The notes below the pieces were generated by a model. That model did not search any database. It was not told the DNA's origin and saw nothing but the letters and a program-made list of their open reading frames with translations. Both the position numbers and the translations under genes were made by a program. Below are positions 1 to 43,281 of a stretch of DNA of 43,281 nt, piece by piece (position 1 is the stretch's first letter; each line of letters begins with the position of its first letter). The stretch comes from a virus (Duplodnaviria > Caudoviricetes): IMG/VR virus record IMGVR_UViG_3300017645_000047, positions 1 through 43,281 of that record. One strand, written 5' to 3'.

Positions 1-67
1 AAATGCAGAAGTCACCCAGGCTGAAAGCGGCGGAAATACTCGGGCTGCGAGAGCTTCTGGAAAAGAA

Positions 68-123
68 TGGTGCGGACGGAGAGACTCGAACTCTCACAGC
101 TTGCGCCACCGGAACCTAAATCC
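68..123 (-). pseudogene. 3' half of the interrupted host tRNA-Leu(UAG), left attachment junction
   Basis: Minus strand reads GGATTTAGGTTCCGGTGGCGCAAGCTGTGAGAGTTCGAGTCTCTCCGTCCGCACCA (anticodon loop, long variable arm, T arm, CCA); phage DNA, not a D arm, lies upstream. Confidence 0.93.
112..123. repeat. att core, left copy (GAACCTAAATCC)
   Basis: Identical to 43159-43170; corresponds to the tRNA anticodon stem-loop. Confidence 0.93.
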
Positions 124-195
124 AATGGCCGGGGCAGTATCGCAGAAAAACTTGAGGAAAAACAGTGACTTAAGAAAGGAGCGAGTACCTAAAAC

Positions 196-1260
196 CTATG
201 CCACGACACCTCCATGCCACAACCCTGTGTCACGTGGCACGGCCCGTTCCAGCACCGTAATCGCCTCAGAGAGGTTCTGCGGGCACAGTTTGGCATAACG
301 CTGCGTGACTGTAATCTGTTTATGCCCTGCCAGCTTCTGGATGACCTCAATCGGCACGCCACGCTGCACCAGCCGCGAGCAGTAGGTGTGTCTCAGGGTG
401 TGGAAGATGAAGCCAGCGTCTTGCATTTTTCCCAGGTGACGACGCATGGTCGTCCAGTGGTGATCGACAGCATCCTTGGAGACAGGGAACAGGCGACCGT
501 CCTCGATCTTGGCGTACTTGATCCGACGAATTGCAGCCGCACGAGCGCGGGCAGTCATCGGGACATGGTGCTCGTTCTTGGCTTTCATCACAGAGCCAGG
601 GAGGCGAATCCAAGAGGTCTGGTCTATGTCGGCGATGTCGAGGTGCTCCACACGCAGAGCACGCAGGGTGCCCATACGGAGGCCGGTGTCGATTGCCAGG
701 ATCACCATGTCGACGTACATGTGCTTACCCACATGCTCGAAGTACTGCAGGATCTGCTGCTCCTCTTCCTCGCTGAAGTAGCGGAGGCGATGCTCCCCCT
801 CCTCCTGCCAGGAGAAGTGCGGCATGGTGAAGACAGTGCCACGCTGAGCCGCCACCTCAAGCATCGTGTGCAGTGCCGACAGTTTCCGATTGACGGTAGC
901 CCCGGTGTTGCCTTTGGCGTACCACTGCTTGATGCACGAGTCGACGTCGATGGTGGTGATCCGGGCGACGTGGGTGTTCTCCCCCAGGACGTCTAGGACA
1001 GCCTTGCCGTTCATTGCCAGCGACTTCGTCTTGTTGAACCAGCGATGCTCGCAGGTGTAGTCATAGGCTTGTTTGAGTGTTACTATCCGCGCCCCAGCTT
1101 TGGAGTCACCCATATCGGGCTGATCCCCACGAGCTAGGGCCGCTTTAGCGTCTGCCTCCCATCTCTCCGCCTCGACCTTGGTGGCGAAGTTGCGACGGTA
1201 ACGCTGACCTCGACTGGTGACGCTCGCTTGCCACGAGCTACCACGTTGATTGACAGGCAT
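196..1260 (-). CDS. int: Tyrosine recombinase / phage integrase
   Basis: Motifs DTGLR, HTLRH, LAGH and RY; ATG at 1260 with AGGAGG RBS; adjacent to att. Confidence 0.95.
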   Translation of the reverse strand: MPVNQRGSSWQASVTSRGQRYRRNFATKVEAERWEADAKAALARGDQPDMGDSKAGARIVTLKQAYDYTCEHRWFNKTKSLAMNGKAVLDVLGENTHVARITTIDVDSCIKQWYAKGNTGATVNRKLSALHTMLEVAAQRGTVFTMPHFSWQEEGEHRLRYFSEEEEQQILQYFEHVGKHMYVDMVILAIDTGLRMGTLRALRVEHLDIADIDQTSWIRLPGSVMKAKNEHHVPMTARARAAAIRRIKYAKIEDGRLFPVSKDAVDHHWTTMRRHLGKMQDAGFIFHTLRHTYCSRLVQRGVPIEVIQKLAGHKQITVTQRYAKLCPQNLSEAITVLERAVPRDTGLWHGGVVA

Positions 1261-1278
1261 AAGCCCTCCTTTTATACG
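1250..1278 (+). promoter_or_regulatory. Putative sigma70 promoter for the phage tRNA
   Basis: TTGACA(1250-1255)-N17-TATACG(1273-1278), ~21 bp upstream of the tRNA; overlaps the int start codon and RBS on the other strand. Confidence 0.6.
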
Positions 1279-1299
1279 CGGTTGGGTTTTCCTTGCCGT

Positions 1300-1384
1300 G
1301 CCCTGATGGTGAAATTGGTAGACACGCAGCACTTAGGATGCTGTGCCTTACGGTGTGTCGGTTCGAGTCCGACTCAGGGCACCA
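1300..1384 (+). tRNA. Phage-encoded tRNA-Leu(UAG)
   Basis: Acceptor stem GCCCTGA/TCAGGGC plus ACCA; D arm TGGTGAAATTGGTAGACAC; anticodon stem CAGCA/TGCTG with TAG at 1334-1336; long variable arm; GTTCGA T loop. Confidence 0.96.
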
Positions 1385-1423
1385 CTTTCAAGTCAAGAAG
1401 GGAGCCATTGCAGCCCCCTCCTC

Positions 1424-1798
1424 TCACTCGCTCTCAGCCTCGACAGCAGCCTCTTCGCTCACGTCCCCTCCATTGAGGAGGCGCGAGAGAGACTCGGCCA
1501 CGCGCTGACCTTTGGGGGTCAAGCGCATGACTTTGCGACGGCGTTCGCGCGGGTCTTCTTCCGCCACGATGAGATCCGGTCCCGGCTCACCATGGCGAGT
1601 CATTTTGGACAGAGCAGCGACGTTGCGCGAGCACGACGCCTGAGAAATGCCGAGCTTTCCGGTCAACTCCTTGGTTGTGATGCCTGGGCGCATGGCCACG
1701 AGCAGCAGGGTTGCAGCGGTTTGCATTTGCATCTCAGGGTCGAACTTGCGGAACTCCTCAAGGAAGAGGAGCCCTTTCATCATCGCCTTCTTGTCCAT
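1424..1798 (-). CDS. MarR-family winged-helix regulator, probable prophage repressor
   Basis: HTH (ITTKELTGKLGISQASCSRNVAAL) and MarR wing (EDPRERRRKVMRLTPKG); AGGAG RBS; upstream of int. Confidence 0.88.
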   Translation of the reverse strand: MDKKAMMKGLLFLEEFRKFDPEMQMQTAATLLLVAMRPGITTKELTGKLGISQASCSRNVAALSKMTRHGEPGPDLIVAEEDPRERRRKVMRLTPKGQRVAESLSRLLNGGDVSEEAAVEAESE

Positions 1799-1967
1799 GC
1801 CTGAGTCTCCTTTCATCTGAAACTATTAAGTGGAACTTCCAAAGCCAGATCAGAGTATCCCTCTCGTCGAGCGCCCAGTCAAGGTATTTATGCACTCGTG
1901 TATCGGAATTGTACTCGAAAAACACGCGGAATCCTAAGATGCGTGGGGAGCAATAAGACAGGTACAT
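1758..1967 (-). CDS. Small hypothetical protein upstream of the repressor
   Basis: ORF with AAAGGAG RBS; overlaps the repressor start. Confidence 0.55.
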   Translation of the reverse strand: MYLSYCSPRILGFRVFFEYNSDTRVHKYLDWALDERDTLIWLWKFHLIVSDERRLRHGQEGDDERAPLP

Positions 1968-2065
1968 GACCACTCCTTTCGTTCTGTCACATGCTTAAGA
2001 GATCTTAATACAGATCAATCCACCAATGTAATAGTCTCGACACAAAGGGCGCAACCTCCTGTCGC

Positions 2066-2797
2066 TCATCCCCTCCCTGACGTCATCCAGAACACCAGCA
2101 GATGACGCTCTCCCTCCTCCACCGGACAGCCCTTGTGCAGCAGCTGGTAGCCGTTGAACAAAAGGGCGTGTCCCTTGGGTATCGATGGGACATGCTCAAA
2201 CGTCCGCAGCCCAGTACGGACGCTGGTTCCACCGCCTTTGTAGCGCTCTGGAGCGAGGTTCACTACGGCGGTCATTGTGCTGTCTTCGTCGTGGTGCCAG
2301 CCGGTGCTTTTCGTCCCTTCAGAGGTGTACTTCGCCAGCTGAATCGAGTCGATTCGGTCAGGTTCACGACCAAAGAACAGCTTGCAGATCGGGTACAGTA
2401 TCTGTACTGAGAATGCCCTTACCGACCTATACAGTAGTGGAATCTTTTCGTGTAGGACGATCTCAGGAATGCGATAGGCATCGTCCTCCTGAAGGTTCGG
2501 CGTCCAGTTTTCTCCGTGCTTGCACACGTAATCGAGCAGCGCATCGCACAAGTCTGGATGCACTAGTGGAACGATTATGACTTGACCATTCGCATGTCTC
2601 GGCAGCCTCTCAAACCACTCCATGGCCTTCAGTTGCCCAGGTGTCAGATCACGCTCGTCCGGCACTTCAGCCAGGGTTTTTTCGAGGTGATCCAGCAGCG
2701 ACAGAAGGTCAGAAATGACGAGGGCCAGCTCCGGGTGGAGCCAGCCCTTCCACGGTTTACTCAGTTCTAGGGGTAGTTGCGTTACCACGTCTTCCAT
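2066..2797 (-). CDS. 2OG-Fe(II) dioxygenase (prolyl/lysyl-hydroxylase-like)
   Basis: HxD (WHHDED), GGGT, distal His (LLHKG), 2OG-binding Arg (GERHLLVFW); start codon uncertain. Confidence 0.85.
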   Translation of the reverse strand: MEDVVTQLPLELSKPWKGWLHPELALVISDLLSLLDHLEKTLAEVPDERDLTPGQLKAMEWFERLPRHANGQVIIVPLVHPDLCDALLDYVCKHGENWTPNLQEDDAYRIPEIVLHEKIPLLYRSVRAFSVQILYPICKLFFGREPDRIDSIQLAKYTSEGTKSTGWHHDEDSTMTAVVNLAPERYKGGGTSVRTGLRTFEHVPSIPKGHALLFNGYQLLHKGCPVEEGERHLLVFWMTSGRG

Positions 2798-2880
2798 AGG
2801 TAGTAGATCCAGACAACGGCGAGTACAGCGCCGGTTGCCAGATCCCACCTGGCTTCGGTGGTAAGCCTTGGTAGCTTCAT
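2782..2880 (-). CDS. Small membrane peptide (32 aa), not in the ORF track
   Basis: MKLPRLTTEARWDLATGAVLAVVWIYYLWKTW; ATGA overlap with the upstream gene; one hydrophobic segment. Confidence 0.5.
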   Translation of the reverse strand: MKLPRLTTEARWDLATGAVLAVVWIYYLWKTW

Positions 2881-3164
2881 GCAGCCAGCTCCTTCATCGC
2901 CTCTTCACGGTTGAACATAAGGAGTCCCTGGGAGATGACCATCATGATGTTCTCGGCGTTGATCAGCCGGTAACCACGGTCGGCCTGGGACCAGATTCGG
3001 TAGTAGGTCTTCGCGCCGTCCTTCGTCTGCTGGACCAGCCCCGCCGCGTTCACGCCGAAGCGGCCATTGATGGTGCGGACGGTGCCGTCGTTCTTACGGA
3101 AGGTGACGGTCAAGAACCGGCCACCAGCGTTCCGAATCACAGCGTCGATCAGTTGGTTTTTCAT
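2877..3164 (-). CDS. Early protein with a possible SH3/WYL(Sm)-like fold
   Basis: FLTVTFRKNDGTVRTING...WSQADRGYRLIN pattern; AGGAG RBS. Confidence 0.6.
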   Translation of the reverse strand: MKNQLIDAVIRNAGGRFLTVTFRKNDGTVRTINGRFGVNAAGLVQQTKDGAKTYYRIWSQADRGYRLINAENIMMVISQGLLMFNREEAMKELAA

Positions 3165-3245
3165 TGAGGTATCTCCTGCTGAGGTTCGAGTGAAACCAGC
3201 GGAGGACTCTCCAGGGTGAGAATCCTCGACTTGTGCCACTCGGGA

Positions 3246-3449
3246 TCAGCCGCGACTCTCATGAGTGCGACGTAATTCAGCCAGCTCGCGCTGCCATGCC
3301 TCTTCCTTGAGGTTGCGGACCTTCCGGTGCGAGCCGAGGCGAATCCTTGAGGGTTGTTCCGGGGAGGCGTAGCGGATGATCTCGCCGCCACGCGCTAAGA
3401 AAGCCCTGGTCTGTTCTTCGATGAGGTTGCGAACAGAGCTGGTGTGCAT
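3246..3449 (-). CDS. Hypothetical early protein
   Basis: 67 aa ORF with AGGAGG RBS. Confidence 0.65.
   Translation of the reverse strand: MHTSSVRNLIEEQTRAFLARGGEIIRYASPEQPSRIRLGSHRKVRNLKEEAWQRELAELRRTHESRG
3259..3276 (-). promoter_or_regulatory. Phage RNAP promoter (variant)
   Basis: ATTACGTCGCACTCATGA, near match to the repeated consensus ATTAGGWCGCACTNATGG. Confidence 0.6.
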
Positions 3450-3479
3450 GTGTTGCCTCCTAGTGCTATCGAATCGGCA

Positions 3480-3707
3480 TCACCAAGTAGTGTCTACGAC
3501 GCCCGATTCAAGCGTGACCTTGGCGAGGTTCGCCGTGGGGATCGAACGAAGTCCGCTTGCCGACTGGACTTCTGCAACTTTTCCGTCACAAATCAGCCGA
3601 CGAACGGTGCCCACGAAGGCGACAACGTCCGGGGCATGTAGCGTTCTGCGGATGACCGCCGCGTTGAAGCAGACGCGGTCTCCCTCGGACAGGACCAGGG
3701 GCATCAT
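3480..3707 (-). CDS. Hypothetical early protein
   Basis: 75 aa ORF, translationally coupled (ATGA overlap). Confidence 0.6.
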   Translation of the reverse strand: MMPLVLSEGDRVCFNAAVIRRTLHAPDVVAFVGTVRRLICDGKVAEVQSASGLRSIPTANLAKVTLESGVVDTTW

Positions 3708-4075
3708 CTCCCCTGCCCCCAGGTCATGACGGTATCCGCCGTCTCGCGCAGCTCCTGGGCGCGACCATTGAAGAAGTCCTCGGCCAGGACGGAGCGCATG
3801 GAAGGCATCACCAACTCGGCGTCCTCCCAGGTGGGTAATAAGCCCAGGGTCGCCGCCTCGGCGGTCTCCCGCGTCAGCGTCATTCCTACCGGGTTACCCG
3901 AGGCTGTGATCTGCGCGATCAGGTAGCCACCACGCCGACCGGCTAATAACCAGTACACGCGGCCCAGGTCGTCGACCTTCAGCCACTTCCCACGGAAGCG
4001 ATCCGCTAATAAGTCGAACGAGTCTGCGGAGTCGCGTAGCTGGGCGATGATCCCTTTGCGATCTACGGTGCTCAT
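3704..4075 (-). CDS. Hypothetical early protein
   Basis: 123 aa ORF with AAGGA RBS. Confidence 0.7.
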   Translation of the reverse strand: MSTVDRKGIIAQLRDSADSFDLLADRFRGKWLKVDDLGRVYWLLAGRRGGYLIAQITASGNPVGMTLTRETAEAATLGLLPTWEDAELVMPSMRSVLAEDFFNGRAQELRETADTVMTWGQGR

Positions 4076-4148
4076 TGGGTTGGTTCCTTGTGTGGTTTAC
4101 GAGTAAAGCCAGCGGAAGGCACCGGCTGATGCCTTCGACTTGCCTTGC

Positions 4149-4325
4149 TCAGGGGATGGACAGTGTCACCACCCAGGCCGGAGGCAATAAGCGGACTCCG
4201 TACCCGGTGTGGATCTGACGGGCAGGAATGCGCCCGACCTTGGCTCTGCCTTGGTGTGCAGCCGCGCGTCGTAATAACGGGACGGTCTCTGCGATGGTCG
4301 GACAGGCGACGCTGTAGCTCTGCAT
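4149..4325 (-). CDS. Small hypothetical early protein (58 aa), not in the ORF track
   Basis: MQSYSVACPTIAETVPLLRRAAAHQG...VVTLSIP with GGAGG RBS. Confidence 0.5.
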   Translation of the reverse strand: MQSYSVACPTIAETVPLLRRAAAHQGRAKVGRIPARQIHTGYGVRLLPPAWVVTLSIP

Positions 4326-4340
4326 GGTTCGCCCTCCCCC

Positions 4341-4484
4341 TCACGCCCAGGACTTGCCCGGACGGCAGTCGGCGGCAGCCATGGCAGCTAAGCGGAAGGC
4401 GAAAGGCGCGTTCATTGCGGCGATGCGGCCCAGCTTCTGAGCCAGGGCGCGGGCTTGTGCGAGTTGGTCTATGCGCTTGGGCAT
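4341..4484 (-). CDS. Small hypothetical early protein
   Basis: MPKRIDQLAQARALAQKLGRIAA..., GAGGA RBS. Confidence 0.6.
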   Translation of the reverse strand: MPKRIDQLAQARALAQKLGRIAAMNAPFAFRLAAMAAADCRPGKSWA

Positions 4485-4560
4485 GGTTGGTTCCTCAGTA
4501 GTGAATCCATCGAGAGCCACCACGCCGGATGGCTCTGAATTGATGCACTAGTGGATACAT

Positions 4561-5289
4561 TCAGGCAGCCGCAATCAGATTGACGTGGCCGTACTTGGCG
4601 ACGTACCGGCTGGACAGGCTGCCGTGGACGTTGATAACCACGGATGCACCGTCACGCCTGGCGCCATTGCACAGCCCGCAATCTGCACAGCTCAGGCCTT
4701 TCGATTCAGCGAGGCATTCCACTTCGCCAGGAAGCATCGGAGCGTCTGCAGTCTTGACGCGGAATGTCCGGCGTCCGTGCGACTGGTGCGCTGCCGCTTG
4801 CTTGGGGGTGTCAGCCGATACCATCACCCACTTCAACAGCTCATGCTGGAAGTTCGCATGGGCAATCTGGTGTGTGTATCCGGTCCAGCTTTCGGCGCGT
4901 TCCAGCACACTCCCCCACACATCGGCGGGAATCGCTGCCGGATCACCATAGGCGCCAAGACGGACTTTCCTTCCGGCGAAGGTCGAAGGGTTCCACTCGT
5001 GGGAGTAGCTCCCGCGCTTGTATGCCTTCCACACCGCCATCGGTGCTTGGCCTACGTTCACATAGCACGCACCGCCGATAGAGCGACGTTGCGGGCATCC
5101 ACCGCAGATCGATGCATCCGCCTTCACGTCCAGGGCTACCAGTGGCGACATATCTGCACGGAGAATCCACGTTTGGGCCACATCGCCGGTCTTGGGGTTG
5201 TTGGTCGACATGGTTGCGATTGCCACGATGGGAGCCCCGTCTAACATCGACGGGCCTTCATAGATGACGTATCCGTTGGGCTTTTTCAT
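4561..5289 (-). CDS. Cys-rich, putative Fe-S (radical-SAM-like) phage protein; first early gene
   Basis: CxxC-x7-CY (CGGCPQRRSIGGACY), RLGAYGDP, WTGYTH and C-terminal C-x7-CxxCxxC; ATG at 5289 with AGGA RBS. Confidence 0.7.
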   Translation of the reverse strand: MKKPNGYVIYEGPSMLDGAPIVAIATMSTNNPKTGDVAQTWILRADMSPLVALDVKADASICGGCPQRRSIGGACYVNVGQAPMAVWKAYKRGSYSHEWNPSTFAGRKVRLGAYGDPAAIPADVWGSVLERAESWTGYTHQIAHANFQHELLKWVMVSADTPKQAAAHQSHGRRTFRVKTADAPMLPGEVECLAESKGLSCADCGLCNGARRDGASVVINVHGSLSSRYVAKYGHVNLIAAA

Positions 5290-5580
5290 AGGTTGGTTCC
5301 TGTAGTAGTTTTTGGCGTTGTATCCATGAGTGGATACCTGTAGGCGCACTAATGCCGCGAATGCGGCTACAGGTAGGCACTCGAAGGGTATCGCCCCCTC
5401 CGCCACCGCCAGGGTGACTTCAGGGGCTTCCCTTGGAGCTAAACCAGCAACTAGGCCCAGTTTCCAGATTGTTAAAGAGCGTTCGAGTCTTGCTAGGGGG
5501 CTGATCTATCCACTTGTGAGAGATCGATCAATCCGTCCGCTTTACCGATTGCACCAGCGTTGGCGCTTTCGATGGGAGCC

Positions 5581-5608
5581 ATTCTATGCACTCGTGGATA
5601 CATGTCAA
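5581..5608 (-). promoter_or_regulatory. Main early sigma70 promoter with an operator in its spacer
   Basis: TTGACA(5608-5603)-N16-TAGAAT(5586-5581); operator ATGCACTCGTGGAT at 5586-5599. Confidence 0.82.
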
Positions 5609-5657
5609 CAGGGGAAACGAAAAAATTTTCAGGCGAGTGGACAGCGATAGGATGGGA

Positions 5658-5705
5658 TCACTAGATGTAGCGATAGGATGGCGACAGGAACACTATATGT
5701 TGTGT
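5658..5705. promoter_or_regulatory. Tandem NrdR-box-like sites
   Basis: TCACTAGATGTAGCGA (5658-5673) and ACACTATATGTTGTGT (5690-5705), 32 bp apart; compare consensus acaCwAtATaTwGtgt. Confidence 0.65.
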
Positions 5706-6039
5706 CTTAAGGAAAAAAATAAGACACCACACCACAAGAGAACGCAGAAGAAAGGCGAGCCAGCCCCCAGCAAGGCAAGTCCCAGGATGCCCCCTTTTGC
5801 TCACCCTTCGGATTCATCATCTAGCGTGGATGCCCGATTTGCGCGGCTTCTGGGCGAGGCGTGGCATTGATGCGTGGAGCGGAGACCGTCCGGAACCCCC
5901 GAAAGCTGGACCGAGCGGGGTGGGTGGAGGGGGGAGCGCCGGTCGAGCCAAAGCGCTTTACCACTTCAAATTTTTGTCGAAAATTCTCCCTGGGTTCAAC
6001 CCGAGCGAATCAGCGAACAGATCACCCCAAGGAGGAACC

Positions 6040-6411
6040 ATGCGACACCTGCTCACCCTCGGAGCAGTCCTACTGTTGGCCGGATGTGCAACCGCAGCGA
6101 AGTACGAGGCTTCCCTGAACACCTACGTGGGGAAACCTGAGTTGGACTTGGTGCGCGACTGGGGAGCGCCCGCTCAGACCTACGAGACTGGAGGCTCGAA
6201 GTTCTTGATGTACAGCTCGCGGAGGACGCTCGTCTTCCCTGGAACACCTCCTACGTACACCACAAGCTACTCCGGCTACCAGGCCTACACGACAACCACT
6301 GGTGGCACCCCACCGGCACGCATACCGATGTCCTGTGAGACGACCTTCGAGGTGATCGATGGAAAGGTCTCATCGTGGACCTACAAGGGGAATGACTGCA
6401 CGGCTATGTAG
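6040..6411 (+). CDS. Lipoprotein moron
   Basis: AAGGAGG RBS; signal peptide with lipobox LLAG-C; opposite strand to the lytic genes. Confidence 0.85.
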   Translation: MRHLLTLGAVLLLAGCATAAKYEASLNTYVGKPELDLVRDWGAPAQTYETGGSKFLMYSSRRTLVFPGTPPTYTTSYSGYQAYTTTTGGTPPARIPMSCETTFEVIDGKVSSWTYKGNDCTAM

Positions 6412-6486
6412 GAAAAGAATGGGGTTAGCAGGAACGCCAACCGTTCGTTTATCCTGCGAGCCCCTATCTCAGGAAGAGACCATTCC

Positions 6487-7488
6487 ATGTTGTCGAAACC
6501 GCTCAAGAGTTTCTTTTATTCAATCACCCTGCTGGCTTGTGTCAGCAGTGTCTTCGCCTCAGAAGCCAATGTGGCCCGGACGAGACTTATCGTACAGACG
6601 GTAATGAACTCCGAGAGTGGGTACGTCAACAAGGATCTCCACGATGAACTCTGGAGAATCACAAAGGCTGAGGTGGGTAACGACCCCTACTCTGTAACTA
6701 AGGTTGCAGAGGCGCTGCAGCAAGTACGAGAAAGGTCAAATGGCTACTCTTTCGAGACGTGGAAGAGCGTGAAGCTGAGCTTTGAACAGCGGAAAGTCGT
6801 CAGGACACCGGGATTTGTCTCAATGTCCTCCAGTATGCGCACGCGAGGGCCAGAGACATCAGCCGCAGTTGACAGTGCAGAGAGCGCCTTAGCAGCAGCA
6901 GCTAACCGAAAGCCTATTACAGCGAACGGCCAGACGGTCTACATCAATCAGGAGCTGATTGAGCGTGTTCTTGGTGGCATCGAGGCCGCGCAAAGCCGAC
7001 TCGACAGGCTCTTAACCCAAGAATGGTCTGAAGAGATGCATGAGCAGAACATTAGTGCTGCGAAGGTCACCATCCTCACTCCAGACTTGTTTACCGTCTC
7101 TAGTCAAAAGATCGACGGTCTTGAAATACCGGCGGTATCCGCTCAACGTAACTATGGGCCTAACGCATCCGAGAGCATTTATTATATGCGCGCCCCAGGG
7201 GCAGGAATGGCTGATCTTACCAAGCGAGCGCAATTAGCTTGTAACGGGGCTTTCAGCTCAATTGGGCTTACCTGCAGGGCCTCGGCGACACAATGGAGAG
7301 GACGGCAGGGACTTACCGCCGCTGAGTCCACAAGCGTCAATGGGAAACCCGTAGGAATGGCGATCACGATTTTAAAGCGTGATCAAGAACACGCACTGCA
7401 AGGGTTTTCCGTCATTACTCCAGGTAGCGCAGCGGATGCCTCACTGGCCTTAGACGAATTGATGGAAAGGGTTAAGGCAGAGGACTAA
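6487..7488 (+). CDS. Secreted/periplasmic hypothetical protein (moron)
   Basis: 333 aa; Sec signal peptide ending VFA-S; lower GC; opposite strand. Confidence 0.8.
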   Translation: MLSKPLKSFFYSITLLACVSSVFASEANVARTRLIVQTVMNSESGYVNKDLHDELWRITKAEVGNDPYSVTKVAEALQQVRERSNGYSFETWKSVKLSFEQRKVVRTPGFVSMSSSMRTRGPETSAAVDSAESALAAAANRKPITANGQTVYINQELIERVLGGIEAAQSRLDRLLTQEWSEEMHEQNISAAKVTILTPDLFTVSSQKIDGLEIPAVSAQRNYGPNASESIYYMRAPGAGMADLTKRAQLACNGAFSSIGLTCRASATQWRGRQGLTAAESTSVNGKPVGMAITILKRDQEHALQGFSVITPGSAADASLALDELMERVKAED

Positions 7489-7579
7489 CTTGCCCGACGC
7501 ATCGGACAGAGAACATCGAACAGAAAGCCTAGAGAAGGTCTTGTATCTATCTATCTATAGATGTTTCTTCAGTCTCCCT

Positions 7580-7597
7580 CCATAGGTGCGTCCTAAT
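7580..7597 (-). promoter_or_regulatory. Phage RNAP promoter after terL (T7 phiOR-like position)
   Basis: ATTAGGACGCACCTATGG. Confidence 0.85.
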
Positions 7598-7661
7598 CGA
7601 TCTCCTTCGATCATGTCGACATCTTGCAAAGATGGAGAGGCACGTCCGTGTGCCATGATCC

Positions 7662-9335
7662 TCACACAACCATCCATGTATCCCCTGCTGAGGACGGTCC
7701 CAGGATGCTCTCCTTGAACTTCCTCAGCTCAGCCTCGAAGAGCTTCTCCTTGTGCTCCTGGGCGGCTTTCTCAGTGTCCCTACCCATCTGGGCTACCCAG
7801 TAGGCAACGGCCCCTGCAAGCGCATCCAGGCGGTCGTCGTGGGTCAACGCACCGCGATCCTTGGTGATCCGGGTGAGCTGGTAGAACAGGCTGTACTTGG
7901 CATCGGGGGCTGAGTCGAAGTCACGCTTGATGAGCGCCTTGTCGATCACCAACCGGTGCTGGTTCAAGACCGGCTCCAGGGTGTCGATGATGCGGCGTTC
8001 CTTCTGGATGTTGACCTTCACCTCCTCCACCGAGCAGGGATGGAACTTGCGCAGCCAGGGCTTCCACAGCTCGGTGAACATGCCATCGCCGAAGTTGGCT
8101 TCGACCAGGGCTTTGTTCACGGAGTGCTTCGCTGCGATCACTGCCAGGGACTTGAGGACTTCCTCGCTGTAGCCACCTGCAAGACCGCCAACGTCGACAA
8201 CGTAGAGCCAGCCGTGGAGCATCTTCACGACGGCATAGGCTGTCTCGTCGCTGCCTCGGCCAGCTGGGTCAACGAACATGACGGAGCCGGTGTACTCGGC
8301 CATGTCGTTCGCCACCCACATGGGACGGTAGTAGCGGTCACCCGACATGCCCACGCACGGGACGTCGTTGATGACGTACTCAGGGCCTGACGACCAGACG
8401 ACCTTCACGGGAGCCATCCGGGTATCCAGGGGCATAACGATCAGGTCTTGGAGCTTCAGCGGGTACTTGTCTTGGTCGCTGAGGCTGGTGTCCAACATGA
8501 ACTGCAGGGCGAAGCCAGAGCGCCCGTAGGAGGCCTCCCGCTCAACGAGGTCTTGGTCGTTGAAGCGCTGCGGATCGGTCACGTCCCGTGGCTTCGATCC
8601 ATGGGCGATCATGTCCATGATGTAGTGCGCCAAACGACCGTTGTACTTGTCGGGGTCGTTGGGGATTCGAGCGGGCCACACCGCGATCTGGTAGCCGCGA
8701 GCTTCCAGCTGGGTGTAGATCGACATCTCGGTCTGCGGGGTGCCCAGGAAGGTGATCTTCCCGCCGGGCTTGATGATCGCGTCGAACTCCTTGATGCGCT
8801 CACTCAGCTGGTCACGCATGACCTGGGTGAGGGAGTTGTTCAGGGACTCGACGTCGTCCGCGATGATCTCGTCGGCACGACTACCGGTGAGCTGGCCGGT
8901 GATACCCACGGACTTCACCGAGGGCGAATGGCTGATACCAGCCGGGCCAACGTCGAACATGATGTTGGAGTTGCGTTGGCCGTCCCTGGGCCGTAGGTGG
9001 GCCAGGATGGGCAGCTCGAAGATCAGCCGCTTGGTGAACGTCGAGAACTGGTCAGCGCGATCCTTCGAGGCCGAGACCACGAGGAAGTTGAGGTTGGGGT
9101 CGAGCAGGAGCCGCCAGCAGACGTAGGCCGAGGTGATCCAGCTCTTACCCACTCCCCGGAACGCCTCGATGACCTTGCGTCGAGGGCCGTGCTGTAGGAA
9201 GTAGGCGATGTCGTATTGAATGGGCGTGGGGTCTGACTTTACTGCCGTGATGGCCCCGGCCTTCCACAGGAACTCCCACACGACGAACAGGAAGTTCCTG
9301 AAGTCCCTCAAGGGGTGAGACTCAGGCAAAGACAT
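7662..9335 (-). CDS. terL: Terminase large subunit (T7 gp19-like)
   Basis: Walker A AFRGVGKS, GSRADEIIADDVE, nuclease DPAGRGSDET and HDDRLDALA. Confidence 0.97.
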   Translation of the reverse strand: MSLPESHPLRDFRNFLFVVWEFLWKAGAITAVKSDPTPIQYDIAYFLQHGPRRKVIEAFRGVGKSWITSAYVCWRLLLDPNLNFLVVSASKDRADQFSTFTKRLIFELPILAHLRPRDGQRNSNIMFDVGPAGISHSPSVKSVGITGQLTGSRADEIIADDVESLNNSLTQVMRDQLSERIKEFDAIIKPGGKITFLGTPQTEMSIYTQLEARGYQIAVWPARIPNDPDKYNGRLAHYIMDMIAHGSKPRDVTDPQRFNDQDLVEREASYGRSGFALQFMLDTSLSDQDKYPLKLQDLIVMPLDTRMAPVKVVWSSGPEYVINDVPCVGMSGDRYYRPMWVANDMAEYTGSVMFVDPAGRGSDETAYAVVKMLHGWLYVVDVGGLAGGYSEEVLKSLAVIAAKHSVNKALVEANFGDGMFTELWKPWLRKFHPCSVEEVKVNIQKERRIIDTLEPVLNQHRLVIDKALIKRDFDSAPDAKYSLFYQLTRITKDRGALTHDDRLDALAGAVAYWVAQMGRDTEKAAQEHKEKLFEAELRKFKESILGPSSAGDTWMVV

Positions 9336-9360
9336 GGGTTGTAAGCTCCACAGAAACGCA

Positions 9361-9422
9361 TAGAGCGTCTCCAGCGAACCCAGCCAGTACCTATGCACTG
9401 GTGGATTGCTGGAGACGCTCTA
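9361..9422. repeat. Long inverted repeat between terS and terL enclosing an operator copy
   Basis: TAGAGCGTCTCCAGC (9361-9375) / GCTGGAGACGCTCTA (9408-9422), perfect 15-bp arms. Confidence 0.85.
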
Positions 9423-9443
9423 CGGGCCTTCTAGGCGGTTTGG

Positions 9444-9677
9444 TTAGTGGTATGCGGGGTCGTTGGGATCGGTGAACGGGAGCTGACTTGCCAGGGAGTT
9501 GGACAGGCGCTCCAGGGAGTTACCGGCAGTCGGGATTGCCTCGATGCCGTTGTCCTTCAAGAACTTGATGGCCTGGGCGAAATCCGAGGCCGTGGCTTGG
9601 CCGGACGTGATCCGTGCCAGCAGTTGTTCACCGACCGCCGAGTGCAGAGCCTCAAGAAGCTCTTTCGGTGCGGTCAC
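9444..9677 (-). CDS. terS: Terminase small subunit (T7 gp18-like)
   Basis: LLEALH...A(I)KFLKDNGIE motif; upstream of terL. Confidence 0.85.
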   Translation of the reverse strand: MTAPKELLEALHSAVGEQLLARITSGQATASDFAQAIKFLKDNGIEAIPTAGNSLERLSNSLASQLPFTDPNDPAYH

Positions 9678-9879
9678 AGGTTTTCTCCTTTCCGAACAGT
9701 GTCTTGATGGCGTCCCGTACCTTGGGCAGGAAGACGATGATCTGGAACACCAGCAGCATGGCGGTGCCGATGAATACCCAGTCCTGCAGGGTGATCCCGA
9801 ACATGGTCATGCCCGAGACACCCACTGGTACGGGGGTGGTGACGAGAGCGGCTTGCTCTGCGGCTTGGCGGACACTCAT
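9652..9879 (-). CDS. Holin (T7 gp17.5 position)
   Basis: Small hydrophobic protein with FGITLQDWVFIGT motif and basic C-terminus; syntenic. Confidence 0.75.
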   Translation of the reverse strand: MSVRQAAEQAALVTTPVPVGVSGMTMFGITLQDWVFIGTAMLLVFQIIVFLPKVRDAIKTLFGKEKTCDRTERAS

Positions 9880-10139
9880 GCAGCCACCTCAGTCGGCTGC
9901 TCCTCGCCGGTAGGCTCTTGTGGAGGCTCTACCAGCTCAAGCAGTCCTACCGGAACCTCATAAGCCACTGGCACTGGTGGGCGCATGTAGCTTACATGGA
10001 GCAGCATCTGCTCCTTCGAGAGGTTTGGGTTCTCTAGGATGTAGAGAGGGATGTCGTGATTGAGGGTTACAAAGCCCCAATCCACGACCATTGTCTTTCT
10101 CTCAGTGTCGACCGAGAGAATCTTAAAGTCGTTCATCAT
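9876..10139 (-). CDS. Hypothetical protein, possibly tail-fibre associated
   Basis: 87 aa ORF coupled to the adhesin gene. Confidence 0.6.
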   Translation of the reverse strand: MMNDFKILSVDTERKTMVVDWGFVTLNHDIPLYILENPNLSKEQMLLHVSYMRPPVPVAYEVPVGLLELVEPPQEPTGEEQPTEVAA

Positions 10140-10963
10140 GCGATTGCTCCTTTGATTTGAGTGGTGTTATTACCTCCGGTGATGCTCACGGTCTTACCGT
10201 TCCTAGCGATGGCTGCTCCAGCAGCACCCCCTGCTGTTGTGCCGTAAACCCAGCCGGTGCCTCCTGCTGTGATATATGAGCCGTTTACACCAGCAGCACC
10301 GTTAGCACCCCCGGCACCGCCAACGGCCTTCCAAGTCTTGCCGGTAAATGTGTAGGTCGCAGAGCCCCCGGCACCCCCAGTCGTGGACGTACCAGGGGAA
10401 CCAACTTGCGTTGTTGTGCCTCCTGCGCCTTCTGCACTACCAGCGCCTCCGCCTCCACTGGCGTTCAGGTTCACAGAGAGGGCTCTAGAGACACAAGATG
10501 CGCCGCCTCCGCCGCCTCCGCCGCCGAAGATGTACCCATTGGTGTTGTCGATGGTGCAGTCCATGTCCGCATAAAGAGCTGTGCCGCCAGCAGCCCCCGC
10601 AACTCCGGGGGTGCCGCCACTGCCGCCTTTACCTCGGATGTACCCTTTGTTGACGATCAGCAGAGTCGAGCCAGCAGGGAAAACCCCGGTACGGAGTGCG
10701 TATGTACCACTACCTGCTGAAATCGTGGCCTGGTTCTCGAAGATGTAGTTCCCAGGTTGGGTTGGGGAACCCATCAGCTCGTAGATGCTTGCAGCGGTTC
10801 GACTTGCGGTATTGATGTAGCGAACCTCGTTCTGCCAAGCACTCCTCCATCCGCCGCTCATGTAACCCCAGAGCTGATCCGCTATTGCCCACGCCCCGTT
10901 GACCTTGACGTGTACCTTGGAGGCAGTCACCCAACTTCCCCCAGCTTTCACGTTAAGTGGCAT
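10136..10963 (-). CDS. Glycine-rich receptor-binding adhesin (T-even gp38-like)
   Basis: IVNKGYIRGKGGSGG...IDNTNGYIFGGGGGGGG polyglycine motifs; Trp-rich N-terminus; follows the tail fibre. Confidence 0.78.
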   Translation of the reverse strand: MPLNVKAGGSWVTASKVHVKVNGAWAIADQLWGYMSGGWRSAWQNEVRYINTASRTAASIYELMGSPTQPGNYIFENQATISAGSGTYALRTGVFPAGSTLLIVNKGYIRGKGGSGGTPGVAGAAGGTALYADMDCTIDNTNGYIFGGGGGGGGASCVSRALSVNLNASGGGGAGSAEGAGGTTTQVGSPGTSTTGGAGGSATYTFTGKTWKAVGGAGGANGAAGVNGSYITAGGTGWVYGTTAGGAAGAAIARNGKTVSITGGNNTTQIKGAIA

Positions 10964-10972
10964 TAAACCTCC

Positions 10973-12340
10973 TCAGTATTGAATCCAGATGTCGCCGTCT
11001 GCTCCACCAGAAGGTGCCGCAGTCGAGATGGTTATGTTCTTGGTTGCCGCGCTTCCTAGACCGGACACCTGGGCAGCCGTGTGGGTGTGACTGGTCGCCG
11101 CTTTACCGTCCAGGGCGGTCTGGAGGCCGCTCACCTCATTGATCGAGTGGGTGTGGCTGGAGGCTGCCTTACCGTCTAAGGCGGTCTGCAGGTCGCTCAC
11201 TTGGTCGATGGTGTGGGTGTGGCTGGAGGCTGCCTTACCGTCGAGCGCGGTCTGCAAACCAGATACCTGGGCAATGGTGTGGCTGTGAGTCGTCGGTGCC
11301 TTACCGTCGAGGGCCGCTTGGGTGGCCGTGGAGACGGGCTTGTCGAGGTCTCGGGTATCGTCAACGTGGCCTAGCCCTAGGTTGCCTCGGGCAGCGGCCT
11401 TATCGGTCAGGTCAGCGAGGTTGTTCGAGTTCTTGGAGAAGTCAGACAGGTCTCCACCAGCGATCTCCTGCACATCCTGCAGCACCTTGTTGACCGTCAC
11501 CTGCAGAGAGCTTGCGGTCTGCAGAGCGCTCGCCGCGTCCTGGGCAGCCGATTCAGCCGCTGCCTCCGCGTCTCGGGCACTTTGCTCCGACTGGTTGGCC
11601 AGATAGGAGGCGTTAGCCGAGTTCTGGAGCGCGGAGTTGGCGGTGGCCAGGGCTTGGTTGGCGGTGTTGGTTGCGGTGGTCGACGCAGTCTCTGCACGCT
11701 CTGCCTGAGCCTTGGCGTTGTCGGCCAAAGTCGATGCGCTATTCGCGGTGCTGCTAGCTGCATTGGCGATACTCACCGCGTTATCCGCCTTGGCGTTGGC
11801 GGAACCAGCCACGGTCTCAGCGTTGTTGGCCTTTGCCAGCGCTTGGTTGGCCGTGTTGTTTGCGTTGGTCGCAGTGCTCACCGCAGAGGTCGCCTTCGAG
11901 TCAGCCGAGTTGGCGGCGTTGGCGGTGCTCACGGCGTTACTTGCGAGGGTCTTCGCCTCATTGGCCGTGGTGGTAGCAGCGTTGGCGGTATCGGTCGCGT
12001 CCTTGGCGAGGCCGTTGGATTCGACAGCCAGGTCATCCGCTTCCTGGGACAGGTAGAAGTTCTGCTTGCTGGCCAGATCGAGCTGGCTTTCAGTGAGCGT
12101 GGAGCCGTCCACGAAGTCCACCAGTAGGGAGTTGCGCTCGGTTACCCGGCGAACCTCGACCTTGGCGCCGATGGCAGGTGCCGTAGTCAACTGGATGGAC
12201 GAGGCCGACAGCCAGGAGAACGTCACGGCTGCGCCGTTCACGGTGACCTTGACGTGATCCTTGGACAGATACGGGAAAGGCACCGAGAAGTTGCGATTAC
12301 CACTGACGCTCTGTGTGTAAGTGACTCGTGCAAGAGCCAT
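10973..12340 (-). CDS. Tail fibre (T7 gp17 N-terminal anchor, coiled coil, HxH repeats)
   Basis: FSVPFPYLSKDHVKV...RRVT anchor domain; Ala/Asn heptads; SHTH repeats. Confidence 0.93.
   Translation of the reverse strand: MALARVTYTQSVSGNRNFSVPFPYLSKDHVKVTVNGAAVTFSWLSASSIQLTTAPAIGAKVEVRRVTERNSLLVDFVDGSTLTESQLDLASKQNFYLSQEADDLAVESNGLAKDATDTANAATTTANEAKTLASNAVSTANAANSADSKATSAVSTATNANNTANQALAKANNAETVAGSANAKADNAVSIANAASSTANSASTLADNAKAQAERAETASTTATNTANQALATANSALQNSANASYLANQSEQSARDAEAAAESAAQDAASALQTASSLQVTVNKVLQDVQEIAGGDLSDFSKNSNNLADLTDKAAARGNLGLGHVDDTRDLDKPVSTATQAALDGKAPTTHSHTIAQVSGLQTALDGKAASSHTHTIDQVSDLQTALDGKAASSHTHSINEVSGLQTALDGKAATSHTHTAAQVSGLGSAATKNITISTAAPSGGADGDIWIQY
11080..11320 (-). repeat. 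About four 66-bp (22-aa) tandem repeats in the tail fibre
   Basis: TTACCGTC recurs at 11103, 11169, 11235 and 11301; unit ALDGKAxxxHTHTIxQVSGLQT. Confidence 0.85.
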
Positions 12341-12355
12341 GCTTTTCCTCCAGAC

Positions 12356-12387
12356 AAAGAAAAGGGCGACACGAAGGCCGCCCCTTA
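12356..12387 (-). terminator. Putative intrinsic terminator between the gp16-like gene and the tail fibre
   Basis: Minus strand AAGGGGCGGCCTTCGTGTCGCCCTTTTCTTT, hairpin plus U tract. Confidence 0.6.
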
Positions 12388-12406
12388 GCGATGGAACGAT
12401 TGGTTG

Positions 12407-15400
12407 TTACTGGTCCCAGAAACCAGCCTTGGCTTGCGCCTGACTGGTGATCGTTTGGATGTACTTCTGCTCAGCCCCAGACTCTTCGCTGATCAGGCGC
12501 ATGAGCGCGGCCTTCCGCAGTTCGTTGATGGTCGAAGACACCTCGGTGACCTTGGCGCCTTTGACCTTGCGGGTGCCGGCGGGCAGAGCGGATTCCAGAA
12601 GAGGCAGCAGGTATTTCTCCGGCTGCAGCTCCCGGTAGTAGCGGTTCCAGCGATCCTGCAGCGTCTCCTTGCCGTCGTCCGTGTAGGTCGTCCGCATGTC
12701 GATGCCGCCCAGGAGCTGGTCGCTGGTGGGTACGTCGAAGGTCACCCCGGTGAGGTGGGATAGCTCGTCCATCTTCGCCAGCACCTTGGCTTGCTCCGGC
12801 GTCATGCCCCGGAGGCGTTCCTCAGGGGTGGACGGCGAGAACATGTTCCACATGGCGCCGGTATCGGTGACCTTCCGTGGGTTTCCCAGGACGTCGTAGG
12901 ACTTGGCCGAGGTGTTGTTCCAGTTGCCCAGCGTTGCCCCTGTGAGGAAGCGCGACTGGACCATCTGCCACCAATCAGCAGGGTCTGTGACGGTTGGGTC
13001 GTTGGACTGAGCGATCTTGGTCATGGTGTTCGGGACCAGCATCTTGAGCTTGTCCCCCACGAACTTGATCAGGCCCGCCTCCCCTCCTCGCTTCTCGTCG
13101 AAGGCGATGTTCCATGTGTCCTGAATACCCTTCAGGCCACTCAGCAGGTTGGCGTCCATGAAGGCCTTGGCGATGGCCCCGGTGCCCACGAAGATGGCGC
13201 CCTGGACCTTCTTCATCTCGTCATCCACGAACTCGCCCTGGCGCTCCCTCACCATAAGTGCGTCGTATCGCTCGAAGGCGTTCACGAGGATCTTCAGCGG
13301 GGTGGCGATGGGGTCCAGGTTCTTGTAGCTGAACGTGGTGCCGTCGCTCATGCGGATGGTGTATGGCTCAGGAAGTGCGCTATCCGTGCGGTTCTTCCCT
13401 TGCTTCCAATCGGAGTAGGCGCCGTCACCTGTGATGTTCCCGCTGGCGTACAAGGACAAGGCTGTGCCGGTAAAGGCCAGCGACATGAGCGCTTCGCCCT
13501 GGGCACGAACCTGGGAGCGTCGACCGTTCTTCCCAGCGAGATCCGCGAGGAAGTTCGGAGCGACGATCTGCAGACCTGGGGTCATGCGGACGCCCTCCTC
13601 GAACACCCGCACGGGGGTACGGAAGAAGAGCTGGCCCAGGAGACGCATCACCGGGGCGCTGTTCACCCACTGCTCGTACTTGTGCGCCCAGTCGGAGACC
13701 GGGAGGCCGAGCATCTTGCTGTCGCCTGTGAAGCCGCGCTTGTAGAGCATGTCCCTGGCGTAATCGAGTGCTTCCTTGTTGGTGCCGTGTCGCAGCGCCT
13801 CGGGGTTCCTCTGCACCTCGTTCTTCACGAACTGCGCCAAGGCTTCCCCGGAGTAGCCCAGGTTCACGCCCTTGTTCACCACGGTACGCACACCAGCCTC
13901 GGTGACATGGGACTCGAAGGCGTTGTCGATGGCCGTCTTGGTTCGCTCAGCGATGTGCTGGTCGATGGCCTTACCCTTCAGCCCCATCTGCACGGCTTCC
14001 TTGTAGGCATCCCCTGCGACTTGGCTGGCGATGAACCCACGGTAGGTGAGCTGCGAGAAGTATTCGTCGGTGGTGTTCAGGATGCGCGGCAGGAAGCGGA
14101 TGATTCCGCCCTTGCGCCCAGTGATCGCCATCTCCCCTTCCATGATCCGCCCGGACTCGCGGGTAAGGATCGACTGCTCGTAGGCAAAGGCAGCCTTGGC
14201 AGCACGGAGAGCCGACATGTTCCCGGCCCGCATCGCCGAGTAGGTTGCAGCCAGTGTCTTCCGGGTCTCAGCCTCGAATGGGTTCGACAGGACAGCATCC
14301 AGGGCTGGCCGGTAGAGCACCTTGAGCATCGGCGGCACGGAGTTCCGCAGCACGGTAACCGGCGAGAACACGTTGGAAATCGACAGCTCGACCAGCTTGT
14401 TGAGGGTGCTGGTGGTGCGCTTGCCCAGGGTATCGGTGGCTTTGTCCTGCAGGATCTTGTCCACCATCCCATCCGCCTCCAGTCCCTTCATGGTGATCAG
14501 CCTTGCGGCCTCCCCCACGTCGCCACTGTCGAGTGCGCCCTGGATCAGTGTGTCGTAGGCGCTGCGGCGGGCTTTCACTGCGGTGTCCTGCTCAGCTTGG
14601 AAGACGCGATCCGCCCAGGAGCTGAGGTCTGTGGTATCCGAGAGGTTTCCCTGGAGGCCCACCTGCCGTTGGCGTAGCAGGTAGCCCGCGTGGGAACCAA
14701 AGGCTTCGTCCAGGGCGCTCAGCGTGTCGAAGGTGCCCTTGAGATGGTCCTGCTTGGCAGCCAGTCGGGACACCTCTGCCGGATCGGTAGCGCGCTGTGC
14801 AGCGGCAACCGTGCGAGCCAGCTCCATGGCTGACCAGTCCCTGGAGAGCTTCAGGCTCATCGCCATCTGCTCATGCTCGGTCACCGTCATCTGATGCTTC
14901 TTCAGCTGGTCGGCAACATCCTGCAGCTGGACGTAGTCCATCCCCTTCAGCTCACGCGCCAGGGTGAAGGCCTTGTTCATGTTCTCCTGCAGGTTCTGCC
15001 GTTGGTACGGGATCGTGGTCTCGGCCTTAGGCAGCGGGAGGTCATGGATGTTGGTGAACTCGAAGAAGTCCCCGGTGGGTGCTTCGTATGGCTTCAGCGC
15101 CTTACCGGGTTCTTCCTGGGGCTTGGGCGCCTCCTGGGCGACCACCGCGGACTCCGGCTTCGCAGGTGCTGCAGGTACATCCTGGGGTGCAGCTTGTGGT
15201 GCAGCTGGGGCCACATCCTGGGGAGCAGCTACCGGGTCGGCTTGAGGCGCATCCTGGGCCACCGGAGCATCCTTGGCAGCCTGATCGGTTGCACTGGTGG
15301 ATACATCCGGGCGCACCGAAGGCGTCTCAGCAGGTGCCGTTGGCGGCTCTACCTTGGGCTTCTTCCACAGCTCAGCCACCTTGGATGCAGCCGCATCCGC

Positions 15401-16201
15401 AGCAGTACCAAGGACCAGACCAGTGCCAGCACCCGCAGCCACGCTCGCGCCCAGCTCGGTGCCGCTGATGGAGTCCTTCCGGCCAGCAGTCACCTCGACC
15501 GACTGGCGGATGGCGTTGTCGGTGCCCGCGTAGATTCCCCCTTCCACACCCGCCACGGCTCCGGTACGCAGCCCCTGCTTGAGGAGCTGCTTGATGCCGA
15601 GCTTGGTGGCTGCCTTAGCGCCGGATACACCGAGGGAGCCTATGCCCAAGGTGCCCAGGCCGATGAGGTTGGTGGGGTCGGTGGCCATGCCCTTCACCGC
15701 CCGCCCTACTCCACCCCAGGACATGTTCAGGTTGTCGTAGGTGTCCATCAGGTAGAGGAACGCTTCCTTCTGGCGCTGCGGGACACTGCGGAGGCGAGCC
15801 GCGTCAACCCCCATTACCGGGAGGTTGTAGTTGAACCATCCCATGATATCGAGACCGTACTGGGCGGCTTCCTCGGCGGAACCCTTGAAGTCCTTCCCGT
15901 TGTTCATCTTGTAGATCTCACGGGAGGCGGTCACCCAGTCCTTGTCCTGGGAGAGGCTCGCCGGGTCGACGTCCTTCTTTACCTCGCCGAATGGCTGGTA
16001 CTGCGGACTGGCGCCTTCAGCTGGAGCTGCCTGGGGATCTGCCTGGGCATCGGCAGGTGCAGCTTGGGGATCGGGCTGGCTGGTGTCCTCCAGGCCGCTC
16101 GTGTCGTAGCCGTTGTTCTTCAGCTTCTCGACGAGCTGGGCCTTGGTGGTCCCCTCAGGGATGCCCGTGATGATCGTCCCATCGGGCAGCTTGACGTTCA
16201 T
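12407..16201 (-). CDS. Large internal virion (ejection) protein, gp16-like
   Basis: 1264 aa, helical, syntenic position upstream of the tail fibre. Confidence 0.8.
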   Translation of the reverse strand: MNVKLPDGTIITGIPEGTTKAQLVEKLKNNGYDTSGLEDTSQPDPQAAPADAQADPQAAPAEGASPQYQPFGEVKKDVDPASLSQDKDWVTASREIYKMNNGKDFKGSAEEAAQYGLDIMGWFNYNLPVMGVDAARLRSVPQRQKEAFLYLMDTYDNLNMSWGGVGRAVKGMATDPTNLIGLGTLGIGSLGVSGAKAATKLGIKQLLKQGLRTGAVAGVEGGIYAGTDNAIRQSVEVTAGRKDSISGTELGASVAAGAGTGLVLGTAADAAASKVAELWKKPKVEPPTAPAETPSVRPDVSTSATDQAAKDAPVAQDAPQADPVAAPQDVAPAAPQAAPQDVPAAPAKPESAVVAQEAPKPQEEPGKALKPYEAPTGDFFEFTNIHDLPLPKAETTIPYQRQNLQENMNKAFTLARELKGMDYVQLQDVADQLKKHQMTVTEHEQMAMSLKLSRDWSAMELARTVAAAQRATDPAEVSRLAAKQDHLKGTFDTLSALDEAFGSHAGYLLRQRQVGLQGNLSDTTDLSSWADRVFQAEQDTAVKARRSAYDTLIQGALDSGDVGEAARLITMKGLEADGMVDKILQDKATDTLGKRTTSTLNKLVELSISNVFSPVTVLRNSVPPMLKVLYRPALDAVLSNPFEAETRKTLAATYSAMRAGNMSALRAAKAAFAYEQSILTRESGRIMEGEMAITGRKGGIIRFLPRILNTTDEYFSQLTYRGFIASQVAGDAYKEAVQMGLKGKAIDQHIAERTKTAIDNAFESHVTEAGVRTVVNKGVNLGYSGEALAQFVKNEVQRNPEALRHGTNKEALDYARDMLYKRGFTGDSKMLGLPVSDWAHKYEQWVNSAPVMRLLGQLFFRTPVRVFEEGVRMTPGLQIVAPNFLADLAGKNGRRSQVRAQGEALMSLAFTGTALSLYASGNITGDGAYSDWKQGKNRTDSALPEPYTIRMSDGTTFSYKNLDPIATPLKILVNAFERYDALMVRERQGEFVDDEMKKVQGAIFVGTGAIAKAFMDANLLSGLKGIQDTWNIAFDEKRGGEAGLIKFVGDKLKMLVPNTMTKIAQSNDPTVTDPADWWQMVQSRFLTGATLGNWNNTSAKSYDVLGNPRKVTDTGAMWNMFSPSTPEERLRGMTPEQAKVLAKMDELSHLTGVTFDVPTSDQLLGGIDMRTTYTDDGKETLQDRWNRYYRELQPEKYLLPLLESALPAGTRKVKGAKVTEVSSTINELRKAALMRLISEESGAEQKYIQTITSQAQAKAGFWDQ

Positions 16202-17913
16202 TACTTAAGGTCTCCGAAGTTGACTGTCTTAGCGCCAGAGTCAGCTGGCTGGTTTGTGGATGCGGTGGTGGTGTTCGCCTGGGACTGATCGCCCCCGTGC
16301 TTCACCATCTGCTGGATGCGGTTGAGCTTCTGCAGGGCTGCATCCTCGGCTGCCCGAAGGATCTCGACCTTGCGGCGGCCAGTGGGGATTCCCTTGCCCT
16401 CTTCTAGGTCGGAGTACAGCTCCTGCTGGATGTACTGCTGGTACGTCCGGCGGACCTCGGTCTGAGGGTTGATGCCCTGGAGCGTGACCACCTTGGAGAG
16501 CGGGTTGTTCATGAACGCCTTGATGTCGTCCTCCACGGTCTTGAAGGTGGAAGTGACGTAGGGGTCGCGCATGAAGTTGACGCCATCCATGAGCTGCGGC
16601 ATCTCGTCGATCAGCTTCTGCCGGTCGGCTCCGCTGATGCCGTTGAGGTTCATCACGTAGTCCTGCATGGTCTCTGTGTTGACCTTGCTCTCGTCCCCGC
16701 CGATGAACTTGGAGAACTGGTCCCCGAGAGCATCGGTGAAGTTGCCGGTGATCCCTGCTTGCATCACTCGGTCACGGATGAAGGCGGCGTTGCGCGCACT
16801 CACCGTGGGGTTCACGAAGGGCTTGCTGATGTTGTTGGCGACGAACTCAAACACCTCCGGCTGCTTGGCGTAATCGGCGGGGTTGATGTCCTCGCCGTTG
16901 GCCATCCGCTGGAGAGCCGCGAGCTTGCCCTGACGGATCGCCTGAGTGCGCTGGTACTCCTGAATCTGCTTACCCTGGGACCACTTGGCGAAGCGAGCGT
17001 TGTCGATCTGCTCCTTGGCCTTGGCGATCTTCTCCTTGTACTCGGCGTTCAGGAATAGTTGAGGGATTCGGTCAAGCATCCCCTTGTCCTGATTGGCGAT
17101 TGCCGTGGACAGGGCGGTCTCCATGACCACCTTCTTGCGCTCCAGGGGGTTGAGCGACGAGGACTCGCCATAGGTCTTGTCCAGCTGTACGAGGTCGCCC
17201 CCGTTCTTCAGTGTCTCCTCGACGTTGGAGGCGAAGTCGTCGGCCTGGATCTTCTGGTGGTACGAGGCGGTCTCCCGCTGCCAGCCGGTCTCAAACTCCG
17301 AGAGGGACTTGTTGACCTGATCCACGAAGCCGGAGCCATAGAAGGCGTTATCCGGGTTGTCCCCAGCCATGGCAGCCGCTTCGCCTCGGATCTTGTCGAT
17401 CTCGGCAGAGCGGTTCGCAGTGTTCAGCCGGACGCTGTCATCTTCCAGAATCCCTTGGATGCGGTCCTGAATCCACTGCTTGGCCTGGTTACGTCCGATG
17501 GCCTGGGCGATGCGCGCCCGGATGATCGGGGAAGCGTCAGGAGCCAGCTGACCGGCCTGGGCCAGCGACACCGCGCCGACCTCCTTGTCCTTACTGAAGT
17601 CCGCCGCGATCTGGTCCATCTTCTCCTTGTACAGCTCGTCGATGCTCTTCTGCTTCTGAGCCTCGGCGACCTGGGTGTTGTGAGCGATCTTCGCCAGCGC
17701 TGGGCTGAGATCGGCTAGGGAGTTGGCCAGTTGAAGCGCGTCGTTGCCTACACCCGCAGGTACTGCAGGACGCACGAAAGAGCTGACCGGCGCTGCAGAC
17801 GGACGGAGTCCTACCTGCTGCTCGGTGCTGTATCGAACCCCCACTCGCCCGGTGTTCTGCCGCAGCGTGGGTCGAGAGGGTTGGGTGGGCCGCAGCCCGT
17901 CTACAGTTGCCAT
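16201..17913 (-). CDS. Internal virion protein, gp15-like
   Basis: 570 aa helical protein; synteny. Confidence 0.75.
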   Translation of the reverse strand: MATVDGLRPTQPSRPTLRQNTGRVGVRYSTEQQVGLRPSAAPVSSFVRPAVPAGVGNDALQLANSLADLSPALAKIAHNTQVAEAQKQKSIDELYKEKMDQIAADFSKDKEVGAVSLAQAGQLAPDASPIIRARIAQAIGRNQAKQWIQDRIQGILEDDSVRLNTANRSAEIDKIRGEAAAMAGDNPDNAFYGSGFVDQVNKSLSEFETGWQRETASYHQKIQADDFASNVEETLKNGGDLVQLDKTYGESSSLNPLERKKVVMETALSTAIANQDKGMLDRIPQLFLNAEYKEKIAKAKEQIDNARFAKWSQGKQIQEYQRTQAIRQGKLAALQRMANGEDINPADYAKQPEVFEFVANNISKPFVNPTVSARNAAFIRDRVMQAGITGNFTDALGDQFSKFIGGDESKVNTETMQDYVMNLNGISGADRQKLIDEMPQLMDGVNFMRDPYVTSTFKTVEDDIKAFMNNPLSKVVTLQGINPQTEVRRTYQQYIQQELYSDLEEGKGIPTGRRKVEILRAAEDAALQKLNRIQQMVKHGGDQSQANTTTASTNQPADSGAKTVNFGDLK

Positions 17914-17924
17914 TCACTCACCTA

Positions 17925-18464
17925 CTAACTTGACTTGAGGGACTTACCAAAGAAGGTTCCACCCGCGCTCGCATAGGCCTCGCCACCGCTCACCCCGGCC
18001 TTGAAGATCGTGCCGAGGAGACTGGGCTTCACGCCCTTCTGGACCGAGTTGATGCGACTCTGGGTGTCGTTGCTGACGCCGACCATCTGCGACTGGATCT
18101 GTTGGTTGTTCCAGTCGAGGTTCTGCTGGATGGTCGAGACGTCTTTCGAGGAGGCACCGCTGATGTCCCGCAGGACACGCTCGACGGAGAAGCCGGAAAC
18201 TCCAGCCTCACCAGCAGCGACGGTTGCCGTGGAGGATTGACGCAGCGCTTCGAGGCGCCGGTCGTTGATCTGCTGCGAGGCAGCATCAGCGCTCTGCTGG
18301 GCCTGGAGACCGAGGGCGGTCTGGTCGGCTTGCATCGACTTGATGGCCGCAGCCTTGTTCATGTTGTAGAGCTGGGTCTGAGCCTTCGCCTGTTGCTGCG
18401 CAGCTTGGTACTGCATGAAGGTGGATGCGACAGCGAATGCACCCATCACTGCGGGGTTGCACAT
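17925..18464 (-). CDS. Internal virion protein, gp14-like
   Basis: MCNP start, Gln/Ala-rich, AAGEAGVSGFSV motif. Confidence 0.85.
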   Translation of the reverse strand: MCNPAVMGAFAVASTFMQYQAAQQQAKAQTQLYNMNKAAAIKSMQADQTALGLQAQQSADAASQQINDRRLEALRQSSTATVAAGEAGVSGFSVERVLRDISGASSKDVSTIQQNLDWNNQQIQSQMVGVSNDTQSRINSVQKGVKPSLLGTIFKAGVSGGEAYASAGGTFFGKSLKSS

Positions 18465-18928
18465 TAGCGGTCCTCGTGGTGGATCATCTTTGCGAATTCG
18501 TAGAAACGGCTACCGTTGAACTCGAACTCACGCAGGAAGGTGAATCCGGCCCAGCGAAGCCAGCGGATGTGAACTGTGTTTTCCGCGTACACGGCATTCG
18601 CCAGTACCCGGTAGTGGCCGCGCATACGGTCGAGCCATGGCCGCGTCTCTCGGAGAACCTGCACCCAGTGGGCCTTGAGCTGGTCGGAGGCCATCATCCA
18701 GATGAACCCCAGGAGGGGATCACCGGAGGGATGCGTGCCGAAGATGACGTGAGGGGTGTCCTCCGCATCCACGGCGACGTAGCAGGGATCAGGCGAGTTG
18801 ACTCCGACGAGCAGGGACTCCTCCGCAGAGGAATGCCCCGCCGCCTGGATTTCTCGCAGATCTGCTTCTCGGAGGCGCTGGGCAAGGTCGACGGCATCCG
18901 CGTGGGTTGCTCGTCTAACTTTCAGCAT
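18464..18928 (-). CDS. gp13-like internal virion/assembly protein
   Basis: LREADLREI...NAVYAENTVHIRWLRWAGFTF motif; TAATG overlap with gp12. Confidence 0.85.
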   Translation of the reverse strand: MLKVRRATHADAVDLAQRLREADLREIQAAGHSSAEESLLVGVNSPDPCYVAVDAEDTPHVIFGTHPSGDPLLGFIWMMASDQLKAHWVQVLRETRPWLDRMRGHYRVLANAVYAENTVHIRWLRWAGFTFLREFEFNGSRFYEFAKMIHHEDR

Positions 18929-21333
18929 TACAGCCTCTGGGAACGAATCGTGTAGTACGCCTCCCACTCCGCGCTAAGGAAGTAGCACGGCAGGAAGGTG
19001 TCGTTGACGATCTCGATGGTGACGTTGTCGTTCTTGGCCATGATCGGCAGGGAGAACTTGCCCTGCTCAATCGAGACTTGGCCGATCAGGTTCTTACCGG
19101 AGCCGACGACTCGGCCCGAGAAGGTGTACCGGTAGGTGTCCCGCCGGAACGGAGTGACCTCAACCCGGAAGTAGCCCGACTTGTTGTACAGCAGGGACAG
19201 CTTACGGAGCTGGATGCGCCCCTCGCCCACGGTAGACATACCACCGCCAGCCGCCTCCTCCTTGATGACCAGGGTGGAGAACCGGTAGCGAAGCTCGTAG
19301 ACCTTACCGATGAACAGGGGCTGGCCGATGAAGTTGCCCTTGAGGACCAGGGAGGTGTTGCCCGAGGTTGCGTCCACGCCGATGGATACCGGAGTGACCT
19401 TCATGCCAGGGACGCGAGAGCCTCCAACCCCACAGATGACCTCCAGCGTTGCCGTGCTCGGGAGCAGGTAAGGCAGAACGATCGTAGTGGTGTCGTCGTT
19501 CTCCAAGGAAGCATTGCCCTGGTTGAACGTGATCGACCGGAAGGTGGCCTGGGTTGTGACGCTGTCCAGGCTGACCAAGAAGTCCCAACCGTCGTCGGCG
19601 GCGCCCGGCTCCAGATCCATGACCTCCAGGTGAACGCCATCGGCGCGCTGGATGACGAGATACAACTGGGACTCGATGAAGTCGCAGTTGAGGATCTTGT
19701 CGCCGGAGTCGAACACCCACCGGGACCACGAGGCTTGCAGCTTCTCGCCGTCGCTCCAGTAGAACTTGTACGCGAAGATCTGGTTCGGCGCCTGGGCGCT
19801 CAACGCCACGATCACGTCCTCGTTACCGCTTGCCGCCAGCTTGAAGACGTCCCCTGGGATGTACTTCGGGACGTGCCCGGTGATCTCCGCAGCGTCCTCG
19901 GCCTTGGTGTTTCCATCAAGGTAATACTCACGGATGCCGGTGTAGGAACCCCGGTTAACCGCGAAGTACACGTAACGCCCTGTGCCGATGGGCTTGGCCC
20001 GCAGGGAGCACTCGTACTCGGTCGTCTGGTTGACGCTGATGGTGTTCGGCGTCAGTAGGTCGGCAGCCCCCAACTGGAACTGGGTCTGGTCGGAGAACAG
20101 CAGCAGTGTCTCGTTGAACGGGATGGCGTGCCGCAGGATCGATACCTTGGTGTGGCTGACGCTCACGTCGATGGGGTCATCATCGAGCACAGACGTTGCG
20201 GTGCCGATGAAGAAATCGAAGTACGAGCCAGCCTTCGAGAACACGATGCTCTCGTCGGCGATCAGCCCAAGGCGATTCCGGTGGAAGAAGATGTCGGCGA
20301 TCTTCCGGTCGACGAAGGACGGCATCGGGTTGCTGTCCAGATCGCCAACCTTCCGGCTGTCCCAGGTGAGAGGCTTGAAGGTGAAGGTGCCATCGGAGTT
20401 GCGCACCAGGGCGTGAGGCATCGTCAGCGCGTTGAGCGCATCGTACTCACCACCCTTGGCCGTCTCCTTCCACACCCCGCCGTTGGTGCCCGAAGCCGAA
20501 GCGTCGTACTTCACGTAGTAGTTGTCGAAGGAGGACGACTGGTCCCCGGTGACCTCTACGACGAACCCATCGACTGCCCGTGCCGGGAGATCTGAGAACC
20601 GCTGGATCTTGCCCTTCACGACCTTGATGCCGTTGTCCCCGATGGAGTCATCCGTGCTGATGCTGAAGGTGCCGCCGTTCTTCCGGGTGATGTACAGGGT
20701 GGAACCGATCCGGCTGATGTTGAAGTCAGTCAGATTCGCCAGCTGCGCCCGGAGTTGCTCGGCGATGTAGTCGGTGGTGACCTGGGTGACGTGCGAAGCC
20801 TGGGAGCCATCGGGTGCGGTGAAAGTGGCGTAAGGACCGCCACCGTCGATGTACACCTTGTAGCTGGCCCCGTAGGAACCCTGACGCACCCACACCAGGG
20901 CTTCGGGTGCCCGCGCCGGGATGGTACTGGCGGCCTTGGCCACGGTGACGGTCTTGTTGAGGATGAAGGTGTAGTCCGCCACGGTCATGCAGCGGAAGGA
21001 CGACGCTGGGTCGGAGGCAGACAGGTAGCTCACGCCGTTCGGCGTGGTCACCGTCTTCTCGTTGCCAGCGAGGTCAAACACCCGGATCGAGCCGTTCTGC
21101 AGCACCACGACGTAGCGCTCGTTGGAGTCGCGGTTGATCGTGTGGATGTACGCAGAGCTGCCGATACCGGTGAACTTCTTGATGTGCCGGGTGCCAGGGC
21201 GTTTCCGCAGCCCCTCGACAACGGAGGAGTAGCCGTTGATCTGCTCCTCACATTGGGAGGCTAGACGAAGAGCATACGGCTGCTGGCTTACCCCGTTCAC
21301 AAGGTTCGGGATAGTCGTAGAGATCAGGCCCAT
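18928..21333 (-). CDS. Tail tubular protein B / nozzle (gp12)
   Basis: IPNLVNGVSQQP N-terminus, FFHRNRLG, SWSRW; 801 aa. Confidence 0.95.
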   Translation of the reverse strand: MGLISTTIPNLVNGVSQQPYALRLASQCEEQINGYSSVVEGLRKRPGTRHIKKFTGIGSSAYIHTINRDSNERYVVVLQNGSIRVFDLAGNEKTVTTPNGVSYLSASDPASSFRCMTVADYTFILNKTVTVAKAASTIPARAPEALVWVRQGSYGASYKVYIDGGGPYATFTAPDGSQASHVTQVTTDYIAEQLRAQLANLTDFNISRIGSTLYITRKNGGTFSISTDDSIGDNGIKVVKGKIQRFSDLPARAVDGFVVEVTGDQSSSFDNYYVKYDASASGTNGGVWKETAKGGEYDALNALTMPHALVRNSDGTFTFKPLTWDSRKVGDLDSNPMPSFVDRKIADIFFHRNRLGLIADESIVFSKAGSYFDFFIGTATSVLDDDPIDVSVSHTKVSILRHAIPFNETLLLFSDQTQFQLGAADLLTPNTISVNQTTEYECSLRAKPIGTGRYVYFAVNRGSYTGIREYYLDGNTKAEDAAEITGHVPKYIPGDVFKLAASGNEDVIVALSAQAPNQIFAYKFYWSDGEKLQASWSRWVFDSGDKILNCDFIESQLYLVIQRADGVHLEVMDLEPGAADDGWDFLVSLDSVTTQATFRSITFNQGNASLENDDTTTIVLPYLLPSTATLEVICGVGGSRVPGMKVTPVSIGVDATSGNTSLVLKGNFIGQPLFIGKVYELRYRFSTLVIKEEAAGGGMSTVGEGRIQLRKLSLLYNKSGYFRVEVTPFRRDTYRYTFSGRVVGSGKNLIGQVSIEQGKFSLPIMAKNDNVTIEIVNDTFLPCYFLSAEWEAYYTIRSQRL

Positions 21334-21335
21334 AG

Positions 21336-21914
21336 TTAGCGATCCAGAACTCGTGCAACCGAGTAGTTGTCCGAGAGGATGTTGTAATCAGCCGTCTCTG
21401 CTTCCATGTCTCGGAGTGCAGTGAGCAGACGGATTTCATCCTTCGCGGAGAATGTCGAGAGAGTTTCGGAACCAACTACCCGCTCTTGGAAAATACGCGA
21501 GGCTCGAATTGCGATGTACTGCCGAGCGATCTCGGGAAGTTCATCGAACTCCAGCATCGAGACAATATCCACGGTGATCGGGTTGTCGAACTGGTAGGTG
21601 TGATTCCGGCGGTCATACAAACGGGTTCCCCGAAGTACAACATCGATTCCTTCATCAGGACCGACGGTGTCGATTCGGAGGGTTGTTGGCGAGAGGATGA
21701 TTTCCTTCTCGGGGAACGAGGGAGTTAGCAGGAAGTCCTTGTCGATATTCCAATGCCAACCTCTCGCTTGAACTTCACGGCTCACAGTTTGGAGAATCTG
21801 TCGAGCAATGACGGCATCCACAACACCGCTATCAGAAACGGTATTAACTGGCGCTTCGCCAATTGTGGACAGCATCGTATTGATCGCAGACAGTTCAGTT
21901 GTCGCGGATACCAT
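21336..21914 (-). CDS. Tail tubular protein A / adaptor (gp11)
   Basis: TELSAINTMLSTIGEAPV...QARGWHWN. Confidence 0.95.
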   Translation of the reverse strand: MVSATTELSAINTMLSTIGEAPVNTVSDSGVVDAVIARQILQTVSREVQARGWHWNIDKDFLLTPSFPEKEIILSPTTLRIDTVGPDEGIDVVLRGTRLYDRRNHTYQFDNPITVDIVSMLEFDELPEIARQYIAIRASRIFQERVVGSETLSTFSAKDEIRLLTALRDMEAETADYNILSDNYSVARVLDR

Positions 21915-21932
21915 GTTTGTCCTATGTCAAGC

Positions 21933-21966
21933 AAAAAAAGGGGAACTCAATTAAGAGTCCCCCTTT
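21933..21966 (-). terminator. T-phi-like terminator after the major capsid gene
   Basis: Minus strand AAAGGGGGACTCTTAATTGAGTTCCCCTTTTTTT. Confidence 0.85.
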
Positions 21967-21988
21967 AGGATTGAAACTAACGGCCCAA

Positions 21989-22942
21989 TTACGGGACGTT
22001 AGCGGTGGTCAGCTCGATAGCTGCTTCCGGGCGCAGAACGCCGTGGCCGACTGCGTACTTCGCAACCATCAGGGTGCCCTGACGAGCGATCTGGTACTCA
22101 GACTCCATGCCCAGGTCGAGCAGCTTCACGGTACCCACGGCAGACGGGTGCATCACCAGTCCGATGGTGGCCGAGAAGTCGCCCGCGTACTTGTCGCCAG
22201 TACCAGCTTCAACGGTGCCAGGAGCGACGACGCTCTTCGGCAGGTTGTTGGTCTTGACGATGGTGATACCGGCCACACGGATGACGGTGCCATCCGAGTA
22301 GGCGCCGGAGCCGCCCCAGTCGCGGTTCAGAACCTTGGTGCTCGAAGCCAGCTTGTAGAACTCAGCCGGACGGACGAACAGGAAGCGCTGGTCTTCCGGT
22401 ACGTTCTTCTCGTCGAGGATCTGAGCTGCGGCGAACAGAGCATCGGCCAAGCCGTCACCGGAGTTGGTCACGTTTCCGATCTGAGTGCCGCCGAACTGGT
22501 CAGCGTCGTTGATGGTCTTCGCGGTACGAGCGGCCAGAACACCTACTTGCAGGACATGCTTGTCCATGGTGTTGGCCAGCTTGGCGCCCATCTCACGGGT
22601 GTAAGTGGAGCGCACGTCGTAGTGGTTCTTCGCTTCGTCGATGTTTGCGATGAAGGTCGGAGAAACCAGCAGATCATCGATGGTGATGATCTTCTCGGCG
22701 TGCTTCAGAGTACCGCCCAGGATCTCCTGGCCCGGTTGATGGTAATAAGCCGAACCACGGCCCATTACCGGGAAGGAAGCAGACTTACCGTTGGTGATGG
22801 TACGAACTTGGTGTTTGTCCATCATCACGTTGGTTTGCTCGAACGAAGTCAGAACTTCGCCAGCAAACAGTTTCAGAAATAGCGCTTCGGCATCGCCAGC
22901 GCCATTGATCTGACCGAGGCGAGATACGATTGCATCAGCCAT
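21989..22942 (-). CDS. Major capsid protein (gp10)
   Basis: ALFLKLFAGEVLTSF, GKSASFPVMGR, YAVGHGVLRPEAA. Confidence 0.97.
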   Translation of the reverse strand: MADAIVSRLGQINGAGDAEALFLKLFAGEVLTSFEQTNVMMDKHQVRTITNGKSASFPVMGRGSAYYHQPGQEILGGTLKHAEKIITIDDLLVSPTFIANIDEAKNHYDVRSTYTREMGAKLANTMDKHVLQVGVLAARTAKTINDADQFGGTQIGNVTNSGDGLADALFAAAQILDEKNVPEDQRFLFVRPAEFYKLASSTKVLNRDWGGSGAYSDGTVIRVAGITIVKTNNLPKSVVAPGTVEAGTGDKYAGDFSATIGLVMHPSAVGTVKLLDLGMESEYQIARQGTLMVAKYAVGHGVLRPEAAIELTTANVP

Positions 22943-23233
22943 TAGTTGAAAAACCTCATGAACGATTGATAGGAGTTGTGCCCCCAGCAGTCATTCACGC
23001 GCTCACACAAGGTTGTCCTTGAAGACGCACCCGCAGGTTTATCTATAAGGGCCGAGGTTTGTTCATGAATTCCTTTGGTTGCAAAAGTCACCGGCTTTGC
23101 TGCCAGTGCGACTTGAGTTCCCAATCGCTCTTTGACGAGGTGTTTCAGTTGCTCCCGAAGTTGGAAAAAGTGAGGGCGCCAAAAGACGCCCTCGAAAGGA
23201 ACCAACCAACAGGAGAGCGGAGAAACTTGTTCT

Positions 23234-23251
23234 CCATAAGTGCGTCCTAAT
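23234..23251 (-). promoter_or_regulatory. Phage RNAP promoter (phi10-like)
   Basis: ATTAGGACGCACTTATGG, ~290 bp upstream of the capsid ATG. Confidence 0.87.
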
Positions 23252-23255
23252 TACT

Positions 23256-23678
23256 TCACTTCGCTATGCCTTTCTTTTTCTCCACAGTTCTGAAGCCGGT
23301 GTAGCCAAGGTAACCAGCGGTGAATGTCCACCACAGGTCTTCGGGGATGGCATCGAAGCCGAGCTTCACGTTGCTGAAGAAGGTGTGCATCTGGGTCGGG
23401 TAGAACACACCAACGAAGGGGGCGACCACTACCAGCGAGAGCAGGATCGCGTAGAACACATAGAGGAAGGACGGACGTGCGCGGGAGGTCCAGGGGTCAG
23501 CGCTCCTGGCCTCATCCGCAATGACCGCCATGCGAGCCTCAAGCTCTTTGAGGTCGCCGTCGGATTGCATCTTGAGGAGGTCGAGCTGCGCCTTGGCCTT
23601 GGCCTCTGGATCGGGGAAGAACTTGTCGATCAAGCCCTTCCCTACCTCCAGCAGCCCGCTTGCGATCAGCGGGTTCAT
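23256..23678 (-). CDS. 3TM (GTA-type) holin-family protein
   Basis: GKGLIDKFFPDPEAKAKAQL, WTSRARP, GYLGYTGFRTVEK motifs. Confidence 0.8.
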   Translation of the reverse strand: MNPLIASGLLEVGKGLIDKFFPDPEAKAKAQLDLLKMQSDGDLKELEARMAVIADEARSADPWTSRARPSFLYVFYAILLSLVVVAPFVGVFYPTQMHTFFSNVKLGFDAIPEDLWWTFTAGYLGYTGFRTVEKKKGIAK

Positions 23679-23687
23679 TGGTGCCCC

Positions 23688-24452
23688 TTACATGATGTTG
23701 GAGCGAGCCAGCTTCTGTTCCACCTCACGGCGATACGCCGGGTCGGTGTTGTAGCGCGGGTCTTTCATGGCCGCCGTCAGCTGGGCCAGGGACTCGAAGC
23801 CACCACCCTGCGGGTTGCCGCCGTTGATCAGCTGCGGATCACGACCGACGCTCTTCTGGTACTTGAAGGCCAGACCAATGACTGCGCTGCGGACCACGTC
23901 CATATCGCCGCTGTCGACTGCGTCGTTGTACTTCTGCAGCTCAGCCGGGGCCAGGTTCGCGGCTGCCCAGGCGGCCATCGACTTGAAGGCTGCCTCGCCG
24001 CCTACCTCGTTGAAGATCTGGTCGCGCACCTGCAGGGCTTCTGCTTCGACGCCGCTCAGGTACTGGTCGACGTAGGCGCGCGGAATACCAGCGGCCTCCA
24101 GTGTCTGGTAGTGCTCGTCGGAGAGGCTACGGTTGGCGTTGTAGTAGTCCGCCATCGCATCGAGGTCGACGTTGGCCTTGTCCAGCAGCTCGCCTACCTT
24201 CTCATCGGTGAGTTGCTCCTGGGTAGCCGGGGATTCCGGTTGCTTCTGGCCGAGCTTCTTCTCCAGCTCTTGGTACGCCTTGACCAGCTCTTCCTGGCTG
24301 CCGAACTTGCCCAGGATCTTCTCCTGCGGCTTCGGCTGCTCCAGGGCGGCCAGCTCAGCTTCCTTGCGGTCCACTGCCTCCAGCATGGCCTTGTCGTGCT
24401 CAGCCGGGGCGGTAGTTTCGACGGTGGTTACGGTGTTCAGGGTTTCTGCCAT
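23688..24452 (-). CDS. Capsid scaffold protein (gp9)
   Basis: Acidic; GKFGSQEELVKAYQELEKKLG; AMKDPRYNTDPAYRREVEQKL. Confidence 0.93.
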   Translation of the reverse strand: MAETLNTVTTVETTAPAEHDKAMLEAVDRKEAELAALEQPKPQEKILGKFGSQEELVKAYQELEKKLGQKQPESPATQEQLTDEKVGELLDKANVDLDAMADYYNANRSLSDEHYQTLEAAGIPRAYVDQYLSGVEAEALQVRDQIFNEVGGEAAFKSMAAWAAANLAPAELQKYNDAVDSGDMDVVRSAVIGLAFKYQKSVGRDPQLINGGNPQGGGFESLAQLTAAMKDPRYNTDPAYRREVEQKLARSNIM

Positions 24453-24463
24453 GGATGCTCCTG

Positions 24464-24625
24464 TCAGTGATAGATGACCACCAGCCCGTTGGGGAGCTGA
24501 TGGCGGTGCGATGTTTTTCCATTAGTGCGACCTAATGGCTCAGCCGGTGCCGGAGTGGGGGCAGCCGGAGCTGCCTCCTTCTGTTTGCGCACTCGGCGGT
24601 TCTTCTCTTGGGTGACTTCGGTCAT
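24464..24625 (-). CDS. Small hypothetical protein (53 aa) between portal and scaffold
   Basis: MTEVTQEKNRRVRKQKEAAPAAP...LVIYH; ATGA overlap with the portal stop. Confidence 0.5.
   Translation of the reverse strand: MTEVTQEKNRRVRKQKEAAPAAPTPAPAEPLGRTNGKTSHRHQLPNGLVVIYH
24519..24536 (-). promoter_or_regulatory. Phage RNAP promoter (phi9-like)
   Basis: ATTAGGTCGCACTAATGG. Confidence 0.85.
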
Positions 24626-26169
24626 TGCTTCATTCCTGCCTTGACTGCTTCTTTGGCCATGTCCATTCCGCCCTGCGCCACGACTTGGCCCATGGCGCCC
24701 ATAGCGGCTTGCTGTTGCTGCTGCTGATCGGCGGCCTGGACCTCCTCATCGCTGCGCACCAAGCCCTTCATGTCGATGCCGATGGCGGTGCCACGGCGGG
24801 TCAGGTAGTCGCTCACGTTGAGGTACTTCGAGAGGACTTCCGGGCCGAGCGCCTGGAGGATTCCGTTGATGAACAGGTCGAGCTTGTTCAGGTCATGCCC
24901 ACGCCCGAGCGCCTCCAGGCCGGTCGTGATGGTCGGCTTGACGGTGCCCTTCGGGAGGGACGGGATCTTCCCTGCCTTCTCCAGTTGGAGCAGGAGGCGT
25001 CGAACCAGGGGAAGCTGGAACTCCTGGGAGAGGATCGAGTAGATGCCACCCAGGGCGTCCTCCAGCTCGCCCGCCATGTAGCGGATCTCCTCGGCGGTGA
25101 CACGCTCGCCGGAGCGCTGCACGGAGGTGTTGAGCAGGAAAGCGAAGGAAAGGCGTTGAGATAGTGACTCGATGGTGTCCAGGGCAACACGGAAGTCGTT
25201 GAACTTCTGGAGCTGCAGGACGGAGACATCCTCAGCGCTGCCCGCACGGACGGCGCCGTTGGGTGCCTCGGACAGGGTGCGATGCTCGGTGACGCCGTTG
25301 GGGTTCACGAGGAACAGAACCTTGGCGGCAGCCGCTGAGCCTTCGACGATGGCCTTGGTCAGTGCCTCCAGGGAGCGCAGGTCGCCGTAATATTCCTCGA
25401 CGTATCCACGACCGTAGTCCTCACCGTCGATCTTGGAGAAGCGCAGGGGAATCCAGGGGGACTCGTCCTTCGGGTAAGTGCCTGTGGTGCCGGGCACTAC
25501 CTCGCCCTTCACCTCTTGGTAGACATGCCACTCTCCACCTTCGAGGTAGACTCTGGTGTACAGATCGATGGTCTTGTCGACGCCCTGCTTCGCCTTGTCC
25601 TTCAGCTTCTCGCGGAAGTTCTTGGGCAGCGCCTCGGGGGCAACGGATTCCTTGACGATGATCTCAAGGACGTCACCCATGGGGTCACGACGTACCACGT
25701 AGCGATCCAGGCGGAACGCCTTGAGGCCACCTCCAGGCGCTACATAGAGCAGGGCGTTGCCCGCCACGATGACCTGCTTCAGGCCTTCCCCCACGGTGAC
25801 GCGGATGGCCTGGGCCTCGATCTCCTGCATGACTGCGCGCTCAATCTTGCCCAGGGCTTCCTCCACCTCGGCGCGCATACCCTCCTGCTTCGTGAGCTGT
25901 TCGAGGGTGTAGTCGTCGATGGTGAGCTGGAAGAACGGGCTGTTCGGCGGCATCAGGGCCAGGAGGAACTTGGACGCGAGGTTGTTGACGCCTCTGGCAC
26001 CCAGCCCCTGGTACGGAGTGGACAGCTTGGAGCTACCGGTATGCCCGGCTTCTGGCAGCAGCGAGGGGATCGTCAGCTTCGCCGCGTCACGAGCACGCCG
26101 CAGAAACGGATCGCGCCGACTGGAGAGCGCTTCGTAGCGCCCTGCAGCCGTTACTGCTTGGTTTCCCAT
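24622..26169 (-). CDS. Portal / head-tail connector (gp8)
   Basis: GARGVNNLASK, GEDYGRGYVEEY, ERVTAEEIR, TGLEALGRGHDL. Confidence 0.97.
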   Translation of the reverse strand: MGNQAVTAAGRYEALSSRRDPFLRRARDAAKLTIPSLLPEAGHTGSSKLSTPYQGLGARGVNNLASKFLLALMPPNSPFFQLTIDDYTLEQLTKQEGMRAEVEEALGKIERAVMQEIEAQAIRVTVGEGLKQVIVAGNALLYVAPGGGLKAFRLDRYVVRRDPMGDVLEIIVKESVAPEALPKNFREKLKDKAKQGVDKTIDLYTRVYLEGGEWHVYQEVKGEVVPGTTGTYPKDESPWIPLRFSKIDGEDYGRGYVEEYYGDLRSLEALTKAIVEGSAAAAKVLFLVNPNGVTEHRTLSEAPNGAVRAGSAEDVSVLQLQKFNDFRVALDTIESLSQRLSFAFLLNTSVQRSGERVTAEEIRYMAGELEDALGGIYSILSQEFQLPLVRRLLLQLEKAGKIPSLPKGTVKPTITTGLEALGRGHDLNKLDLFINGILQALGPEVLSKYLNVSDYLTRRGTAIGIDMKGLVRSDEEVQAADQQQQQQAAMGAMGQVVAQGGMDMAKEAVKAGMKQ

Positions 26170-26172
26170 CGA

Positions 26173-26496
26173 TCACCCCCGAGGCACGTTCACGCCGTTG
26201 CCGGTGGGGGCACCGCCAGTGTTCAGGTCGATTCGCAGGGAGGAACGACCGGTCTTCTTGCGGCGACCGATGCCTTCCTTGGTCTGCATGTCGGTGGCGG
26301 TCTGCTCTGGGTCAGGCGCCGGGGCAGCAGGTGCGATGGTGTCAGGAGTGGATGGCAGCTTCGGAGTTACAGCGTCACTCACCAATTTCAGAGGCTCGGT
26401 GACGGTTTTAACGACAGCATCTCCAACTGCCTGGAATGGTTTGACGACGGTGGAACTTACAACTTTCTTCACCGCCTTGAAGACTTTCTTGCCCAC
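26173..26496 (-). CDS. gp7.3-like virion protein
   Basis: MGKKVFKAVKKVV N-terminus and GRSSLRI C-terminus resemble T7 gp7.3; synteny. Confidence 0.75.
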   Translation of the reverse strand: MGKKVFKAVKKVVSSTVVKPFQAVGDAVVKTVTEPLKLVSDAVTPKLPSTPDTIAPAAPAPDPEQTATDMQTKEGIGRRKKTGRSSLRIDLNTGGAPTGNGVNVPRG

Positions 26497-26942
26497 TAAA
26501 CAATCCTCATTATTGATGCCGCTTCTTCGGCACCGTTAATCCGGTAGAGCCTGTTAAGTGCAGGTCTTCCACCAGGGCAAAATTGAGCCTCCCTCGCTCC
26601 GGCCAACTTAGTGAGCACACGGATTACATCGAAGACTTCGGCAAGACTTGTCTTACCGTCTCCGACTCGCATCAGATAAACTTCAGACAATATCGGAGTC
26701 TTCGAGAACCACTCGTTGCCTATAACGAAGGCGAACAAGTAGTCACCGTTGATGATCACGATGTTGTATTCGGAAAGGGAAAGTTCGGTTAGTTGATCGG
26801 CATTGAGGGAACCGGGGTCGGAAGCCTCCGGCGAGATCTCAACGAAGCGCTCCATCGCTCGGTGAACGACGGGCCTGATCTCTTCTTGGGTGAGTACCGA
26901 AGGTTCCATCTGGTCCAGCCGTAGGAACCTCGGCAATCCCAT
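26496..26942 (-). CDS. Hypothetical protein, possible GNAT-like fold
   Basis: EWFSK..LSEVYL and ALNRLYRING pattern; start uncertain. Confidence 0.55.
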   Translation of the reverse strand: MGLPRFLRLDQMEPSVLTQEEIRPVVHRAMERFVEISPEASDPGSLNADQLTELSLSEYNIVIINGDYLFAFVIGNEWFSKTPILSEVYLMRVGDGKTSLAEVFDVIRVLTKLAGAREAQFCPGGRPALNRLYRINGAEEAASIMRIV

Positions 26943-27112
26943 CAGCTGCCGATGCCGGGGGTGATCCGCAGCTTGTTTGTGCTGCTGCTCTTCTTGCGGA
27001 GAGAGGTCGAATCGCCACCGATCTTGAAGTCCATGGCGTTCAGTTCAGGGGGCGGCGGCGGCGCTGCAGGAGTTGCTGCCGAGATCTTCATGCTAGGTTG
27101 ACTTAAGCACAT
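26942..27112 (-). CDS. gp6.7-like small virion protein (56 aa), not in the ORF track
   Basis: MCLSQPSMKISAATPAAPPPPEL...NKLRI; MC start and Pro-rich as in T7 gp6.7. Confidence 0.65.
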   Translation of the reverse strand: MCLSQPSMKISAATPAAPPPPPELNAMDFKIGGDSTSLRKKSSSTNKLRITPGIGS

Positions 27113-27296
27113 GAGTGTCCCTCATTACGTTTTCGTTCTGCTCATCGAAGATGCGCTTGAGGAACTTGACGACTTGCCGTTCACCAACTCGCATCCAGAT
27201 TTCGCGGTCACTCCAGCTCGGCTCCGGGCAGCGTTCAGGGAATCGTTTGTCCAGGGCATCGAGCAGGTCTTTAGGAACAGCAGGAAGTTCAATCAT
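27093..27296 (-). CDS. Conserved small late protein (gp6.5 position)
   Basis: LLDALDKRFPERCP...GERQVVKFLK; AAGGAG RBS; follows a phage promoter. Confidence 0.75.
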   Translation of the reverse strand: MIELPAVPKDLLDALDKRFPERCPEPSWSDREIWMRVGERQVVKFLKRIFDEQNENVMRDTHVLKST

Positions 27297-27339
27297 TGAG
27301 TTCTCCTTTAGATGTATTCTCTGATTACTGTCCTCTGCC

Positions 27340-27357
27340 CCATGAGTGCGACCTAAT
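27340..27357 (-). promoter_or_regulatory. Phage RNAP promoter (phi6.5-like)
   Basis: ATTAGGTCGCACTCATGG. Confidence 0.87.
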
Positions 27358-27396
27358 CGAACTTCCACGAACTTGCAGAGAATGAGAAAGGGGCCG

Positions 27397-28368
27397 TTAC
27401 CAGCCCCAATCTCCATCCATGCCTTTGTGGTTGTAATCAGTGACTCGGCCCTCGAAGAAGTTCTTCTGGTTGTCACCGGATACGATGTGGTCTACCCAGG
27501 GGAGCGGGTTCTTTTCGATCTGCCAGTTGGCCTTCAGCCCGAGCTGGATCAGGCGGCGATCCGCGATGAAGCGGATGTACTGCTTGACCTCCTCGGGGGT
27601 CAGCGCCTTCGGCCCACCCAGGGCGAACGACAGGTCGATGAAGCGATCCTCCAGGGCGACACCCTGGCGGAACATCTCGTAGATCGCCCGCTTGAAGCCG
27701 TCGTTGACGATCTCCGGGTGCTCCTCACAGTGGCGCCGGAACAACGCCGCCATGATCTCTACGTGCTTGGTCTCGTCGCGGATCGACCATTCGACGATCT
27801 CGCACATGCCCAGCATCTTCGAGCCAGCCTCGGGGCGCTGGTAGTTCAGGAGCTGGACGAAGGCCGAGAACAGGCTCATGCCCTCGTTCATCACGGTGCG
27901 GGCGAGGTTCATGCCCATCGCCTTGGGGGTCGGACTCGGCCCGGTCACGAAGTCCTGCATGAACTCCGCTTTGTCGGCCATCTCCTCGTACTCAAGGAAC
28001 GCCCGGTACTCCGTCTCCGGTAGGCCCAGGGTGTCGTTCAGCAGCGCATAGGCGCGCATGTGGGTCGACTCCCGGTTGGCGATGGAGAGCAGCGCCATGC
28101 GGGCTTCGTTGTTCTTGAAGTACGGGAGGAACACGTCGACGTAGGAGCCACCCACGATCTGGTCGCTCTGGGTGAACAGGCGCAGGATCTGGGTGATGTG
28201 GTTCTTCTCGACCGGGGTGATCGCCCCGTCCTTCCACTGGTTCACGTCACGCTGCAGGGATGCCTCGTACTCCATCCAGAACAGCGACTCATGCTCAATA
28301 GCGTGGTTGACGAACTCCGGGTAGTGGAACGGTTTATAGGTTGTCGAGTACTCAGTGAGCTGCGACAT
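27397..28368 (-). CDS. nrdB: Ribonucleotide reductase class I beta subunit
   Basis: Di-iron motifs ESTH and DETKH; NFFEGRVTDY. Confidence 0.95.
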   Translation of the reverse strand: MSQLTEYSTTYKPFHYPEFVNHAIEHESLFWMEYEASLQRDVNQWKDGAITPVEKNHITQILRLFTQSDQIVGGSYVDVFLPYFKNNEARMALLSIANRESTHMRAYALLNDTLGLPETEYRAFLEYEEMADKAEFMQDFVTGPSPTPKAMGMNLARTVMNEGMSLFSAFVQLLNYQRPEAGSKMLGMCEIVEWSIRDETKHVEIMAALFRRHCEEHPEIVNDGFKRAIYEMFRQGVALEDRFIDLSFALGGPKALTPEEVKQYIRFIADRRLIQLGLKANWQIEKNPLPWVDHIVSGDNQKNFFEGRVTDYNHKGMDGDWGW

Positions 28369-28756
28369 GGATTCCTCCTGTGAGATAAGCGATTGCCCGG
28401 CTCAGGGCTTCCCTGCTGTCCCGCAGAAGGCCGAGCGCCTTGTTACACGACGGACACAGCAGCCCCCGCACTGCGCCTGTCGTGTGGCAGTGGTCGACGT
28501 GAAGAACGCCTTTATCGGGGTGTGTTTTACAGATCGCGCACACGCCGCCTTGCTGATCGAGCATCGCTTCGTACTGGTCTTTGGTGAGTCCGTAGCGTTC
28601 TTTCAGCTTGTTCCAGCGGTACTCGCGCGTGTAGGTCAATGATTTGCAGCGTTTGCAGAAAGCCTCGTGACCTCCACCGGCCTTGGGAGACCGGCGGAAG
28701 TACTCGGTTAGGGGCTTTTCTTCGCCGCATTTGGTGCAGCGTTTCAGCCCTGACAT
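28352..28756 (-). CDS. Endonuclease VII-family (His-Me) endonuclease, probably homing
   Basis: CAIC...LHVDHCHTTGAVRGLLCPSCNKALG; N-terminal CxxC..CxxC. Confidence 0.9.
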   Translation of the reverse strand: MSGLKRCTKCGEEKPLTEYFRRSPKAGGGHEAFCKRCKSLTYTREYRWNKLKERYGLTKDQYEAMLDQQGGVCAICKTHPDKGVLHVDHCHTTGAVRGLLCPSCNKALGLLRDSREALSRAIAYLTGGIHVAAH

Positions 28757-30552
28757 GCTAGGCAGTTATCCTCCTCTTGGTTGAAGTCTTTCAGTGCCCT
28801 CCGCTCGATGTGCGCCGAGACCTTGTCCGCCGAGTGACCGGCAGTGGTGCGCAGGTAGTACAGGCCCTTCAGCCCCCGGCGATAGGCACGGAGGTGGACC
28901 GAGTTGACGTAGCTGCGCTGAGCGCCGAACGGGAGGTAGACGTTTACGGATTGGCCCTGGCAGATGAACGGCTGGCGATCAGCCGCGTGCTCCACCACCC
29001 AGTGCTGGTCGATCTCGAAGGCGGTCTTGAAGACTTCCTTCTCGTAGTCGCTCAGGCAGTCGAGGTGCTGGACGGAGCCATGGGCCAGGATGATCGACTG
29101 GCGCACTTCCTCGGTGTTGCAGCCCTTCTTCTCCAGCAGAGCTTCGAGGTAGGGGTTGAACACCAGATGCGAGCCAGCGCGGGTACGCTGGGTGAACGCA
29201 TTGCTGCGCAGGGGTTCGATGCTGGGCGAGACGCCGCAGATCAGCCCACTGTTTGCATTCGGAGCGATAGCCAGCAGGTGAGAATTGCGACGGCCAGTGC
29301 CCACCATATCGGGGGCTTCGCCGCGCTCAGCGCCAAGCTCATAGGTGGCCTCCAGGGCTTTCTCGTGGATGTACCGAGCGATCTTGATGTTGAGGGACTT
29401 GGCGATGGCCGACTCCCACGGCAGACCTTTCTTCTGCAGCAGGGAGTGGAAGCCCATCTGGCCCAGGCCCACGGCCCGCTCGCGCATGGCCGAGAAGACA
29501 GCGCGGTGCATGGTCTTCGGGGCGTGCTTGATGAAGTACGACAGGACGTTGTCGAGGAACCGAATCCAGCGTTTGATGAACTCGGGATCTGCGGACCACT
29601 CGTCCCACTTCTCCACGTTCACGCTCGACAGGCAGCACACCGCAGTTCGCTCGGCGTCGGTCGGCAGGTGGATCTCGTTGCACAGGTTCGAGCCGTGGAT
29701 CTTCAGGCCCAGCGCCTTCTGCGCCTCAGGGAGAGCGCGGTTGGCGGTGTCGATGAAGTTCAGGTACGGCTCACCGGTACGGAAGCGAACCTCCAAGATC
29801 TGCTGCCATACCTCGCGGGCTGGCATCGACTCGGTGACTCGACCGGACTGCGGGCAGCGGAACTCCCAGGTGGCATCGTTGGCCACCGCGTCCATGAAGG
29901 CATCGGTGATGTTCACGGCGTGGTGGGCGTTGAAGCACTTCCGGTTGACGTCGCCGCCGGTTGGCAGCCGCATGTGCAGGAACTCGATGAAGTCCGGGTG
30001 GCCAACATCGAGGTACGCCGCATAGCTGCCCTTGCGGGTCTTGCCTTGGCGGAACCCCTCGACCGCCGAGTCAGCGATCTTGATGTGGGGCATCGGGCCA
30101 ACCGACTTGTCGGAGACAGCACGGACGTCATCCCAGTGGCCGCCAACACCGCCACCCAGCATGGACAGCCAAGCCAGCTCGACCTGATGCTGAACGAGAC
30201 CTGAGCGGGTGTCCGGCACATAGCTCAGGAAGCAACTGATGGGCATGGCCTTGGGCTCGCCACCTACCCAGAACGGGATACCGCCGTGGCGGGTCTCCCA
30301 GTAGCCGGTGGGGGCGTTGCTGAGGATGGGGCTTGAGTACATGGCCCAGCCGCGAGAGACGTCGTCGTAGATGTCCTGGGCCAGCTTGAGGTCGCCCTCG
30401 CAGAAAGCCAGGGCGGGACGAGCGAATGCATACTGGAAGGATTCACCCTCCTTCACGTAGAACCCGCCCAGGAGATCCTTGGCGATCTCCGTGAGACGGG
30501 CGTCACGAGCGAGGTCGAGGGCGATGCCGTGGAAATCAACGGTCGTCACCAT
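28744..30552 (-). CDS. nrdA: Ribonucleotide reductase class I alpha subunit (no ATP cone)
   Basis: PISCF, SNLCNEI, VCCLSS, LYYLR and C-terminal CLACQG. Confidence 0.95.
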   Translation of the reverse strand: MVTTVDFHGIALDLARDARLTEIAKDLLGGFYVKEGESFQYAFARPALAFCEGDLKLAQDIYDDVSRGWAMYSSPILSNAPTGYWETRHGGIPFWVGGEPKAMPISCFLSYVPDTRSGLVQHQVELAWLSMLGGGVGGHWDDVRAVSDKSVGPMPHIKIADSAVEGFRQGKTRKGSYAAYLDVGHPDFIEFLHMRLPTGGDVNRKCFNAHHAVNITDAFMDAVANDATWEFRCPQSGRVTESMPAREVWQQILEVRFRTGEPYLNFIDTANRALPEAQKALGLKIHGSNLCNEIHLPTDAERTAVCCLSSVNVEKWDEWSADPEFIKRWIRFLDNVLSYFIKHAPKTMHRAVFSAMRERAVGLGQMGFHSLLQKKGLPWESAIAKSLNIKIARYIHEKALEATYELGAERGEAPDMVGTGRRNSHLLAIAPNANSGLICGVSPSIEPLRSNAFTQRTRAGSHLVFNPYLEALLEKKGCNTEEVRQSIILAHGSVQHLDCLSDYEKEVFKTAFEIDQHWVVEHAADRQPFICQGQSVNVYLPFGAQRSYVNSVHLRAYRRGLKGLYYLRTTAGHSADKVSAHIERRALKDFNQEEDNCLACQG

Positions 30553-30865
30553 ACCCTCTCAACACCCCTCGATTACTACGGTCGCGCAGCTTCTGCAGGT
30601 TCAGCTCAGCGGCGTCCTGCATGTCCAGGTCGTACTCCTTCAGGCACAGGGCCAGCTGCCAGAGCACGTCACCGGCTTCCTTAAGGACGGCCATGCGCAG
30701 GTCATGCTCGGTGGCGTAGCGCTTCGACATGTCGTCGCCACGGGCCATCTTCGCGGCGAAGCTCACGAACTCGCCGACTTCTTCTGACAGCCCAATGAAC
30801 GGGTAGCACTCATTTTCGTACACAGCGAACTCTGCGGCTCGCTCTTGATAATCACGGAAGTTCAC
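30536..30865 (-). CDS. MazG-like NTP pyrophosphohydrolase
   Basis: GLSEEVGE...KEAGDVLW...NLQKLRDR..GDDR. Confidence 0.88.
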   Translation of the reverse strand: MNFRDYQERAAEFAVYENECYPFIGLSEEVGEFVSFAAKMARGDDMSKRYATEHDLRMAVLKEAGDVLWQLALCLKEYDLDMQDAAELNLQKLRDRSNRGVLRGYGDDR

Positions 30866-31164
30866 TGTTTGGTTTCCTTGTAGTATTCAGCGATGGCAGC
30901 TTCGAGGCGCAGCAACTTGCGCTCGTACCAGGCGGCTTTCTGCAGGTCTTGAACCCCAGCCTTCTTCTGGTAACGCCAGCGGTATTTGAAGGAGTTGCCC
31001 CGGAGATAACCGCGAAGTTCTTCGACGGTCATCATCGAGACCATTGCCTCGAAGCATTCGATGGACAGCATGTCGACATCGCCTTCGAGAACTGCGTCGC
31101 GGATAGTTGCAGTGAACTTGTCCACGTTCTGTTTGTAATGAATCGGATGGTTTACGGCGTCCAC
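30862..31164 (-). CDS. DUF3310 (SaV-like / T7 gp1.7-related) protein
   Basis: DAVNHPIHY...GYLRGNSFKYRWRYQKK..QDLQKAAWY. Confidence 0.85.
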   Translation of the reverse strand: MDAVNHPIHYKQNVDKFTATIRDAVLEGDVDMLSIECFEAMVSMMTVEELRGYLRGNSFKYRWRYQKKAGVQDLQKAAWYERKLLRLEAAIAEYYKETKQ

Positions 31165-31976
31165 AGTTTCACCTGCTTAGTCTTGAAGTCGTAATCACTC
31201 GCTCGGCAAATGCGAGCAACTCGGGCCTGTCTGAGAGCTTCTTCTTCACCGAGTCCAGCTCTTCGGTAGTGCGACAGGACAGCATCCCAAGGACTATCCA
31301 CATCACACTTTTGCCAGCGCATCTCGGTTTCTCCCTTACGAGCACCGGACTTGAATGTGTGTTCGTATTGTTCCCAGCCATGAGGTTCTTCGAGGATTTT
31401 TCTGGCGGTCTCAATACCGATACCAGGGCAGCCGGAATATCCATCGGTGATGTCTCCGGCCAATGCTTGAATGAGGTGCCACTTATCAGCTTCCTCTTGG
31501 GAAACTTCAAAGACACCCAACTCTTCTTTGTGGCTCAGGTAATGAAGACCAGGGATTGTCTGAAGGTCTTTGTCTTTGGTGACAATTACCTTCTCGCCAT
31601 TAAGGCCCGACCAAGTTGCGAGAATCCCGAGTACATCGTCCGCTTCCAAAGTTGGGCGAACGAAGACTTCGTGCTCTTCTTGCAACAGTTCTTTCAGGAG
31701 GTTCAGAAGCATCGGCTTCCGCTGTCCTACTCGGTTCTCCTTGTAGGAAGGCAGAACTTGCTTTCGCCAGTTATCCGAATCGGACAACGCGACGATGATG
31801 CGGTCTGCTCCAATAGCGCGACCTAATTCGTCGATGCGTCCCAGGAGCCTTGCCTTGGCCGGTTCTTCCCAGGCATGGAGAGTCCAGAGGCCATCCCCCC
31901 AATGGGTGGCCTCCTCTGCTCCCGCCGCGATCTCGTAGGCGAAGACGTCGCCGTCGATCAGGGCGATGGTTGTCAT
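31152..31976 (-). CDS. 5'-3' exonuclease (gp6)
   Basis: ALIDGD, YKENR, LEADDVLGI, KDKDL, GDITDGYSGCPGIG. Confidence 0.95.
   Translation of the reverse strand: MTTIALIDGDVFAYEIAAGAEEATHWGDGLWTLHAWEEPAKARLLGRIDELGRAIGADRIIVALSDSDNWRKQVLPSYKENRVGQRKPMLLNLLKELLQEEHEVFVRPTLEADDVLGILATWSGLNGEKVIVTKDKDLQTIPGLHYLSHKEELGVFEVSQEEADKWHLIQALAGDITDGYSGCPGIGIETARKILEEPHGWEQYEHTFKSGARKGETEMRWQKCDVDSPWDAVLSHYRRAGLGEEEALRQARVARICRASDYDFKTKQVKLWTP
31810..31827 (-). promoter_or_regulatory. Phage RNAP promoter inside the exonuclease gene
   Basis: ATTAGGTCGCGCTATTGG. Confidence 0.65.
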
Positions 31977-31988
31977 GCGGTGTTTCTC

Positions 31989-32675
31989 CTATGCACTAGT
32001 GGATTCATTCGGGCAAGTCAAAGCCGCCCAGGACACGGGGAACAGCGGTTGGATCAGGCGCCCTACCAGTCGGGCCAGCTCTTGGATCTCCCACTGAGCG
32101 TGCTCGTCGGTGCGCTGGTTGTAGAACCGGGCGTATGCAGCGAGGTTGCCGGTCCACACCCAGTTCACGATGACGCCCTGGGGAAGGACCATGCGGGCCT
32201 GTTCGGGGCAGACACCATCCGCGATCATCAGCTCGTAGAGGTAGATCATCGACTGGCAGCTCTCGGTGTAGATGCCTTTCCAGAAGCCGCTGGAGGGATG
32301 CACACCGGCACTCCCCTGCTTGATCGAGCCTTCCGGTTTCAAGCGGAAGTCCTCTGGCAGGAACAGCTCGGGGCTGCAGGAGATGTACCGGCGGCTCTCC
32401 TCGTTCTCCACGAACCCGGCCTTGTGCTTGAAGCACTGGGTGCGGATCGGGACCGGCGCGGACATACGCAGGGTGATCGCCGTATGGGCGAAGGGAGTCC
32501 AGTGGTTGTGCCGAGCGAGGTAGCGGATCAGAGCAGCGTGGCTACGGCAGCCCAGGCGCTTGGCCTCGATGTCGTCGATGAAGTGTTGAACCGACTCGTC
32601 GTCGGCGAAGGAGACCTTGGCGGCCTTCACCACCGAGAGGTCGCTGCCCATGTGGTCCATATAAGTTGCTCGCAT
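31989..32675 (-). CDS. thyX: Flavin-dependent thymidylate synthase
   Basis: HMGSDLSVVKAAKVS, HWTPF, NEESRRY, PEQARMVLP, HAQWEI. Confidence 0.93.
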   Translation of the reverse strand: MRATYMDHMGSDLSVVKAAKVSFADDESVQHFIDDIEAKRLGCRSHAALIRYLARHNHWTPFAHTAITLRMSAPVPIRTQCFKHKAGFVENEESRRYISCSPELFLPEDFRLKPEGSIKQGSAGVHPSSGFWKGIYTESCQSMIYLYELMIADGVCPEQARMVLPQGVIVNWVWTGNLAAYARFYNQRTDEHAQWEIQELARLVGRLIQPLFPVSWAALTCPNESTSA

Positions 32676-32884
32676 TACTTTTCTCCTGTCATTTCGAGCA
32701 GAGCGGCTCCTGCCGGAGTTACTCGCCAATGTTTGCTGTAAACGCCGTGACCGGCATGGGTGGTAATAAGGCCGCGACTTGCAAGTTCAGCTACGTGAAC
32801 TGCATTGGTTCTCGCGTAGTCGCACTGGATGGTGAATGGCTGGATGTAGCACCGCTGCAGGACAATGACTGTTTGCCTGTTCAC
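32675..32884 (-). CDS. T7 gp5.7-like protein
   Basis: TIQCDYARTNAVHVAELASRGLIT...WRVTPAG resembles T7 gp5.7; synteny. Confidence 0.75.
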   Translation of the reverse strand: MNRQTVIVLQRCYIQPFTIQCDYARTNAVHVAELASRGLITTHAGHGVYSKHWRVTPAGAALLEMTGEK

Positions 32885-33363
32885 TTAGCGGCGCCCTCCT
32901 CCTTCGGCTGTTGTTCTACCGGGACAACTTCCTGGGGAACCGGTTGTTGTGGTTCTTCCTGGGGAACTTGCTCTTCCTTCTTCTCGTCGTCATGCCACCA
33001 GTTGTACAGAGCATTACCGGCGAACGAGCCAGTCAGAGAACTGAAGAAGCCAGTGCCGAATCCGCTACTTGCGGGAGCCGAGTGATTCACCACGTTGGTG
33101 GTCTGGTGAACTACCGTCACGTTCTTCTGCACAACTTTCGGTGAAGGTGCAGGTGCCGGAGTTACCTTCGGCCTGGAGAAGAACGAAGTAGACGGAGAGC
33201 TATAACTACGGCTGCTACTACTACTGAAACTTCGGGATGTGCTGAAGCTACGAGCAGAGCTGAAGCTACGACCGGTACTGAAACTACCGGCAGTTGCTTC
33301 GAGAGTTACACCAGCGAGTACAAACAGAATCGCAATAGCTGCGATGAACTTGGAAAGTTTCAT
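32881..33363 (-). CDS. Signal-peptide/membrane protein with Ser-rich RSFS repeats
   Basis: N-terminal hydrophobic segment, RSFS x3, Gly-rich hydrophobic helix, acidic tail. Confidence 0.75.
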   Translation of the reverse strand: MKLSKFIAAIAILFVLAGVTLEATAGSFSTGRSFSSARSFSTSRSFSSSSSRSYSSPSTSFFSRPKVTPAPAPSPKVVQKNVTVVHQTTNVVNHSAPASSGFGTGFFSSLTGSFAGNALYNWWHDDEKKEEQVPQEEPQQPVPQEVVPVEQQPKEEGAAK

Positions 33364-33379
33364 GTGAGTGTTCCTTAAG

Positions 33380-35194
33380 TTAGTGGCATTCGTACCAGTT
33401 CATGCCGATCTTCGCTTCGCCATCCAGGGGACAGCGCCAGTTGAATTGCTTGCCAGCTTCGCGGAATGCCCAACAGGCAACTTCGGCAACTTCGTCAGCG
33501 ATCTCTTCGAGGACTTGAAGTTGGAATTCGTCGTGAACGTGCGCGACCATTCCCCAGTGTTTCCCGAAGATGTATCCACGTCTGGATAGTTCCAGATACA
33601 AGTTGACCGTCGCCTGTTTAACCAACAGCGCACCGGCAGATTGCAGCAGGGTGTTGAGAGCGGAGTGCTCGGAGCGGACGTGCAGCTGCCGACCGTCAAT
33701 CCCCAGGAGGTACTTGCGGGTCTTCGCCACCCGGACAACGTCCTCACGCAGACGGGCCAGCGCCGGGGTCTTCTTCAGGAAGTTGTCCTTCAGGCGCTTC
33801 CCTTCCTTGGCCCCCTTGCCGACGATGCTCCCGATCTTCTCGTCGCCCGCCCCGTAGAGGAAGGCGTAGATGAAGGTCTTCGCGTTGTCGCGGGTAGGTA
33901 GTCCAGCGGCCTCTTGGTTGGCCTTGTGGATGTCGCCTTCCAGCAGCACCTTGCCGTATTCGCCGCCGTCGTAGCGCGCCATGTAGTGAGCGAGGCAGCG
34001 TAGCTCCAGGCCTGAGGCGTCGGCGCCCACCTGCTTCCAGCCCACAGGGACATGGAAGAGCTTGCGGCAGTCGTCGCCAAAGGCCGCCTTACCCGATGGC
34101 ACCTGGGCCACGTTAGGGTTGGCGTGGGTGCAGCGCCCGGTGACCGCGCCGATGGTGTTCACCGAGCCGTGGATGCGACCGTTACGCTCCAGCTTGAGCC
34201 AAGCCTGGGAGCCTTCCGCGAGCTGGCCGATCCGCTTCTCGATGGTGAATCGCTCGGAGAGCAGCTTGGCCGGTGGGTACGGGAGAGCCGCCAGGATGGT
34301 TTCATCGATCTGCGGCTGGCCGTTCTCGGTGAACTCCTTGGGCTTCCACCCGAAGAGCTTGCCCAGGCGGTCGCCGATCTGCTGGCGGCTGGAGGGGTTG
34401 AACTCCTGCAGCTTGATCTTGCAGAAGGCGGCACCCTCGACGTAGCCCATGGTGCGGTTCGGGCGCTTCGGCACCATCAGCCCGTCGTTGATGTACCAGG
34501 GCTTGAAGTAGGCCTTCAGCTCCTCGTCGATCTCCAGGCGGCGGGCCGCGAGCTTGGCGTACAGCTCGACCGCTTTCTCCACGTCGAAGGCGAATCCGAA
34601 CTGCTCCTGCAGCCCGATGATGTGGGCGAACCAGTGCTCCAGCTCGACGGCGCGATCAGGGATCTCCTTCTGGTTGATCTTCTCCCACAGCCGCTCGGTG
34701 ACATCGACGTCCAGCTCGCAGTAGTCCTGCATGTCGACGTTCCAGGCAGCCCAGGGGTCCAGCCCCTTGGCCTCCATCTGCGCGGCGTAGTCGCCCTTGT
34801 GCAGCCCCAGGCGGTGGCCCCAGGCCTCAAGGCCATGGGAACCACGGAGCTTCCCAGGCAGCTTACCCTTCTTGATCAGGCCCATGTCCCGGTCGCCCAG
34901 GTCAGGCCAAAGGAGGCGCGACAGGATCAGCGTGTCCCGCATCTTCTCAACGCCAAGGGTGAACCAGGGGTAGACCTTGTTCAGGGCCGGGACGTCGAAC
35001 TTCAGGATGTTGTGGCCAACCGCGAGGTCAGCCTCCATGAGCATCTTCAGGCCGAACTTAATGGGGTGGTAGCCCTGCCGGTCTGCGCAGGACCACACCT
35101 CCCCGGACTCAGGGTCTTTGATGACCAGGGAGTGGATACGGGTCAGCTGGTGCAGCAGCCCGTCGGTTTCACAGTCGAATAGTCGGATTCTCAT
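33380..35194 (-). CDS. DNA polymerase family A (gp5)
   Basis: Exo FDCETDG; motif A DASGLELR; motif B AKTFIYAFLYG; motif C VHDE. Confidence 0.97.
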   Translation of the reverse strand: MRIRLFDCETDGLLHQLTRIHSLVIKDPESGEVWSCADRQGYHPIKFGLKMLMEADLAVGHNILKFDVPALNKVYPWFTLGVEKMRDTLILSRLLWPDLGDRDMGLIKKGKLPGKLRGSHGLEAWGHRLGLHKGDYAAQMEAKGLDPWAAWNVDMQDYCELDVDVTERLWEKINQKEIPDRAVELEHWFAHIIGLQEQFGFAFDVEKAVELYAKLAARRLEIDEELKAYFKPWYINDGLMVPKRPNRTMGYVEGAAFCKIKLQEFNPSSRQQIGDRLGKLFGWKPKEFTENGQPQIDETILAALPYPPAKLLSERFTIEKRIGQLAEGSQAWLKLERNGRIHGSVNTIGAVTGRCTHANPNVAQVPSGKAAFGDDCRKLFHVPVGWKQVGADASGLELRCLAHYMARYDGGEYGKVLLEGDIHKANQEAAGLPTRDNAKTFIYAFLYGAGDEKIGSIVGKGAKEGKRLKDNFLKKTPALARLREDVVRVAKTRKYLLGIDGRQLHVRSEHSALNTLLQSAGALLVKQATVNLYLELSRRGYIFGKHWGMVAHVHDEFQLQVLEEIADEVAEVACWAFREAGKQFNWRCPLDGEAKIGMNWYECH

Positions 35195-35233
35195 ACGCCC
35201 TCTCGCTGGAGTAGCAATGCACTGATGGATAGA

Positions 35234-36883
35234 TCAGAAGTCAGAAGGGCCTTCCCAGGGGAGATCCTCACCGCTCCTGGGTGGTTGCTGGTTGTCGAAG
35301 CCGAAGTCCTCCGCCTCGCTCTCCTTCTCGTAGAGCAGACCGGTGGCTGGGTCGTAGCCAAGGAGGATGACGGTGCCGGTGGCTTGGCCGGTGTAGCGGT
35401 CCTTGAGGACGCGGAAGGTAGTGGTCGCCCTGGCCTCGGGGTCTTCGGACTGCTGGTCGCGCTCCAGGCCGAACATGAAGTACGACCAGAAGCCAATCGC
35501 CCGGCTGCCCTTGAAGTGCTTGATCATCACCCGCCCGCCTTCCTCGTGAGGCTTGCCCTCCGGGGTCGACAGGTGGGAGACGAAGTGGATGATGATGCCC
35601 AGCTCGTTGGCGAGACCGGCCATCTCCTTCATCAGCTGCTCCAGGGACTCCTTCTCGTTGGAGGTGTCGGCCATCGCCGTGAGGTGATCGAGGTAGAAGC
35701 TGCGAATGCCTTTGCTCACCGCCATGTAGCGGATCTTCAGCTTGACCACTCCCCAGTCGGTGGAACCCCAGCTGTCGTAGAAGGTGACCTTGCCCTTGAG
35801 GGACTGCAGGGTTTCCCGCAGCTTGGCTCGATCCCATTCCCCGTTGGGGATGTGGTAGCGGGCTCCGTCGATCTTCCCTGCGATGCGCTTCCCGGTCTCC
35901 ACCGGCTTGGCTTCGAGGTAGATCACACCGACAGGGATCTGCAGCTGGGTGACGTCGTAGGCAATCTGCTGGGTGAACCAGTCGGTCTTGCCCACGCCAG
36001 TACCGGCGCCGAATCCGTAGATCTCGCCATAGCGACGACCGAAGGTGACCTTGGTGAGCGTCGGCAGGAACCACGGGAGGCCCATCTCGATGGGTTTCTC
36101 GATCTCGTCCAGCAGCTCGTCAATGTCGACGATGCCGTCCGGTCGGTACTCCTTGGCGTTCCAGATCGCCTGGATGATCTCTTGTCCGCGGCCTTCGAGA
36201 AGCATCTCGTTGGCGTCCTTCAGCGGCAGCGATGCGATCTTGCACTTGCCCGGAGGGAGCAGCTCAGCGACAGCCTGGGAGGCGTCACGGCCAGGGTCAT
36301 CCATGTCGAACATCAGGATGACCTCCTCGAAGGTGAGCACCCATTCGAGGTTGTCCTTGATGGCCGAGGCAGCAGCCGGTGCCCCTGACGGGAGACTGAC
36401 CACAGGCCACTTGTTGCCCTGGACCTGGGAGACGGACATGCAGTCGATCTCACCCTCGGTGATGATCAGCTTCTTGCCGCCCTCGCCCCACAACTGCTGG
36501 CCGAACAAGGCGACCTTCTTGAAGTCGCCAGTGGTGCGGAACTCCTTGTTGGCACCGCGAACCTTCTGAGCCACCAGGGAGCCGTCCCGGTTGTAGTACG
36601 GGGCGACCTGCACCATGGCTCCGGCCTGGTTGGCGATGAAGTAGCCGAACTTGCGGCAGGTCTCTTCGGTGATCTTGCGTTTGGACAACGCCCGGTACTC
36701 ACCGAAGGGGATCAGCGGTTTATCTGTAGCCACTCGCGTTTTCTCTCTCGGTTCACCCTCCCCGTTGACCTTTCGGTTTTGCCCACACGAGAAGCACCTC
36801 GACCAACCTTTGTCGTTGATCGAGAGTGCGTCGGAGGAACCACAGTCAGAACATGGGAGGTGCGTCTGCACCCACTCGCTCAT
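35234..36883 (-). CDS. Primase/helicase (gp4)
   Basis: Zn finger CxxC..CFSC, TOPRIM TEGEID, Walker A AGTGVGKT, HEEGG. Confidence 0.97.
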   Translation of the reverse strand: MSEWVQTHLPCSDCGSSDALSINDKGWSRCFSCGQNRKVNGEGEPREKTRVATDKPLIPFGEYRALSKRKITEETCRKFGYFIANQAGAMVQVAPYYNRDGSLVAQKVRGANKEFRTTGDFKKVALFGQQLWGEGGKKLIITEGEIDCMSVSQVQGNKWPVVSLPSGAPAAASAIKDNLEWVLTFEEVILMFDMDDPGRDASQAVAELLPPGKCKIASLPLKDANEMLLEGRGQEIIQAIWNAKEYRPDGIVDIDELLDEIEKPIEMGLPWFLPTLTKVTFGRRYGEIYGFGAGTGVGKTDWFTQQIAYDVTQLQIPVGVIYLEAKPVETGKRIAGKIDGARYHIPNGEWDRAKLRETLQSLKGKVTFYDSWGSTDWGVVKLKIRYMAVSKGIRSFYLDHLTAMADTSNEKESLEQLMKEMAGLANELGIIIHFVSHLSTPEGKPHEEGGRVMIKHFKGSRAIGFWSYFMFGLERDQQSEDPEARATTTFRVLKDRYTGQATGTVILLGYDPATGLLYEKESEAEDFGFDNQQPPRSGEDLPWEGPSDF

Positions 36884-37593
36884 GCCGCACGGACCATGCG
36901 GTCTGCGTATTCCAGGGCTTCACGCGGGTACACGTTGGTGTAGGAGTCGTGGGCGACGCCGAAGCGGTCGGTGAAGGACATCTCACGGCGTGTGATGGGG
37001 AGGCCGCGCTCGATGCAGTAGGTCTTGGCGACGTTGCTCAGGCGGTTCTTCTCGCTCTGGCCACGGCAGTACCGGCCAGTCTCGATTTCCCACTCGCGGA
37101 CACTGAGGTGATCGACCTTATGTTGCAGGGCATCGCGCTCTTCAGTCAGGCGGTCGACCTTGGTCTTCAGGATCTCCATCGCACGGAGGACAAAGAGAGT
37201 TTCGTCCAGCTCACCGGTAGCGACCTTCTCCTCGCCCATGATGTAGGCGCCATCCTTGCGGATAGCCGGGAGGACATCGCGGGTCACCCAGTCTTGGAAG
37301 CGACGGGCCTCGGGCTTGTCCGAGCGCATGATGAGTTTGTAGAGGCCGGACTCGGCTACAGCCCGCGCGTTGCCCATACCTTTACCCGGCAGCTTTACCC
37401 CCAGTTTTGAGATGGGGGTAACCTCATCGTCAGCCAGACCTTTGAGGTGATGACCGAAGCCTCCCATCGGGTGCTCGGCCAGATTGAGTGCCCGGCACAC
37501 ATCGACGGCAACGAACCAGGGCGCTTCGTTGACGCTCAGTACACGGATCTCGGCCTTGTTCTCGAACTTGTAGATGCTTACTTGGTTGGTCAT
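36880..37593 (-). CDS. BRO-N domain protein (antirepressor-like)
   Basis: PWFVAVDVCRAL...ESGLYKLIMRSDKPEARRFQDWVTRDVLPAIRKDGAY. Confidence 0.9.
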   Translation of the reverse strand: MTNQVSIYKFENKAEIRVLSVNEAPWFVAVDVCRALNLAEHPMGGFGHHLKGLADDEVTPISKLGVKLPGKGMGNARAVAESGLYKLIMRSDKPEARRFQDWVTRDVLPAIRKDGAYIMGEEKVATGELDETLFVLRAMEILKTKVDRLTEERDALQHKVDHLSVREWEIETGRYCRGQSEKNRLSNVAKTYCIERGLPITRREMSFTDRFGVAHDSYTNVYPREALEYADRMVRAA

Positions 37594-37611
37594 TTCATGT
37601 TTCCTTCGGGC

Positions 37612-37638
37612 AACAAAAAGCCCTCACGAGGAGGGCTT
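37612..37638 (-). terminator. Putative intrinsic terminator upstream of the BRO gene
   Basis: Minus strand AAGCCCTC-CTCGT-GAGGGCTT-TTTGTT. Confidence 0.7.
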
Positions 37639-37663
37639 GGGGGATTCATCAGGTTGTTGGTGA

Positions 37664-37864
37664 TCAGGCGCCGAGCAGTTCCTTGATCTTGTTGCTGACG
37701 GCGCGAGCCTTCTCGGCCTCGGTCAGCAGGATTCCTTGGCGCTCCTGCAGGGCATCGATCTGCTCACCGTGCAGTGCAGCGGTGCGGTGGTTCTCCGCGA
37801 TCAGCTGTTCGAGCTGGTCCAGGGTGCGGGTGAAGGACTTGAGGATCTTGTTCAGTTGAACCAT
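37664..37864 (-). CDS. Small coiled-coil hypothetical protein
   Basis: 66 aa with AAGGAG RBS. Confidence 0.7.
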   Translation of the reverse strand: MVQLNKILKSFTRTLDQLEQLIAENHRTAALHGEQIDALQERQGILLTEAEKARAVSNKIKELLGA

Positions 37865-37874
37865 GGGTTTCTCC

Positions 37875-38051
37875 TTAGAAGTAGCCGAGGATGCCGCCCA
37901 GCGGGGCGATGAAGATGCCGCAGACGCGGGCGATGAACAGGCCGACGCTGTCGTGATGGGTGATCAGGGAGTACACGTTCATGCCCCAGCCGATGACCAG
38001 GGCGATGAGCACAGCTAGCCATGCAGTGCCGAGGCTGTAGACGAACTTCAT
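37875..38051 (-). CDS. Small two-TM membrane protein (58 aa), not in the ORF track
   Basis: MKFVYSLGTAWLAVLIALVIGWGMNVYSL...ARVCGIFIAPLGGILGYF; ATGA overlap. Confidence 0.7.
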   Translation of the reverse strand: MKFVYSLGTAWLAVLIALVIGWGMNVYSLITHHDSVGLFIARVCGIFIAPLGGILGYF

Positions 38052-38284
38052 TTGCTGTTCTTCTCCAGGGAGTAGCGGGCGTAGCGCTGGCCGGTCAGCT
38101 TGTTGAACTCGGTGACGGACTTGATCTTGTAGCCGCGCTCCTTGAGGTCACGGATGCGGCGCGGCAGGGCCATGACGCCGAAGTCCATCAAGGCGGAACG
38201 CTGGGTCAGGGTGCCGCCAGCCTTCAGGTGGTTGAGCAGCAGGGTGCATTGCGGGGACAGAGCGCGGATCTGAGTGATGGTCAT
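38048..38284 (-). CDS. Small winged helix-turn-helix protein
   Basis: LLNHLKAGGTLTQRSALMDFGVMALPRRIRDLKERGYKI...YARYSL. Confidence 0.8.
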   Translation of the reverse strand: MTITQIRALSPQCTLLLNHLKAGGTLTQRSALMDFGVMALPRRIRDLKERGYKIKSVTEFNKLTGQRYARYSLEKNSK

Positions 38285-38355
38285 AGGGGTTCTCACAGTT
38301 GTCGTGGGTCTATAAAGACAAACCCCCAGCCGTAGCCAGGGGTTCGTGTGTGTCT

Positions 38356-38373
38356 TCGATAGTGCGACCTAAT
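38356..38373 (-). promoter_or_regulatory. Phage RNAP promoter
   Basis: ATTAGGTCGCACTATCGA. Confidence 0.8.
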
Positions 38374-38376
38374 TGG

Positions 38377-38874
38377 TCAGAGGTACTGGACGTAGCCGCG
38401 AGTTGGCTGCTGCAGCTTCACCTTGTCGAACCAGTCGCGGACCTCGAAGCACGGGCAGTCCTTCGGCGGGGCGCCGGTCTTGCGGATCAGGTCGCGGTGA
38501 CCGCCGATGGTCTTGATGTCGGGGAATCGCTCCAGAAGGGTAAGGACGACCTCCTCCATGGACTTGAACTGGGCCTCGGTGAAGTTGTTCTCGGCCTTGC
38601 CGTTGGCATCTACGCCACCGACGACGCAGACGCCGATGGATCGCTTGTTCCAACCAGGGCCGCAGTCACCGACGTGGGCGCCGGGAGTGTCCAGGGGACG
38701 GCAGCGGTTGCCCTTCTCCTGGGATTCGATGGTGCCGTCACGGCGGATGATGATGTGGTAGCCACAGCCGAGCCAGCCACGGGCGCGGTGCCATTTGTCG
38801 ATCTCGACTGCGCCAATGTCGGCCTTCGCCTGGGTGGCGCTGCAGTGGATGATGATGTGGTCTATTTCACGCAT
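38377..38874 (-). CDS. N-acetylmuramoyl-L-alanine amidase (T7 lysozyme gp3.5)
   Basis: IIIHCSAT, GWLGCGYH, GHRDL, KDCPCF. Confidence 0.95.
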   Translation of the reverse strand: MREIDHIIIHCSATQAKADIGAVEIDKWHRARGWLGCGYHIIIRRDGTIESQEKGNRCRPLDTPGAHVGDCGPGWNKRSIGVCVVGGVDANGKAENNFTEAQFKSMEEVVLTLLERFPDIKTIGGHRDLIRKTGAPPKDCPCFEVRDWFDKVKLQQPTRGYVQYL

Positions 38875-39320
38875 AGGGTTTTCTTTGCCTGTTCAATGGC
38901 AGCAAGTCGTTCGGGTTGTGCTGGTTCTTCGAGCCACTCCTGAGGAATCCACCGGTCAGCGAACTGGAAGCCGTACTTCTGGCACCACATCGCGTAGGTG
39001 GTCTTGCTGTTCTTAGAGATTCGGGAACGTGAGTTGGAGAACACGAACCTGATGTCCAGGCCTGGGTGTTGCTCCTTGATGATGATGTGTTTCTGCCGAT
39101 CTTCGACGACGAACCTGCCCTTGGTTTCAACGATGATTCCGTTGGGCAAGATCCAGTCGGGGGTGTACTTCGCTGGGCGGGCGGGCTTGATGTAGTGGAT
39201 CTTCTCGGTTTCGTAGTGGAAGTCCACGCCAGCCTTGTCTAACTGCGAGGCTATCTGCTCCTCCAGACCGGAGCGGAACCCGAGTCGTAGCCCGTGGTCC
39301 CGCAGCGGTGCCTTCGCCAT
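38862..39320 (-). CDS. Endonuclease I / Holliday junction resolvase (gp3)
   Basis: FRSGLEE, YTPDW, IVETKGRF, LDIRFVF. Confidence 0.96.
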   Translation of the reverse strand: MAKAPLRDHGLRLGFRSGLEEQIASQLDKAGVDFHYETEKIHYIKPARPAKYTPDWILPNGIIVETKGRFVVEDRQKHIIIKEQHPGLDIRFVFSNSRSRISKNSKTTYAMWCQKYGFQFADRWIPQEWLEEPAQPERLAAIEQAKKTLCVK

Positions 39321-39323
39321 GGG

Positions 39324-40019
39324 TTAGAAGTCACCTCCATTGTCGTCGCCCCCGGTGGCATCACCGGAGTAGCCGTCTTCTTCGCCGAAGCCAGCATCAC
39401 CAGCGGCGTCGTCGCCCTCGTAGCCTTCTTCCTCGCCGAAGCCATAGCCGCTGGCATCGCCACCCTGACCACCAGCGCGCAGCTCGATGATCTGGACAGC
39501 CTTCAGACGGAGGCTGATACCGGCGGTGCGGGCCGAGTCGACGCAGTACGGGATGACCTCGAAGGAGATCTTGATGCGGCTGCCACCCCAGATGGCTTCC
39601 GGGGTTACCGGCTTGCCCTTGGCGTCGAACAGCGCTGGCTTCTGGGTGAAGGCTTTGCCATCACGGGTGGTGCCCTCGGCGTTCAGCTTGAACTTCGGGA
39701 TCAGGTCACCGTTGTCCTCGTCGATGCGGTACGGGGCATCGCCCTCGGTGATGACGATGGGCTTGCCCTTCTTGTCCTTCTTGCCCTGGTACTCACTGGC
39801 CTTGGCCTCGAAGGCCTCAGCGTTCTTCTCGTCGAGGAACTGCTGCAGGGAGCCGAGGCACTTGCCTTTGACGTCGAAGATCTTGGAGTCAGCCGGGAGG
39901 CGCAGCTCGGTCTTGTACGCCTTGGTGCCCTTGAACTCATCCGGCTCCACCAGCTTCGGCCAGATGGCAATGCCGGTTTCGGTGATGAAGCGCGGAGCGC
40001 GGGTCTTGGTGTTGCTCAT
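39324..40019 (-). CDS. Single-stranded DNA-binding protein (gp2.5)
   Basis: IWGGSRIKI, SLRLKAVQIIEL, acidic tail ending in F. Confidence 0.93.
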   Translation of the reverse strand: MSNTKTRAPRFITETGIAIWPKLVEPDEFKGTKAYKTELRLPADSKIFDVKGKCLGSLQQFLDEKNAEAFEAKASEYQGKKDKKGKPIVITEGDAPYRIDEDNGDLIPKFKLNAEGTTRDGKAFTQKPALFDAKGKPVTPEAIWGGSRIKISFEVIPYCVDSARTAGISLRLKAVQIIELRAGGQGGDASGYGFGEEEGYEGDDAAGDAGFGEEDGYSGDATGGDDNGGDF

Positions 40020-40063
40020 GTATTCCTCACAGTTGTCGTGGGTAGGTGATTCGGTTGGGGGTT

Positions 40064-40213
40064 TCAGTAGGAAGGGTCAGCGAGGTGCTTCTCTTCCAGG
40101 GCTTCAACGTCGTAGCCCTCGGCCAGGAGTTCAGCGAAGAGGTCCAGGGGAATCGGGAGTCCTTCGCTCCAGTAGGTCAGGGCCTGTTGAAGTGCGGCGG
40201 ATTCGTAGTCCAT
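40064..40213 (-). CDS. Small acidic hypothetical protein (49 aa), not in the ORF track
   Basis: MDYESAALQQALTYWSEGLPIPLDLFAELLAEGYDVEALEEKHLADPSY. Confidence 0.6.
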   Translation of the reverse strand: MDYESAALQQALTYWSEGLPIPLDLFAELLAEGYDVEALEEKHLADPSY

Positions 40214-40263
40214 GAGTGCGTCCTAATCGGTTGGTGGGTGGTTCTTCACGAGTGCGTCCTAAT
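40210..40263 (-). promoter_or_regulatory. Twin phage RNAP promoters (phi1.1A/B-like)
   Basis: ATTAGGACGCACTCGTGA (40246-40263) and ATTAGGACGCACTCATGG (40210-40227). Confidence 0.87.
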
Positions 40264-40332
40264 TGCCGAACCCCCGGATTTCCTGGCTTCCAGGGGTTCG
40301 CCTCCTCACGATCTATCCACTAGTGGAATCAT

Positions 40333-42858
40333 TCAGGCAAAGAAAAACGCTGACTCTTTCACCAGAGCCAGATCCAGGGTGCCTTTGCTTGGGAGTGGAT
40401 CGAGGACTGTGCCTTCAGGCAGTTGATCCTCCAGTTCTCTTTTGAATCTCTCCAATACATCCACCAGTGTATACATCTGGACAAACTCATCCCGTAGGAA
40501 CTGTGCCAATGCCCAGGAGTTGCCAGCGTGTGTGCCGTAGCTGTCGTGGATCAGGGAGAAGGATCGGATGCCCTCCTCCCAGGCCCGACGCACCGTGGCC
40601 CTCATGTGGCTGCCGTCCAGGGAGTGAATCCAGTTCGGGCTGATGCCGTTGGCTTGCTTACTCTTGTCCAGCTCAGTGGTTGGCTCCAGGGCGACGGTGA
40701 GGTCGATCCGCTGACCGCCGAACGTGAGCTTGGCGCGCTTCGACTTCATCTTCGGGTACGCCTGGAGCACGGTGAGACCATCCGGGGTTTCCCAGCGGAC
40801 AGGCAGACCTTCCGAGGCGGCTGCACGAGCGGCCTTCTGGAGCCAGTCCATGGCTGCTCGGGCGGCGATCACCACCTGACCTACGCATTCCCATATCAGC
40901 TTGCCCATGTAGCTGGCAGCGTCCCAGCCGGAGCCTTCCCAGGGGAAGTCCGGCCCAGCCTCGAACTTGTAGGGCTGGACGGTATCCTCGAACACCTGGG
41001 TCTTGAAGCCGAACTCCTTGGCGCCATAGGCCAGGGTCATCACCGGGCGCTTGCAGACCTTGCGGTTGATGCCGTGCTTGAGCCAGCCACGGGCGATCCG
41101 GGCGACATCCTCGTCGTTGCTCTGCGCGTCCTCCTCCACGCGGATGAGCACCTTGTCGGCCACCTTCTGGTAGATGTCAGCGGGCAGATCCTGGGGAACG
41201 AGGTTCACCGCCTCCCCGCCCACGGCATCACGCAGCATGGCCGAGAAGTTCTGCAGCCCGTTGCAGCTGCCGTCCATCGCCACCGGGATCGACGACAGGT
41301 AGCCGAAGCCCTCGCGCTTGAAGGCAGCCCAGTCGATGCAGAAGGCCAGGAACTGGAAGGGCTTGTCCGCGTCGGCCCACAGCTTGTTGCTGTAGGGGTC
41401 GGCGGCACAGGCCAGGATCTCAGCCTCGCGGTCCTGTACCCACTGCACGCGGGCCTCCAGGGACACCTTGTCGTAGCCGTAGCAGTTGGCCCCATGGATG
41501 GCCAGCCAGTCGGCACCTTCCTGGTCCTCGATAGCAACCGCGTTGGCGAAGCACAGGAGGCCTTTCGCCACGTCGCTACCCTGAGGGTTCAGGAACATCG
41601 GAACGGCGTAGCAGCGGCCACGGAAGTCGAACTGGTGGGGGAAGTAGATCTCCTCCTCGTGCTCGAACATCTCGGCCACCATCAGCACCTTGGCGAACTG
41701 CAGACGCAGGGACTTCAGCTTGGCGTTGGCGGTGTAGGTGTCAGTCGCCGAGCGCTTCCACTGCTTGAACTGCTTCACCTGCTCCTCGGTCCACTCCTCC
41801 TTCGGGATCTCCAGCTCAAGGAAGGACGGCTTCGGAGGCAGCGGGTGGTCGTCAGCGGACGGAATGCCGCCCAGGTTGGAGCCGGAGTTCCACAGGGTAC
41901 GGACAACCTCCAGCACCTCGTTGTTGATCGTCCAGGCGGTGTGCTGCATGGCGTTGATCGCATCGTAGACCAGGGGCATGTCCCGCTCGCCCAGCTCTTC
42001 GAGGTACTGCCGGGAGAAGGTCTTCACCAGGGACAGCCGACGGACACGCGGAGTCCAGTAGCCGCCCTGGAAGGGGCTGGTCCACGGACGCGGTGGGATG
42101 ATGGTCGGCAGGTAAACAGGCGACAGGGCTTGGCAACGGTTGTTCTCGTTGTTGATCCAGTCGACGGTCTCCTTGGTGGCCTGGATGCGTACCTCGGTCT
42201 TGTGAACGTCCACGTCCACATTGACCTTCTCTATCAGGCCGGTGGCTTCCATCATGATTTCGATGAGCTTGGTGCCCACGGCCAGCTGGTCGCGGACAGG
42301 CCACTCCTCCCAGGGAATGTTGCGGGCACGCATGTTGTGCAGCATGACGAAGCGCTGACGGCGGTAGCTGGAGGCATCGACCTCCTTCTCACGCTTCACC
42401 AGCATCTCGAAGGTGCGCTTGTCGGCCTTGGCGAACTCGCGGAAGGCCAGCTCGTCCTCGATCAAGGAAGAGACTCGACGAGCCAGGGGAACCAGCAGAT
42501 CGCCCTTGGCTACCCCATCGAGGACCACACGGGCGGTGATCAGGGCTGCGACTTCCGGTTCGATCTTCTTGAGGTAGTGGTAGGCGCTGTGCTTCTTGCC
42601 AGCCTTGCCGGATTCACACTCAGCCAGGAAGGCCTCCACCCCTGCGGTGATCTGACCAATGGAGTGGTTCATGAGGCGACGGACGGTACGTTCGCTCGTC
42701 TCCCTTCCATCCTTCCGTGCTTCGTCGACTTTGGACCAGAAGCGGTCCACTCCCATCCCCCGCATCTTCTCTTCCAGCTCAGCTTGTCGATTGTACTTTT
42801 CGGTCCAGGCCTCGTTGTTCTCGATCTCTTTGATGATGGTGTCGGTGATGGTGGTCAT
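40333..42858 (-). CDS. Single-subunit DNA-directed RNA polymerase (gp1)
   Basis: DFRGRCY, DGSCNGLQ, KRPVMTLAYG, IHDSYGT, C-terminal FFFA. Confidence 0.98.
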   Translation of the reverse strand: MTTITDTIIKEIENNEAWTEKYNRQAELEEKMRGMGVDRFWSKVDEARKDGRETSERTVRRLMNHSIGQITAGVEAFLAECESGKAGKKHSAYHYLKKIEPEVAALITARVVLDGVAKGDLLVPLARRVSSLIEDELAFREFAKADKRTFEMLVKREKEVDASSYRRQRFVMLHNMRARNIPWEEWPVRDQLAVGTKLIEIMMEATGLIEKVNVDVDVHKTEVRIQATKETVDWINNENNRCQALSPVYLPTIIPPRPWTSPFQGGYWTPRVRRLSLVKTFSRQYLEELGERDMPLVYDAINAMQHTAWTINNEVLEVVRTLWNSGSNLGGIPSADDHPLPPKPSFLELEIPKEEWTEEQVKQFKQWKRSATDTYTANAKLKSLRLQFAKVLMVAEMFEHEEEIYFPHQFDFRGRCYAVPMFLNPQGSDVAKGLLCFANAVAIEDQEGADWLAIHGANCYGYDKVSLEARVQWVQDREAEILACAADPYSNKLWADADKPFQFLAFCIDWAAFKREGFGYLSSIPVAMDGSCNGLQNFSAMLRDAVGGEAVNLVPQDLPADIYQKVADKVLIRVEEDAQSNDEDVARIARGWLKHGINRKVCKRPVMTLAYGAKEFGFKTQVFEDTVQPYKFEAGPDFPWEGSGWDAASYMGKLIWECVGQVVIAARAAMDWLQKAARAAASEGLPVRWETPDGLTVLQAYPKMKSKRAKLTFGGQRIDLTVALEPTTELDKSKQANGISPNWIHSLDGSHMRATVRRAWEEGIRSFSLIHDSYGTHAGNSWALAQFLRDEFVQMYTLVDVLERFKRELEDQLPEGTVLDPLPSKGTLDLALVKESAFFFA

Positions 42859-42922
42859 CGTCTTTGAGTCTCTCGTTTGGTTGGTTCGTTAAGGGACCGG
42901 GCAGAGGGAATCCCCCCGTGGT

Positions 42923-42940
42923 CCATGAGTGCGTCCTAAT
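42923..42940 (-). promoter_or_regulatory. Phage RNAP promoter upstream of the RNAP gene
   Basis: ATTAGGACGCACTCATGG. Confidence 0.85.
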
Positions 42941-43049
42941 CGGAAACGCGATGGAAACCGGGCGTCGGTTGAGGTGGTTTTTGGTGTCGAGGGTTAAGCC
43001 AACGGGGTCTGAAACCCCTGCGCGCCACGTTGCGTGGCACTGGTGGCAG

Positions 43050-43079
43050 ATTTTACCAAAGATCTATCCACTTATGGAT
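43050..43079 (-). promoter_or_regulatory. Putative extended -10 host promoter for RNAP with an operator
   Basis: TGGTAAAAT (43058-43050); operator ATCCACTTATGGAT (43066-43079) over the -35 region. Confidence 0.6.
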
Positions 43080-43089
43080 AGTTGAAGGC

Positions 43090-43122
43090 AAAAAAAAACC
43101 CCCGCCAATCGGCGAGGGCTTC
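43090..43122 (-). terminator. Intrinsic terminator at the right prophage boundary
   Basis: Minus strand AAGCCCTCGCCGATTGGCGGGGG followed by a T9 run. Confidence 0.85.
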
Positions 43123-43158
43123 GTTTTTCATTGCACTGGTGTATCGGTGACAACTCCC

Positions 43159-43199
43159 GAACCTAAATCCGGCGTGTCTACCAATTTCACCACGTCCGC
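43159..43199 (-). pseudogene. 5' half of the interrupted host tRNA-Leu(UAG) including the right att core (43159-43170)
   Basis: Minus strand GCGGACGTGGTGAAATTGGTAGACACGCCGGATTTAGGTTC, then non-tRNA phage sequence. Confidence 0.93.
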
Positions 43200-43251
43200 A
43201 GGGAACCGCAGAAACGAAAACGCCAGGCTCGGGGCCTGGCGCTTCGGAATA

Positions 43252-43281
43252 TGGGGTGGACGATGGGAATCGAACCCACGA
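43252..43281 (-). tRNA. Host tRNA, 3' part (probably tRNA-His), truncated by the window edge
   Basis: Minus strand TCGTGGGTTCGATTCCCATCGTCCACCCCA: T arm, C discriminator and CCA; anticodon outside the window. Confidence 0.75.

What the first reader, a model, noticed from the sequence alone, without database searches (positions are those of the whole stretch)
68..1384. Prophage destroys the host tRNA-Leu(UAG) and supplies its own divergent replacement
Seen: joining 43199-43159 to 123-68 through the 12-bp core rebuilds an intact tRNA-Leu(UAG). Neither junction does, because the phage arms carry no duplicate tRNA half. A complete tRNA-Leu with the same UAG anticodon sits at 1300-1384 next to int. 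Known: most tRNA-targeting elements restore the gene with a long attP duplication; tRNA-dependent lysogeny has been described in actinobacteriophages, and the T7-like Pseudomonas phage LUZ100 is known for temperate features. Inference: if the host gene is single-copy, CUA decoding in the lysogen depends on the prophage tRNA, so deletions removing it would be lethal or costly unless excision is precise.
Basis: partly seen in the sequence, partly recalled or inferred. Interest (0 to 1): 0.9.

Follow-up and report, generated by a model that had tools for sequence, protein, structure and literature searches.

The report
T7-like prophage swaps host leucine tRNA
A T7-like virus integrated in a likely Pseudomonas chromosome has cut a host leucine tRNA gene in two and carries its own complete tRNA with the same anticodon, on which the infected cell likely depends; this is a real case of an already described strategy, seen in a new host group.

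Summary
Observation confirmed. A 43-kb T7-like prophage sits in the anticodon loop of tRNA-Leu(UAG) through a 12-bp core. Neither junction is a tRNA, and the rebuilt empty site matches genome G307 at 234 of 234 bases. The phage carries an intact tRNA-Leu(UAG) at 1300-1384. The gene is single-copy by pattern in 33 of 34 genomes of the host genus, including G307; the lysogen's own genome is not held. Among integrase relatives, the att-loop anticodon matches the adjacent tRNA in 34 of 34 loci with a motif. LUZ100 has similar Leu codon use but carries UAA, matching its own att core. A prophage at the same gene that duplicates the 3' half has no tRNA-Leu. Dependence, expression and essentiality are inferred, not shown. 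New here: the host group, the family-wide covariation, a likely anticodon switch, an att site for LUZ100, and five host-genus species whose only Leu(UAA) gene looks mobile-element-derived.

The parts
1..67 (.). host DNA downstream of the split tRNA-Leu(UAG); Leu is the last tRNA of the Arg(UCU)-His-Leu(UAG) cluster in G307/G309
68..123 (-). orphan 3' half of host tRNA-Leu(UAG), including the core (int-side junction)
112..123 (-). 12-bp att core, int-side copy
196..1260 (-). tyrosine integrase, 354 aa, open frame with the conserved R, H-x-x-R, H and Y columns; best hit in the phage collection is LUZ100 int (38.6%)
1250..1278 (+). candidate promoter for the phage tRNA (perfect -35 hexamer, 17 nt, weak -10), read by eye; the scan did not call it
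   Evidence: not reported
1300..1384 (+). phage-borne complete tRNA-Leu(UAG) with CCA, antisense to marR-like and int
1424..1816 (-). MarR-like winged-helix regulator (putative repressor)
   Evidence: phrog_9665 E 2.3e-33; MarR_2 below cut-off; 64% to the G702 homologue
1854..1882 (-). sigma-70-like consensus upstream of marR-like/int (1 found, 0.6 expected by chance, so weak)
1817..42858 (-). T7-like phage body: terminase, tail, internal virion, capsid, portal, RNR, ThyX-like, DNA polymerase, primase/helicase, anti-repressor-like Bro-N protein, amidase, endonuclease, ssDNA-binding protein, RNA polymerase (40333-42858)
43064..43122 (-). palindrome (43064-43081, possible repressor operator) and terminator-like hairpin (43095-43122) between the host tRNA cluster and the phage RNA polymerase gene
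   Evidence: function inferred
43159..43199 (-). orphan 5' half of host tRNA-Leu(UAG), including the second core copy at 43159-43170
43200..43281 (-). host His-Leu spacer and 3' end of tRNA-His

Best explanation
A T7-like prophage lies in the anticodon loop of the host tRNA-Leu(UAG) gene through a 12-bp core, leaves two non-tRNA halves, and carries its own complete tRNA-Leu(UAG), which likely is the lysogen's only reader of CUA codons and so is likely required for the lysogen to live (tRNA-dependent lysogeny). Steps: (1) shown: short core, no restoration at either junction, intact cognate tRNA beside int. (2) Shown by proxy: the target is single-copy in the nearest host genomes. (3) Inferred: the tyrosine integrase makes the crossover, the phage tRNA is transcribed antisense to the marR-int operon, charged by host LeuRS and decodes CUA. 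(4) Inferred: loss of the prophage tRNA is lethal or very costly unless excision is precise. (5) Inferred: the phage tRNA is not a captured piece of the target; it comes from a pool of mobile-element Leu tRNAs and likely had its anticodon switched from UAA/CAA to UAG to follow the att site.
For: Junctions and rebuilt site. Single copy: 33 of 34 genomes of the host genus have one Leu(TAG) pattern match, and G313 has a second, divergent one in a tRNA array. In the family sample 192 of 201 have exactly one match, 2 have two and 7 none. In five genomes I picked because they showed a split tRNA beside a related integrase, the only intact Leu tRNA with the target anticodon is the element's own (5 of 5, plus a second element in G003). 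Covariation: of 162 loci with a usable integrase match, 45 have an adjacent Leu tRNA, 38 have enough downstream DNA, 34 have an att-loop motif, and all 34 match the tRNA's anticodon (20 TAA, 10 CAA, 4 TAG; label shuffles mean 15.3, max 28 in 100,000; background 2 of 134 windows). Sister integrases switch both together: L014 CAA/L093 TAG (99), L094 CAA/L105 TAG (98), L059 TAA/L090 CAA (92) in a quick tree. Control: T7-like provirus G699 targets Leu(TAG) with a 3'-half duplication and has no tRNA-Leu. Codon control: CTA is 4.0% and TTA 0.6% of 944 Leu codons here, against 3.9% and 0.9% of 803 in LUZ100, yet the carried anticodons differ. Structure: 10 stem pairs differ on both sides with none broken, and the D arm is identical to the host's. 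Origin: 58/85 to the target, 71/85 to the L087 Leu(TAA), 69/85 to the L043 Leu(CAA), 68/86 to the LUZ100 Leu(TAA). Experimental precedent in mycobacteriophages (PMC10865867). The E. coli unit holding leuW (UAG) is essential, though leuW was not deleted alone (PMC11480407). That CAG and GAG anticodons cannot read CUA is recalled wobble knowledge.
Against: The lysogen's own genome is not held (G000 is the window alone), so single copy is by proxy. Some hosts do have two copies: the host in L035 and G349. The pattern count misses some genes (no CAG match in G005; intron-bearing genes in G310/G321), and several genomes are drafts or MAGs. Expression of the phage tRNA is not shown, and its promoter was not called by the scan. 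CUA is rare in the host (9 of 870 Leu codons in 17 crudely picked ORFs), so loss might slow growth rather than kill. The att motif was written after I had seen the data, the loci are not independent (three identical integrases), 4 of 38 loci had no motif, and the 117 loci without an adjacent Leu tRNA were not classified one by one. The careful tree did not finish. No stable lysogens of LUZ100 were obtained by its authors.
Confidence: 0.82

Rival explanations
1. The phage tRNA mainly serves lytic growth, supplying CUA decoding for phage genes or replacing a host tRNA cut by an anticodon nuclease; the lysogen tolerates the split gene.
For: Phage ORFs use CTA about four times as often as the sampled host ORFs (4.0% vs 1.0%). 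The phage loop differs from the host's at both flanking loop positions. PMC10865867 raises defence evasion as an added benefit.
Against: LUZ100 has the same codon profile but carries UAA, matching its own att core. G699 restores the gene and lacks the tRNA. The anticodon follows the att core in 34 of 34 loci.
Confidence: 0.08
2. The lysogen has another route to read CUA (a second gene copy elsewhere, or enough wobble from other Leu tRNAs), so the phage tRNA improves fitness but is not required.
For: Own genome not held. Second copies exist in L035's host, G349 and G313. CUA is rare.
Against: One copy in G307 and G309, the closest genomes. No tandem copy in the window's flanks. The E. coli unit holding leuW is essential.
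Confidence: 0.08
3. The tRNA is an inert remnant picked up by imprecise excision from an earlier integration, as proposed for LUZ100.
For: Proposed in PMC10134795. The tRNA lies next to int.
Against: It is only 58/85 identical to the target and closer to Leu(UAA/CAA) genes of other elements. It is full length with all stems paired, antisense, and on the far side of int from the att core. The same layout recurs across distant relatives.
Confidence: 0.02

Closest known systems
tRNA-dependent lysogeny of actinobacteriophages (Fionnbharth, LeBron, Gaia; Guerrero-Bustamante and Hatfull 2024, PMC10865867; abstract and sections 10 and 11 read)
   Same: Tyrosine integrase, short core (8-17 bp there, 12 here) in a tRNA gene, no reconstruction, cognate tRNA in the phage; close relatives either restore the gene or carry a tRNA.
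   Different: Shown by knockout there, inferred here. Here the host is a gammaproteobacterium, the phage is T7-like and the target is Leu(UAG).
Rhizobium T7-like temperate phages vTRX32-1 and RHEph01 group (PMC8631192; passages read)
   Same: Autographiviridae-type phage, 12-bp core in a tRNA-Leu that shares 10 consecutive bases with the core here, and a phage tRNA-Leu lacking the core, 'presumably replacing' the host gene.
   Different: Alphaproteobacterial host; integrases about 33% identical. I saw no copy-number count, covariation or knockout in the passages read.
HTVC019P-group pelagiphages (bioRxiv 10.1101/410191; sections 10 and 11 and passages read)
   Same: T7-like, attP between int and RNA polymerase. 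HTVC025P (Leu-TAG), HTVC119P and HTVC200P (Leu-TAA) and HTVC019P (Cys) split the host gene, and the phage tRNA is 'likely used instead'.
   Different: SAR11 hosts. Restoring members there use a 5'-half duplication; G699 here uses a 3'-half duplication.
Pseudomonas phage LUZ100 (OP329100; PMC10134795, passages read)
   Same: Same marR - antisense tRNA-Leu - int - RNA polymerase layout; best integrase hit in the phage collection.
   Different: Carries Leu(UAA). Its authors read the tRNA as an excision remnant, gave no attP in the passages read and obtained no lysogens. Provirus G702 shows both junctions of a LUZ100-like phage in host Leu(UAA), with a 9-bp core also present after LUZ100 int.
Sinorhizobium meliloti phage-related elements (PMC11476347; passages read)
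   Same: Host tRNA-Leu(UAG) inactivated by integration and replaced by a divergent element-borne copy (at most 80.6% similar).
   Different: Alphaproteobacterial host; element type not checked here.

Membership tests
tRNA-dependent lysogeny | Tyrosine integrase with attB overlapping a host tRNA gene | tested here: met
   PF00589 E 1.5e-22; junctions in tRNA-Leu(UAG); the catalysis itself is inferred
tRNA-dependent lysogeny | Short (~10 bp) common core, no tRNA rebuilt at either junction | tested here: met
   12-bp core; ARAGORN finds nothing at either junction or attP at 90% threshold
tRNA-dependent lysogeny | Phage encodes a complete tRNA of the same isotype | tested here: met
   1300-1384 Leu(TAG); all stems paired
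tRNA-dependent lysogeny | No other host copy of the disrupted tRNA | tested here: inconclusive
   Met by proxy in G307, G309 and 33 of 34 genus genomes; the lysogen's own genome is not held
tRNA-dependent lysogeny | Phage tRNA is expressed and functional in the lysogen | tested here: inconclusive
   One RNA-run contig covers 94-1848, but contigs give no strand or level
tRNA-dependent lysogeny | Phage tRNA is required for lysogen survival (knockout gives clear plaques) | not testable with these tools
   Needs genetics; shown only for mycobacteriophages
Temperate T7-like phages (Autographiviridae type) | Single-subunit RNA polymerase and T7-like replication and virion genes in T7 order | tested here: met
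   phrog_414 E 1e-277 and T7-type modules; order as in LUZ100
Temperate T7-like phages (Autographiviridae type) | MarR-like regulator and integrase next to the RNA polymerase in the excised form, att between int and RNAP | tested here: met
   marR-like 1424-1816 and int 196-1260 at one end, RNAP 40333-42858 at the other
Temperate T7-like phages (Autographiviridae type) | Direct terminal repeats, inducibility, virions | not tested
   No attP junction was seen in the runs laid; terminal repeats not sought
Canonical tRNA-restoring integrative elements | attP duplicates one half of the target tRNA | tested here: not met
   Only 12 bp are shared; contrast G699, which duplicates the 3' half

The most novel reading that the evidence does not exclude
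Replacement Leu tRNAs form a shared mobile pool whose anticodon is switched to follow the att site, and they can outlive their element and become the host's permanent gene. In five species of the host genus (G307, G308, G309, G311, G317), the only Leu(UAA) gene has left the Gly-Cys-Leu operon, matches the LUZ100 tRNA at 93-95% against 74-78% for the operon type, and lacks the first base of the LUZ100 core. That would be the domesticated end state of tRNA-dependent lysogeny and might bar that att site to LUZ100-like phages. The window's prophage would be the UAG version at an earlier stage, in the same host species.
Probability: 0.3. Interest if true: 0.65.

Novelty: new member of a known kind. 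Interest (0 to 1): 0.36.

Why it matters
It extends tRNA-dependent lysogeny, proven only in actinobacteriophages in the papers I read, to T7-like phages of a likely Pseudomonas host, where knockouts are easy. It offers a reason why nominally lytic T7-like phages carry a single tRNA-Leu, and a testable attB (Leu-UAA loop) and role for the LUZ100 tRNA, which its authors read as a remnant. It also suggests that the tRNA acts as a built-in retention marker for the prophage. The concept itself is published, also for T7-like phages, so the surprise is moderate.

Tried and rejected
Single-protein integrase scan of viral contigs found nothing; the alignment worked. The genome scan's best 80 loci held no record titled Pseudomonas. 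An RNA polymerase search matched 4 of 401 family genomes; no Leu(UAG/UAA/CAA) tRNA was found in the stretches fetched from two of them, and I did not follow them up. A pattern for the phage tRNA found no other viral contig. Expression: RNA run X8 has one contig over 94-1848 that ends near the predicted marR promoter, but it is one study and contigs give neither strand nor level, so I do not count it. In isolate run X4 no contig showed the uninterrupted gene while X6, X8 and X9 did, but contigs do not prove absence. No attP junction was seen in any run laid. 'The phage tRNA lacks the core to avoid self-integration' holds here (5-nt shared run) but is not general: runs reach 13 nt in L093 and L029. 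Arm-type repeats: only one 9-mer repeat in the arms, uninformative. The apparent lack of Leu(UAA) in G310, G321, G334 and G336 is not evidence that the tRNA is dispensable: G310 has a group I intron in the loop (RF00028 E 4.4e-7, below the gathering score), G321 shows a near-identical insert, and G334 and G336 remain unresolved. No integrase remnant was found near the lone Leu(UAA) of G307/308/309/311/317; the tblastx hits were chained noise. The tRNA tree has too few columns to fix the direction of transfer. Reassembly of the two halves in trans was considered and rejected as unsupported. Paper searches showed no paper reporting this prophage, a LUZ100 attB or a family-wide covariation; the library lacks most subscription journals, and supplements (att-site tables of the pelagiphage preprint, Rhizobium Fig. 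S2) were not seen.

Full report
Observation. The window is a whole virus record with short host flanks. Its two ends share one 12-bp core, at 112-123 and 43159-43170, found only twice in the window. Removing the 43,047 bp between equivalent core positions gives an 85-nt tRNA-Leu(TAG). The left junction, the right junction and the in-silico attP give no tRNA even at a relaxed ARAGORN threshold. The rebuilt 234-nt site is identical to genome G307 and 232/234 to G309. There the cluster is Arg(TCT)-His-Leu(TAG) with Leu last, so no downstream tRNA is cut off. Contigs of runs X6, X8 and X9 show the uninterrupted form. A complete tRNA-Leu(TAG) lies at 1300-1384.

What the element is. PHROGs and Pfam show a T7-like phage: RNA polymerase at 40333-42858, T7-type replication and virion genes, a tyrosine integrase at 196-1260 and a MarR-like gene at 1424-1816. 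The best integrase hit among 565 matching phage records is LUZ100 (38.6%), which has the same marR - antisense tRNA-Leu - int - RNAP layout but with anticodon TAA. I infer Pseudomonas from the LUZ100 relation and from the tRNA cluster, whose likeness to the PAO1 cluster is recalled. A terminator-like hairpin at 43095-43122 would shield the RNA polymerase gene from the host tRNA promoter (inferred).

Is the host gene single-copy? The lysogen's genome is not held. A Leu(TAG) pattern gave one match in 33 of 34 genomes of the host genus, including G307 and G309; G313 has a second, divergent copy in a 12-gene tRNA array. In a family sample of 201 genomes, 192 had one match, 2 had two (G349 a true tandem pair, G344 one spurious-looking) and 7 none; 46 matched strings were not printed and at least one single match looks spurious. 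Exceptions exist: the host in L035 has a second copy downstream. The pattern misses some genes, and many assemblies are drafts. In E. coli the transcription unit holding leuW (UAG) could be deleted only with a complementing plasmid; leuW was predicted essential but not deleted alone (PMC11480407, passages).

Comparative tests. Integrase relatives were fetched from viral and genome contigs. Of 162 loci with a usable match, 45 have a Leu tRNA beside int, either upstream antisense or downstream sense. Of these, 38 have at least 60 nt downstream, 34 carry an anticodon-loop motif outside any tRNA, and all 34 match the carried anticodon (20 TAA, 10 CAA, 4 TAG, the window included). Shuffled labels gave a mean of 15.3 and at most 28 in 100,000. 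The motif was defined after inspection, the loci are related, and the other 117 loci were not classified one by one. A quick integrase tree (the careful one did not finish) shows sister pairs that switch tRNA and core together: L014/L093, L094/L105, L059/L090. In five genomes chosen for having a split tRNA beside such an integrase, the only intact Leu tRNA with the target anticodon lies in the element. Orphan 5' halves were found for four of the six elements, and the G001 junction is not restored. The control points the same way: T7-like provirus G699 uses Leu(TAG), repeats the 3' half at its far end and has no tRNA-Leu. Leu codon use is nearly the same in this phage and LUZ100 (CTA 4.0 vs 3.9%, TTA 0.6 vs 0.9%), yet they carry UAG and UAA. 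Provirus G702 shows that LUZ100-like phages split Leu(TAA) at a 9-bp core that also follows LUZ100 int. The anticodon therefore follows the att site, not codon use.

The phage tRNA. Of 27 differences from the host gene, 20 form 10 compensated stem pairs, 2 flank the anticodon and 5 lie in the variable arm; the D arm is unchanged. It is closer to Leu(TAA/CAA) genes of other elements (71/85, 69/85, 68/86) than to its target (58/85). This argues against an excision remnant and for an anticodon switch, though an 87-column tree cannot prove it. A candidate promoter at 1250-1278 was read by eye and not called by the scan. Expression was not shown.

Mechanism. Shown: the short core, the split, the cognate tRNA. 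By proxy: single copy. Inferred: Int-mediated crossover, antisense transcription, charging, CUA decoding, and lethality or high cost on loss. Confidence 0.82. Rivals are a lytic or anti-defence role (0.08), redundancy in the lysogen (0.08) and an inert remnant (0.02).

Comparison with what is known. PMC10865867 defines and proves tRNA-dependent lysogeny in mycobacteriophages. It was already proposed for T7-like phages: the Rhizobium group with a 12-bp core in tRNA-Leu (PMC8631192) and pelagiphages HTVC025P, 119P, 200P and 019P (10.1101/410191). Replacement of Leu(UAG) is reported in Sinorhizobium (PMC11476347). The LUZ100 paper reads its tRNA as a remnant and got no lysogens (PMC10134795). PMC13015707 only restates the concept in the passages read. 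Earlier notes of this scan hold several like cases (unchecked AI notes). This is a new member of a known kind: three sequence criteria are met, two are inconclusive and the defining knockout is untestable here.

The boldest reading. In G307, G308, G309, G311 and G317 the only Leu(TAA) match is 93-95% identical to the LUZ100 tRNA. In the four checked it lies 3-7 kb from tRNA-Cys, antisense to it in G311 and G317, with no operon-type Leu after Cys. The same tRNA family occurs in an island of G268 beside another integrase and a host 3' half, and in a second element that split a LUZ100-like phage's own tRNA in L087. A mobile origin with later domestication fits, but no element remnant was found and host-to-phage capture is not excluded. 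Probability 0.3.

Verdict. Real, well supported by comparison, mechanistically known; interest 0.36.

Noticed in passing
G307:C55:174453-174539 (L231:9954-10040); also G308, G309, G311, G317: The only tRNA-Leu(UAA) found is 93-95% identical to the LUZ100 phage tRNA and stands apart from the Gly-Cys operon; possible domesticated replacement tRNA, or the donor of the phage gene.
   Followed up: partly
run X4 laid on window 63-3000 and 39500-43277: The same phage (99% or more alike) in a different host allele: the 3' half and His-Leu spacer carry the G306-type differences, but the 5' half lacks G306's three differences (43171, 43173, 43187), so the junction looks chimeric; route unexplained.
   Followed up: partly
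L087:3758-3985: A LUZ100-like phage's own Leu(UAA) is split at its loop by a second element that brings another Leu(UAA), the closest relative (71/85) of the window's phage tRNA.
   Followed up: partly
L265 (G268:C100:64034-67061): A long ORF that reads like a different integrase (not scanned), a Leu(UAA)-type tRNA of the same family, and an orphan host 3' half about 390 nt downstream: an island that seems to use the same strategy.
   Followed up: partly
L001 (LUZ100) about 3915-3924; L006:1440-1480; L258: The LUZ100 attP core can be placed after int, matching both junctions of provirus G702 in host tRNA-Leu(UAA).
   Followed up: yes
L246:1495-1805 (G310), L247 (G321): tRNA-Leu(UAA) interrupted in the anticodon loop by a group I intron-like insert (RF00028 E 4.4e-7, below the gathering score); G334 and G336 have no Leu(UAA) match at all.
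   Followed up: partly
G315, G322, G205 (35-44 kb apart), G312: Second partial matches to the Leu(UAG) 3' end suggest ordinary restoring elements at the same gene; the G315 stretch has no T7-like genes.
   Followed up: partly
G003 (L094, L105): One Ferrovibrio MAG holds two sister elements, so both its Leu(CAA) and Leu(UAG) matches are element-borne.
   Followed up: partly
window 43064-43081: [quoted passage not shown]
   Followed up: no
window 5797-7488 (+): Two plus-strand ORFs (204 and 333 aa) next to the terminase gene, against the phage's direction, with no Pfam match; possible lysogen-expressed cargo.
   Followed up: no
window 27397-30552 and 36880-37593: Ribonucleotide reductase subunits separated by an endonuclease VII gene, and a Bro-N anti-repressor-like gene; LUZ100 keeps only a short RNR piece.
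   Followed up: no
L234 (G313:C18:112300-115500): An array of 12 tRNA genes, including Leu TAG, GAG and CAA, probably on a mobile element.
   Followed up: no
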